Assembly (NCBI GenBank): GCA_951406725.2
Contig: OX597815.1
Location: 28,520,001-28,584,000, forward strand
Reading direction: 5' to 3'
Length of the DNA: 64,000 bases
Origin: Octopus vulgaris
Taxonomy: Eukaryota
Under the pieces are notes generated by a model, which worked only from the letters and a program-made list of their open reading frames with translations, ran no database searches and had not been told where the DNA came from. How positions within the stretch are numbered: the stretch's first letter is position 1; each line of letters begins with the position of its first letter. Position numbers and translations under genes: made by a program. This document shows positions 1 through 64,000 of the stretch, piece after piece.

Positions 1-153
1 CTTTATCAATGCATGCATACAAACATGCCTACATACATACAGAAATACATATATACATACATTCATTCATACATGTTGTTGCACTGAAAACAAAAATGAG
101 TGTTCCCTATTATTGGCAAATATACTTTATTGTTTATGTATTCTTATTTACAG

Positions 154-300
154 AAAGAAAGAAGCAAACAAAGAAATAGAGAAGTCGATAAGAAGGAGAA
201 GCTGCTCTTGTTAAAAAGGGTTAAACATCTAGAACAGTGCATGAGTGAATATGAAAGCATGTTGGATGGATGTAGCATGCCAATAGTCATTGAGTCACAG
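154..300 (+). CDS. Exon, 147 nt, phase 0-0: KERSKQRNREVDKKEKLLLLKRVKHLEQCMSEYESMLDGCSMPIVIESQ
   Basis: ttcttatttacag acceptor, CAG|gtaaaa donor, open charged helical frame. Confidence 0.85.
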
Positions 301-427
301 GTAAAACATATAATGACAAGGATAAGAAAAAAAAATTCCTTTTGTTTTCATTCATTTATTTTGCTGTTTCTTCTGTGTGAGTTATGGGATGCAGACCTAT
401 GTCTTTTGTTGTACAGCTAATATTATC

Positions 428-660
428 TATTTCTTTAGTACCCACAAGGGGCTAAACACAGAGGGGACAAACAAGGACAAACAAACGGATTAAGTCGATT
501 ACATCGACCCCAGTGCGTAAATGGTACTTATTTAATCGACCCCGAAAGGATGAAAGGTAAAGTCGACCTCGGCGGAATTTGAACTCAGAACGTAACGGCA
601 GACGAAATACCGCTGAGCATTTCGCCCGGCATGCTAACGTTTCTGCCAGCTCGCCGCCTT
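428..660 (-). mobile_element. tRNA-derived SINE, family 1
   Basis: Reverse complement of 18647-18877; TSD acagctaatattatc at 413-427 and 665-679. Confidence 0.85.
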
Positions 661-1607
661 TTGAACAGCTAATATTATCATAGTTCTTTGGGTGGTGGGG
701 AGGGCAACAAACCAAAGGAGAGATACAGACAGAAATACAATAGAGGAGAGGGATTAAGAGATTGGGAAAGTGAGAGAGAGAGAGAGAGAAAGAGAGAACG
801 AGAGAGAAATGAGTTGGATTACTATACTAGATGAGAGAGAGAGAGGTTTTAAAATGAGAAGGTGGGAAATAGAGAGGTGGTACATTTGAGAAGTAGTGAT
901 GCTTTAGAGAGATAAGTGAAAGAAAACTTAGAAGAGCAAGAAACATACACACGCACACACACACACACACACACACGCACATACAAACACACACACAGGC
1001 ACGCACAAGCACTTATATCACAGCCATGCTGGGACACCACCCTTGAAATGTTTAATCGAACAAATTGACCCCGATATTTATTTTAGAGCCTAGTACTTAT
1101 TCTATTGGTCTGTTTTGCCAAATTGCTAAGTTATCGGGGTGTCACCAAACCATCACAAAGGCAGACACAAACATACACACATGCGCTTGCACACACATAT
1201 ATATTATATATGTATGTTTGCGTATGTGTGTGTGTTTATATATACAAGCAAAACGCCACCCCCACCCCGTCCAATGGATGGTGCTGAGTTGTCAAACATT
1301 TAAACCAAATTTTCTCAAAACAACTTGTCCAACCATCCCATTTTGTGGTATTATTTCAAGCCAGTCAGCTTTTTTTGCGCAAACTGCACGTGCATTTTTC
1401 TCGCATACGCATAGTATCAATCACAACAGCTGATGTACTTGCATGTATAAATGCACGTTCCCACAGCTTTATAGATCGCATTCTCACCTGGAATCAATTT
1501 TTGTAATTTTTTCAAGACTTATATATGCCCTGTATCAAATTTGAGCGCAATCAGATGGAGGATGCCCAAGATCCTAGAAAATACACAGACACACAGAACG
1601 GATTTTA

Positions 1608-2405
1608 TATTATATAAAATTTAATAAGGGTAGAAATTGATATTAGTCAATTAAAACCAGTGGCTCAGCATATTAAAAAGAATCCGAAGATTAAAGTATT
1701 TTTACATACAAAATTTAAAGGACTGAACATGAAAAGTGGACAGTCAACATGCTAGATATAGACGTCAAATCGCTATTTTCCACAAAGAGTATGTTCTCAA
1801 ATAAAAACTCAGCACAAAACCAAAGCATTAAAAATAAGCAAGACAAATGAAAATATACGAAATAAAAATAATTACCCATGTACTGAATCAGTTTCGATTA
1901 TTATTATCTGCAAGGATAAACTGTAATCTCGTCAGCATGGTCTGTTATATAAAATACAATTTGCTGGACTAGATGCAAAAACGATTGACCGGAGTCTCGC
2001 ATGCATGGAGTTCAACCGATTATATTTGAATGTATTTTTCAAATGCCTTCACTTTGGCGCGCTGAGACCGGAAAAACCACCCTGCAGCTAATAAGTAGCA
2101 GCAGTCAATTTACCGGTTAGAGAACATATTTATTTAATATAAAATTTAATAAGGGTAGAAATTGATATTAGTCAATTAAAACCAGTGGCCCAGCATATTA
2201 AAAAGAATCCGAAGATTAAAATATTTTTACATACAAAATTTAAAGGACTGAACACGAAAAGTGGACAGTCAACATGCATGTTTGTCTGTTATTTGAGAAC
2301 ATACTCTTTGTGGAAAATAGCGATTTGACATCTATATCTAGCATGTTGACTGTCACTTTTCGTGTTCAGTCCTTTAAATTTTGTATGTAAAAAGATTTTA
2401 TATTA
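1608..2405. repeat. Direct plus inverted repeat block, Penelope pseudo-LTR-like
   Basis: ~1610-1755 repeated directly at ~2136-2277; ~1695-1805 inverted at ~2290-2395. Confidence 0.65.
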
Positions 2406-4151
2406 TAGATGTAAATACTTATATATAATTATAAATAGAGAAATATACTATGATAAAAATTTATTTTACCATTGGATATTCTTATTTAACAACAATTTAT
2501 TTCATTTTATGGGGGGGATGGTGAGGGAACAGAGATAGGAAAAGGGAGAGGTTGTGGTGAGTGACATTTGGAATTTATTTTTATTTTGAACAAAAGTTTT
2601 TTTACTTTATTACTTAGCCCATCTGTAACAATTTCATGCAATTAGTTGAAGGGAAAGGCAAAGAAAGAAAGAAAAAGGAGAGAGAAAAAGATGCTAAGGC
2701 AAAGAGTGAGAGAGAAAGAGGGAGAGTGTTGTGTATTAAGGCTATAAAATTGTACATAAAGTATATAAAATGTATATATAAAGTGCATTAAGTAATCTTC
2801 ATATTCCAATTTTCTTCACTTTTCCATGATTAGCAGATGAGCAACTATCTTTTGATACAGACACAACACAGGCTATGCTTTTAGGTTTTTTTTATAAAGT
2901 TTTCAGAAATAAGTTAATTCTGTGAAATATTCACAGTTCCACTAGTGTTTACAACAATACTGAAACATAATGCATGCATGACTGTGTGGTAAGAAGCATG
3001 TTTCCCAACCACATGTTTCCACGTTCAGTCCCACAGCTAAAATTCCTGAAAGCAATGCTTCAGTTTGCCTGCAGTCCAATGAGTGAAACCAGAATATAAT
3101 GGGAAAATACTCTTAAAGTAAGGTACCCCTGAAATGTGAATACAAATGGAATAAAACAAGTTTCGTGTAAATCAGACCATGGATTCGTGAGGTACATGTT
3201 TTTGTGGAGTACTACTAAAACTCTGTGATTGCTTGCCTGCTTGCATGCATGTTTGTCTGTAATTTAATACAGCCAAATGTGAATACAAATAGAATAAATC
3301 AAGTTTCATGTAAATCAGACCACGGATTCCTGAGATACACAGCTTTTTGTGGTACCTTCATAAATAGCCAAGACGGTGCATAATGGGGAAATACCCCAAA
3401 AGTAACATAACCCTTAAATGGGAATGTATAATACTGTGAAAATTGTTTCCATTCATTTTCTGTTTATGTTATATAAGAATTCCTTTTGCATTCTTGTAGA
3501 AATATGCACATATGCCATAGATAAATACTATTACCGGAATTTAAGTTTATCCTGGAAGTTCTATTTCTATTAGATGCTGCAAATAATCAATAAAACCTTA
3601 AACATGAATTTGTAAACAGACCTATGAAAACATGAATGAATTGAAATATTTAATTGAATCATCATTAAATTAGCTTTCATTTCAATGCAACGTTGAAATC
3701 AGCTTCAATGTTTTATAAGTTGAACTGTCAGTGACCCAGCGGGTCAAGGGTAGTGTAGCATTCTATAAACATGCCTTATTACAGCTCACACAAATGTATT
3801 CCCATAGGTGCACACACACACACACACACACACAACACACACACACTATATTTTGTGCTGTCAAAATGAGATAATATATAAAAATATTTTGACAACACAA
3901 AATATTTGTTTGTGTGCGTATGCATGTGTGTGTATACATGTGTGCGCATGCGTGTGTGTGTGTGTGTCTATCTGTCTGTGTGGGTGTGTGCAAGGTTCTA
4001 CTAAAAACCCCAAAGGATCTATTTCTCTCTCTTTCTTCCTCTCTCTTTCTGTTCATATATATATATATGTGTGTGTGCATAAGTGTGAGTGTGTGTGTGT
4101 GTGTGTGAGAGTATTTTATGTATATACAAGTATATTTCTTCTACATTGTAG

Positions 4152-4239
4152 AAAGACCCATATCACTTTTCATCGGAAGACATGGACTTGGATTTGGAAG
4201 ACCTTAATGATGACGCACCTATGGAATCAATTAATTTAA
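4152..4239 (+). CDS. Exon, 88 nt, phase 0-1: KDPYHFSSEDMDLDLEDLNDDAPMESINL
   Basis: ctacattgtag acceptor, A|gtaagg donor; phase 1 matches the next exon. Confidence 0.8.
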
Positions 4240-4457
4240 GTAAGGTTTAATTAGTAATCACTGGGATATTTTCTTTGCCTTTAACATTCTTTTTATTATG
4301 AGTTTCCTAATTAAATAAATGCTTATATTTTAAGTTTCTTTAATTATACATGCTTTTTAAAATAAACGTTTTAAATCTAGCAATAAACACACACACATCC
4401 ATCCATCCATCCATCCATCCATCCATCCATACATACATACATACATACATACATACA

Positions 4458-4804
4458 TTCGGAGATTCGGGGACCCCCTTCGGTCACGACACAGACCATG
4501 GGATTGCACCTAGAAAGTTACCCTCCTAGACAAGTCCGGGCGAGGTTGTTTATGGAAGACCAGCAGTCGCCCATGCATACCAGACTCCCCTCTCCACACC
4601 ACCAGTGTTATCCAAGGGAAAGGCAAAGGCTGATACAGCTTGGCACCAGTGACGTCGCAACTCATTTCTACAGCTGAGTGAACTGGAGCAACGTGAAATA
4701 AAGTGCCTTGCTCAAGAACACAACACGCAGCCCGATCCAGGATTCGAGCTCACAACCTCACGATCGTAAGCTCGATGCTCTAACCACTGAGCCATGCGCC
4801 TTCA
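4458..4804 (-). mobile_element. tRNA-derived CORE-type SINE inside (CATA)n
   Basis: Minus strand ggcgcatggctcagtggttagag A box, B-box-like ctcgaatcc, ttgagcaaggcacttta core. Confidence 0.8.
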
Positions 4805-4991
4805 CACGTACATACATACATACATACATACATACATACATACATACATAAAAGGAACTCAGAAAACAGTTAATATTAATGCTTTATAAAAGATACTCAT
4901 GTTTCATGTCACTGACAAACATTAATTATGCGAGTATGAAACCAAATTTGCATGAACAAATACCACCAGTCTCATTCATTGGACTTACTCA

Positions 4992-5026
<35 letters not shown>

Positions 5027-5027
<1 letters not shown>

Positions 5028-5263
5028 TGCTGGTGGCACATAAAAAGCACCAACCAATCGTGGCCATTGCCAGCCTCCCCTGGCATGTAAAAAGCACCTG
5101 TTACACTCACGGAGTGGTTGGCGTTAGGAAGGGCATCCAGCTGTAGAAACACTGCCAGATCAGACTGGAGCATGGTGCAGCCTCCTGGCTTTCCAGACCC
5201 TAGTCAAACCGTCCAACCCATGCTAGCATGGAAAACGGATGTTGAACGATGATGATGATGATG
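5027..5263 (+). mobile_element. RTE LINE 3'-end repeat with (GAT)n tail
   Basis: Matches the 3' end of the RTE element at 45527-47430. Confidence 0.8.
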
Positions 5264-5324
<61 letters not shown>

Positions 5325-5606
5325 ATTTCAACAATTGAGGGTAAAATTAATTAATTAATTATTAATCAATTTCACCAAGTGTTCAGTATGTAAAGGGACC
5401 ATTTAAGGCGAATTCAAATTATTACATTATATAAAAGGGCTTAGTGAAATAAATTACTTTGCCACATACTGAACTCATTAGAAATAGTAGCTAAAAAAAC
5501 TTTTTAAAACTATTTCTAATACTTAAAGAAAATCTCTCTCATATAGTGTTTGCTCAATTCAACTCACGAAAGTATGGGGGTAAAGACATTAAAAAATCAA
5601 ATGCAA

Positions 5607-5648
<42 letters not shown>

Positions 5649-5652
5649 TACA

Positions 5653-6460
5653 TACAGTGTATGGTGAATAAAATGTCATCTAAATTATGCAAAAATGAAA
5701 ATAACACTGACATCTCATTTTAACAGATATATTTACCAAAATTACATAAAAATATCTTGAAATACTAAAGAGTAAATTTATTGAGTAAAATTGTCATTGG
5801 CTTCAACCACAGCCTCCAGACACCTCCAGAATCTCCGGCAACTCTTCTAGGCGGTCTCCTTGTTTAAGTTGGTGAATGCTGCCATAATCTGTGCCTTCAG
5901 TTCATCTTTGGTGTCAAAAGGAGTTTTGCTGGTCTCTCGCTCAACTGCACCTCATCCACAATAATTAAGGAGGTTGCAGTCTGGGGAGTTGGGTGGCCTG
6001 ATGTTAGGAGTGATGTGGTTGCAGAAAATGTCTGACAGCTATGACTGGGTTCTTTTGCTTGTGTGGCATGATGCAGAGTCCTGTTGCTAGACATAGGGTC
6101 TTCCAGAAACCATCTTCTTGACCCAAGGCAGCACTATCTCCTCCAAGCACTTGATATAGGATCCTAATGTTGAGTCTGAGGTCATTTAGGATGATGAATA
6201 GAAGCATAACGTCACCATCACTAGTGATCCCTCCAAACACTATGATGTTAGTATTGGAGCCTCCGGCATGAATGCCAAGCCATACAGCATGTTGTTTCCA
6301 AATTTCTGGCAGAGTGAATTGTGTCATGGTGCTATTTTTCTCACGGATGGTGTCCAACTGACCCTACTATACTGTGTAGTTGGCAAAATCAAAAACAAAC
6401 AATGCACATGCATGAAATTTAAAATATAAAATGGTGACAATTTACCCATCGCTCCATGTA
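5653..6460 (-). mobile_element. Deleted Tc1/mariner-superfamily transposon
   Basis: Minus-strand VFGGITSDG and PPNSPDCN-type transposase motifs; TA-flanked degenerate TIRs; related fragment at 32340-32590. Confidence 0.75.
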
Positions 6461-6466
6461 TATACA

Positions 6467-10340
<3,874 letters not shown>

Positions 10341-10439
10341 CAAAGACAAAAAAGGAAATATTATTAATTAAGAAGTAATCCATAATTTCACCAAGTAGAA
10401 TTCGGCATGAAAAAAGGACCATTTCATGGTAAACTTAAG

Positions 10440-10646
10440 TATACTTAATAATTAGGGTTCAGCAAAGATTTGCTTTACCACATACCAAAGTTTAGAAATA
10501 GCAGCCAAAAGCCTTAGCTATTTCTTGGACTCCCAGAAAGGAGTCCCTTTTTAAAGTAGAAGAAATAGCTAAGGTTTTTGGCTGCTATTTCTAAACTTCG
10601 GTATGTGGTAAAGCAAATCTTTGCTGAACCTTAATTATTAAGTATA
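10440..10646. repeat. Fold-back inverted repeat, ~90-bp arms
   Basis: cagcaaagatttgctttaccacatacc / ggtatgtggtaaagcaaatctttgctg; related sequence at 5340-5520. Confidence 0.85.
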
Positions 10647-11158
10647 TATATATGTATGTATGTATATATATATATGTTTGTATGTATATATGTATGTATG
10701 TATATCTATGTGTGTGTCTTTGTGTCTGTGTTTGTCCCACCCACCCATCATCACTTGACAACTGGTGTTGGTGTGTTTATATACCTAGTGGTTTGGAAAA
10801 AGGAGACTGATAAAATAAGTAATAGGCTTTAAAATAAAGTCTTGGGGTTGAATTGTTCTACAAAAACACTTCAAAGTGGTGCTCCAGCATGACCACAGTC
10901 AAATGACTGAAACAAGTTAAAAAATAAATTTATAAATAAATAAACTTTATTGGTTGCACATACATGGTGTTTGCATTTTACTTATACCCATTTGTTGTGG
11001 AATAGTATCTAGGGAAAGCTCACTACACAAAAAAACAAACAAATACCGAATGTCCCAGAGCAAGAATGGTAGATATTGATATTTTACCATTATTATAGTT
11101 TATCAATATCATTTACCTTGAAACAAAGTGAATTGCTGGTCTGGGACTTATATACAAA

Positions 11159-11965
11159 CTAGCAGCATAGCCTAGCGTTGCCCGGGTATGTAAGAGCCCC
11201 TAGTAGGCAATGACTAATCCCAATCTAGTCCTTTCCCCCTAGGGAACGAAGGTGCATGTGTTGGTTGCAATGTCTTCTCTTCACTCCCAAATAACTATCA
11301 AACAGCTATCGATAATTCAACCCAACCAATTCCTACCAGGAAGAAATTACATTCGAGACTTTACTCCCAACACTGCCACTTCTGCTAATAGCTGCTGCAG
11401 CCGCAAGTTATTTGAATACTTTTTTTGTTTACACTTTCTTTATAACTACTACCCCAAACGTTTTACCTTAAATTTTTGACGTACCCTAAGGGTCCTCGGA
11501 CGCTACTTGCAAACTCTTGGTTTATTATAAAGTGCTTTTGTCATCTGCACCAAAAAAACCTTTTCCATTCGTTTGTTCAGTTTGGTCACTTTTGACTTTT
11601 TCATTGTTGTCACTCACATTGCTGCCCGCTTTTTTGCCGTTTTTGTACATTTTTATACATTTTGGGATACTTACCCCACATGTTCCGAGAGTTAAAAAGG
11701 TCGAGTTGCGTCCCCTAGACAGTCTGTAGAAAATGTGTTGCATATAAGAAGCTTAGATTCTCGACCCATGTTGAATTTATCGATTTTTTTTCAGAACTGG
11801 GGGAATTTTCAAAATTTTCGCTGCGTTAGTTTGGAATTATGACATTGGGCTATGTGTGTGTCAAGTTTCATCAGAATCGGTTGAAAGCCGTGGTCAGGGT
11901 GAGGGTACAACCTGACAGACACACAGACACACATACAGACAAACTGCCGTTTATATATAGAGAGA
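11159..11965 (-). mobile_element. Non-autonomous Helitron
   Basis: Minus strand starts TCTCTATATATAAAC and ends cccgggcaacgctaggc..CTAG. Confidence 0.72.
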
Positions 11966-12411
11966 TAGAGTGATGTGTTGCAGTGTTACAGTGGGGAAAA
12001 ATAAATTGAAGAGTTGTCTCACCTGGTCTGGAACATTCAGTGTTTTTTAACACTTGGCATCAGGTAAGAAGCTTTTCCCGGAATGCTATCCTAAAGCAAA
12101 TGTGTGTATAAAAAAAAAACACATACTCTATGTATGCATGACTGATAATGTTTATATTACTAGATCTGATTTTAATTTATGATTCAGTTTTCTTTCACAG
12201 GTGCTATGCTGCAACACATAACTCTAATTTGCATATAAACCCAAGATCAACAATTCATTTCATTTATCAATACACATATTTCAGGAGTGATTGACATATT
12301 CCACACTATAAAAACAAAGCTACCAATATTTTCACAAAGCCCCAAAATGATAAATCTGGTTGGTGAATATCTCATAAAAAAAATAGTAAACATTGACCAA
12401 AAAATCTTTAA

Positions 12412-12630
12412 CCCTTTCGTTACTGTATTTCTTTTGAGATGCTCTGTGTTTCTTTCAATTACTTTAAATATAACAAAGAATTTAGTAAAATAACATAGTC
12501 ATCATTTAGTTAGTGTTAGGAACATAATTTGTGACTAAGGTTTGGTGAAAGTTTTAATTCAAAATTTATGAAAACAAAACTTTTGTACGCAGAGCCAGAG
12601 CCGGTTTCAGCTGGGTTGGTAACAAAAGGG
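12412..12630. mobile_element. piggyBac-type MITE
   Basis: TTAA|CCCTTTCGTTAC ... GTAACAAAAGGG|TTAA. Confidence 0.82.
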
Positions 12631-12995
12631 TTAAGACCATCTCACGAGGCCAAAATTCACAGCAGAGGATAATTCAGAATTTTCCCTGAAGGACCGGGGA
12701 GACAATAGATGTAAAATATGTAGCAACAACAACTTCAAATATTTGGACACTTTGTGCTTTGTTTTCTTATGCATTTAAAAAAGAAAGTTCTAGCCTAAGG
12801 TTAAATTATTCGTGTTTAAAATATATTTTAGTAAATTTTTAAATGATATCATATGAACTCATATAACATTTTTGTTTTTTGTTTGTCCTGTGTTGTCCCA
12901 TTCTGTTTAAGATTGTCCTGATCATAATAAAGATTCCATTTTGAAGTATTGTGCAAAAAATTTAATGTTTAAAATTTTTTCTTCTCTTTCTTAAG

Positions 12996-13066
12996 GAATC
13001 AAAGTGAACAAAGTTCAGCAAGATTTTGTAAGAGAAAAAATGAAGTCAAAACAAATGTCTCAAGAA
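12996..13066 (+). CDS. Exon, 71 nt, phase 1-0: (R)IKVNKVQQDFVREKMKSKQMSQE
   Basis: Long polypyrimidine tract + ttaag, GAA|gttagt donor, frame continuous with neighbours. Confidence 0.82.
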
Positions 13067-13165
13067 GTTAGTATCTGTATCTTTTTCAATATCATAAAAT
13101 CATATAATTTTTCTTAATATTAAGCAAACCATTTCAGTATATAAACAGATTATAGTATAATCATA

Positions 13166-13397
13166 TACTCTTTACTCTTTACTCTTTTACTTGTTTCAGT
13201 CATTTGACTGCGGCCATGCTGGAGCACCGCCTTTAGTTGAGCAACTCGACCCCGGGATCTTATTCTTTTTGTAAGCCCAGTACTTATTCTATCGGTCTCT
13301 TTTGCCAAACCATTAAGTAACGGGGACATAAACACACCAGCATCGGTTGTCAAGCAATGCTAGGGGGACAAACACAGACACACAAACACACACACGC

Positions 13398-13446
<49 letters not shown>

Positions 13447-13612
13447 TACAACGGGCTTCTTTCAGTTTCCATCTACCAAATCCACTCACAAGGCTTTGGT
13501 CGGCCCGACGCTATAGTAGAAGACACTTGCCCAAAGTGCCACGCAGTGGGACTGAACCCGGAACCATGTGGTTGGTAAACAAGCTACTTACCAAACAGCC
13601 ACTCCTGTGCCT
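13166..13612 (-). mobile_element. tRNA-derived SINE, family 2, with internal microsatellite
   Basis: Reverse complement of copies at 21854, 26651, 37103 and 62589. Confidence 0.88.
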
Positions 13613-14063
13613 ATATACTTATATAAATATACTTTTTGTGTGAATATCTATGTATACATGAATGTGAATGTATTTGCATGCACATGTGAGTGTATGTGTG
13701 TGTACAAGCAACTGTATGTGTGTCTTCAAGCAAGTGTTTGTAAGTGCACCCTTGTCTGCATATGTGCATATGTCTGTGTGCATGTAAGCATGTGTTATTT
13801 TTTAATGGTTCAGCAAGGCAGAAAGGTGCAGTGATTATGACCTTCACAAACCCTCTAAGACTGTTTGGATCATTATCTTTGATTGGTTTATGTCGATGTT
13901 CTCATAAGTAATGATGGGCAAAGTAGTTCCTGTGGAGTCTGAGGATGACATGGGTAGAATTAAATGATAGGTGACAAGAGGGGAAGATGAGAGGATGTAC
14001 CAGGTGGGTTAGATGGTGTTGATATGTGACTAACTAGTTTATAGGAACAAAAGCTGTTGTAAT

Positions 14064-14520
14064 CATCATCATCAACATCATCATCATCATCATTCGCTTT
14101 CCATGCTGGCATGGGTTGGATGGTTCAACTGGGGTCTGGGAAGCCAGAAGGCTGCACCAGGCCCAGTTAGATCTGGCAATGTTTCTATGGCTGGATGCCC
14201 TTCCTAATGCCAACCACTCCATGAGTGTAGTGGGTGCTTTTTACGTGCCACTGGCACAGGTGCCAGACGAGGCTGGCAAACGACCACGATCGGATGGTGC
14301 TTTTTATGTGCCACCGGCACGGAGGCCAGGCGAGGCTGGCAACGGCCATGATCGGATAGTGCATTTTATGTGCCACCGGCACGGAGGCTAGGTGAGGCTG
14401 GCAACGGCCATGATTGGATGGTGCTTTTTATGTGCCACCGGCACGGAGGCCAGGCAAGGCTGGCAATGGCCATGATCGGATGGTGCTTTTTACGTGCAAC
14501 CAGCACGGAGGCCAGGTGAG
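14064..14520 (-). mobile_element. RTE 3'-end repeat with internal ~59-bp tandem units
   Basis: (ATC)n tail, ctggatgcccttcctaatgccaaccactc motif, about five tandem units. Confidence 0.82.
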
Positions 14521-14809
14521 TTGTAGTAAACAGAATGAAGGGACAAAATATTTGTGGACTAGAAGCTGCAGTGTATAGGCGAGTATTTTCTAGTTAGTCA
14601 AATATCCTTCTACTGTTGTGGTCCAAAATGCTTGTATCTTTAGTAACAGTACTGTTCCAAATGTGAGAACACAATGATACTATGGGTTATGTTTGAGCTT
14701 TGTTGAAAGTCAATGACTGTTGAAAGTTGGAATATTATATCACTCTTGAGTATTTGTCATGTATTTTTAGTTATATAATGAACTAAGAAATTTCATCAGA
14801 GACTTTGTG

Positions 14810-14862
<53 letters not shown>

Positions 14863-15259
14863 GTGCATGTGTGTGCATTATTAAAACACTGTAGTTAATA
14901 GATTTAAGTGATCTGTTAGGATGTTGATTTGTTGTGATGGGAAAATATTGTATTCATCTATTTAGCAAAGAAAAGAATTCATTAATTTATTCACACATCA
15001 ATAAAAACATTTAATATTGCTAATATTCCTGGAAAAGTACAGGCAGTGAACTGGCAGAATGCTTAGCAGCATTTCGTCCATCTTTACACTCTGAGTTCAA
15101 TTTTCACCGAAGTCAACTTTTCATCCTTGTAGAGTCAATAAAATAAGTATCAGTTGAGCACTGGGTTGATGTATTTAAATCAATATTACAGGAAAAGTAA
15201 TGGATACCACAACTCTGAATTTCATCAGAGAAGAGAGTTTGTCAATTCCTTTATGTTGT

Positions 15260-15880
15260 GAAGACCTGCTGAGGCAAGTGAAATCAAAATCGAAATCAAA
15301 ATTGAATTCGAAATCGAACCAAATTCATCGACTGGCACCCATGCCAACTTTCCTTCCCTGGACACTAAACTCTGCTTGCGAAGACCTGTTGGGTCAAATG
15401 AAATCGAAACTGAACCAAATTTGATGACTGGTTCCCATGCCAGTGGAGCGCTAACAGCTCCATCCAAGCAGGATCACTGCCAGAACAGCTGTCTGGCACG
15501 TAAAGAGTACCATTTGAGCATGACCGTTGTCAGCGTCCCCTCACTGGCACTTGTGCTGGTGGCACGTGAACAAAACATTCAAACGAGGTCGTTGCCAGTG
15601 CTGCTAGACTTACTCCTGTGCAGGTGGTATGTAAAAAACACCATTTTAGAGCATGGTCGTTGCCAGTACCACCAGACTGGCCCTCGTGCTGGTGGCACTT
15701 TAAAAGCACCCACTACTCTCTTGGAGTGGTTGGCGTTGGGAAGGGCATCCAGCTGTAGAAACTCTGCCAGATTAGATTGGAGCCTGGCACAGCCATCTGG
15801 TTCACCAGTCCTCAGTTAAATCATCCAACCCATGCTAGCATGGAAAGTGGACGTTAAACGATGATGATGATGATGATGAT
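15260..15880 (+). mobile_element. RTE 3'-UTR repeat
   Basis: Same family motif and (GAT)n tail. Confidence 0.78.
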
Positions 15881-16206
15881 CAATTAAAAACTCTTAACCA
15901 ATATTGCTATTATAAGAAAAGTAATGTACCACAACTTTAAATTCCATCACATACAAACAAATGTCATATTTGATACCTTAACAGAAATCTATAAATTTAT
16001 AGGGAAAGGAAATGAAGTTGCATGAAGTGTTAACATCTTAGTAAACCAAATTATGTCTGGGTTTCAGTTTCTAACTCAAATTATTATCCCTTCACCTCAT
16101 TTATGTGCATCAAAGTCAAGAACATCACAATTTTATATTGTTCCTTTAAAGGTTTCATGTCTTATTAAGTCATTCTGTCAATTTTATTTCTTTGGTTATC
16201 TTACAG

Positions 16207-16260
16207 ATGTTAATTAGAAATAAAATGTTGAACAATTACATCAAAGAAAATGAAAAGTTG
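16207..16260 (+). CDS. Exon, 54 nt: MLIRNKMLNNYIKENEKL
   Basis: ttacag acceptor, consensus gtaagt donor, phase 0-0. Confidence 0.85.
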
Positions 16261-16509
16261 GTAAGTAGGTGATAATTGGTTAATCTATATAAAATACTCC
16301 AGATAATACAAAAATATATAATCCACATAAAATACCCCAGTTTATAAATCACATTTGGTAATATGTGATGGATTAAATCTTCCTGGGTATTCATACATTA
16401 GATTTGATATGATGACTGTGAGTTTTTGCATATATTTTATTGTTTGTCAATGCCATTTACAGAAAAGTAATTAGCTTTTCACTTCTGAAAATAATAATTT
16501 TTGTTTTAG

Positions 16510-16584
16510 AAATCTGAAAAAATGGGGTCAAGTGTAGATCATAGCAGGGTGGCTGCATTAAAAATTAAAACTATGAAGGAAGAG
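16510..16584 (+). CDS. Exon, 75 nt: KSEKMGSSVDHSRVAALKIKTMKEE
   Basis: ttgttttag acceptor, GAG|gtaaat donor, phase 0-0. Confidence 0.85.
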
Positions 16585-16620
16585 GTAAATAACCATTTTC
16601 TTTTTTACTTTCAGTTTCTC

Positions 16621-16663
<43 letters not shown>

Positions 16664-18280
16664 TTCATTTTGATTATGGTAACCATAATCAAAATAAATA
16701 AATATTCCTACTAACCTATAAGTCATATATTTGAAGTTTGTTATTAGTACTCATGTATGATATTTCTCTTTCTTTGGTATTTTCTACATTAAATATGAGA
16801 TCACTTAACCATATGACATTAATAGCGGGATGTTCACCATTATCTCAGTATAAAATTTATCTTATCTTATTTCAGTATCCATAACTGACATATGGAACAC
16901 ATCATGCATGTAAGTTTGTTCCATTCTAGAATTTCATAAGATGTCTAACAGGAGCTGTAACTCTAAAATGTTAGTAATTCAAACCAACTTGTGGCATTGC
17001 TTTATACATACAAGCAAAGTGCATTATTTATTTACCTCATCCAACTCAACTGATAATAGTTATCCCTTCCTTTTTATGATAATATTCGCTTATTTGTTTT
17101 ACGTCTATCTTTTCATGCTAGTATTATTACATGAATGCATATTATTAAGGCATTGTTTTACAACCAAATGCCTTTCCCATTGCTAACCTTTGCTTGTTTT
17201 CAAAGTAAATCTTCATTCCATTTCTCTTCAAAAATGATGGGCTACTGGATAATTTATAGATGGTATTGTTTGTCAACAAATTACACTATCTATAGCTCAG
17301 CTCATCAGAGAATTTAACACTCACACAGACACACATGCAGGCACGACTTCGTATATTTTCTGTCTACTAAATTCACTCACAAAGCATTGGTTGTCCTGAT
17401 GCTACAATAGAAGACACTTGCCCAAAGTGTTACACAATGGGACTGAGCCCCAAATTACATGATTGTGAAGCAGTCTTCTAAACTACGCAATCCTGTGCCT
17501 TTCCATGTTTGTACTTATAGGCATATTTACAGGATAGCTATTGTTATTGTTGATGTTGCTATTGTTTTCCAGTCTCAGTTAGCAGAGCCTGAATAGATGG
17601 CTATCATGAAAAGACATTTTGATATTTCTTCACAAATTCATGTGTATGTTGGGTTCAGTAGATTTTTGCTGTATATGCTATAGTTATTGGCTCTGTTTGC
17701 CATAAAAAAATCAAGGTCTCTGATTTGTGCTACATATTCATATAATAAATTTGCCTTGATGCTACAGTTCTAACTATTTCATCACATTCTTTGTGACTAC
17801 TTGCAATTTAATTTTTTAAGCTAAATCCTTTCATTCTCCTTTCATTCTTAGTCAGCTTTCTGACTAACTGATATTTCTCAAGGAACAAGAAACTTTCAAA
17901 TAATGAATCTCTTGGCTAATATAAAACAATAGTTACCACTTTGAATGTCTAACCTCTTTTGAAACAGTTCTGAGAAGAACTGGAATTAAAACTATGAATG
18001 CAGTATTCCACTCATAAATTGTACATCTTTAGTTATTCAGATTGATCTAAGTCTTATTTGTCCTTATTCCAGTGGTATTAATAGCTAAATTCTAGTTCAG
18101 AATCAAGAGATCTTGGCTTTTTCTCTATATCAACATACATACATGCTTATATGTGTGTGAGTATGTAATATGCTTTGCATTAGTTTGCATATTTTCTCTT
18201 GTGTTTTTTCAGTTGTTTGTTGCAATTAATTAAATTTTATTTTACCTGAAGAAATCATGTTTTCAACTACTTTGATTTAG

Positions 18281-18370
18281 TATCTTGCTGAGTTGGACCG
18301 GTTAAAGACAAGAATTTCTGAGTTGAAACAATCTTTAAATGAACAGCGCTTGCTTGCACAAGCTTATGAG
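18281..18370 (+). CDS. Exon, 90 nt, coiled coil: YLAELDRLKTRISELKQSLNEQRLLAQAYE
   Basis: tttgatttag acceptor, GAG|gttagt donor, heptad leucine pattern. Confidence 0.85.
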
Positions 18371-18646
18371 GTTAGTTCCATTCACTTTATATAAAGAAAC
18401 CAAAATGTTTTCAAATATTTGGATTTAATATGTTACTGAGGTGCAGCAGTTAAAGTAAAAACATTTCTGGGTTGAAACAGAAATATGTATACAAAGAGTG
18501 TGATTGTGACAATGTTTGCTCCAAACACAATATTTGAATTTTGTTTACCTTGTGCCACACTTTTTATGCAATTTGTGTACAAACTTTTTGTTGGCTGTTG
18601 TGATTGCTTTCAGAAGTGGAAGAGTATGTAACATTGATGAGTGGAA

Positions 18647-18877
18647 GGCGGCGAGCTGGCAGAAACGTTAGCATGCCGGGCGAAATGCGTAGCCATATTT
18701 CGTCTGCCGCTACGTTCTGAGTTCAAATTCCGCCGAGGTCGACTTTGCCTTTCATCCTTTCGGGGTCGATAAATTAAGTACCAGTTACGCACTGGGGTCG
18801 ATGTAATCTACTTAATCCGTTTGTCTGTCCTTGTTTGTCCCCTTTGTGTTTAGCCCCTTGTGGGTAGTAAAGAAATA
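18647..18877 (+). mobile_element. tRNA-derived SINE, family 1
   Basis: A box tggcagaaacg, B box gagttcaaattcc; 22-bp TSD at 18625-18646 and 18878-18899. Confidence 0.9.
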
Positions 18878-19479
18878 TATGTAACATTGATGAGTGGAAA
18901 TAACTGTAAAATATCAGTATTTGGTGTTCTCATTCACTTTGAGGGTGATTTGTTTCACCTAGCTTTGAAGTATGCTGTGTTTTATAACATTATGCATCTT
19001 TAAAGGGATCTCCTTTAGATGAAATATATATCTTTTACTCTTTTACTTGTTTCAGCCATGCAGCTATTGTCATGCTGATTTTCTCAGTGTGGAGTGTTTC
19101 ACATCACCACTCCTGTATGTGCCTTTGTCCCAACTGTTGGCCAATTTGATGTATAAGGAAGTTTGATTCTGCTACCCTCGTCTGCATCTCATGTCAAGCT
19201 GTTGGTTCATCTGGTATTGTGGACTGGAGAATGTCTAGTTTCTTTCTGAAGACACCTACTTCCACCTTATGCAGATTTCTTATTTTTGTGGCAGGTCATA
19301 ACCCTAGACTATTGCAGTGCCTGGTCCTGAATTTCGGTGGAGCGGACGGAACCTTTGGTAAAATACAATGGTGGCTAGGAAATGTGATTCTAACTCAAAA
19401 GGGCCAATACTGGATACCTATCTGGAAAAGGGGTGTACGATCAATAGTGCAAGATACATTACTTTGCTGGCAAACAAAA

Positions 19480-19870
19480 TGAAGCCAGCAATTCACACCA
19501 AACACTGAAACCTATTGTTGAAGAAAGTTTTGTTGCTGCATGACAATGTACTTCCACACATGGCCACCCAGACTGTTGAAACCATTAACCAATTGTGTTT
19601 AAAATCTTCTGATGAATTTTAGCACCTGACATGCCTTCCAACCAGAGAAATCAGGTCACTGCTCTTTGTTCTTCTTTGGTGCACATTGCTAGAGGAGCAG
19701 CCATACTTACACTGTAAAGCCAGAACAATAAATGATGTATTCAGGCTCAAACATCGATCAGGTGACCACAATAATACCATCTATAAGTATGCATGTGAAG
19801 AAGGTAGTGTAACAATAATAACGATATGTAATGGCAAAAGTGTGGATAAATTTTAACTTCACTCATATTT
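19480..19870 (+). mobile_element. Mariner transposase remnant
   Basis: VLLLHDNVLPHMA resembles the mariner HDNARPH motif. Confidence 0.55.
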
Positions 19871-19963
19871 TGAAGAAATTTATATGGAACTATTTAAAAT
19901 CAAGAAATATATTTACGATGTAAATATAATCATAAATATGTATGCCTTCCTTTTCTTTTGCAG

Positions 19964-20011
19964 AAAAAAGCTGCCATGCTTACTAGAGATTCCAGTAGAA
20001 CTTCTATCAGG
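19964..20011 (+). CDS. Micro-exon A1, 48 nt: KKAAMLTRDSSRTSIR
   Basis: ttttcttttgcag / gtaata; first unit of the array. Confidence 0.8.
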
Positions 20012-20704
20012 GTAATAATTAAAGATATATCAATTTGCCTGTCCTTGATTGAGAAGTAACTATTCAAATATCTATAACATATTATATATATATATGCATG
20101 CATGTATGTACATATGTATGTACATACATATGTATGTATACATGTATGTAGTAAACAAAATAAAATGGATAGCTCAAAACATCATTATATGCATTTCAAC
20201 CATGTGGTTATTTATTACCAATGTAAAGTACATAACATTCCGTAATTTCATATTTTGACATAATCAACGAATTTCAGCCAGTAATACTGGGTAAAATGCT
20301 GGAAAATCTGTGAGGATAAACATCTTTATCCCCAAAGACTGATTGCATTTCCCTGAATGGCTACAGAATATCATCTGATGAAATGGAATTGTTATGTGAC
20401 AATGCAGAATTATGTAATGTTATAGAACATACTTTACATTCATAATAAATAACCATGCTATTGAAATGCATGTCATATGTTGAGGTTTCCATTCACTTTT
20501 TTACACAAAGTGATTCGTTTTACAATATGTACCACTTATATTATTGGTACATACATAGATTTACTGAGTATGAATGACTGGTAGACGACTGTCTGAATGT
20601 GTGTTGTGGACCACTAGACTCACCAGTTTAAATGTTGTTCTATTTAAAATCAATGAATATACATTAATGGAATCCTGAATATAAGTTTACCTTTTGTTTT
20701 ACAG

Positions 20705-20752
20705 AGAAGATCTACCTTAGAATCCAGAGATGAATTTCTTGAATCTGAAAGG
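20705..20752 (+). CDS. Micro-exon A2, 48 nt: RRSTLESRDEFLESER
   Basis: ttttgttttacag / gtaatt, phase 0-0. Confidence 0.8.
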
Positions 20753-21390
20753 GTAATTATTACAGATATATTAAATTGCTTGTCCTAGATTGAAAAGCAA
20801 CTATTCAACCATCTATGCCATTGTCTGTGTGTGTGTGAATGTGTATGTATGTGTGTGTATGTGAGAGAGAGAGAGAAAGAGAGAGAGGTACCTGAATGTA
20901 TAGGTCAAAACATCATTATACACATCTCAACAGTATGATTATTTCCTATCAATGTAAAGTACATTATGTAACATTATGTAAATTCCCATTCTGGCATAAT
21001 CACGACATTTCTATGCAGATAAAGGTCTTTATCCCCAAAGATTGATTGTATTTCAATGCGTGATTGCTGAGTATCACCTGATGAAATGGTATGGTTATGT
21101 AACAATGCAGAATTATATAATGTTATATAATGTTCTTTGCATTCATAATCATGCTATTGAAATGCATGTGGTGATATGTTGAACTTTCCATTCTCTTTTT
21201 CTACACAAAATCATGCAATATGTACCAGTTATGCCATTGATATATACAAGATACTTAAAACCAGTAATCAACACTCTGACTCTGTGTGGTCTCTTCACTG
21301 ACCAGTTTAAATGTTGTACTATTTATAATCAAGAAATTTGTTTACTATGTTAATAGAATTATGAATATATGTTTTCCTTTTGTTTTACAG

Positions 21391-22019
21391 AGAAAATCTG
21401 CCTTTATTTCTAACTCTCTTGAAAGCTACACACCATGTGGATATTTGCATTCCGTCCTATGGAGGGCTCATAGGACTTGTGACCTAAAATTAAGGGGAGC
21501 TAAATAGCATGACTATAATATGTCTATAATAACTATATGCCCCGGTGGTGTTTGATCAGAGGTTAAAGATTGATGAGAATTAATTCTGTAATGCAATTAT
21601 TTGCGTCCCAAGTTAAATTTCAAATATCGGCCAGTTTGTCCCAAAGTTCTTGACATAAAATTTATCGCCCACTTCATCTCTGACGTCATCTCACAAATGC
21701 CAGTCAAAGTGGTGTGCATCATCCATGCTGTATCTGCTACAACAAGCAAATAAAATGCTTTTAAATCAGATTTAATTGCTGGATGTTCAAGAATGTAGGG
21801 TAGAGTTTCAATCCCTGTTTCATCCTGATTCCAAAATGTATATGTCTCTGTAGAGGCGCAGGAGTGTCTGTGTGGTAAGTAGCTTGCTAACCAACCACAT
21901 GGTTCCGGGTTCAGTCCCACTGCGTGGCATCTTAGGCAAGTGTCTTCTGCTATAGCCCCGGGCCGACCAATGCCTTGTGAGTGGATTTGGTTGACAGAAA
22001 CTGAAAGAAGCCTGTCGTA

Positions 22020-22096
<77 letters not shown>

Positions 22097-22393
22097 TTGT
22101 TTGTGTTTGTCCCCCTAGCATTGCTTGACAACCGATGCTGGTGTGTTTACATCCCCGTCACTTAGCGGTTCGGCAAAAGAGAACAATAGAATAAGTACTG
22201 GGCTTACAAAGAATAAGTCCTGGGGTCGATTTGCTCGACTAAAGGTGGTGCTCCAGCATGGCCACAGTCAAAGGACTGAAACAAGTAAAAGAGTAAAAGA
22301 GAGTAGAGCAAATGTGGACTGAGACACAGGGCTTCCAAAAAACAGAATTTCGCCTTTATCATAATAGAAGATCATCACATGGATACTGACAGA
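21391..22393 (+). pseudogene. Micro-exon A3 split by a ~0.95-kb insertion; rejoined it reads RKSAFIIIEDHHMDTDR
   Basis: Intact acceptor; GCCTTTAT duplicated at 21400-21407 and 22352-22359; donor degraded to gttata, followed by the usual intron motif. Confidence 0.7.
21854..22302 (+). mobile_element. SINE family 2 nested in the insertion that splits A3
   Basis: Full head-to-tail copy; gtagag repeated at both ends. Confidence 0.88.
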
Positions 22394-23124
22394 GTTATAG
22401 TTAAAGATATATTAATTTGCTTAACCTGCAGTAAAGAGCAACTATTCATCCCTCTATACCATTGTGTATGTGTGAGTTTGAGTGTGTGTGTGTGTGTGTG
22501 TGCATGTGTGTTTGCTCTGTATGTGTGTGTACGTGTGTGTGTGAGTGAATGTGTGGTAACAAAAAATGAATGGATAGTTCAAAACATCATGATACACATC
22601 TCAGCTGTGTGATTATGTATTATCAATGTAAAAGTACACTACATAACATTCCGTAATTTCATATTCTGACATAACCACGACATTTCATCTAGTAATATTG
22701 GGTAAAATGCAGGCAAATCTGTGAGGATAAACATATTTATCTCCAAAGACTGATTGCATTTCACTGAATGGCTACTGAATATCACCTGATGAAATGGGAT
22801 TGTTATGTGACAATGCAGAATTATGTAATGTTATAGAAAATACTTTGCATTCATAATAAATAACCATGCTATTGAAATGCATGTCATGATATGTTGAGCT
22901 TTCCATTCACTTTTTTACCCAAAGTGATTCGTTTTGCAAAATGTATCAATTATGTTCTTGGTACATACTTGGATTTACAGAGTACAAAAGACTAGTAGAC
23001 AACTGTGTGACTGTGTGTGCAGACCACTAGACTCACCAGTTTAAATGTTGTTCTATTTAAAATCAAGAAATATATTTACTACAGTAATGGAATCTTGAAT
23101 ATATGTTTTCCTTTTGTTTTACAG

Positions 23125-23172
23125 AAAAAATTTGCCTTAGAATCCAGAGATGATAGTCTGGATCCTGATAAG
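23125..23172 (+). CDS. Micro-exon A4, 48 nt: KKFALESRDDSLDPDK
   Basis: ttttgttttacag / gtaatt. Confidence 0.8.
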
Positions 23173-24077
23173 GTAATTATTACAGATATATTAAATTGCT
23201 TGTCCTGGACTGAAAAGCAACTATTCAACCATCTATGCCATTGTCTGTGTGTGTGTATGTGTGTGTGCATGTGTGTGAGGTGAAGAAACCTGAATGTATT
23301 GGTCAAAACATCATTATACACACCTCAACAATGTAATTATTTTTCCTATCAATGTGAAGTACACATTATGTAAATTCACATTCTGGCATAATCACAACAT
23401 ATCTTCCGCTGATACAGGGTAAAATGTAAGCAAATCTATGAAAATAAAGATCTCTACTCTAAAGTTTGATTGTATTTCAATGCGTAATTGCTGAGTATCA
23501 CCTAATGAAATGGTATGGTTATGTCACAAAACAGTATTATATAATGTTACATAATGTAGACAACGAAAAATTAATGGATAGCTCAAAACATCATGAAACA
23601 CATACTCAAACGTGTGATTATGTATTATCAATATAAAATATACTGCATAACATTCCGTAATTTCGTATTCTGGCATAACCACAACATATCATCCAGTAAT
23701 ATTAGGTAAAATGCAGGCAAATCTATAAGGATAAATATCTTTATCACCATAGATTGATTGTATTTCATGAAATGGCTACTGAATATCACCTGATAAAATG
23801 GGATTATTATGTGACAATGCAGAATTATGTAATGTTATATAACATTCTTTGTATTTTTAATAAATAACCATGCTATTGAAATGCATGTCATGATATGTTG
23901 AGCTTTGCAATATGTACCAATTACGCCATTGATACATACATGGATTTACAGGATGCTTAAAACAAGTTGACAGGTCTCTGACTCCGTATGGATCAATGCA
24001 TTAAGCAATTTAAATGTTGTACAATTTAAAATCATAAATGGAATCATGAACATATACATTTTCCTTTTGTTTTACAG

Positions 24078-24125
24078 AGAAAATTTACCTTTAGCGTCAT
24101 AGATGATGCCGCGGACATTGAAAAG
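24078..24125 (+). CDS. Micro-exon A5, 48 nt: RKFTFSVIDDAADIEK
   Basis: ttttgttttacag / gtaatt. Confidence 0.8.
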
Positions 24126-24192
24126 GTAATTATTACAGATATATTAAGTTACTTGTCCAGGATTGAAAAGCAACTGTTCAACCATTTATACC

Positions 24193-24265
<73 letters not shown>

Positions 24266-24631
24266 TAGTGTGTGTATCAAAGAAAATTAAATGGATCGTT
24301 CAAAACATCATTGCACACATCTTGATAGTGTGATTCTTTATTATCAGTGCAAAGTACACTATATAACATTATGAGATTTCATAGTCTGGCATAACCACGA
24401 CATTTTCTCAGGTAATACTGAGTAAACTTCAGGCATATCTATGAGGATAAAGATCTTCATCCCCAACGATTGATCGGATTTCAAAGCATGATTGCTGAAT
24501 ATTAATTGATGAAATAGTATGGTTATGTGACAGTGCAGAGTTATGTAATGTTACATAGTGTACTTTGCATTCATTATAAATAATCCTGCTATTGCAATGC
24601 ATGTGGTGATATGTTGAGCTTTCCATTCTTT

Positions 24632-25029
24632 GGATCTTTTCGGTTTGAACGGCAGTTTTTTAAAATAATTTCCACGTAACTAAGCACTTTTAAACTTCGT
24701 ATACTGGTAGAATGTGTTTATAAAACATCTTTTTTCTTGGCTTTATTGAGAAAATTCTATAGTTTGTAAGATATTTGTTGTTGCTTTTTCTTCAATTTCT
24801 GTAATTTCAACCAATCAATGACGTCTATTGAGGTGAAAACATTCTGTGCCGTATGAATATGTCCCTCATTTAAGAAACAGATTGGGTTTATTTACATTTG
24901 TGAAGAAAAAAAGATACCCTAACCCTAAGACAGATTGAAATGCAATAGATTGATACTAGGGTCATAATTATGGGTGACAATTTCATATGACACCGCTAGA
25001 AAAAACTACCGTTCAAACCGAAAAGATCC
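24632..25029. mobile_element. TIR DNA element (MITE) with 8-bp TSD
   Basis: ggatcttttcggtttgaacgg / ccgttcaaaccgaaaagatcc; TSD cattcttt; absent from paralogous units. Confidence 0.88.
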
Positions 25030-25250
25030 CATTCTTTTTCTGTATACAAAATGATGCACTTTGCCAGATGTACCAGTTATGCCATTGATACATGCATGAA
25101 TTTACAGAATGCCTAAGACCCGTAGACAATTGTTTAACTGTGTATGGACTCCACACTCATCAGTTTAAATGTTGTACTATTTAAAATCAAAAAATATATT
25201 TACTACATTAATGGAATTATAAATATATATGCTTTCATTTTATTATATAG

Positions 25251-25298
25251 AAAAAATCTGCTTTAAGTTCTAAAGATGACCAAAAGGATGCTGACAAG
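25251..25298 (+). CDS. Micro-exon A6, 48 nt: KKSALSSKDDQKDADK
   Basis: ttttattatatag / gtaatt. Confidence 0.78.
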
Positions 25299-25543
25299 GT
25301 AATTATAAGATTAGCTGGCCCCGTACTGTCAAAAATGATGGCTAATTGTAGTATTTTATATATAAATAATGTACAAAATAATTACAGACAGAAACACTTA
25401 CATACTTCCCATGTACATGCACACACATACACACATATGCACACACAGAGTTGAAATGCTATTTGGCTTTTGTTTTCAGCATTGAATATTCACCATCCCG
25501 CTTCCATTGCACACACACACACATGCACACATGCACGCACACG

Positions 25544-25599
<56 letters not shown>

Positions 25600-26271
25600 A
25601 ACAAACATTCACATGACTCCCTTTTACATACATACACATATACTCACGCAGAGTTGAAACGCTGTTTGATTTTTTTGCATGTGTGTGTGTGTGTGTGTGA
25701 TAAAAATGAATGAATAGCTCAAAACATCATTACAGACATCTCAACTGTGTGATTATGTATTATAAATGCAAAGTGCATTACTCAACACTATGTAATTTCA
25801 CATTGTCGCAAAACCACTGTTTCCTCGGGTGATACTGCGTAAACTGCAGTGAAATCTATGTGGATAAAGATTTTTATTCTCAAAAAAATGTTTGCATTTC
25901 AATGAGTGATTGCTGAATATTACCTGATGAAATGGTATGGCTCTGTGACAATGCAGAATTATGTAATGTTATATTATGTCCTTTGCATTCATCAGAAATA
26001 ACCATGCTATTGAGGTACATTTGATATGTTCAGCTCCCCAATCTTTTACACTGTACACAATGATCCACTTTGAAATATGTACTAATTATGCCTTTGATAC
26101 ATATATGGATTTACAGAATGCCTAAGACCAGTAGACAACTGTCTGACTCTGTGGGGACTCTTCACTGACCAGCTTAAATGTAATATCTAAAATCAAGATA
26201 TATATTTGCTACATTAATGGAATCATGTTAATATATAAATATGGATATATATACTTTCCTTTGTTTTACAG

Positions 26272-26301
26272 AAAAAATCTGCCAGAGCACAACTGAGTAA
26301 G
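26272..26301 (+). CDS. Micro-exon A7, 30 nt: KKSARAQLSK
   Basis: tttgttttacag / gtaatt; 18 nt shorter, frame kept. Confidence 0.75.
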
Positions 26302-26650
26302 GTAATTATTAAAGATATATTAATTTGCTCATCCTGGATTGAAAAGCAACTATTCAACCATCTATGCCACTGAGCTTGTGTGTGTGTATGTGTGTGTGTG
26401 TGTGTGTGTGTAGTAAAAAAATTAAGGGATAGCTCAAAACATTATTACACGCGTCTCAACAGTGTGATTATTTATTGTCAATATAAAGTAGATTACATAA
26501 TATTGCATAATTCCACATTGTTGCATAAGCACAAAGCTTCCTTGGGTGAAGCTGAGTAAAAAGATTTTTATTCTCCAAGATTGACTGTATTTCAATGAGT
26601 GATTGCTGAATATCACCTGATTAACTGTCTAACTGTATAAACCACTACAT

Positions 26651-27045
26651 AGGCGCAGGAGTGGCTGTGTGGTAAGTAGCTTGCTAACCAACCACATGGT
26701 TCTGGGTTCAGTCCCACTGTGTGGCATCTTGGGCAAGTGTCTTCTGCTATAGCCTCGGGCCGACCAAAGCCTTGTGAGTGGATTTGGTAGACGGAAACTG
26801 AAAGAAGCCTGTCGTATATATGTATATATATGTATGTGTGTGTGTATGTTTGTGTGTCTGTGTTTGTCCCTCTAGCATTGCTGGTGTGTTTACGTCCCCG
26901 TCACTTAGCGGTTCAGCAAAACAGACTGATAGAATAAGTACTGGGCTTACAATGAATAAGTCCCGGGGTCGATCTGCTCGACTAAAGGCGGTGCTCCAGC
27001 ATGGCCGCAGTCAAATGACTGAAACAAGTAAAAGAGTAAAAGAGT
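26651..27045 (+). mobile_element. SINE family 2
   Basis: Near identical to other copies. Confidence 0.88.
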
Positions 27046-27141
27046 ATAGTACAATTTAAACGTTGCACTATTTAAAATCAAGAAATATATTTGCTATATT
27101 AATGGAATCGTAAATATATGGGCTTTCATTTTATTTTACAG

Positions 27142-27189
27142 AAAAAACCTGGCAGGAAAGCTAAAGATGTCTTCAAGGATGCTCAAAAG
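27142..27189 (+). CDS. Micro-exon A8, 48 nt: KKPGRKAKDVFKDAQK
   Basis: ttttattttacag / gtaatt. Confidence 0.8.
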
Positions 27190-27887
27190 GTAATTATTAA
27201 AGATGTTTTAATTTGTCTTGAACTGAAAAGCACTATTCAATCTCCTATACCATTGTGTAAGTGTATGTGCGTGTTTGTGCATATTTGTGTATGTGTGCAT
27301 GCACATGTGTGCATGTGTATGGTAAAGAAGACTGAATGAATGGTTCAAAACATCATTACACACATCTTAACATTGTGAATCTTTATTGCCAGTGCAAAGT
27401 ACATTACATAACATTATATAATTGCACATTGTTGCATAGCCAAAACATCTCCTCAGGTGATACTGTGTAAAATACAGTCAAATCTATGAGGATAAAGATC
27501 TTTATACCCATAGATTGATTATCTTTCATGGAATGGTTGTTAAATATCATCTGATGAAATGGTATGGCTCTGTGACAATGCAGAATTATATAATGTTATA
27601 TAATATACTTTGCATTTGTAATAAATAACATTCTATTGAAATGCAAATGGTGATATGTTGAGCTTTCCATTCTGTTTTTTTATACAAAACGATGCACAGT
27701 GCAATATGTACCAATTATGTCATTGATACATACAAGGAATTACGAAATGTCTGAGACCAGTAGACAACTGTCTGACAGTGTATAAACCACTATATGGAAC
27801 AATTTAAACATATTATTTAAAATCAAGAAATATATTTTGCTATATTAATGGAATCGTAAATATATATGCTTTCATTTTATTTTACAG

Positions 27888-27935
27888 AAAAAATCTGCCA
27901 CAAGTTCAAAAGATGACAGCAAGGATTCTGAAAGG
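27888..27935 (+). CDS. Micro-exon A9, 48 nt: KKSATSSKDDSKDSER
   Basis: ttttattttacag / gtaatt. Confidence 0.8.
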
Positions 27936-28012
27936 GTAATTATTAAAGATGTTTTAATTTGTCTTGAACTGAAAAGCACTATCCAACCTCCTATACCATT
28001 GTGTAAGTGTAT

Positions 28013-28050
<38 letters not shown>

Positions 28051-28599
28051 ATGTGGGTGTGTGTATGTGTGTGTGTGTGGTAAAGAAAACTGAATGGATA
28101 GTTCACACATGTTAACATTGTAATTCTTAATTATCAGTGCAAAGTACATTACATAACATTACGTAATTGAACATTGTTGCAAAGCCAGAACATTTACTCA
28201 GGTGATACTGTGTAAAACGCAGTCAAATCTATGAGCATAAAGATCTTTATTCCTATAGATTGTGTTTCATGTAATGGTTGTTGAATATCATCTGATGAAA
28301 CAGTAGGGTTCTAAGACGATGCAGAATTATATGATGTTGAATAATATATTTTGCATTCGTAATAAATAACCATGCTATTGAAATGCATGTGAGAATATAT
28401 ATTTTTAAGCAAAATGATGCACTTCGCAATATGTATCAATTATGGTATTGTAGCATACGTGGGTTTCCAGAATGCCTAAGACCAGCAGACAACTCTCTGG
28501 CTTTGCATGGAGCACTACACTCACTAATTTAAATGTACTTTTTAAAATCAAGAAATATATTTACTATACCATTAGAATCATATATATATATATATATAT

Positions 28600-28902
28600 C
28601 ATCATCATCATCATCATCGTTTAACGTCCGCTTTCCATGCTAGCATGGGTTGGACGGTTCAACTGGGGTCTGGCAAGCCCGAGGGCTGCACCAGGCCAGT
28701 CAGATCTGGCAGTGTTTCTACAGCTGGATGCCCTTCCTAACGCCAACCACTCCGAGAGTGTAGTGGGTGATTTTATGTGCCACCGACACAGGTGCCAGAT
28801 GAGGCTGGCAGACGGCCACACTCGGATGGTGTTTTTTATGTGCCACCGACACAGGTGCCAGACGAGGCTGGCGAACGGCCACACTCGGATGGTGTTTGTT
28901 AC
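28600..28902 (-). mobile_element. RTE 3'-end repeat just upstream of A10
   Basis: Family motif; close to the reverse complement of 51670-52113. Confidence 0.82.
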
Positions 28903-28972
28903 ATATATATATGTATGTATGTATGTATGTATATATATATGTGTGTGTATATATATATATGCTTTCATTTAG

Positions 28973-29017
28973 TTTACCGAGAAAATCAGCCATTATGACC
29001 TCGTGGATGCTGACAAA
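28973..29017 (+). CDS. Micro-exon A10, 45 nt if the shifted acceptor is used: FTEKISHYDLVDADK
   Basis: Ancestral acceptor is ccg; new tttag 7 nt upstream; donor gtaatt intact. Confidence 0.55.
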
Positions 29018-29686
29018 GTAATTATTTAAGATATATAAATTTGTTTGTCCTGAATTGAAATGCAATTATTCAACTAATTAATATCATTATGTGTGTGTGT
29101 GTGTGTGTGTGTGTCTGTTTTGTGTTGTGTGTGTGTATGTGTGTGTGTGTGTGTTGTAAAGAATATTTAATGGAGAGCTCAGACATCTTAATAGTGCAAT
29201 TATCTACTACCAGTGCAATGTGCATAATTTTGCATTGTTGCATAACCACAAAATTTCCTTAGGCTATACTGGGTAAGACAAAGTCGAATCTATGAGTATA
29301 AAGATCTTTTTCTCCAAAGACTGATTGTATTTCACAGAATGGTTGCTGAAGGTTACCTGATGAAACAGGATTGTTATGTGACGATGCAGAATTATGTAAT
29401 GTTATTTAATGTACTTTGCATTCGTCATAAATAACCATGCTATTGAAATGCATGTGGTGATATGCTGAGCTTTCCATTCTCTTTTTTATACAAAATGATG
29501 CACTTTGCAATATGTACCAATTATGCCATTGATACATACATGGATTTACAGGATGCCTAAGACTAGTAGGCAACTGTCTGACTTTGTATAGAGTCTTCAC
29601 TGAACAATTGTGCTGTTTAGAATCAAGAAATATATTTACCTTTTTAATAGTAACATAAATATATATGCTTTCCTTTTGCTTTACAG

Positions 29687-29728
29687 AGTAAATCTGCTGC
29701 AAGTCCTAGGGGAGCACGTGCTGGCAGG
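29687..29728 (+). CDS. Micro-exon A11, 42 nt: SKSAASPRGARAGR
   Basis: ttttgctttacag / gtaatt. Confidence 0.75.
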
Positions 29729-29839
29729 GTAATTATTAAAGCTATATTAATTTGCTTGTCCTGGATTTAAAGCAACTATTTAACAATCTGTACCATTGTT
29801 TTGTGTGTGAGTGTGTGCGCGCACGTGCATGCACGCACG

Positions 29840-30160
29840 TCATCATTGTCACCATCATTTAACCTCCATCTACCATGCTAGCATTGGTTGGACGGTTTGA
29901 CAGGAGCCGGCCAGGTAGAAGACAACACCAAGCTACTGTGTTTGTTTTGGCGTGGTTTTTACTGCTGGTTGCCCTTCCTAGCAGCAGCCACCCTGTAGAG
30001 AAGACTGAGTACTTTTTATGTGGCACCAGCACATGTGAAGTCAGTTTTGACATTGGTTTTACAGCTGGATGCTCTTTCAAATGCGAACCACTTCACAGTG
30101 TAGACTGGCTGCTCTTTATGTGGCACCAGCACCAGCACCAGCAGGGTCACTAAGTAACTT
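29840..30160 (-). mobile_element. Older RTE-type 3'-end fragment
   Basis: ccatgctagcattggttggacgg motif, degenerate (ATC)n tail. Confidence 0.6.
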
Positions 30161-31572
30161 GCAAGTCAAGGAATTTTGAGATGAGTGGAAACGTTAGAGG
30201 AGGTGATCTTGCATCAGCTGATGAAAGATTAGAATGTAACAGAGAGATAGAAAGGCAGAAACAGGTGTCTGCTATAGAGTGAATACATGGTTACTAGGCC
30301 AAGAGAGAGAGAGAGAAAGAGAGAGGGGGAAGAGAAGGAAAAGGAAAGTGGGGGTACAAGAATGAGAACAGAAACGTGTGTTGCTGTAAAGGAAAGACTT
30401 AGTTACTTTGCCAGAGGGGAGTGCAGGAGAAGACAGAGAAAGCAATCAAGAATGAGGGATGGAACAGGTGTGCTGCTGTAGAGGAGATATATAGTTATCC
30501 AACCAGAGGGAAGAGCAAGGGAAAGAGAAATAGGGAGTGGGTGACAGCAAAAGTGCAACAGAGAGCAGCAGAGAGGTAGTGGTGAAGTGCCAGGATATGT
30601 ACACAAGCAATGGAATTCAGTGCATAGATGGGATGACAAAGTAAGGAAGAGAGATAAATGGGAGCAAGTGCCAGGACATGCATTCAAGGTACAGAGACAT
30701 AACATATGTGGCCAGGTATTGCCAAGAAGGTGTGAGTAGGGAATAGGGTGGGGAATGCAGTGGCTGGTGGGAACCTGGAAATAAAGAGAGGGATGGGGAA
30801 AGTAGCGATACTGTGAGCAGGGCACTGAAGGCAAGGATGGGGAGTGGAAGAAAATCATAGTGTATGAAGAGGAACTATGAGAAATAAAAGTGATGCAGTT
30901 TAGGAGATGAGATGTAGTTTGGATTCTAGGGGTAGGGTACGTGGAAACTTTGTTGTTATCTGTGGGTGGGACATAATGCTTCTAGCACTGAGTTACACTG
31001 TGTATAAAAGAAAATTGAATGAATGGCTCAAAACATCATTACACACATCTCAACAGTGTGATTATTTATTATTGGTGCGAAGTACATTACTTAATGTTAT
31101 ATAATTTCTCTTTGTTGCTGAATGATCCCATTTCATCAGGTGATACTGGGTAAACTGTAGTCAAATCTATATGGATAAAGACCTTAATCCCCAGAGATTG
31201 ATTGTATTTCATGGAATGGTGGCTGAATATCAGCTTGTTAAATGGGGTTGTTATGTGACAATGCAGAATTATGAATTGTTATATAATGTACTTTATATTT
31301 GTCATAAAGAAACATGCTATCGAGATACATGTGATATGCTGAGCTTCCCATTCTTTTTTATTTAGAAAATTATGCATTTTGCAATATGTACCAATTATAC
31401 CATTAATACATATATGGAGTTACAGAATGCCTAAGACCAGTAGACAACTGTCTGACTGTATATGGACTCTACACTTATCAATTTAAATGTTGTAGTATCT
31501 AAAATCAAAAAATATATCTACTACGTTAAAGAAATCATAAAATTTATTTATATATTTCATTTTATTTTACAG

Positions 31573-31620
31573 GGAACATCTTCTATGACTCCAAAAGATG
31601 ATGACAAGGATACTGAAAAG
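31573..31620 (+). CDS. Micro-exon A12, 48 nt: GTSSMTPKDDDKDTEK
   Basis: ttttattttacag / gtaatt. Confidence 0.8.
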
Positions 31621-32852
31621 GTAATTATTTAAGATATATTAATTCGCTTGTCCTGGATTAAGAACCAGCTATTCAACCATTAGAGTGTTATGTTATCCGA
31701 GTGGATAGCGTATTAGCTCTCATTCAAGTTCTAGTTAACGGCTAATCACAACCATCAGTATCTAGTGTCTTTGTCAATATTTAGTTGTTAGTGTAACATG
31801 GTGTCACTACATTAGTCACTCTGTGAATCCTTCTGATGGTTAATTCCATGTACTCTTCACTGGATGGTAAAAATTCTCTGTAGTAATATATTAATATTAA
31901 TAAGAATAAAACGTATGGGGACTTGTAATTTATACTTATATACAACATATTATAATGACGTACACGTGTTTCTGCTTCAGCTACTACTTACTTTTGTAAA
32001 TCTAACTTTGCAATATTGTTAGTGCAGCTTCATCAGGGTTTGTTCACTTGATCATCCTTAAAGTGAACTGTTAGGATGACGAAATGGACAGACCCTGATG
32101 AAGCTGCACTCACAATATGGTATGGTTTCATTTGCAAATGAAACCTTGAGTAGCCACTGCCGCAGAAACACATGGTCATTATAATATGATGCATATAACC
32201 AAAAACATAAATCTTGTGAGTGTACATCTCACCATGCTCTTTATTATTATTCATATATTATACACACACAGAGTAAATTGTCGCTATTTTACATTTTTAA
32301 TTTCGCTTGTACATGCTTTGTTTTATATTTCGTCAACTACACAGTATAGTAGGTTCAGTTGGGCACTGTCTGTTCAGTAGGTTCAAATGGGCACCATGAC
32401 ACAATTTACTCCAACAGAAATTTGGAAACGACATGCTCTACTGCTTGGCATTCATGCCAGAACCTCCAATACCAACATTTCAGAATGTTTGGGTGTCAAT
32501 CTGAGGACAGTGCAAACTGAGATGTACCTGGATGGCTGTTGGAAGACCCTATGTCTGGCAACAGGACCCTACACCATACGCTGGAGTTGAACTAGGGACA
32601 GCTGATGATAAGGGATTTTTCCTTGTGTAGTTTGTCTTGTACTCTGTTTTTTTCGTTTAGGTCCGTTTCCACGTTTGTTTTTACGTTTTCATTTCTCGTT
32701 GAGTTCTACGTCTATTTGTGGTGTCCTGTACTCACGTATATATATTTATATATGCATGTATATATACATGTAGTTGTAGATACGTACATATATGTATGTA
32801 TGCATATATTTTATTTATTACACTATTATATATATATATATACACGTATATA

Positions 32853-33530
32853 TCTTGATAATACTAAAACTCTAGGGATGTTTGTGTGTAACTGAAATAT
32901 CTCAGAAATAGTATATTTTATCTTAATTTTTTGTACTTATTTATTTTCATACTTACGGTTGGCAGTTCAGTACAAATTTTTGTGACATGGACTTTTATTT
33001 AACCGATTAAACACAATTTCTATTATTTCTTGACCAAAAATAGATGGCTTCCATGACATCAACACACATACACAAATAGAAAGAATGTCATGGCTTGTCA
33101 ATTAACATAAACACACGTCTGCTATCTGTGATATATATATACACACACACACATAGTCTTCGCACTCTCTAAGAAAACAATACCGTCGACTTTACATACA
33201 CAATATTTTAATAATTTTAAAATATTTTTAACTGAATGTGATTTCATCATCCAGAGTATGTTAATTTTCGTAAATTTTTTTATTTATTTACTTTTGCTTT
33301 AAAGTGAAAGAGAGACAGGAAAAGAGAGAGAGAGAGAGAGAGTGTGAGTGTAGGGGTGTGTTGTACATACATCAATATATATGCATATATCTTTTTTGCA
33401 TGTATGTGTGCATGTGTGTGAGAGAGAGAGAGTGTGTGTGAGTGAGTGAGTGAACGCGTGTGTTTTCATGTATTTGTAAGTGGCACACTATCTTTCTCTC
33501 TCTCTCCTTTCTCTCTTTCTCTCTCACACG

Positions 33531-33566
<36 letters not shown>

Positions 33567-33838
33567 CATCCATTTCATATACACGTTCATGTATCTTTCA
33601 CTTTCTCCTCTCTATCACTTTAAAATAAAAGTAACAGGTGATTTTCAGGAAAAAAAAAATTGTTAAAAAAAATCTACTCAGGTAAATTGATTACTATTGT
33701 TTGGATAGTTCCAATTAAATAAATCCAGAAGTTAGGTTAAATATATATACATGCATAAGTACCATGAATTCCCATTCTACAAAATGGCAAACAATTTCGT
33801 GAATACTTTACCGGTCAACGCTGAGTAGTAAGTTTAGT
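32853..33838 (+). mobile_element. Degraded Helitron-like element
   Basis: 5' tcttgataatactaaa; 3' ccggtcaacgctgag..TTAGt resembling the other Helitron ends. Confidence 0.45.
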
Positions 33839-33846
33839 ATACATGC

Positions 33847-33939
<93 letters not shown>

Positions 33940-34089
33940 CTTTACTTTACTTTTTTTTTACTTTTTTACTTGTTTCAGTCATTTGACTGCGGCCATGCTG
34001 GAGCACCACCTTTTAGTCGAGCAAATCGACCCCGGGACTTATTCTTTGTAAGCCCAGTACTTATTCTATCGGTCTCTTTTGCCGAACCG

Positions 34090-34147
<58 letters not shown>

Positions 34148-34821
34148 GTATGTGTGCAGTAGTAGTAGTAGTAGGGAAAAATGAATGGATAGCTCATCTT
34201 ACCATTCTTTTTTGTATACATTATACACTGTGCAATATGTACTAATTATGCCATTGATACACATGGATTTACAGAATGCCTGAGACCTGTAGGCAACTGT
34301 CTGACTGTGTGGACCACAACACTGACCAATTGAAGAATCTGGAATACTTCTTTATTCTTTCAAAGCAACCTGTTAACCTAAGAGACATGGAGGTGATTTC
34401 AAGCTAATTCTTGTCTGTCTCCTGCCAAAGCTCATTCCTCCAGCGTTCTCGCCCTCACCTCGTTAAGGCTTAGCAGTCCTTTCTGTTTGTTTCACTGTCC
34501 TGATTTTTGTTACCAAATTTAACCCACTGCAAAATCCCAAATTTTATTTAATTTACTTTGTCAAAGGTGTATCTTGTCGTGAATTGCTTGAAATATGGAG
34601 TAGAAAAACAGCCAACAACTGATGAAGGGTCATTCTTTATGTTGCTTGTCTTAATTTCCATTTGTTTCTTTTGCTGTTCGCAAAAAGTTTGTATTCCATG
34701 TTTTTGTATTTCATGTTGTTTACGTTCTATGACATTCTGTACCCATATATGCATATGTATATACATATATATGTATGTACATATATGTATGTATATATGC
34801 ATATATCTATATCTACATCTA

Positions 34822-34922
<101 letters not shown>

Positions 34923-35721
34923 GCAATATTAAATCTCTGTGCAAGCAGTAAACAGTAGCAGTATGGAAACGTAAAATATAATTGCCAACTAAATGTGGCG
35001 GTCCCATCGAGGGCCAGTATTTTGCATGTAGAATGAGTTTTCATCCATAGCGCATGATTATCACACACTGATAACAGGTTACTACCCAGAAACCCGGATC
35101 TGTGTGCATCATATAAGGCTAGAGATTAGAATGATTCTCTCCCCTCACAAATACAACTCAGACAGAGACAGTGTGTCATTAGCCAGCTGGAGGAGATGTG
35201 CTCCTGGGGGCTAAAAAACATCAGTAGCATCGTCCTCTATGGGACCTCCACATTTAGTTGGCAATTATATTTTATAATTTTATAATTTTCGATTTCAGAA
35301 ACATTAGCTGCTTTTTGACAATGGATCAGGTGTGGTTAGGTGCAGGCATGGCTAGGTACACGTATGTCTATGTGGTAAGGATTTTACTTCCCAACCACAT
35401 AGTTCTAATTTCAATCCCACTGCATGGCATCTTAGGCAAGCGTTTCTCCTATTATAACCCTGGGTTAAACAAAACTTTCTGAATGGATTTGGTAGACAGA
35501 AATTGAAAGAAACCCACAATGTGTGTGTGTGTATGTGTATGTGTGTGTGTATACGTTTGTGTGTGTGTGTCTCTCCTTGACTTGACATTGTATGATAGTT
35601 GTAATATGATTGCCATTGCCATACAAGCAGTGCTCATTTATTTCCAATATTTTACAAGAACATGTCTGACCATAGGGAAATATTATCTTGCTCAGAAACA
35701 GGTGAGGGTTGGCAACAGGAG

Positions 35722-36125
35722 GGAGGGCACGCTCGACCTTTATTCTCTAGAAAAACGACGACACCGTGGTGATCTCATTCTTGCTCACAACATCATAAGC
35801 GGAAAGTGTAACCTCTCGAAAGAGCTGTTCTTCACTCCTACTCCAGAGCATCGACTGCGGGGGTCACTCCAAAAAGCTCTATTTGCGACGATTCCATCTC
35901 AATTGAAGGAGAGGGGCTTTCTCCGTCCGGGTTGCGGATCCGTGGAATAAGCTGCCGGACGAGATAGTGAAGATGCCGACGACCGCTCAGTTCAAAGTCT
36001 CCCTTGACCACAAGTGGCCTGAACTCTTTACATGAACACCACCCTGTACATAACTCCATGTCCCCCTACATGGCCTTGCTTTTTGCTTTTTGAGCCAAAA
36101 TATTAACTAAACTAACTAAACTAAC
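35722..36125 (+). mobile_element. CR1-clade LINE 3' fragment
   Basis: LDLYSLEKRRHRGDLI..WNKLP motifs; ctaa-repeat tail. Confidence 0.8.
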
Positions 36126-36344
36126 ATAAGATGTCTCAATAAACTCCGTCTGATCCATACAAGCATGGAAAAGCAGATGCTAAAATAATGACTTTGACTA
36201 CTTAATTTCAGATATCAAAAACAACTTTAATTAAATGTTTTAAAGTTAATTCATATTTTCCATAATTTGTGACCATGAAATGAACTTAATATGTATATTA
36301 CTATAATGAAATAACCCTCTGTTTTCGTTTTTGTTATTTTATAG

Positions 36345-36395
36345 GGAAAATACACGTCAGATGTATCTTATGAAGATTACTCAGACTTTGACTCG
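36345..36395 (+). CDS. Diverged micro-exon A13, 51 nt: GKYTSDVSYEDYSDFDS
   Basis: ttgttattttatag / gtaattatt; downstream flank weakly similar to A units. Confidence 0.72.
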
Positions 36396-36462
36396 GTAAT
36401 TATTCTCAACATATTGATCTGATTTTCTTGAATTGGGAAAGAAATGTATACATATATATATA

Positions 36463-36715
36463 TCATCATCATCATCATCATCATCGTTTAACGTCCGTTC
36501 TCCATGCTAGCATGGGTTGGACGGTTCGACCGGGGATCTGGGAAGCCTGAAGGCTGCACCAGGCTCCAGTCTTATCTGGCAATGTTTCTACAACTGGATG
36601 CCCTTCCTAACGCCAACCACTCCGTGAGTGTAGTGGGTGCCTTTTACGTGCCACCTGCACAGGTGCCAGGCGAGGCTGGCAACGGCCACGGTTGGATTGG
36701 TGTATTTTATGTGCC
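36463..36715 (-). mobile_element. RTE 3'-end repeat
   Basis: Family motif and (ATC)n tail. Confidence 0.82.
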
Positions 36716-36779
36716 ATATATATATAAATGGCGGTGCCCAGCATGGCCACAGCTCATGAGCTGAAACTAGAATCAATCA

Positions 36780-36825
<46 letters not shown>

Positions 36826-37070
36826 CATATGCATATATAATTGCAGCATGGAATTAAATAAGCCATTTTAAAAACACACAAAAACCGTTAGATTCACTTC
36901 AACATTTGAATTTAATTTGTCAATATATTTTCGTCGCTTTGAAATGTTGAAGTGAATCTAACGGTTTTTGTGTATTTTTAAATAGTTTATAAGCACCTTC
37001 CACACTGCAATTGTTTTTGTTTCAGCACACAATCTCAGATCAGGTCACTTGCTATGCAAGTACATCTCCG

Positions 37071-37102
<32 letters not shown>

Positions 37103-37104
<2 letters not shown>

Positions 37105-37268
37105 CGCAGGGAGTGGCTGTGTGGTAAGTAGCTTGCTAACCAACCACATGGTTCCGGGTTCAGTCCCACTGCGTGGCATCTTGGGCAAGTGTCTTCTGCT
37201 ATAGCCTCGGGCCAACCAAAGCCTTGTGAGTGGATTTGGTAGACGGAAACTGAAAGAAGCCTGTCATA

Positions 37269-37307
<39 letters not shown>

Positions 37308-37520
37308 ATGTATGTGTGTGTTTGTGTGTCTGTGTTTGTCCCCCTGGCATTGCTTGACAACTGATGCTGGTGTGTTTCTGTCCCTGTAACTTAGCGGTTC
37401 GGCAAAAGAGACCGATAGAATAAGTACTGGGCTTACAAAGAATAAGTCCCGGGGTCGATTTGCTCGACTAAAGGCAGTGCTCCAGCATGGCCGCAGTCAA
37501 ATGACTGAAACAAGTAAAAA
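37103..37520 (+). mobile_element. SINE family 2
   Basis: Near identical to other copies. Confidence 0.88.
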
Positions 37521-37532
37521 AAAATACATATC

Positions 37533-37572
<40 letters not shown>

Positions 37573-39535
37573 AAATATGAATTGGAGATAAAACCACTAT
37601 TAGGCAACTCAAACAGTGATAGACATAAACCAATACATAAATAATAAATAATACAAATATAATTAATGTAATATATAATAAATAAATTTTTTTTTCAAAA
37701 AGTATAAAAAGAATGATAAATATAATATAATAAGTAAAAACACTACGTACGTTTCATGCTATAATTAAATTCGAATTACAATTAAGTTTAAATTCAAACT
37801 AAAATTATAGTCAATCTTCAGGTTAATGATAATAGTTAAATAAATAAGCAAATAGAGTTAAACAAAATTTTTTAAGAAATAAATAAAATAATAATTTTTC
37901 TTATAAAAAACTCCATTATCTAAATTGGAAACTTAAAACATTAGGATTATGTCATACAACCCATTTATTATGTTAAATATTTATTTTTAAGGTAAAAAAA
38001 TAGATAGAAATATGTATTTATCTATGAAGATATAATATGGCTTAAAAAAACATAATAAACTCACGAATATCCTAAACTCAGTTATAGTCCAATATTTAAT
38101 TACCAAATTTAACAAAATAATCTCTATTCATATTTTTAGATTTAAGTTCACATCTACTAATTATTTAAAAATGACTAAATTATTATCAACAAATATAGTA
38201 ATTAAAATCTAAAATTTACTCTATCAATAAATATATAGACATATAATGAAAAATAAATAAATTAATTAGTCCATTATTACTTACATAAATATTAAATATC
38301 AATATAATATATTTATGAAATACATTAAAAAATTAAATATTAAAAATCAAATTATAAATGTATAACCTATCTTAAAAGAACCGTATAACTATTTTACAAT
38401 CTATATATCTCGTTGGCTAAGTAATATCTTACAAATAAAGTACAGTTATAATCTAATAATTAAATATATATCATCAACAACTAAATAATTATAGAATCAA
38501 ATTAACAATCAGTAGTTATATAATATACAATACAATACAATAAAACTTATTAAAATATCATTAAAAATCTTAGATAGAAAAGGCTTACTTAGCTTTCAAA
38601 AACCGTGTCATTAACTAAAATTTTAGAACGGAAAACGTCTTTTAAACGTTTATAAGAATACTCGTGGAAACACGTTATTAACAGAAATAGAATAAATAGA
38701 TTTTTAATGATATTTTAATAAGTTTTATTGTATCATTATTTTAATTATTTCTTTAAAAATATTATTTAACTCTATTTGCTTATTTATTTTTTCTTTTGCC
38801 CTTGTTTATAAGTTGTTTATAAATTTAACCTTTAAAGGTATCTTTTAATATGCTGGCCATTCATAGAATTTTATCGAGAAATTTTATTCTATATTAGATG
38901 TAAATATATATATATATATATGGGGGGGGGGGATGTATGTACGTATAATCATTAGGATGGGTGCGACATAATAAATCAATTTTCCCAAAGTTTTTAAAAC
39001 AATGTCAAACAAAAACTGACATTTAACAGTTAACATGGATTTACAATCTCAAAAAGTACACCATGATTCTGATAAACCCTTCCAATGGATTAAGAGGCAA
39101 TTTTGAATGTCCATTTCATATATGAATAATCATATTTAAATTATTGTAAAAATCTGAAAGGATGAATGGTAAAGGTGACCCCAGTGGCATTTGAACTCAG
39201 AAATAAAGCCAGGCTAACTACTGCTAAGCATTTTACATGGTATCAAACAATTCTGCCAATTTGCTGCCTCTGGATGCTCCCGTCAAAGACGATGTATTAG
39301 TGTTCAGCTTTTGCCAAACGATCTACACAAATGATTGGTTTATAGTGATCAAATGAATGTGTTGTACATTATCTTATTCTCTCCATCAAATCAACATTGC
39401 CTGAACAGGTGCACGGTGTACTACACATCAGGCGTCAAAGTAATCGCATAGCAACATGGATGAAGTGTTATGCTCAAGAACACAACGCACTGCCCATTCT
39501 CGGTCACGATCATGAGTGCAACACCCTAACTACCC

Positions 39536-39581
<46 letters not shown>

Positions 39582-40097
39582 CATTATTACTAAGAGGGCA
39601 GTGCATGCCATCAAAGTGACATTGGGGCAAAATATATGAAGCCCAGTATACCCAACATTACCTATCTGATAAGAGTACACCAGGCACATGCATCACAACC
39701 ATATGTGCGCAACATGGTGAACCCATATCAAAATAAACTGCTCAATACCTTGCTGGTAGGCTCAGTTAGAATTTTCTTCTGGCTCAGTAGCCCACCCCAC
39801 ACAGAAGGTCCTTGAATAAAGGTTGTTTAAGAATGTTGAATAAAACACCTACGCTTTCGGAGATGAATTATTCAAACTCTAAAGAAGTCCTCTCAACACA
39901 TGGTTATGCTGCCTACCCCCCACTTCTTCTGTACATATTCAGAGATGCATATCGTCAGCCACCAAGGGACATGCTCAACTGGTTATGGTCAAACAACTGA
40001 CAAGAAAATCTGTGGTATTGAGCAGGGTTTTTGATAACACTGCCAGTCAGTTAAGATGAGAAACCATGAGAGCCAGTGCCTGGTACTACATCAGGGC

Positions 40098-40099
<2 letters not shown>

Positions 40100-40150
<51 letters not shown>

Positions 40151-40467
40151 CTTTGTAATACAGTGTAGGTAAAAATGCACCAGAGTCTTTAGTGATCTGT
40201 CAAGTCACAAGGACCTCAGACAGATAATACTTTCCTTAGGCTGCTTTTTGCAAGACATCAGTCTTGCATGGGATTTCCAGTTGCCTTAAGAAGTTCTGAA
40301 GTTTCAATGGGATTGAGCCCAGCACTTCGATCACCATTGGTATCACTTTTATATTTTTCCCTCTCGCATTCCATATAATGTTGCCATTTCCACTTTCAAT
40401 TTGGAGTACTTGGTGATTTTTTCAACCTCTTTACTCACAACGTTCACATCATTTGGTACGGCATTTA
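40100..40467 (-). mobile_element. Dong/R4-like LINE 3' end, restriction-like endonuclease remnant
   Basis: Minus strand AVPNDVNVVSKEVEKITKY..VIPMVIEVLG..LQKAA followed by (TAA)n. Confidence 0.72.
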
Positions 40468-40470
40468 GTA

Positions 40471-40617
40471 CAGTGGTTCTCAACCTGTGATCCACAGACC
40501 CCCTAGTGGTCCACAAAGATAGTACTGGGGGTCCATGAACATGTTAAGCTGACAGACCTTTCAATATCCTGGGGTCCATAGGAAAACTCATTTGGTAGTG
40601 AAAAGTTGGAACCACTG
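40471..40617. mobile_element. hAT-type MITE
   Basis: cagtggttctcaac / gttggaaccactg TIRs; 8-bp TSD atttagta / atttagca. Confidence 0.8.
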
Positions 40618-40994
40618 ATTTAGCAGAAAGGTTTATTATTATTGAGAGGGTGTATAGCCTAGTGGTTTGGGCGTTGCACTCACAATCACTAGATTGTGAT
40701 TTCAACTCCTAGACCAGGTGGTGCATTGTATTCTTAAGCATCATGTTGTTCTGCGATCACTTCAACACTTGATGCATGGGACACAGTGCACCTGTTCAGA
40801 CAACGTCAATTTGATGGAGAAGGTGAGCTAGTGTGTGGCACGAGCATTTGATCACTATAAACAAATAATTTGTGCAGCTCGTTCGACAAAAGCTGAACTT
40901 TCATACGTCATCTTTACCAGGAGAGTCCATTATCATTATTATTATTATCATTATTATTATCATCATCATCATCATCATCATCATCATATCATTA

Positions 40995-41029
<35 letters not shown>

Positions 41030-41589
41030 GAGTGAGAGATCAGTGCATGCCATCAAAGTGACACTGGGGTAAAATATATGAAGCCCAGTATACCCATCAT
41101 GATTACCCATCTGATAAGGGTACACCAGGCACATGTATCATAACCATATGTGTGCGAAATGGTGATCTCATATCAAGATAAACAGTGCATGACCTTGCAG
41201 GTGGGGCCCAATTAGAATTTTCTTCAGGTCGAGAAACCCATTCCACTCAAAAGGTCCCTGAATAAGAGTTGTTTAAGGATGTTGAACGAAACACCCATGT
41301 TTCCAGAGGTAAATTATTCAAACCCCAAAGAATCCCTCTCAAATCATGGCTATGATGCTCCTCCACTACTTCTACTTATGATCAGAGCTGCACATATCGT
41401 CAGCCACTAAGGGACATGCTCAACTGGTTAAGGTCAAACAAGTGAGAAGCAAATCTGTGGTATTGAGCAGAATATTTGCTGTAGCCCATCTTTTATACCA
41501 AGACAAAACAATGTACATGATAACACTTCCAATCAGTTAAGATCAGAAACTGATAATTATTATTATTATTATTATTATTATTATTGTTG

Positions 41590-41990
41590 TTGTTGTTGTT
41601 GTATTTAGGAATGTTCATTTTGCCAGTTTAGCCAATAAAAGCACACGCACTATATATTTGGTTTTACTTTGCTTCAGCGTTATTGATTTTTTACATTAAT
41701 CTTAATCTTATTTCGGCCAGAGTTCTTTCGTCACACTCCTGTGACTGGATCAGTGGTCCTTTGCTTTCTTCTTTCTTATTTGTGTGTCTCTCCTTACTAA
41801 CAGTCAGCCATTTTGTACTTTGTATTCCTATTGCATGTCTTCATTTGCGCATGCGTATACCTCTATGTGTGTCTATGTTTAGTTAGTGTGTGAGGAGGGG
41901 AAGTGCCTGTAATATTTGTATCTCCTGTTTATATACGTTCGTGTAATTTGTTTATGTTTATTTTTATTTTATTCATGTTTTTACACCTAC

Positions 41991-42085
<95 letters not shown>

Positions 42086-42530
42086 ATTAATATTTTTTTA
42101 ATGTATATAGTTATTTACTTCCATTTGTTTATTTATCTGTGTATTTTATTATGTTTTTAGTTTTGTTTATATTGTCACCAGTTTATGGGGATCTTCTGTC
42201 ATATGCTGTGGTGTGTGCTAGTGTTCCATTCCAGTTTCCTATTCAGGCTAGGTTTATCTTCTATTTTGTGTGTAGCTTCCATAATTTGTCTGATTGTTGC
42301 ATCTGTTCTATGTGTGGACAAGATTTTAACTTCTATGTTGTTGAGTGAACCCCCGTGTTCCTGCTCAGCGTGTTGGTACAGAACCGATGAACTCTTTTCT
42401 TCCTTAAGTTCTCTCCAATGTTCATTTACCCACTCTCCAATGCTCCGTGCCATTTCCCCTACATATGTCATTGTCTTGTTACCGCATCATCCCTCTATAC
42501 ATCTTATACTATAGACTAAATAATATTAAT

Positions 42531-42583
<53 letters not shown>

Positions 42584-42990
42584 GTAGGTGTAAACACATG
42601 AACAAAACAAAAATAAACAAAAACAAATTACACGAACGTAAATAAACAGGAGATACAAATATTACAGGCACTTCCCCCCCACACACACATACACTAACTA
42701 TACATAGACACACATAGAGGTATACGCATGCGCAAATGAAGACACATAAAATAGGAATACAAAATACAAAATGCTGACTGTTAGTAAGAAGAGACACACA
42801 AATAAGAAAGAAGAAAGCAGGGACCACTGATGAGGTCACAGAAGTGTGACGAAAGAACTCTGGCCAAAATAAGATTAAGATTAATGTTAAAAATCAATAA
42901 CGCTGAAGCAAAGTAACACCAAATATATAGTGCGTGTGTTTCTTTGGCTAAACTGGCAAAATGACCATTCCTAAATACAACAATATGTTT
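41590..42990 (-). mobile_element. Penelope-like element: GIY-YIG remnant between inverted pseudo-LTRs
   Basis: ORF 42199-42471 TYVGEMARSI..EH..IMEA..KPSLN; ~400-bp arms 41600-41995 and 42580-42980 are reverse complements. Confidence 0.85.
42821..42865 (+). ncRNA. Minimal hammerhead ribozyme motif
   Basis: cca CTGATGA g gtcaca gaag tgtgac GAAA gaac TC tgg. Confidence 0.6.
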
Positions 42991-43071
42991 CAACACACGA
43001 TTTCACATCAAAAATCTTGCAAAACAAATATATAAACGTAACAATTATTATCATTATTATTATTATTATTA

Positions 43072-43113
<42 letters not shown>

Positions 43114-43336
43114 TATGTTTGACTTTTGCTTTATGTCTGTACAAGTTGGCTCCAAGTCTCACCCAGAGACCTCAAGAGACAACAGGTTGGAAGTTCTGTG
43201 CCATATATTTGGGCGGGGTTTTTTGGGGTTTTTTTGGTTTTGTACTAGTGAATGTCTAATACATAAAAATAAAAAATTAAAAAATTTTTTTTAAATAAAT
43301 AAAAAAAATAATAAAAAATTATTATTATTATTATTA

Positions 43337-43398
<62 letters not shown>

Positions 43399-43478
43399 GT
43401 TATTACTGTTATTATTATATGCTCATTACTTATCAAATCTAATAGAATTTTCTATTTTTATTTTATTTTATTTTATAG

Positions 43479-43520
43479 ATGAGAAGTTCAACAAGTTCAG
43501 AAATGGTAGAGTCAGAGTTT
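43479..43520 (+). CDS. Diverged micro-exon A14, 42 nt: MRSSTSSEMVESEF
   Basis: ttttattttatag acceptor; weak gtatat donor followed by an A-like flank (..ttggaaagcagctat); another gt at 43506 is also phase 0. Confidence 0.5.
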
Positions 43521-43650
43521 GTATATATTTTGCATATATTGATCTTGTTATTGGAAAGCAGCTATACATATATTTATGATCTATCATATATACAAATAAA
43601 TAAGATATATAAGATCTATCAAATGTATATAAATATATATATATATATAC

Positions 43651-43683
<33 letters not shown>

Positions 43684-44442
43684 CATGTATATACATACCA
43701 GATTTCTTTTGCATACTTATTAAATGGGATAGATACACACCAAAGGTTACTGATTTGTGACATCACAATAAGAACTGGAGGGAGAGAGAAGCAAAAGATA
43801 GTCCAGAGACTGAAGATATAGTAATTGAAACACCCCTCACCCAGGTGTAGGTTTGAAAAATTATTAGACGGTATTTATGTCGTGCAGCAAGATGAGAGAG
43901 TAACCTATAATATACAAGACAATTAGGATAATATACAACACACTCTGCTTTTTATTACTTGCTGATTTTGGGGGGGAAAGGGCAGAAGTTGTAACTTTTA
44001 CAGGTTCTTTGAGATTGTGATAGGCACAAAAAATTACTTTTTTCCATAGGCTGAAACAGCTGTAAGTGATTTTAATGATTCTAACAATTTATATTAATGT
44101 TTTTTTTTAATAACTACTTGTATTCTTATCTTAAATGTGTTGAATTATATACTGTATATATGTATGTTATTATGGTTGTAGTTTTGTTAATTAAATAAGA
44201 CAACATTCTAATATCCTATAGCTGATAAACCAACTAATGTGTTTCTACATTTTCTTATTTTTTATTTGTAATATAAATTAATGGTAAAATAATTCTTTAC
44301 CTTCACCCATTTAGTACAATAAGTGAGTTCATTGCATTGTGATTAAAAACACTTGTGTATTAATAATTTGGGTAGTATACAAACAGTATATTGGATAAGT
44401 ATTATCCATTAGAGGGTTGGATCCACGACCCCCAACTTATTT

Positions 44443-44497
<55 letters not shown>

Positions 44498-44630
44498 ATA
44501 TATATATTAATAAAAGGAATTCCAACCTTGTCTGATTTTCACGTTTTATTTACCATCTTATAATGATATAATATAAGATAAAATAATAGAATAAAATAAA
44601 ATAGTAGAATGTTAAATGTTCATTCTGATT

Positions 44631-44673
44631 GAACTAGTACTTTCATGCATTAAATTCTGCAATCTTCAGGTTC
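44631..44673 (-). ncRNA. Minimal hammerhead ribozyme motif
   Basis: Minus strand gaac CTGAAGA ttgca gaatttaa tgcat GAAA gtac TA gttc. Confidence 0.55.
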
Positions 44674-44709
44674 ATGTAGTAGTGGTGACAGTCATGCTTC
44701 CCAATTTTT

Positions 44710-44759
<50 letters not shown>

Positions 44760-44767
<8 letters not shown>

Positions 44768-45168
44768 GAAAGAATGGAGTTGAACGACGATTTAACAAAA
44801 TTCCTTTATTCTCGACATATGTTTCGAAGGCTGCATATTCCTAATTTCGAAGGAATAAGGGGTGCATTATGCCGCCTTCTCATCAGGAAAAACAAGGAAC
44901 TTATGTCAGGATCAAGATGAACAAAAACGTTTAGATGACTTCCCACACGGAGCCCATAGCGATTATCACTATGGGCTCCATGTGGGCAGTCATCTAAAAG
45001 TTTTTGTTCATCTTGATGCTGACATAAGTTCCTTGTTTTTCCTGATGAGAAGGCGGCATAATGCACCCCTTAGTCCTTCGAAATTAGGAATATGCAGCCT
45101 TCGAAACATATGTCGAGAATAAAGGAATTTTGTTAAATCGTCATTCAACTCCATTCTTTCATTTATTT
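44760..45168. repeat. Near-perfect ~200-bp-arm palindrome with a hammerhead motif in each arm
   Basis: Arms are reverse complements around ~44960-44968, giving mirror ORFs 44806-45066 and 44862-45122. Confidence 0.92.
45036..45119 (+). ncRNA. Hammerhead ribozyme motif with extended stem II; mirror copy ~44808-44891 on minus
   Basis: ttttc CTGATGA gaaggc ... gccttc GAAA catatg TC gagaa. Confidence 0.65.
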
Positions 45169-45314
45169 GTATTAAAAAAACACACAAATTTCCACACGAA
45201 AGCACGTGATCTCTGCCCTTGGCATGTAGCTTCAACTGTGTTTTTCTGACGTGAATTTGCTACCCGGTATCGGTTAACCGAATTATCCATACTAAGATAA
45301 TTCATTCAACTACT

Positions 45315-45451
<137 letters not shown>

Positions 45452-45462
45452 GTATATATGTG

Positions 45463-45523
<61 letters not shown>

Positions 45524-45526
45524 AGA

Positions 45527-47430
45527 GAGAGGGAGGGACCAGCTATCCGAATAGACAGCTCCCTAGTAGCTAAAGCAATTAAGGGTATGAAGCCAGGAAA
45601 ATCCGCCGGCCCATCAGGAATCACTGCTGAGATGCTTAAAATATCTGGTGGTGTGGGCTATGGCCTAGTCACCTGCATTGTAAACCAGGTAGTTCATGAT
45701 GGAGTCATACCCAATGACTGGCATAGCAGCACTATAGTCAACTGCTGCAAGGGTAAAGGTGATGCTCTAGATAGAAATAACTACAGGGGTATTAAACTGT
45801 TGGATCAGGGGATGAAGGTCACAGAGAGGGTCATAGCCCATCTCATTAGGGAGAGAGTCTGCTTAGATGAGATGCAGTTCGGTTTTGTGCCATGTAGAAG
45901 CACCACTGATACCATATTCCTGGTCGAAACAACTGCAGGAGAAATACCTAGCTAAAGATAAACCCCTCTACATAGCTTTCATGGACGTGGAGAAAGCCTT
46001 TGACAGGGTCCCCCGATCCCTTATCTGGTGGGCGATGCGGAAACTGGAGATTGACGAATGGTTAATAAGGGCTGTACAGGTCCTATACAGAGAGGCCATC
46101 AGCAAGGTTAGGATTGGCTATGAGTATAGTGAAGAATTCCGGATAGAAGTAGGGGTCCACCAAGGTTCAGCCCTCAGTCCCCTTTTATTCATCATCGTCC
46201 TCCAGGCAATAACAGAAGAATTCAAGACGGGTTGCCCCTGGGAGCTCCTCTATGCTGATGACCTGGCCCTCATAGCAGAATCACTACCGGAACTAGAAAA
46301 GAAATTTCGAGTGTGGAAGCTAGGTTTAGAATCAAAAGGCCTTAGAGTCAATGTAGCAAAGATCAAAGTTCTAGTAAGTAGGAAGGCAAACACACCAAAC
46401 ACCCCTTCAGGTAGGTGGCCCTGCTCGATCTTTAGAAAAAGTGTAGGTAGAAACTCCATAAGATGTACCCAGTATAAGCTATGGACACATAAGAGGTGCA
46501 GCAACATCAAAGGAAAATTAACCGAGAAGATAGTTTTCGTGTGCGGCAGATGTACAGGGCAATAGACATCATTGATACTCAGAAATCAGATTCCATTACA
46601 CTCCTGGGGGAGAAACTAGAAGCAGTTGATAGTTTCTGCTACCTAGATGACCAAGTTAGTAGTGGGGGTGGATGCTCAGAGAGCATTACCACTAAAATAA
46701 GGATAGCCTGGGCAAAGTTTAGAAAGCTCCTACCCCTATTGGTGACAAAAGATCTCTTGCTCAGAGTGAAAGGTAGATTGTACGATGCATGTGTGGGTAG
46801 AGGTATGCCCAGGAAGACATGGGATGTGGTGGTCATGCATGACCTTTGAACGTTGGGCCACACAGAGGCAATGATGAAAGATCGAGACCTCTGGAGATAT
46901 GCTGTGACTGCGAAGACCCAATAAATAACGTGAATTCATGGCTGTTTCCTGCACCAGCTTCACATAGAAGCCCCAGCCCATCCAAAGTGCCTTGGATTGC
47001 ATGATGGCCTGCTGTACTTACCTTGGATCGTAGGGTGACCTGCTGTGCTTGAGGAGACCTATAGAGTCAAGTACATCAACATCAAAAAATCAAATGGAAA
47101 TTGTAGATGTGATACCTGTGCCGGTGGCACGTAAAAAGCATCATCTGTACGTGGCCAATGCCAGTGTCACCTTGACTGGCTTCCATGCAGGTGGCACGTA
47201 AAAAGTATCAACATATCATGGCCGTTTCCAGCCTCCCCTTGCACCTGTTCCGGCGGCACATAAAAAGTACCCACTACACTCACAGAGTGGTTGGTGTTAG
47301 GAAGGGCATCCAGCTGTAGAAACACTGCCAGATCAGACTGGAGCCTGGTGCAGCTTCCTAGCTTCCCAGACCCCAGTTGAACCGTCCAACCCATGCTAGC
47401 ATGGAAAACGGACGTTAAACGATGATGATG
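45527..47430 (+). mobile_element. 5'-truncated RTE-like LINE with frameshifted RT
   Basis: YRGIKLL, QFGF, DVEKAFDRVP, GVHQGSALSPLLF and LLYADDL motifs; Cys/His cluster after the RT core; 3' UTR ending in (GAT)n. Confidence 0.92.
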
Positions 47431-49482
47431 ATATATCTATATCTATATACATGTATGTATATATGATATATATCCCTCCCTAATACTCTTCTCTGTCCCT
47501 CTGCCATCCATGACTCTCTTTCTCTCTCCTACTACCACTTGACCCATATCTATCTAAGCCCCTGATTCCTATTTCCTTTTCCACTGACATGGTTGGTCAC
47601 GCTTCTTTGTGCTCCTTCACTTTTTCCTCCACGATTTGTTTACTTTTCCCTTTGTTCTGCCCTTCCCCCTCTCCAGTCCTTTAGGACATTTGTATTTCCT
47701 TTTTGTATTAACCACATTCATCTGTTTTGTAGCCATGCGGGTTTTTTGGTCGTATATGTATAATTATTATAATTATTTTAGTTTGTTTTGTTTTTGTCAT
47801 TGTTTTCGGCATAAGCAAAACCTAACCACTTATAACATTCTATTCCTTCTAAACCAAATCATGTTAAATTAATCAAGCCTAGTCATTCCCAACATCTTTG
47901 ATTATCTCCCTTGTACTGGAAAAAAATCCCTGATTACCTTCCCCTGCCTGGAACTCCATATTTCACAACATAGCAAAGACCTGATACGATATAGGTAAAG
48001 AAATTTGAAAAGAAAATATGAAACCAGTTATTTCTCCAAAATCTATGTTACTATATGCAAAATTTGATAACATTTTTCTAACATAACAATTTTAATATAT
48101 TCTTTAATCATATAACGCAAGCCTTCTGTAGTTTTTTCACTCTTTTTTGTCTTTTATACATCCAACCACTTGCTTTCACATACTAACTCTCTCACCTATA
48201 TATATATATAAAACAAAGTTTTGGCCAGCTAAGCCATCATCAGAGTGTAATGCATGAGAGTTAGTATTGCTTTTATATAGTCTGTGTTGAGTTAAACTAT
48301 TCCATGGGCGTGTGGGATTCAGTTGGGTGGTAATTAGATTTTTATGATTGTTGTAGTGGAGAGGTGTTTTGAAGAAATTTTAATTGATTAAATTTGGGGC
48401 TATGTTATTCTTTAGACTTTATTCATGTATGTAGAACTTTGTAAACAAGCTCTAGGTGTTTCTCTTTTGTTAGGCAAGCACAAGGTGTGACAGTATTTTT
48501 GTTGCTTTTGGTATTATTGGTCAAAGATACAAAGTCTAGTATTTAGTAATTGGGCGTGTTTACTTTTTTTTCACAAAAGAATGTAGGTAGGTAGTGAATT
48601 TAGGCTTGTCCTTTATATATTTGTTTTGTGGTTTACATGAGTATTCTTCTTTACACTGGAAGAAGTGGGAAACAAGAGTGGTTGTATGTACCACAAAACC
48701 ATGTGAGAGATTTCCTTAAGGAAAATATTACAGTACTGTGTGTTGTAACATATCTTGATTTCAAATTTTGCATTATAAACATTACTTAACATCTTGGATG
48801 TTTTGTAAAAGCAAATCATTTTAAATTATGATTCGCACATGCATGCTCACATGTGAACACACACACGCACACACACACAAACATACATTTGGGCACACAC
48901 ATGTATACGCATCAACATCAATTATCATCAATTTTATGACACCTTTTCAATGCTTCACAGATTAGACATCTCCTCTCTAACAGAGTTTTGCCATTTTTTG
49001 TTTTATTTTTTTTATCATGCCAGCATGGAAATAAGATGTTAAATGATGATGGTGCTGATGATGATGATGAGAATGATGATAACATTTTTAATTTATGGAT
49101 CATAATTTTAAATGATTTGCCTTTACAAAACAATTAAGCTGTAAAGTAACGTTCATGTTGCAAAATTTGAAATCAAGTTATATAAACATAATCAAAGATA
49201 TTTTTGTTTCAATTTTATTTATTCTATAGACAAAAAGTGCCCATACATACAACCATACATACATACATACAAACACGCACACACATACATACATACAACC
49301 ATACATACATACATACATACATACATACATACAACCATACATACATACATACATACATACATACATACATACATACATACATACATACATACAACCATAC
49401 ATACATACATACATACAACCATACATACATACATACATACATACATACATACATACAAACATACATACATACAACCATACAT

Positions 49483-49513
<31 letters not shown>

Positions 49514-49533
49514 TACATACATACATACATACA

Positions 49534-49568
<35 letters not shown>

Positions 49569-49706
49569 TATGCACACTAAATGTTTTAACAATTCTCAAA
49601 ATATTTCAAGTTTTAAAGTGTCTTTAAACTATGCAATTTGAAACAATGAAATATACTGGCTATGCTCATGCAAGTAACTTTCTTTTTGTTTTTATCATAT
49701 TTATAG

Positions 49707-49763
49707 ATAAAAAGTGTACCAAGTTTTGAAGCATCGAAAATATCAATGAAATTATACACCACG
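49707..49763 (+). CDS. Micro-exon B1, 57 nt: IKSVPSFEASKISMKLYTT
   Basis: catatttatag / gtattc; flanks repeated at B2 and B3. Confidence 0.75.
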
Positions 49764-50099
49764 GTATTCCTTTATTTTAAATGTATTGTTTTAGATTAGG
49801 AAGCATATCTTACTTATAATAAAATGCAATATATGGCTCATAAGTCATGCTGGGAAAATCAGAGTAAAATAACAAATGGAGTGGAAGTGAGTGACCGTCA
49901 GAGGTGTTGAATGCATGCAGGTGAACTGCATTCAAATGTTTTGCTCTGAAGAAATTGGTATTTTAATCAAAATAAAACTGCAAATTTTTTTTTTTTATCA
50001 GTTTCACATACACATATATGAGTATATATATGAAATTAAATATCAGACACTTTTGTTTTCAAAATATCGTTCACATAACAAATGTATAAATGTCAAGTG

Positions 50100-50163
<64 letters not shown>

Positions 50164-50194
50164 TTTTGTGTGTGTGTGTATATATATATGTGTG

Positions 50195-50237
<43 letters not shown>

Positions 50238-50298
50238 ATATATATATATGTGTGTATATATATATATGTGTGTGTATATGTATATATATATATATATA

Positions 50299-50367
<69 letters not shown>

Positions 50368-50963
50368 CCATATATATATATATGTATATATATACATTTT
50401 TTTTTCTTTCATTTTAGTCCATTTTTCCATGTTTGCCCTTTCTGATACAAGCTCTTATTTCCTTTCCCAGGTAAAGCATAATATATTTTACTGATTTTAT
50501 CAATCTAAAAAATATAAACAAACATACTCCCGCGCGCAGACATTCACACACTCACTCACATATATACACATATGTATACATACGAACATGCATAGGTATA
50601 TAAAATATACATGCATATGTATGAAAGTATATATATATATATGAGAAAAGTAAGAAAATGGAGAAATTGGCATGCAGACATCAGTTTATTCAAAGATATT
50701 CAAATTCATATAATGAAATTCCTGTCCTACCACCGTTTCCATATCCAATTGGTTCAATTACAGAAATTAAGTTAATTAAATTAAAATTTTCGTATTGAAA
50801 TTGGTTAATTGGGTATTTCATCAAGTAAGAATTTTCCCAAAAGGGAGTTACATGTCAACATGTTGGTTGACCAACGACTGACTCAGATGTGTGCATTGTT
50901 TAAAAAAAGCCGTCCTTTTTATGGAAAAGAAGTCAGGACCAAAATCCTTCAAACTGATGTTAA

Positions 50964-51183
50964 CCCTTTAGCATTCAAACCGGCCATATCTGGCCAAAAT
51001 ATTTAACCTGTTTTATATTGAAACTGACCAGATCTCACTTCTCACCTCAGCCCTACCATGTCATTCTAAAACTAAAAAATTACATCACTGAAATCTCTAA
51101 ACTACAAGATAATGCATGATTAATTCAAACCATTTTAAATAAACAAACATCACATTTGACAGAATAATCTGAACACTAAAGGG
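50964..51183. mobile_element. piggyBac-type MITE
   Basis: TTAA|CCCTTTAG ... CTAAAGGG|CTAA. Confidence 0.72.
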
Positions 51184-51669
51184 CTAAACATCCAAATCCG
51201 CCGATTCAGTCCAAGCAAAAAATATATAGAAAAACTATATATTCTGTATTGTATAATCAATAAATAAAGTATAAGGAAAGGAAAATATATATAGTTATAG
51301 ACGATCTTTAATCCAAAGTTAGTACAGAGTAATAATACAAGTACTAATGATAATACTTTTTGTGATTGCAGGGTTAAAAGTTAATGTTTATTTTAAAGTT
51401 ATTGTAAACAAAAGAATGTTGTTTACAGATGTAAGTTGATATCTGAGAGTAAAAGTTTCTTCTACATAGGGGCTACACAAAATTTTGTTAAGAAAAGTGT
51501 CTCTAACCAAATTTACACCTCTAATAATAGGAACAGGTCTTCTTCTACCAGCCTCAGTAAATTCATTTAGGACTTAACAAGAAAAAATATCATGTATTAC
51601 ATATGCACATGCACAAATATATCAAACATATTTGTTTATATGTATTGGTACCACAAATTTGTATCTTTG

Positions 51670-52113
51670 TGGTACCAGTGCCGGTGGCACACAAGAAAAC
51701 CATCAGAACGTGGCCGTAGCCAGTACCGCATCAACTGGCCTCCGTGCTGTGGGCACGTAACAAACACCATCCGATTGTGGCCGTTTGCCAGCCTCATCTG
51801 GCACCTGTGTCGGTGGCACATAAAAACACCATCCGAGCGTGGCCATCTGCCAGCCTCGTCTGGCACCTGTGTCGGTGGCACATAAAAATCACCATCCGAG
51901 CGTGGCCGTTTGCCAGCCTCGTCTGGCACCTGTGTCGGTGGCACATAAAATCACCCACTACACTCTCGGAGTGGTTGGCGTTAGGAAGGGCATCCAGCTG
52001 TAGAAACACTGCCAGATCTGACTGGACTGGTGCAGCATTCGGGCTCCCCAGACCCCAGTTGAACCGTCCAACCCATGCTAGCATGGAAAGCGGATGTTAA
52101 ATGATGATGATGA
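51670..52113 (+). mobile_element. RTE 3'-end repeat with ~62-bp tandem units
   Basis: Family motif and (GAT)n tail. Confidence 0.82.
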
Positions 52114-52543
52114 TATATAAACAACGCACACATCTGAGTTTATTGTTGATCAATCAATATGTTGAAATGTAACTCCCTTTTGGAAAAATTTTTTCCTAAT
52201 GAAATACCCAACTAACCAGTTTCAATATGAAAATTTAAATTAAATTAATTTAATTCAATTTCTGTAATTGAACTAATTGGATATGGAAATGGCAGTAGGA
52301 CAAGAATTTCATTATATGAATTTGAATATCTTTGAACAAACTGGTGTCTGCATGTCAATTTTTCCATTTTCTTCCTTTTCTCATCCATAAATATTTTAAA
52401 TACCTATATATATATCAAGGCAAAACCAATATATTTAGTTTTCCCTGAACACTGGTATAAACCAGAGAACTAGGATGCTAGCATTCCTTAAAGGATTCTA
52501 GGTCCCTCACACACTCACACACAAACACACACATATATGTGTG

Positions 52544-52589
<46 letters not shown>

Positions 52590-53459
52590 GTACACATATA
52601 CATACACACATATATGTGTTAAATAAAAAACATGAAGAACAACACAAAAACAACAATACGAGGACATGGTACATGTAAAGTATTAACAGACGCTCAGGGA
52701 AGGAAAGAAAAGCGGCTTTACATTTCGAACAAAGCTCTTCTTCAGAAACAGAGGAAAGTCCAATAGCAAAGGAAGACAGAGGAAAAAATCACTACCAATT
52801 CACATGTGGTTACATTTTGAAATGACCGGAAGGGAGTGGGTGAAGAAAAAGTTCTTTCTAAGAGTGTAAGAGAAGGAAGTATATGTGTGTATGTGTGGGT
52901 ATATGCGTTTGCGCAAGTCTGTGTGTGTAATAGCATGTGTGTGTTTGTGTGGTGTTGGTTGTTTATATGTGTATGTGTGAGTGAACTTTGTGTCTCCTAA
53001 TGTTGTAGGAAGAATTCAGCAGCATGGTAACAGGAGTGGTGGTCTTTTGTGTAGTTGTGTGTCTCTTCACATGTGCTTAGAGGAATGGTCAGTAGAAAGC
53101 TCTTTGACTGACAGATTGAAGTATGTGTGTGCGTGTGTATTTATATGTTTGTGTGTGTGTTTTATGTGTAGTGTGTGTATGCATCTGTGTGTGAGTGTAT
53201 GTGTGTGTACGTGTGTATGTGTGGGGTTGTGCATGTGGAGTTATATGTGCATTCCTGTGCGTGTGTGTGTGTGTATATATATATATGTATGCTCATATAT
53301 ACACGTGTGTATGTGTGTGTGGTAGAAACAGTTAATATGGAAGATAGAATATACTGGAAACTTTATTTATCACAACAATCGTTTTGGCACATCCTGCACT
53401 GTTCCCTCGTGGGTGGGAAATCTATATAATGAATTCCAATGTACCCCACAGTGCAGAAC

Positions 53460-54180
53460 CATCTCTTCTGGTGATATAACTTGGTTTCTTGTTACATACA
53501 CCGAATCAACAATTGGAAACTGAACAAAGGCTTGGAGAATACATCCAGTGAACTCATAATTAATGTATGCTCAACTCACTCAACAAGCGCTGATGAAATG
53601 CAACTCATAAGAGTCCATAGTATTAACTACTTGGGATATAATAGCAACCAAATCGTAAATAACCCCAGGAGACCACATAATAATAGCATAGGGAATAGGA
53701 ACCTAAAGGCAACAAAAACTTGGAGATGAACTGAGAACAACCACTGGTCAGTAACAACAGCCAACAACAAGTGCCCATGTAGAGACAAACCAAGATACCC
53801 ATTGAATAACCTCTGCATGAGTCACCACCTTGTTTATAAATGCACAGTACATTCAAGAGGAGGCCCATATGTGTACATAGGTGCAATGGCTGATTCGTTC
53901 AAGAATCGATATTGCAACCACATCTCCAACTTTAAAAAGTCTGCAAAAGCACACAACATCCTTGGCGGACTTTCTGTGGAATCAAAATCGAACAGGATTA
54001 AATATGAACTATATTGGTCAATAATATGGCATGCACAACCACACAACGCCCTTTCCAGGTGATGTGGACTATGCTCAGAGGAATCTCTAACTATTTTACT
54101 AACCAGAGAAAGGATTATTAACAAACTATCTAAAAGGATAGCATGTTGTGTATACATGCTAAGAAATGCACATTCACCCA
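53460..54180 (+). mobile_element. Penelope-like GIY-YIG endonuclease remnant
   Basis: LVYKCTV..YVYIGAMADSFKNRYCNH..WSII..CGLCSEE. Confidence 0.78.
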
Positions 54181-54492
54181 TTACAATAATCATAATTCAG
54201 CTCCATAGTCTTAATTAGCATACATGGAGTACCTGGATTTCCAGATAGCAAACCACAACTACCCCTCCATCCCTCGCCCCAGGAATACATGTTGAGATTT
54301 GGCATCATCAGATGCTCCAAGGAACTATGATACGGTATTATATACCTTTTTCAAAAGATTGTATGAAATACATTGTTTTTGAACATGCATACATATACAT
54401 AGACATGCATACATACATACATACATACATACATACATACATACATACATGCATACATATAAACATACATACATAAATGTGTTAGTGTATAT

Positions 54493-55574
54493 ATCATCAT
54501 CATCATCATCAACATTTAATGTCCGTTTTCTATGCTGGCATGGATAAGGCGGCTTGATGAGAACTATCAAGGCCAGGGGTCGCAGCAGTTTCCATATTCT
54601 GTTTTGGCACAGTTTCTATGGCTGGATGCCCTTCCTAATGCCAACCACTTTACAGAGTGTGCTGAATGCTTTTTATATGGCACCTTGATTTTAGAATCTT
54701 GATTCTTTTGTGGTGGGTGGATCTTCTTGAGTGCACCAATGTTCCACATATTTCAGTCATGTGTCATCTCCTTTGTAAGGCTCAGCCTTCAATAATTTGT
54801 CTCGTATCTTCCTGAGTCTCCCTCTTCCACAGCCTCCCTCCACTTTAAGGGATCGGCACCTTTTAATGCCATTGTTCTCATCCATCTGCATCACATGACC
54901 ATACCAGTGTAGTCTTCTCTCTAGCACACTGCCTTTAATTCCTCTTATACTCAACTTCTCTCTCAATACTCCAGTGCTCTGACACATGCACACTGACATC
55001 ACACATCTTGTGGAGCATACCAGTTTTGCTCCCCTCCAGCCTTAGCATGTCCTTCTCAGTCAGGGCTCACATCTCACGAGCATGCAGGATTGCAGTTTGT
55101 ACACATGCATCATACAATCTCCCCTTCGCTTGGAGAGAGGGACTTCGGTTGCCAACAGAGATAAAAGCTCTCTGAATCTGCTTCATCTTATTCTTATTCT
55201 AGCAATTACATTTTCTGCTAATTAGGTTGCAAAAATTATCTACAACTTCCAGGGGTCCACCAGGACATTTGAGGAAATCAATCTACCTTCTATCTGTGAT
55301 CTTATGACTCCCATTCATCTTCCATATACAAACACTATCTTCTCTTTATTCTTTTACTCATTTCAATCATTTGACTGTGTCCATGCTAGAGCATCACCTT
55401 CAATGGTCTTAGTCAAACAAATTGACCCCAAAAATTATTATATTTAAGCCTAGTACTTATTCTATCAGTCTCTTTTGTTGAATCACTAAGTTACGGGAAC
55501 CTAAACATACCAACACCACTTGTCAAGCTGTGATGGAAGAACAAGGACAGACACAAAGATACACACACACACGT

Positions 55575-55610
<36 letters not shown>

Positions 55611-56222
55611 GATGGGCTTCTTTCAGTTTCTGTCAACCAAATCCACTAACAAGGCTTTGGTCAGCCCAAAGATATAGTAGAAGATACTTGTCCAAGGGGC
55701 CATGCAGTGGGACTGAACTCGGAACAATGTGTTGAGAAGCGACGTTCTTACCACATAGCTACACCTACACCTATTATTCCTACTATTCCCCAGCACCTCT
55801 TGTGTATCCATAGCTTGTGCTGGGTACACTGAATGAATTTCTGCCAACGTCTTTCCTACATGTGAAGCAGGGCCTTTCCATTTTCTTGCTTACTAGGAAC
55901 TTGGTCTTTGGTAAGTTGATTTTAAGACTCTTCGATTCCAAGTTCTGTTTCCACACCTGCAATTTCTTTTCTAATTCTGTTACAGATTCTGCTATGATGG
56001 TGAGATCATCAGCATATAGTAGTTTCTATGGGCTTCCAGTTTTAAATTCTTTTCTCTGTTATGGCTTGAAGGACAATGGTGAATAGGACCATCCCTTGGT
56101 GAACACCTACCTGTACTCTAAATTCCTCACTGTACCTATGGCCAACTCTTACCTTATTAACAGTACCCCTGTGCATGGCCTATTCTGCTTTCACAAGCCA
56201 TTCATCTATTCCTAGCTTCCTC
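54493..56222 (-). mobile_element. Older RTE-like LINE fragment interrupted by a SINE at ~55350-55770
   Basis: Minus-strand YADDL, RRLHWYGHV and GRGRLRK motifs; (ATC)n tail. Confidence 0.78.
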
Positions 56223-56541
56223 AGAGACCACCACCACCACCACCACCACCATCATCATCATCGTAAACACTGAGGATATGCAATAGAGATAGACAACCTA
56301 ATAAATCCTCCATTATCAGCATTACTGTGAGAATTTTGAGAGAAACTACCAGCCATTTTGCTATCATCGTCATCATTATCATCATCATCATCATCATCAA
56401 CATTTTCATCATCATCACCACCACCATCACCAAAGGTATGTGAGAGAGATGGACAAACAAATTAATCCTACATTATGAACACCATCATCACCATCATCAT
56501 AGACCAGATTGTCTGCCTAGCATACCTATAAAATATGCACA

Positions 56542-56631
<90 letters not shown>

Positions 56632-56771
56632 CATTTATGCATGCACTGATTATTTTAGCAACTCCAAAACATTTCAAGTTCTAAAGTCTCTTTAAATTGT
56701 ACAATTTGAAACAATGAAATATATTGACTATGCCCATACAAGTAACTTTTTTGTTTTTATCATATTTATAG

Positions 56772-56828
56772 GCAAAAAGTACTCCAGCTTTTGAAACAGT
56801 CACACCGGACATGAAAAATTCTTCTTCA
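56772..56828 (+). CDS. Micro-exon B2, 57 nt: AKSTPAFETVTPDMKNSSS
   Basis: catatttatag / gtattc. Confidence 0.72.
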
Positions 56829-56880
56829 GTATTCATATACTTTAGATGTTTTGATACATGTTTTTATGTATACGTATATA

Positions 56881-57116
56881 TTTATTTGTGAATTAAAGCT
56901 ACCATTGGTTTCATGTTAAGAAAAGTAGGAAAATATCTAAATGTCTTAACAATTTTTCAAGCCAATCACACAGAAAAAGGTGTTTGCCTTCATTTTGGAA
57001 AACAAGGAGATGAACACCTTTCTTCATGTGATCAGCTTGAAAAATTGTTAAGACCCTTGGATATTTTCCTACTTTTCTTAACATGAAACCAATGGTAGCC
57101 TTAATTCACAAATAAA
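56881..57116. repeat. Fold-back palindrome with ~105-bp arms, 50 nt downstream of exon B2
   Basis: ctaccattggtttcatgttaagaaaagtagg / cctacttttcttaacatgaaaccaatggtag. Confidence 0.88.
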
Positions 57117-57180
57117 GAAATGATATCCACCAATGCGGTGCTGAGCACTCATTTTCATCATTCGACATTTACGTATATAT

Positions 57181-57595
57181 ATCATCATTATCATCATCAT
57201 CGTTTAACGTCCGTTTTCCATACTAGTATGGGTTGGATGGTTCAACCGGGGTCTGGGAAGCCAGGAGGCTGCACCAGGCTCCAGTCTGGTTTGGTAGTGT
57301 TTCTACAGCTGGATGCCCTTCCTAATGTCAACCACTCCGTGAGTGCAGTGGGTGTTTTTTTACATGCCACTGGCACAGGGGCCAGAGGAAGCTGGCAAAT
57401 GGCCACAATCGGTTGGTGCTTTTACATGTCACCGACACGGACGCCAGTCAGGCAGCGCTGGCTTCTGTCACATTCAGACGGTGCTTTTTACGTGTCACCG
57501 GCACAGGTGTCTTAACTACAATTCCATTTTATTATTATTTTGATGTTGGTGTTGACGTACTTGACTCTGTGGGTCTCCTCAAGAACAGCGGGTCA
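57181..57595 (-). mobile_element. RTE 3'-UTR repeat
   Basis: Family motif and (ATC)n tail. Confidence 0.8.
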
Positions 57596-58161
57596 TATAT
57601 ATATATATATTCTAAAACATGCTTTCATTAGGCATATAAATATTGAATATTTGTTGAATAAAGGACTTAATATATATGCAGAGTGTATCATTTATCACAT
57701 GTGTCATTTGTGTTGATAAGAATATTGGATATTATACACTGTTGGTCATAATGCACTTTCAGTTGTCTTGATTACACCATTGTTGTCCATCTTGCTGTCC
57801 TGTTGCCATGGAGGTCCTCCAAGCAGCCTTTTCCAATCTCTTGATTACAACTTGACAATCACTTGGACATACCTGCAGATGGCTTTTACATCATTTTACA
57901 TATCGTCAGGGACAGGTGATTCAAGTTGTCTCCAGTTCGGTTCAGGTATATGATGTTCATAAACCATAAAAATGGAAAAACATTGATGTCCATTGCTGTG
58001 GAATGGGACTTGTGGTTACTTGTCTCACCTGTCTATGACTGTCAATTATAGGCGTTTTAACACCTGTTGTTCTCAGAGAGTCACTTTCTCTGCATTAAAT
58101 TGTAACCAACTAGTGAGTAAGCAAAGTTCACACATTCTGTATGTGTGTTTGCTGATGTTTA

Positions 58162-58547
58162 GTGGAGGCGCAATGGCCCAGTGGTTAGGGCAGCGGACTC
58201 GCGGTCATAGGATCGCGGTTTCGATTCCCAGACCGGGCGTTGTGAGTGTTTATTGAGCGAAAACACCTAAAGCTCCACGAGGCTCCGGCAGGGGATGGTG
58301 GTGATCCCTGCTGTACTCTTTCAACACAACTTTCTCTCACTCTTACTTCCTGTTTCTGTTGTACCTGTATTTCAAAGGGCTGGTCTTGTCACTCTCTGTG
58401 TCACGCTGAATATCCCCGAGAACTACGTAAGGGTACACGTGTCTGTGGAGTGCTCAGCCACTTACACGTTAATTTCACGAGCAGGCTGTTCCGTTGATTC
58501 GGATCAACCAGAATCCTCGTCGGCGTAACCAACGGAGTGCTTCCATC
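58162..58547 (+). mobile_element. tRNA-derived SINE, distinct family
   Basis: tggcccagtggttagg A box, ggtttcgattccc B box; 13-bp TSD ttgctgatgttta. Confidence 0.88.
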
Positions 58548-58588
58548 TTGCTGATGTTTACAACACTTGTGCTGCTTTTCATTCATAT

Positions 58589-58624
<36 letters not shown>

Positions 58625-58626
<2 letters not shown>

Positions 58627-59085
58627 TCTTTACTCTTTTACTTGTTTCAGTCATTTTGACTGCAGCCATGCTGGAGCACTGCCTTTAGTCGAGCAAATCG
58701 ACCCTGGGACTTATTCTTTGTAAGCCCTGTACTTATTCTATCAGTCTCTTTTGCTGAACCGCTAAGTGACGGGGACGTAAACACACCAGCATAGGTTGTC
58801 AAGCAATGCTAGTGGGACAAACACAGACACACAAACACACATATACATATATATACTTTTTTTTCTTTACTACCCACAAGGGGCTAAACATAGAGGGGAC
58901 AAACAAGGACAGACAAAGAGATTAATTCGATTACATCGACCCCAGTGCGAAACTGGTACTTTATTTATCGACCCCAAAAGGCTGAAAGGCAAAGTCGACC
59001 TTGGCGGAATTTTAACTCAGAACATAACGACAGACGAAATCCCGCTAAGCATTTCGCCCGGTGCACTAACGTTTCTGCCAACTTG

Positions 59086-59088
<3 letters not shown>
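58625..59088 (-). mobile_element. SINE family 2 3' half (58625-58850) next to SINE family 1 (58863-59088)
   Basis: Similarity to other copies in the window. Confidence 0.8.
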
Positions 59089-59135
<47 letters not shown>

Positions 59136-59139
59136 TCCA

Positions 59140-60022
59140 AGTTTCAGCTCAGAGCTGCGGCCATGCTGATGCACCGCCGTTTTGTGCTACACTGTTATTA
59201 CGACGAACCTCATCTAATATGTGGCACTTGGTGAAGAATGGAGTTTGATATAGCTACTCTTATTTGCACCTCTTGCCGTGAGGTAGGTTCATCTGGGACT
59301 CTTGACAGAAAGATGTCCAGCTTTGATTTAAAAACCGCTACATCTACTTTGTGAAAGTTCCTCAGACTCTTTGGGAGAATATTAAAAAGCTGTGGGCCCT
59401 TGAAACCCAGGCTGTTGCAGAAGCTGGTCCTGAAGCGTGATGGCATTGCTGGGATCTTTGGCACTATGCAGTGTCGTCCCTTTCTAGCATTGGTGTAGCT
59501 TACAATGCCAAAATTTGGCACAATTCCTTCCAGGATCTTCCAGACATATATTACTGCATACTTCTCCCGTCTTCTCTCCAGGGAGTAGAGTCATAGCTGT
59601 TTCAACCTTTCTCAGTTGCTGAGCTGTTGCAAAGAGATGATCTTCTTTGTGAATCTTCTCTGGATTGCTTCAAGGTCCACTGTTAATTTTACACATGTGG
59701 GTGACCATAGCTGTGAGCAGTAATCCAGGTGACTGAGGATGAATGTCCGCCAGAGGACCATAATGGTTTCCTTATCTCTGGTTCTGAATGTTCTTAGGAT
59801 CCACCCAGCCAGTCGTCTGCACTTTGTCGCCATCCTGGTAATGTGCACTTGGAAAGAGGTATCATCACTCATGTCGATACCCAGGTCCCTCACAGACTTA
59901 GGCTCTGGGATTGAAATTCCCTGTGGACCGGTGTATCCTGTAAGTTTAATATTCAGTTTTGGATGCTGGTAGCGCAGGGCCTGGAATTTTTCTGCATTAA
60001 ACTGCATATTATTATCCTGCAT
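59140..60022 (-). mobile_element. CR1/L2-group LINE 3' fragment
   Basis: MQFNAEK, VRDLGI, HLDYCSQLWSP, LEAIQRRFTK, GPQLFNILP and FKSKLD motifs. Confidence 0.88.
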
Positions 60023-60024
60023 AT

Positions 60025-60108
<84 letters not shown>

Positions 60109-60111
<3 letters not shown>

Positions 60112-61308
60112 TATTATAAAAGGCAGATTTTATCTGCCTCCCTTTGTCACTTATAGAAATCTACAATATAGGATTTCTTCAATTACAATTTACCTAGCAT
60201 TTTTAAGAGTAGAATGCATCGGGTCATGCCAGGTCCAGTTTTTAAAATTTAAACTCCAATTAAGCAAAATTTACAGAAAACTCACATTCTGGTGTGTATG
60301 TCAAATGCTTTTCTTAGTCTGGTTTACAGCACATGCAAACGCACACACACAGTGTGCAACGAATAAAGTGAAACTAGATGTAATATTTGTTTCTGTCTAT
60401 CACGCTGATAGATACATGAGTAAAATGTATGGCAAGCTAAGAGATAAGAGTGAGTGAAAATGTTCTTGGAAGAGAGTAAATAGCGACAGATTGATTTGAG
60501 GAAGACTAAACTGAAAGTATGAAACAGTGTTTATGTATAAACAGACGACACTTATATATAGTTATTAATAAATGTATGCATCCGTTTAACACTTTCATTA
60601 CCAAACCGCCCGAATTTACCTATTCATATTTAAATGAGAATATCAGAGTAAATCTCTTTAGTACATTCGTGGAAACACGTATTATACTTCGTAAACACTT
60701 CAAATACAGTTTTGTACAAAAATCGAAGTGTAATTTTAATTCCGTGAATTATGGGAGATTTTTTTCCGAAATTTGTTCCTATTGTGTTTTCAAAATTTGT
60801 AATTCTGACAAAAAATGGATACGAATTTCATTATATCAAGCAGCGAGTCAGAATTCGAAGGATTTTCTACTGAAGACGTTCATAAATCTAACTCTATGAC
60901 TGAAAAAAAAAGCATCTTTATATAAGAGTGAAGTTGTGTGTCTGTCTCCTACGATTTAGATTCGTAACTACTCCCACATTTTGCGGTGCAGTTTAACCAA
61001 AAGCAGGTATCTTATAGTCGTGATTCATATCGAGCCCTTCTGGGTATTAGCGCGCGTCTACGATGAGTCTACGATTTAAAAAAAATTTACCATCATATTT
61101 TTCCATTTTAATGCATTTTTTCGCTTTTATATAAGGGAAGTAACTCTCTAAAAATATCTACGATGTGTCAACGATTTTAAAAAAAAATTTACCTTAATTT
61201 TTTTTCAATTTTTAATGCATTTTTTTGCTATTTTTTGGCTATAACTCTCTAAAAATGCTTATATAGTTATTTCCCTTACAACCCGAGCAACGCCGGGCGA
61301 TACTGCTA

Positions 61309-61309
<1 letters not shown>
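60109..61309 (+). mobile_element. Composite non-autonomous Helitron
   Basis: a|TC start, second TC-type start near 60915, 3' hairpin cccgagcaacgccggg then CTAG|t. Confidence 0.75.
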
Positions 61310-61355
<46 letters not shown>

Positions 61356-61457
61356 ATCCAAACAAGAAAACACAAAAAAACAAAAAAACACAGCAACGCG
61401 AGGACGTGGAACAAATAAAGTATTATTGGACGCTCAGGAAGGAAGGGAAGAAGGAGG

Positions 61458-61492
61458 GTTTAACGTTTCGAGCGGAGCTCTTCGTCAGAAAC
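61458..61492 (-). ncRNA. Minimal hammerhead motif in a ~200-bp dispersed repeat; related copies ~52716-52749 and ~8090-8125
   Basis: Minus strand gttt CTGACGA a gagc tcc gctc GAAA cgt TA aac. Confidence 0.6.
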
Positions 61493-61559
61493 ATAGGAGA
61501 AGGAAAGATCCCGAGAAGGGAAGACAGAGGAAAAAAATCGGCAGCGGTACTCACGAGGT

Positions 61560-61611
<52 letters not shown>

Positions 61612-61730
61612 CACACACTTGTATACATGTTAAATTCTAAAGTGTCTTTAAACTGTGCAATTTGAAACAATGAAATATATTGACTATGTTTACACAAGTG
61701 ACTTTCTTTTTATTTTTATTATATTCATAG

Positions 61731-61787
61731 GTACAAAGTGTTCCAATTTTTGAGTCACCCACAAAGGAGATGAAAGATGCTTCTACG
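61731..61787 (+). CDS. Micro-exon B3, 57 nt: VQSVPIFESPTKEMKDAST
   Basis: atattcatag / gtattc. Confidence 0.75.
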
Positions 61788-61859
61788 GTATTCATATATT
61801 TTAAATGTATTGACTTTTTAGACTAGGAAGCAAATACATGCATATATATATATGTATGC

Positions 61860-61893
<34 letters not shown>

Positions 61894-61934
61894 GTGTATA
61901 TATATATATAGATATATGTATGTATATATGTGTG

Positions 61935-61992
<58 letters not shown>

Positions 61993-62015
61993 TTACAACA
62001 TGCTTTCATTAAGGG

Positions 62016-62180
62016 CAGGGCGGTGGGGGTGTTACTGATGCATTTAGCCCCAGGCGATCATCAACGTCACCAGATAGGCTGACACCATCACGGTGTCCTC
62101 TGATGGTGATGGTGTCAGCCTATCTGGTGACGTTGATGATCGCCTGGGGCTAAATGCATCAGTAACACGCCCACCGCCTG
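62016..62180. repeat. GC-rich palindrome, ~75-bp arms
   Basis: gtgttactgatgcatttagccccaggcgatcatcaacgtcaccagataggctgacaccatcac followed by its exact reverse complement. Confidence 0.92.
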
Positions 62181-62588
62181 AATATTTGTTGAATAAAGAA
62201 CTCAACATATATGTAGAGCCTATCATCTATCACATGCATCATCTGTGTTGATAAGAATATTGGATGTATAACTGCTGGTTATAATGTACTTTCAATTCTA
62301 TCTTGATCACACCATTTTTGTCCATCTTTGCTGAAATTATTTTACTTACTTGTCTTTCTCGGTATAAGTTCATCTATTATCTGTGACCCTTGTGACATGT
62401 CTGGACCAGCAAAACGTTTACTTCCAGTATTTTACAATCATGTCATGCACTCATTTATACGTAAAATAATTATTGAAAATATCATTGAAGTGTCTCCAAG
62501 TGTTCAGCTCATTGAAACTGGTAAATGGGCAGGCATACCACATGCATTTGACAGGAATGAGAGGGATAACTACAAGGAAAATAATGAT

Positions 62589-62753
62589 AGGCGCAGGAGT
62601 GGCTGTGTGGTAAGTAGCTTGTTTACCAACCACATGGTTCCGGGTTCAGTCCCACTGCGTGGCACCTTGAGCAAGTGTCTTCTACTATAGCCTCGGGCCG
62701 ACCAAAGCCTTGTGAGTGGATTTGGTAGATGGAAACTGAAAGGAAGCCCGTCG

Positions 62754-62802
<49 letters not shown>

Positions 62803-63035
62803 GTATATATATATGTGCGTGTATGTATGTGTGTCTGTGTTAGTCCCCCTAGCATTGCTTGACAATCGATGCTGGTGTGTTTATGTCCCCGTCACCTAGC
62901 GGTTTGGCAAAAGAGACCGATAGAATAAGTGCTGGGCTTACAAAGAATAAGTCCCAGGATCGAGTTGCTCGATTAAAGGCAGTGCTCCAGCATAGCCGCA
63001 GTCAAATGACTGAAACAAGTAAAAAAAAAAAAAAA
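62589..63035 (+). mobile_element. SINE family 2
   Basis: Near identical to other copies. Confidence 0.88.
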
Positions 63036-64000
63036 GAATAGTAATGATGGACAGAGCTCAGTATTTCATTTGGGAAGTGCATGGGAGATGAGTTAATAGA
63101 TGTAGACCTTGTGAAACTGGAGACAGAGTAATTACTGGGAATTTGGAAGGTGGTTTCATTGATCTGAATGCAGTAAATTCACATGAGTTTAGAGACGCAG
63201 TAAATTTACAGGAGTGTAACTAAAAGCGACTGCAACATTACCTTGATACAGAGAAGGACAGAGACATACATTTAGGCACAAATCTATACAAATACTTCTT
63301 TGCACACATGCATGCATACACACACACAAATATAGGTGCTGTATGTCCAAATGGTGAAGTTCACTTTGCAAGCATGAAATCTCAGATTCAATCCTTCTCA
63401 TATAGTATTTTGAACAAATGTTATTTTCTATAGCCTTGGGCCCACTGAAAACAGCATGGAAACCTTTTGGATGTATTGTAAGTGTAATTCAAAGGTACAG
63501 CCTTGTTGTACACTGTCATACTGATTCTGCTTTGGGAATATGTTACGGGCACATGTGCCTATGGAATACTCAGCCACTTTGTCATGATGTGGATATTCTT
63601 GTTGCCACTTTTATAACATGAACTTATAACAGGCTATGATACAATACCATGGAAGGGGGCATATACCAACTGTCTCCACTTGTTGTATTCCCAAATACTC
63701 TGCCAACAACTGTAACCAATCCAAAACAACTCTCAATGAACTATAGCAACTTCTCAACAGACTCCACAAACTTATGAATGACACCTTTCGACTTTCTTTC
63801 AATTTTTCATCTCCCAGTCAAAACAAGCTGCTACTTATACGAGTTTGGCTAGTCCATTCTCAGAGGGGGTGTCATGATCTCGCCATAACACACTTATATG
63901 CTACATTGATAAGCAGATAATTCAGTGAATTGAACAACTGAAACATCATATATAGGTACAGGCAGTATTCCAAATTCAGTCCCACTGCATGGTACCTTAG

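What the first reader, a model, noticed from the sequence alone, without database searches (positions are those of the whole stretch)
20705..27935. Family A exons diverge about ten-fold more than the adjacent intron, almost only at amino-acid-changing sites
Hand counts: A2 vs A4 differ at 12/48 nt (11 in amino-acid-changing codons, 1 synonymous) while the next ~78 intron nt differ at 2. A8 vs A9 differ at 14/48 nt (10 of 16 residues) against 2 in ~80 downstream intron nt. Upstream flanks differ somewhat more, but still less than exons. This inverts the usual pattern and is known from positively selected toxin and gamete-recognition genes. Inference: diversifying selection on the peptides, or intron homogenisation/constraint.
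Basis: partly seen in the sequence, partly recalled or inferred. Interest (0 to 1): 0.88.

Follow-up and report, generated by a model that had tools for sequence, protein, structure and literature searches.

The report
Fast-changing mini-exon array in octopus gene
An octopus gene for an uncharacterised coiled-coil protein carries a chain of tiny repeated exons whose protein-changing sites have diverged about two to three times faster than the introns between them (not ten times), likely because selection drove amino-acid change in some of the repeats.

Summary
The hand counts are right (12/48 vs 2/78; 14/48 vs 2/80), but the ten-fold figure comes from using only the first 80 intron bases. Against whole introns it is 2.4x and 1.9x. 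A codon model over 8 copies gives amino-acid-changing sites 2.1-2.8x the intron rate (p<1e-5) and synonymous sites 1.3-1.9x; dN=dS inside the exons is not rejected. 'Almost only amino-acid-changing' is near the neutral expectation (23 N: 3 S, p=0.07). The units are 48-nt phase-0 exons of an Octopus DUF4709 (C10orf67-like) coiled-coil gene. The O. sinensis model uses them exon for exon; no signal peptide is visible, so they are unlikely to be toxin or secreted peptides. The best support for selection is orthologous: in a related species A1 differs at 15 listed (about 20 inferred) of 48 exon bases, within 30 differences over 269 bases, about 4x the published genome dS. A5 is similar; A6 looks neutral. 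A8/A9 flanks are mosaic. The scan noted similar exon-over-intron patterns in other genes, not at this locus.

The parts
154..300 (+). coding exon of the DUF4709 gene (P0001 aa 112-160); four more coding exons lie upstream of the window
4152..4239 (+). coding exon (aa 161-190)
12996..13066 (+). coding exon (aa 190-213)
16207..16260 (+). coding exon (aa 214-231)
16510..16584 (+). coding exon (aa 232-256)
18281..18370 (+). last coiled-coil exon before the array (aa 257-286)
19964..20011 (+). A1, 48-nt phase-0 exon; 12 of 16 residues differ from the first O. bimaculoides repeat while both flanks stay close
20705..20752 (+). A2, 48-nt phase-0 exon, sister copy of A4
21391..21429 (+). A3, truncated copy: acceptor kept, family donor lost, absent from the O. 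sinensis model (end approximate)
23125..23172 (+). A4, 48-nt phase-0 exon (1 residue differs from O. sinensis)
24078..24125 (+). A5, 48-nt phase-0 exon (3 residues differ from O. sinensis; at least 13 base changes to any fitting O. bimaculoides repeat)
25251..25298 (+). A6, 48-nt phase-0 exon; slowest unit (4 base changes to its nearest O. bimaculoides repeat)
26272..26301 (+). A7, 30-nt phase-0 exon (in-frame shortened copy)
27142..27189 (+). A8, 48-nt phase-0 exon; near flanks shared with A9, upstream intron broken by an interspersed repeat
27888..27935 (+). A9, 48-nt phase-0 exon
28980..29017 (+). A10, dead copy: acceptor AG lost, 38 nt, absent from the O. sinensis model
29687..29728 (+). 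A11, 42-nt phase-0 exon
31573..31620 (+). A12, 48-nt phase-0 exon, last unit with the shared intron
20012..31572 (+). duplicated intron cassette between A exons: about 70 nt after the donor, a microsatellite, about 550 nt of shared AT-rich core; copies 11-30% apart; several interspersed-repeat insertions
36345..36395 (+). 51-nt phase-0 exon following the A array (aa 439-455)
43479..43505 (+). 27-nt phase-0 exon (aa 456-464)
49707..49763 (+). B1, open 57-nt exon-like copy, not in the O. sinensis model
56772..56828 (+). B2, open 57-nt exon-like copy, not in the O. sinensis model
61731..61787 (+). B3, 57-nt phase-0 exon (aa 465-483); the gene goes on to about 71 kb beyond the window

Best explanation
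The A units are symmetric 48-base exons inside an octopus DUF4709 (C10orf67-like) coiled-coil gene; they likely multiplied as intron-plus-exon cassettes by unequal crossing-over, encode a charged and likely disordered spacer, and change amino acids two to three times faster than their introns, likely through bursts of positive selection on some copies. Shown: the exon-intron anatomy, the gene model match, the rate excess over introns. Inferred: (1) phase-0 symmetry lets copies be gained, lost or skipped without a frameshift (A3 and A10 are dead, A7 and A11 shortened in frame, O. bimaculoides has its own near-identical copies); (2) the spacer (18% K, 17% S, 15% D, 8% R) is weakly constrained overall, with a fast class at codons 5, 6 and 11; (3) splice junctions rebuild basic-basic-x-Ser motifs that would be kinase sites, so the spacer would tune charge, length and phosphorylation between two coiled-coil ends; (4) the selective agent is most likely reproductive (a sperm or germ-line structural protein; about even odds, resting on recalled testis bias of mammalian C10orf67, not on any call). 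The ten-fold figure is inflated by a short yardstick and, for A8/A9, by recent homogenisation of the near flanks.
For: Gene: O. sinensis XP_036356659.1 maps exon by exon and uses 10 of the 12 A copies, skipping exactly the two broken ones; DUF4709 27.8 bits vs cut-off 27, Atlas 0.95. Copies: non-synonymous rate 2.1-2.8x intron in 5 of 5 fits, p from 7e-12 to 1e-6, still 2.0-2.3x after dropping A1, A5, both, or A8. Orthologues, which intron homogenisation cannot make alike: one contig of organism E spans A1 and both flanks with 30 differences in 269 nt; 15 are listed inside the 48-nt exon and fit the first repeat of P0002, whose remaining residues need 5 more; about 17 non-synonymous (hand count) vs 4.0 expected at the published autosomal dS of 0.123 (PMC10925132), p=1e-6; A5 at least 13 vs 4.1, p=4e-4. 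Against O. sinensis: 10 residue changes in 445 repeat-region positions vs 2 in 478 elsewhere, p=0.018. Family B shows the same direction in 3 of 3 pairs against upstream flanks (exon 30-47%, flank 10-20%).
Against: dN=dS inside the exons is not rejected (p=0.13-0.26). The site test is p=0.002 on the near-flank tree but 0.095 on the whole-intron tree. If neutral is 1.7x the intron rate, the excess among copies is p=0.015-0.12. A6 fits neutrality (4 changes vs 4.1 expected). Young family C copies show 3 N and 3 S changes (read). A1 and A5 were the units the tool displayed, 272 difference rows were hidden, and A5's partner repeat is not fixed. The first O. bimaculoides repeat is nearer to A9 (12 changes) than to A1 (18). 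No call shows transcription or tissue.
Confidence: 0.6

Rival explanations
1. Relaxed constraint plus a slow yardstick: the spacer is nearly neutral at the protein level, and exon DNA simply mutates about twice as fast as these AT-rich introns (or the introns are mildly constrained), with clustered multi-base mutations giving the odd large jump.
For: Synonymous rate 1.3-1.9x intron; a single exon rate of 2.0-2.6x fits as well as separate rates. All-pair pN 0.43, pS 0.29, intron 0.21. Local intron difference to organism E is about 5-7% (94/1297 over the 5 pieces pooled, one holding 24 nt of the dead copy A3), below the published dS 0.123. Five adjacent bases differ in A1. Family C: 6/54 variable exon columns vs 68/2315 intron, half synonymous.
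Against: A1 and A5 exceed even a neutral distance of 0.17 (p=5e-5 and 0.005). The model already uses intron-derived base-specific rates, and CpG density is equal in exon and upstream intron (0.0078 vs 0.0075). Rate heterogeneity barely changes the estimate.
Confidence: 0.27
2. Mosaic history: conversion or unequal crossing-over keeps introns alike or swaps exons between copies, with junctions at exon edges, so exons only look older than their flanks.
For: A8/A9 near flanks 8/145 vs 92/500 further down, p=7e-5. In family C, exon C7 is 30% from C3, C5 and C6 while 400 nt upstream differ by about 1%, because a 3-kb duplication ends at the exon edge. Unrelated A2 and A9 share the same 3' end.
Against: Paralogous introns are 11-30% apart while orthologous ones are 4-11% apart, so there is no general homogenisation. 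For A1 both flanks fit the orthologue: a paralogous downstream flank (24-35% away) would alone use up the difference budget. No copy in either species is a close donor for A1 (12-19 changes to window copies, 10-13 residues to other O. bimaculoides repeats). Note that conversion which spares exons would itself imply selection to keep them different.
Confidence: 0.11
3. The repeats are processed at dibasic sites into secreted peptides (toxin-like or gamete-recognition).
For: Most junctions give runs of K/R.
Against: The units sit inside a 923-aa protein between coiled-coil regions; the first 40 residues show no hydrophobic signal stretch (seen by eye; no signal predictor was run); the domain is DUF4709.
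Confidence: 0.02

Closest known systems
C10orf67 / DUF4709 (PF15821) proteins
   Same: N-terminal DUF4709 in O. sinensis (27.8 bits) and Argonauta hians (31.1 bits); nearest Atlas clusters are DUF4709 and C10orf67. [quoted passage not shown]
   Different: DUF4724 not found at E<=0.1; a 444-aa spacer built from 28 mini-exons; function of the family is unsettled (weak NOD2 link, PMC5094585 passages; hypoxia-apoptosis knockdown, 10.1101/743955 passages).
Schistosome micro-exon genes (MEGs)
   Same: Small symmetrical exons and raised dN/dS between orthologues (PMC4350168, passages).
   Different: MEG products are secreted or gland-associated and mostly made of micro-exons; here exons are 27-57 nt, cover 48% of the protein, arose as duplicated cassettes inside one conserved gene, and no signal peptide is seen.
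Pacific oyster bindin
   Same: Mollusc gene with tandem repeats varied by positive selection, recombination in an intron and splicing (PMC5712786, passages).
   Different: Bindin repeats are folded F-lectin domains of an acrosomal protein; these are 16-aa low-complexity units, and no sperm location is shown.
Snake venom and serum-protein gene arrays with accelerated exons
   Same: Coding change measured against intron divergence KN (PMC6609765, passages).
   Different: Those are whole-gene duplicates of secreted proteins; here internal exons of one gene, with a 2-3x excess. Venom PLA2 and conotoxin cases are recalled, not read.
Xenopus caerulein and magainin tandem exons
   Same: Tandem exon growth by unequal crossing-over (PMC3731216, passages).
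   Different: Those copies show near-zero divergence and yield cleaved peptides; these diverge by 21-65%.

Membership tests
C10orf67 / DUF4709 | N-terminal DUF4709 above Pfam cut-off | tested here: met
   P0001 27.8 vs 27; Argonauta P0004 31.1; P0002 25.6 is under the cut-off; Atlas 0.95, 205 shared features
C10orf67 / DUF4709 | C-terminal DUF4724 (in 15-56% of members of two Atlas clusters, so not universal) | tested here: not met
   no hit at E<=0.1 on P0001
C10orf67 / DUF4709 | orthology to vertebrate C10orf67 by tree or synteny | not tested
   sequence searches reached only octopods
C10orf67 / DUF4709 | testis-biased expression (recalled for mammals) | tested here: inconclusive
   no RNA holder listed; two gonad-study supplements gave no usable row
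positively selected repeat exons | non-synonymous rate above full-length intron rate | tested here: met
   2.1-2.8x, p<=1.3e-6
positively selected repeat exons | dN above dS of the same exons | tested here: inconclusive
   p=0.13-0.26 overall; site model p=0.002 / 0.095
positively selected repeat exons | orthologous dN above genome-wide dS | tested here: met
   2 of 3 units examined (A1, A5 yes; A6 no) (dS from PMC10925132)
positively selected repeat exons | fixed amino-acid changes exceed polymorphism | not tested
   both read-laying runs were used before individuals of the same species could be laid
Schistosome MEGs | symmetric exons | tested here: met
   28 of 28 spacer exons of P0001 have codon-boundary splice sites
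Schistosome MEGs | most of the coding region in very small exons (<=36 nt, limit recalled) | tested here: not met
   3 of 28 are <=36 nt; spacer is 444 of 923 aa
Schistosome MEGs | secreted product | tested here: not met
   no hydrophobic N-terminus by eye; DUF4709 head
Toxin or peptide precursor | signal peptide plus cleaved repeats | tested here: not met
   no predictor run

The most novel reading that the evidence does not exclude
An intracellular coiled-coil protein of octopods carries a spacer of about 30 in-frame mini-exons that is rebuilt in each lineage (different repeats in Argonauta, different copies in each Octopus) and is repeatedly driven by positive selection, acting as a species-specific, splice-tunable charge and phosphorylation code in sperm or germ-line competition: a MEG- or bindin-like engine on a protein that never leaves the cell.
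Probability: 0.25. Interest if true: 0.75.

Novelty: new variant of a known kind. Interest (0 to 1): 0.5.

Why it matters
Exons outrunning introns is known from secreted venom, immune and gamete-surface genes. Here it occurs among internal mini-exons of an apparently intracellular member of an uncharacterised animal family, in a gene that no searched paper names. The duplicated introns give a built-in clock and the dead copies a neutral control, so selection on a low-complexity spacer can be tested directly, and the locus may point to what C10orf67-like proteins do. It is also a clear warning that one short flank can inflate such a contrast four- to five-fold.

Tried and rejected
Ten-fold contrast as a family property: rejected. 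N:S skew as evidence on its own: rejected, p=0.14 and 0.07. Copies elsewhere in the genome: 12 of 12 matches lie in this array (lower bound). Pox_A_type_inc hit on the last coiled-coil exon: taken as a generic coiled-coil match. P0006, an unnamed repeat protein at E=1.4e-4: low-complexity chance match, dropped. Atlas structure rows: none named a family. Expression: no RNA holder listed, which is no evidence; supplements of PMC11202624 (1 file; holds no per-gene expression table and uses other gene ids) and PMC6341066 (6 files) gave 0 hits. Reads were laid only on 19780-25400, so A7-A12 have no orthologous DNA comparison. From I dropped the 22716-22980 pieces of X5 and X7 (38 and 30 differences, taken as the paralogous intron); the X5 intron figure (at most 9 of 2151, from 7 of its 8 listed pieces, which are the longest and so biased low) gives 5/338 vs 9/2151, p=0.03, treated as weak. 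A3, A7, A10 and A11 were left out of the codon models for length or breakage. Literature: no paper names the gene or DUF4709; searches for an internal-exon parallel gave one Dscam paper (listing only) and none. Subscription papers and bioRxiv supplements were not searchable.
Full report
Observation. The region holds 12 copies of a unit made of a short exon-like stretch and a shared intron. All 12 genome matches to one unit lie in this array. But the 80 bases after the donor are not typical. With all alignable intron the pairs give 90/860 (10.5%) and 100/645 (15.5%), so 2.4-fold (p=0.007) and 1.9-fold (p=0.024). Only these 2 of 28 pairs have such low downstream values. The exon is still above the upstream intron in 21 of 21 pairs and above all 548 intron windows of equal size. 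The skew to amino-acid-changing sites is 23 to 3 by pathway counting, against 74:26 expected from site numbers, p=0.07.

What the units are. The exon at 154-300 found two proteins among 2 candidates: O. sinensis XP_036356659.1 (P0001, 923 aa) and O. bimaculoides XP_052821827.1 (P0002). P0001 maps on the + strand from about 10.6 kb before the window to 71.6 kb after it, with 12 residue differences over 923 compared positions. It uses A1, A2, A4-A9, A11 and A12 and skips A3 (no donor) and A10 (no acceptor, 38 nt). So the A units are internal phase-0 exons; that they are transcribed rests on this model, not on reads. Residues 287-730 come from 28 such exons of 27-57 nt. The head carries DUF4709 just above the Pfam cut-off, and the Atlas puts it with DUF4709/C10orf67 clusters at 0.95. 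An Argonauta hians protein is 41% identical over 146 N-terminal residues and has other repeats at this place. The O. bimaculoides protein has about 12 A-type repeats, two of them identical, so the array turns over between species. The A region is 18% K, 17% S, 15% D, 8% R, with 5 basic-basic-x-Ser/Thr motifs in P0001 and 8 in P0002; no signal stretch is visible.

Rates among copies. I fitted a codon model to the 8 full-length exons on trees and base-specific rates taken from the introns. Non-synonymous rate is 2.2-2.8 times the intron rate (95% range 1.7-3.6 with synonymous rate fixed), synonymous rate 1.35-1.9 times; the excess over the intron has p from 7e-12 to 6e-7, but equal dN and dS is not rejected (p=0.13-0.26). 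Gamma rates give 2.1-2.3; dropping A1, A5, both, or A8 gives 2.0-2.3; against a yardstick of 1.5x the intron p=0.001-0.018, against 1.7x p=0.015-0.12. A site model with a fast class (codons 5, 6, 11) beats a nearly neutral one at p=0.002 on the near-flank tree and 0.095 on the whole-intron tree. Copies alone thus show exons about twice as fast as introns but cannot separate selection from a slow yardstick.

Rates among orthologues. Contigs of four coded runs were laid on 19780-25400. One contig of organism E spans A1 and both flanks, 269 nt with 30 differences. Fifteen are listed inside the exon and fit the first repeat of P0002; two further residue changes need 5 more. So at least 15 and probably 20 of 48 exon bases differ, against at most 15 and probably 10 of 221 flank bases. 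[quoted passage not shown] A second contig over A5 has 18 differences in 149 nt; the repeats that fit its listed letters need at least 13 exon changes, p=4e-4, though its partner is not fixed and 3 gaps blur the split. A6 needs only 4 changes, as neutral predicts. The N-terminal exons need 62 changes in 639 sites (0.097), close to but below dS, so most of the gene is fast, with a nearly invariant core at residues 70-111. Against O. sinensis the repeat region has 10 changes in 445 positions and the rest 2 in 478 (p=0.018); these may include polymorphism. 272 difference rows were not shown, and A1 and A5 are the units that were.

Mosaic history is real but local. The near flanks of A8/A9 differ at 8/145 and the rest of the downstream intron at 92/500 (p=7e-5). 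Yet paralogous introns are 11-30% apart and orthologous ones 4-11%, and both flanks of A1 are orthologous, so homogenisation cannot carry the whole pattern.

Mechanism. Shown: cassette anatomy, frame symmetry, dead and shortened copies, the 2-3x excess. Inferred: growth by unequal crossing-over; a disordered charged spacer (the Atlas model of the whole protein has pLDDT 0.48); episodic positive selection on some units over weak constraint (0.6), against relaxation with a slow yardstick (0.27) and mosaic history (0.11). A sperm or germ-line role is the likeliest agent but rests on recalled testis bias of mammalian C10orf67; no call tested tissue.

Comparison and novelty. It works like schistosome MEGs (PMC4350168, passages), oyster bindin (PMC5712786, passages) and snake gene arrays (PMC6609765, passages), but fails MEG and toxin membership on exon size and secretion; frog peptide exons are the opposite case (PMC3731216, passages). 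C10orf67 papers seen as passages: PMC5094585, PMC10298883, 10.1101/743955. PMC11202624: passages, part 1 of 54 of its supplement and a search of it; PMC6341066: supplement search only; PMC3236188 and PMC13093632: listing only. No searched paper names the gene or domain. Earlier scan notes hold similar patterns in other genes, none here. Class: new variant of a known kind; interest 0.5.

Noticed in passing
G000:C2 about 28,605,000-28,621,800 (window-relative 84996-101818; L017-L018): Family C: five 3-kb units, 96-99% alike, each with a 54-nt exon; the O. sinensis model has two. One copy (window-relative 92070-92124) has a 1-nt insertion (dead copy or assembly error). The duplication junction lies at an exon edge.
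   Followed up: partly
window 49707-49763, 56772-56828, 61731-61787: Family B: three 57-nt open exon-like copies, 30-47% apart with upstream flanks 10-20% apart; only the third is in the O. sinensis model, so two may be skipped or unannotated.
   Followed up: partly
window 154-18370 and upstream (L011-L012): The non-repeat N-terminus is also fast: 54 of 284 residues differ from O. bimaculoides, but residues 70-111 differ at 1 of 42.
   Followed up: partly
P0002, P0003, P0005: Public models of this gene are broken: P0002 ends by reading into the intron after the last A repeat, P0003 ends in unrelated sequence, and the O. vulgaris record is a 67-aa fragment.
   Followed up: partly
window 44756-45172: Perfect-style hairpin: two 208-nt arms, 96% complementary, 1 nt apart; probably a foldback or MITE-type element.
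   Followed up: no
window 24623-25030: High-copy element with inverted ends inserted in the intron before A6, present in organisms B, C, D and far less covered in E.
   Followed up: no
window 45560-46930 and 6650-9990: Decayed LINE-like reverse-transcriptase stretches in introns of the gene (judged by eye).
   Followed up: no
window 37700-38900: About 1.2 kb of very AT-rich non-repeat sequence of unknown origin in the intron after 36395.
   Followed up: no
window 22370-22450: Remnant of the family's donor-side flank without an exon, next to an interspersed repeat: trace of a lost or split unit.
   Followed up: no

What the first reader, a model, noticed from the sequence alone, without database searches (positions are those of the whole stretch)
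49610..61830. Second micro-exon family (57 nt, gtattc donor) shows the same exon-over-intron divergence
B1, B2 and B3 share flanks (tttgaaacaatgaaatata..caagt.actt..atag) and an x-K/Q-S-x-P-x-F-E..MK scaffold. B1 vs B2 differ at ~27/57 exon nt against ~9 substitutions plus one indel in ~95 upstream intron nt. A separate duplication round with the same signal argues against chance. The units are now 5-7 kb apart because of TE insertions, and the array probably continues past the window.
Basis: partly seen in the sequence, partly recalled or inferred. Interest (0 to 1): 0.7.

Follow-up and report, generated by a model that had tools for sequence, protein, structure and literature searches.

The report
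Fast-evolving cassette exons in octopus C10orf67
Three duplicated 57-base pieces are exons of an octopus gene related to human C10orf67, two of them seen spliced together; their coding letters have changed about three to four times faster than the introns copied with them, likely through selection on a predicted floppy spacer of the protein.

Summary
Observation confirmed. B1 (49707-49763), B2 (56772-56828) and B3 (61731-61787) are phase-0 cassettes that differ at 27, 22 and 17 of 57 exon bases but at only 9/92, 12/95 and 11/92 upstream intron bases. They belong to an octopus DUF4709/C10orf67-like gene (RefSeq XP_036356659.1). Spliced contigs from two runs of one study join B1 directly to B3, then to a fourth B-like exon beyond the window; B2 is left out. 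An O. bimaculoides model carries B1-B4 in order, so the triplication predates that split. Intron distances (0.12-0.17) fit the published neutral clock (dS 0.123), so the flank is not unusually slow. Positive selection is likely but unproven: B2/B3 shows omega about 2.7 with intron-like synonymous change, whereas pairs with B1 show excess synonymous change too. B is not an independent family: its flanks are homologous to the upstream A cassettes. The scan noted this gene before in another octopod genome (e1-8668018, unchecked) and fast micro-exons in two other genes of this genome.

The parts
49707..49763 (+). B1 cassette exon, 57 nt, phase 0, donor ACG|gtattc (4 of 9 consensus matches); spliced to B3 in contigs; absent from the O. 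sinensis RefSeq model
56772..56828 (+). B2 cassette exon, 57 nt, phase 0, open frame, weakest donor of the 21 scored (TCA|gtattc, 3 of 9); skipped in the contigs seen; orthologue present in an O. bimaculoides model
61731..61787 (+). B3 cassette exon, 57 nt, phase 0; covered exactly by spliced contigs; 18/19 identical to RefSeq XP_036356659.1 residues 465-483
49590..49706 (+). Upstream intron flank of B1, homologous to the flanks of B2 (about 56655-56771) and B3 (about 61625-61730) and, more distantly, to A and G flanks
57644..57797 (+). Distal intron segment behind B2, homologous to 62179-62333 behind B3 (18 differences in 152); used as a neutral yardstick away from the splice sites
49229..49245 (+). 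B0 relic: B-like upstream flank, acceptor and the first exon codons, then cut by a TACA microsatellite
43479..43505 (+). 27-nt phase-0 exon M just upstream of the B set (9/9 identical to the RefSeq model); downstream flank related to B3 and G flanks
36345..36395 (+). 51-nt phase-0 exon G (17/17 identical to the RefSeq model); both flanks related to B flanks
19964..31620 (+). A cassette array: ten phase-0 exons of 30-48 nt that are in the RefSeq model, plus relic units
154..18370 (+). Six upstream exons of the same gene (154-300, 4152-4239, 12996-13066, 16207-16260, 16510-16584, 18281-18370), mostly predicted helix; 173/174 aa identical to O. sinensis XP_036356659.1
55786..56025 (-). Reverse-transcriptase (LINE-type) fragment in the B1-B2 intron
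   Evidence: Pfam RVT_1 E=1.6e-7

Best explanation
B1-B3 are duplicated, frame-preserving exons of an octopus C10orf67-like (DUF4709) gene that add 19-residue units to a predicted disordered spacer between conserved helical ends, and their excess divergence over the co-duplicated introns likely comes from positive selection on the variable residues. Steps. (1, shown) A cassette of one phase-0 exon with its flanking intron has been copied repeatedly, giving the A set, G, M and the B set. (2, shown) B1 and B3 are spliced together and on to a further B-like exon. (3, inferred) Weak GTATTC donors make the B exons optional: three different sets are on record (B3 only, B1+B3, B1+B2+B3), though from different species or labels. 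(4, shown) The exons have changed about 3.7 times faster than the flanks, while S3, P5 and K15 stay fixed in all six copies from two species. (5, inferred) The flanks tick at the neutral rate, so the exons are faster than neutral. (6, inferred, untested) Selection acts on the spacer's charge, length or phosphorylation sites; a germ-line or sperm role is my best guess for the selective setting (about 40%).
For: Gene identity. Splicing: (2 of 4 runs laid, X3 and X6, one study). Age: B1/B2/B3 are each closest to the bimaculoides unit in the same position (11, 12, 12 of 19, against 7-10 for the other B1-B3 units). Neutral clock: mean autosomal dS O. bimaculoides-O. sinensis 0.123 (PMC10925132, passage), against B flank ML distances 0.12-0.17 and distal intron 18/152. 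In six A units proximal and distal intron rates are equal (1.02 vs 0.99) while exons run 2.3-2.5 times faster. B2/B3: nonsynonymous 15/44 vs intron 29/244 (p=9e-4), synonymous 2/13 (p=0.66), omega 2.7, rho 1.2. Codons that keep the same residue differ in 3 of 20 comparisons. Orthologous B peptides differ at 22/57 residues, 13.7 expected if neutral at d=0.123 (P=0.007). Base composition does not explain it: A/T columns vary 18/37 in exon vs 13/96 in intron. Disorder: pLDDT below 50 over residues 333-506 of the O. sinensis protein, which includes B3.
Against: In the three-way B model omega is 0.92 once the synonymous rate is free (rho 3.9), and that model beats omega-only (p=0.011); a site class with omega > 1 adds nothing (p=0.31). 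For B2/B3 alone, omega is not significantly above 1 when rho is free (p=0.24). In A the two parameters are also not separable (p=0.30; site model p=0.026). The orthologue test fades if the local neutral distance is 0.17 (P=0.14 for residues, 0.03 for minimum base changes). Window vs O. sinensis: 6/197 residue changes in cassettes vs 1/174 upstream is not significant (p=0.13). The three inclusion patterns come from different species or labels and two are automated models, so alternative splicing within one species is not shown. Low pLDDT may also reflect the shallow 9-row alignment, which has no homologue over the spacer. No tissue is known for the contigs.
Confidence: 0.58

Rival explanations
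1. Exon-restricted block mutation in a tolerant spacer: compensating small indels, multi-base substitutions or short conversion tracts from other cassettes raise both synonymous and replacement differences, and weak constraint lets them fix. No positive selection is needed.
For: Pairs with B1 give rho about 7 and omega 0.5-0.6 (p for rho = 0.002-0.004). B1/B2 has 5 codons with three changes and 5 with two. A gapped B1/B2 alignment lowers the count from 27 to 18 with three gaps.
Against: B2/B3 has no three-change codon and intron-like synonymous change. No donor for B1's odd part was found in the window. No enrichment of CpG-type (5 of 66 pairwise differences) or A>G changes (2/24 vs 3/20). It does not say why blocks would hit exons and spare the introns beside them.
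Confidence: 0.22
2. The yardstick is slow: the intron flanks are constrained by splicing signals or homogenised by gene conversion between cassettes, and the exons drift near neutrality.
For: Omega near 1 in the joint model. Only alignable intron could be compared, which favours conserved stretches; B1/B2 homology ends about 25 nt behind the donor. The three flank distances are nearly star-like while exon distances differ.
Against: Flank distances are at or above the between-species neutral distance, as expected for copies slightly older than the split. Distal intron equals proximal in B2/B3 (0.12 vs 0.12) and in A. A much older triplication with converted flanks is not excluded.
Confidence: 0.15
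3. B2 (and perhaps B1) is a decaying pseudo-exon and the pattern is incidental.
For: B2 is skipped in X3 and X6, has the weakest donor and a long hairpin element about 50 nt behind it. The O. sinensis model lacks B1 and B2. Other dead cassettes lie in the gene.
Against: B1 is spliced. B2 keeps an open frame, both splice dinucleotides and 12/19 identity to the bimaculoides unit. A dead exon would diverge at the intron rate, not faster.
Confidence: 0.05

Closest known systems
Octopus sinensis LOC118762221, RefSeq XP_036356659.1 (uncharacterized, 923 aa)
   Same: Orthologous gene: 173/174 residues identical over six upstream exons and 191/197 over 13 cassette exons including B3; the exon after B3 matches the contig end.
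   Different: The model has neither B1 nor B2. Whether that assembly lacks them or the model skips them was not testable here.
C10orf67 / DUF4709 (PF15821) proteins of molluscs and vertebrates (e.g. XP_059175355.1 Physella acuta, XP_066545248.1 Amia ocellicauda)
   Same: N-terminal DUF4709 and the C-terminal motif around EKK..IL..S...L..E.Y.RQTLQRQ align.
   Different: The 8 other family members aligned are 444-670 aa; the octopus protein is 923 aa with a middle of short S/K/D-rich repeats that does not align to them. Its DUF4709 match is only just above cut-off (27.8 vs 27 bits).
Grass CENP-C duplicated exons (PMC549713; passages and section 10 read)
   Same: A single gene with conserved ends and a middle region of repeatedly duplicated exons in which positive selection was detected.
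   Different: Unrelated protein; there Ka > Ks was shown directly, here only against introns; no centromere link is known for this gene.
Schistosome micro-exon genes, MEGs (PMC4350168; passages read)
   Same: Runs of small symmetric exons, TE-rich loci, fast protein change.
   Different: MEG products have a signal peptide and are mostly made of very small exons; this protein has long helical ends, no hydrophobic N-terminus by inspection, and 27-57-nt cassettes in its middle only.
Dscam-type mutually exclusive exon arrays (recalled; PMC3236188 seen as a search listing only)
   Same: Tandem duplicated homologous exons.
   Different: B1 and B3 occur in the same contig, so they are additive, not mutually exclusive.

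Membership tests
C10orf67 / DUF4709 family | N-terminal DUF4709 (PF15821) above Pfam cut-off | tested here: met
   O. sinensis orthologue P0003 27.8 bits, cut-off 27, E=3.6e-6; O. bimaculoides P0004 25.6 bits, below cut-off; the domain's exons lie upstream of the window
C10orf67 / DUF4709 family | Conserved C-terminal helical motif shared with named C10orf67-like proteins | tested here: met
   phmmer hits to C10orf67-like proteins at residues 755-889 (E 1.9e-6 to 7e-4); alignment
C10orf67 / DUF4709 family | One-to-one orthology (reciprocal best hit, synteny) | not testable with these tools
   no whole genome held
C10orf67 / DUF4709 family | Mitochondrial or testis localisation implied by database names | not testable with these tools
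   'mitochondrial' appears only in source names; one passage lists C10orf67 in a testis co-expression table (PMC10298883); testis enrichment otherwise recalled
Schistosome-type micro-exon gene (MEG) | Most of the coding region made of very small symmetric exons | tested here: not met
   symmetric cassettes are 27-57 nt and confined to the middle; upstream exons are 54-147 nt, two of them not symmetric
Schistosome-type micro-exon gene (MEG) | Signal peptide | tested here: not met
   by inspection of P0003, charged N-terminus with no hydrophobic run; no predictor was run
Schistosome-type micro-exon gene (MEG) | Isoform pool by exon skipping | tested here: inconclusive
   B2 skipped in contigs; three inclusion patterns, but across species or labels; O. 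bimaculoides RefSeq isoforms differ by single 20-aa units further downstream
Mutually exclusive exon array (Dscam type) | Only one homologous exon per transcript | tested here: not met
   B1-B3-B4 in one contig; ten A exons in one model
Positively selected duplicated exons | dN/dS > 1 from coding sites alone | tested here: inconclusive
   omega 0.92 (three-way); 2.7 for B2/B3 but p=0.24; A site model p=0.026
Positively selected duplicated exons | Replacement rate above a neutral yardstick (introns, genome dS) | tested here: met
   omega 3.2 with introns as yardstick, p=7e-5; B2/B3 p=0.0015; orthologue test P=0.007 at d=0.123, P=0.14 at d=0.17

The most novel reading that the evidence does not exclude
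Octopods have turned an old, compact coiled-coil gene (C10orf67) into an exon accordion: one cassette is copied, lost and skipped lineage by lineage while its residues are driven apart by recurrent positive selection, giving a species-specific, splice-tunable disordered spacer, perhaps in sperm or germ cells under sexual or intragenomic conflict. If the unchecked notes on other octopus genes hold, faster-than-neutral cassette exons are a recurrent mode of octopod gene evolution, or octopod exons of this type carry an exon-restricted excess of mutation.
Probability: 0.3. Interest if true: 0.75.

Novelty: new variant of a known kind. Interest (0 to 1): 0.48.

Why it matters
C10orf67 is conserved from molluscs to vertebrates and I found no functional account of it in the searches run. 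An octopus copy whose ends stay recognisable while its middle is rebuilt from fast-changing exon cassettes points to where selection acts and gives a cheap test: each cassette carries its own intron clock. It also corrects the annotation: B1 is a real exon missing from the O. sinensis model. Tandem exon duplication with adaptive change is a known kind of event, so the surprise is moderate. It would rise if omega > 1 were shown from orthologous DNA or if the excess synonymous change in B1 proved to be a real exon-restricted mutation process.

Tried and rejected
No whole genome is held, so the array could not be followed in DNA past the window. The run search with exon 154-300 listed 23 runs, 6 holding words and none on record as RNA: no RNA holder listed; X3 and X6 are treated as RNA only because their contigs are spliced. 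X1 (share 0.91) gave no contig on B3. X3, X4 and X5 gave no contig on B2, and the DNA-like run X2 gave only the B1-locus contig on both stretches; these blanks are not evidence of absence. Only 214-nt stretches around B3 and B2 were laid, so the exon upstream of B1 was not read. GC or CpG bias as the cause: rejected. A>G excess, as RNA-editing-templated change would give: none in B (2/24 vs 3/20) or A (7/38 vs 20/135). B1's odd 3' half copied from its own upstream intron: a 13-of-14 match gave P=0.033 in 1 of 12 tests, not significant. Proximal-flank constraint: not seen. Further B-bearing proteins: none in two searches, which did not return the query's own cluster either. Pfam on five single exons gave only weak or generic coiled-coil-like hits. 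5 of 6 intronic frames gave no transposon family in Pfam. Rows left out: A1, A7, A8, A11 and the relic units were not in the A codon model (unequal length or no distal anchor; one search used 6 of the 10 modelled A exons). Literature: DUF4709 0 papers; 4921504E06Rik 4 papers, seen as listings, none on function by title; octopus/microexon/exon duplication listing showed nothing on this gene (15 of 19 listed). Supplements of PMC13669787 (octopus dN/dS lists) were not opened, as I had no gene id; they may bear on the selection claim.
Full report
What is there. The three units are at 49707-49763 (B1), 56772-56828 (B2) and 61731-61787 (B3). Each is 57 nt, open in frame 0, with an AG acceptor and a GTATTC donor. 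About 110-125 nt of upstream intron and 25-45 nt of downstream intron are shared. Exon differences are 27, 22 and 17 of 57 for B1/B2, B1/B3 and B2/B3. Upstream differences are 9/92, 12/95 and 11/92 (Fisher p = 3e-7, 5e-4, 0.009). In a three-way alignment 30 of 57 exon columns vary against 25 of 123 intron columns (p = 2e-5). Allowing gaps in the exon gives 18/53 and 18/56, still above the intron.

Which gene. The exon at 154-300 is identical to residues 112-160 of RefSeq XP_036356659.1 of Octopus sinensis. Six upstream exons match at 173 of 174 residues and 13 cassette exons at 191 of 197. The window is therefore an Octopus very close to O. sinensis, likely O. vulgaris (inference; not tested). 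The protein has DUF4709 at its N-terminus. A search of 1.84 billion representatives returned 21 hits. Of the 10 looked up by name, 4 are octopod and 3 are named C10orf67-like, matching through a C-terminal motif. An AlphaFold model on a 9-row alignment gives long helices over residues 21-325 and 752-872 and pLDDT below 50 over 333-506, 553-598 and 623-754 (mean 56, pTM 0.24). B3 falls at 465-483, in the low-confidence stretch. I read this as a predicted disordered spacer; it is not measured.

Are they spliced. Of four runs laid on the B3 stretch, X3 and X6 (one study, kind not on record) each gave a contig that covers 61730-61787 and leaves at both splice sites. The 30 letters before are the end of the B1 exon (window 49733-49762), and the 30 letters after encode the next ten residues of the RefSeq model. 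So B1 is joined directly to B3, B2 is left out, and the array continues with a B-like 19-mer beyond the window. The O. sinensis model goes from exon M straight to B3. An older O. bimaculoides model, XP_014790746.1, has four B-like units in order; each window unit is closest to the unit in the same position (11, 12, 12 of 19). That model's 5' end looks artefactual, so its support for B2 splicing is moderate. Donor matches to the consensus are 4 of 9 for B1, B3 and M, 3 of 9 for B2, and 5-7 for the other 17 exons scored. Optional inclusion is the likely reading, but the three patterns come from different species or labels, and the species of X3/X6 might lack B2.

Is B a separate family. Against dinucleotide shuffles, B upstream flanks (splice signals removed) score z 20-28 with each other, up to 8.0 with A flanks, 3.7-5.2 with the G flank, and at most 1.6 with three non-cassette exons. 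B3's downstream flank scores 7.9 with G and 6.1 with M. A, G, M and B thus come from one ancestral cassette, and B is a later sub-expansion. It is a second set of branches, not an independent origin.

Fast exons or slow introns. The triplication predates the O. bimaculoides split, put at about 34 million years in 10.1101/2023.05.16.540928 (passage) and 13-34 million years in PMC10925132 (passage). The latter gives mean autosomal dS = 0.123 for that species pair. B flank distances are 0.12-0.17, and a distal segment shared by B2 and B3 differs at 18 of 152. These fit neutral copies slightly older than the split. In six A units the proximal and distal intron rates are 1.02 and 0.99, and exons run 2.3-2.5 times faster. 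Composition, CpG decay and A>G bias do not account for the excess. Between species the B peptides are 35/57 identical, against 233/286 for the N-terminal part (p = 0.0015). A neutral simulation at d = 0.123 gives 13.7 changed residues against 22 seen (P = 0.007), but at d = 0.17 P = 0.14.

Is it selection. With introns as yardstick omega is 3.2 (p = 7e-5). When the synonymous rate is freed the best fit is omega 0.92 and rho 3.9, better than omega alone (p = 0.011), and a positively selected site class is not needed (p = 0.31). The pairs differ. B2/B3 has the classic shape: omega 2.7, rho 1.2, replacements 15/44 against intron 29/244 (p = 9e-4), synonymous 2/13 (p = 0.66); but omega is not significantly above 1 with rho free (p = 0.24). 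Pairs with B1 give rho about 7 and omega 0.5-0.6, because B1 differs in blocks of two- and three-base codon changes. Codons that keep their residue differ in only 3 of 20 comparisons in B and 26 of 150 in A, so the inferred synonymous excess comes from paths through multiply changed codons. Either strong selection at a few sites or block mutation can give that; a two-class model with rho fixed at 1 fits almost as well as the free-rho models (lnL -443.3 vs -442.5 and -442.0). I put positive selection at 0.58, block mutation in a tolerant spacer at 0.22, slow or converted flanks at 0.15, and decay at 0.05.

How it likely works. A phase-0 exon copied with its flanks can be gained, lost or skipped without breaking the frame (follows from the sequence). 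The gene holds ten A exons, G, M, at least four B exons, a further repeat set downstream and several dead units. The product would be two conserved helical ends joined by a charged S/K/D-rich linker whose length depends on copy number and splicing. In B, S3, P5 and K15 are fixed in all six copies from two species and F7 and E8 in five, which suggests a short motif kept under constraint with variable residues around it (inference). The selective setting is unknown. Human C10orf67 appears in a testis co-expression table (PMC10298883, passage), was a weak NOD2 interactor with no function inferred (PMC5094585, passages), and is testis-enriched as I recall. PMC13669787 (passages) reports that 11.4% of octopus orthologues with dS > 0 have dN/dS > 1 and that sperm-motility terms are enriched among positively selected genes, so a fast germ-line gene would not be unusual in this clade.

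Comparison and novelty. It is an octopod member of the C10orf67/DUF4709 family by domain and C-terminal motif; orthology by synteny was not testable. It works like the duplicated, adaptively evolving exons of grass CENP-C (PMC549713, section 10 read) and resembles schistosome MEGs (PMC4350168, passages) in exon symmetry, but fails the MEG features tested. It is not a mutually exclusive array. I found no paper on this octopus gene or on DUF4709 in the searches run. The scan's own notes describe the same gene with about 75 cassette copies in another octopod genome (e1-8668018) and fast-changing small exons in two other genes of this genome (e1-8666961, e1-8666857); none was checked here and none counts as support. 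Verdict: a real, spliced, faster-than-neutral exon set in an annotated but uncharacterised gene; a new variant of a known kind; interest 0.48.

Noticed in passing
window 49229-49245: Relic B-like cassette (flank, acceptor, first codons) interrupted by a TACA microsatellite, 480 nt before B1.
   Followed up: partly
window 21391, 28980-29017, 34190-34335: Dead A units: one that lost its donor, one of 38 nt with a CG in place of the AG acceptor, and an intron-only fragment. None is in the O. sinensis model.
   Followed up: partly
window 33649-33681: 33-nt AG..GT segment with a good donor and an in-frame stop between two A runs; absent from the O. sinensis model. Either a dead exon or a homopolymer error in the assembly.
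   Followed up: no
window 56881-57116 and 62019-62179: Two unrelated long hairpin elements, about 50 nt behind B2 and about 230 nt behind B3 (about -94 and -100 kcal/mol with DNA parameters); similar inverted repeats at 41596-42983 and 44756-45172.
   Followed up: partly
proteins P0006, P0026, P0027 (O. bimaculoides RefSeq isoforms): A third repeat set further downstream (SP/TP-rich, 18-20 aa) varies by single units between isoforms and differs strongly between species (55% identity over the middle region vs about 81% at both ends).
   Followed up: partly
proteins P0004/P0005 vs P0003: The A repeats of O. bimaculoides include near-identical copies not matched one-to-one in O. sinensis, suggesting lineage-specific expansion of A while B1-B4 kept one-to-one order.
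   Followed up: partly
proteins P0008 and P0007 (Argonauta hians): Two adjacent partial models match the N- and C-terminal halves; the N-terminal one ends in a different K/S/R-rich low-complexity region.
   Followed up: no
protein P0028 residues 1-80: The older O. bimaculoides model begins with what looks like a GIY-YIG/Penelope-type transposon fragment (recalled likeness; similar to window 53730-54062), so its 5' end is probably a prediction artefact.
   Followed up: no
window 4239-4244: Two donors 5 nt apart at the second exon; the RefSeq protein fits the first (phase 1).
   Followed up: partly
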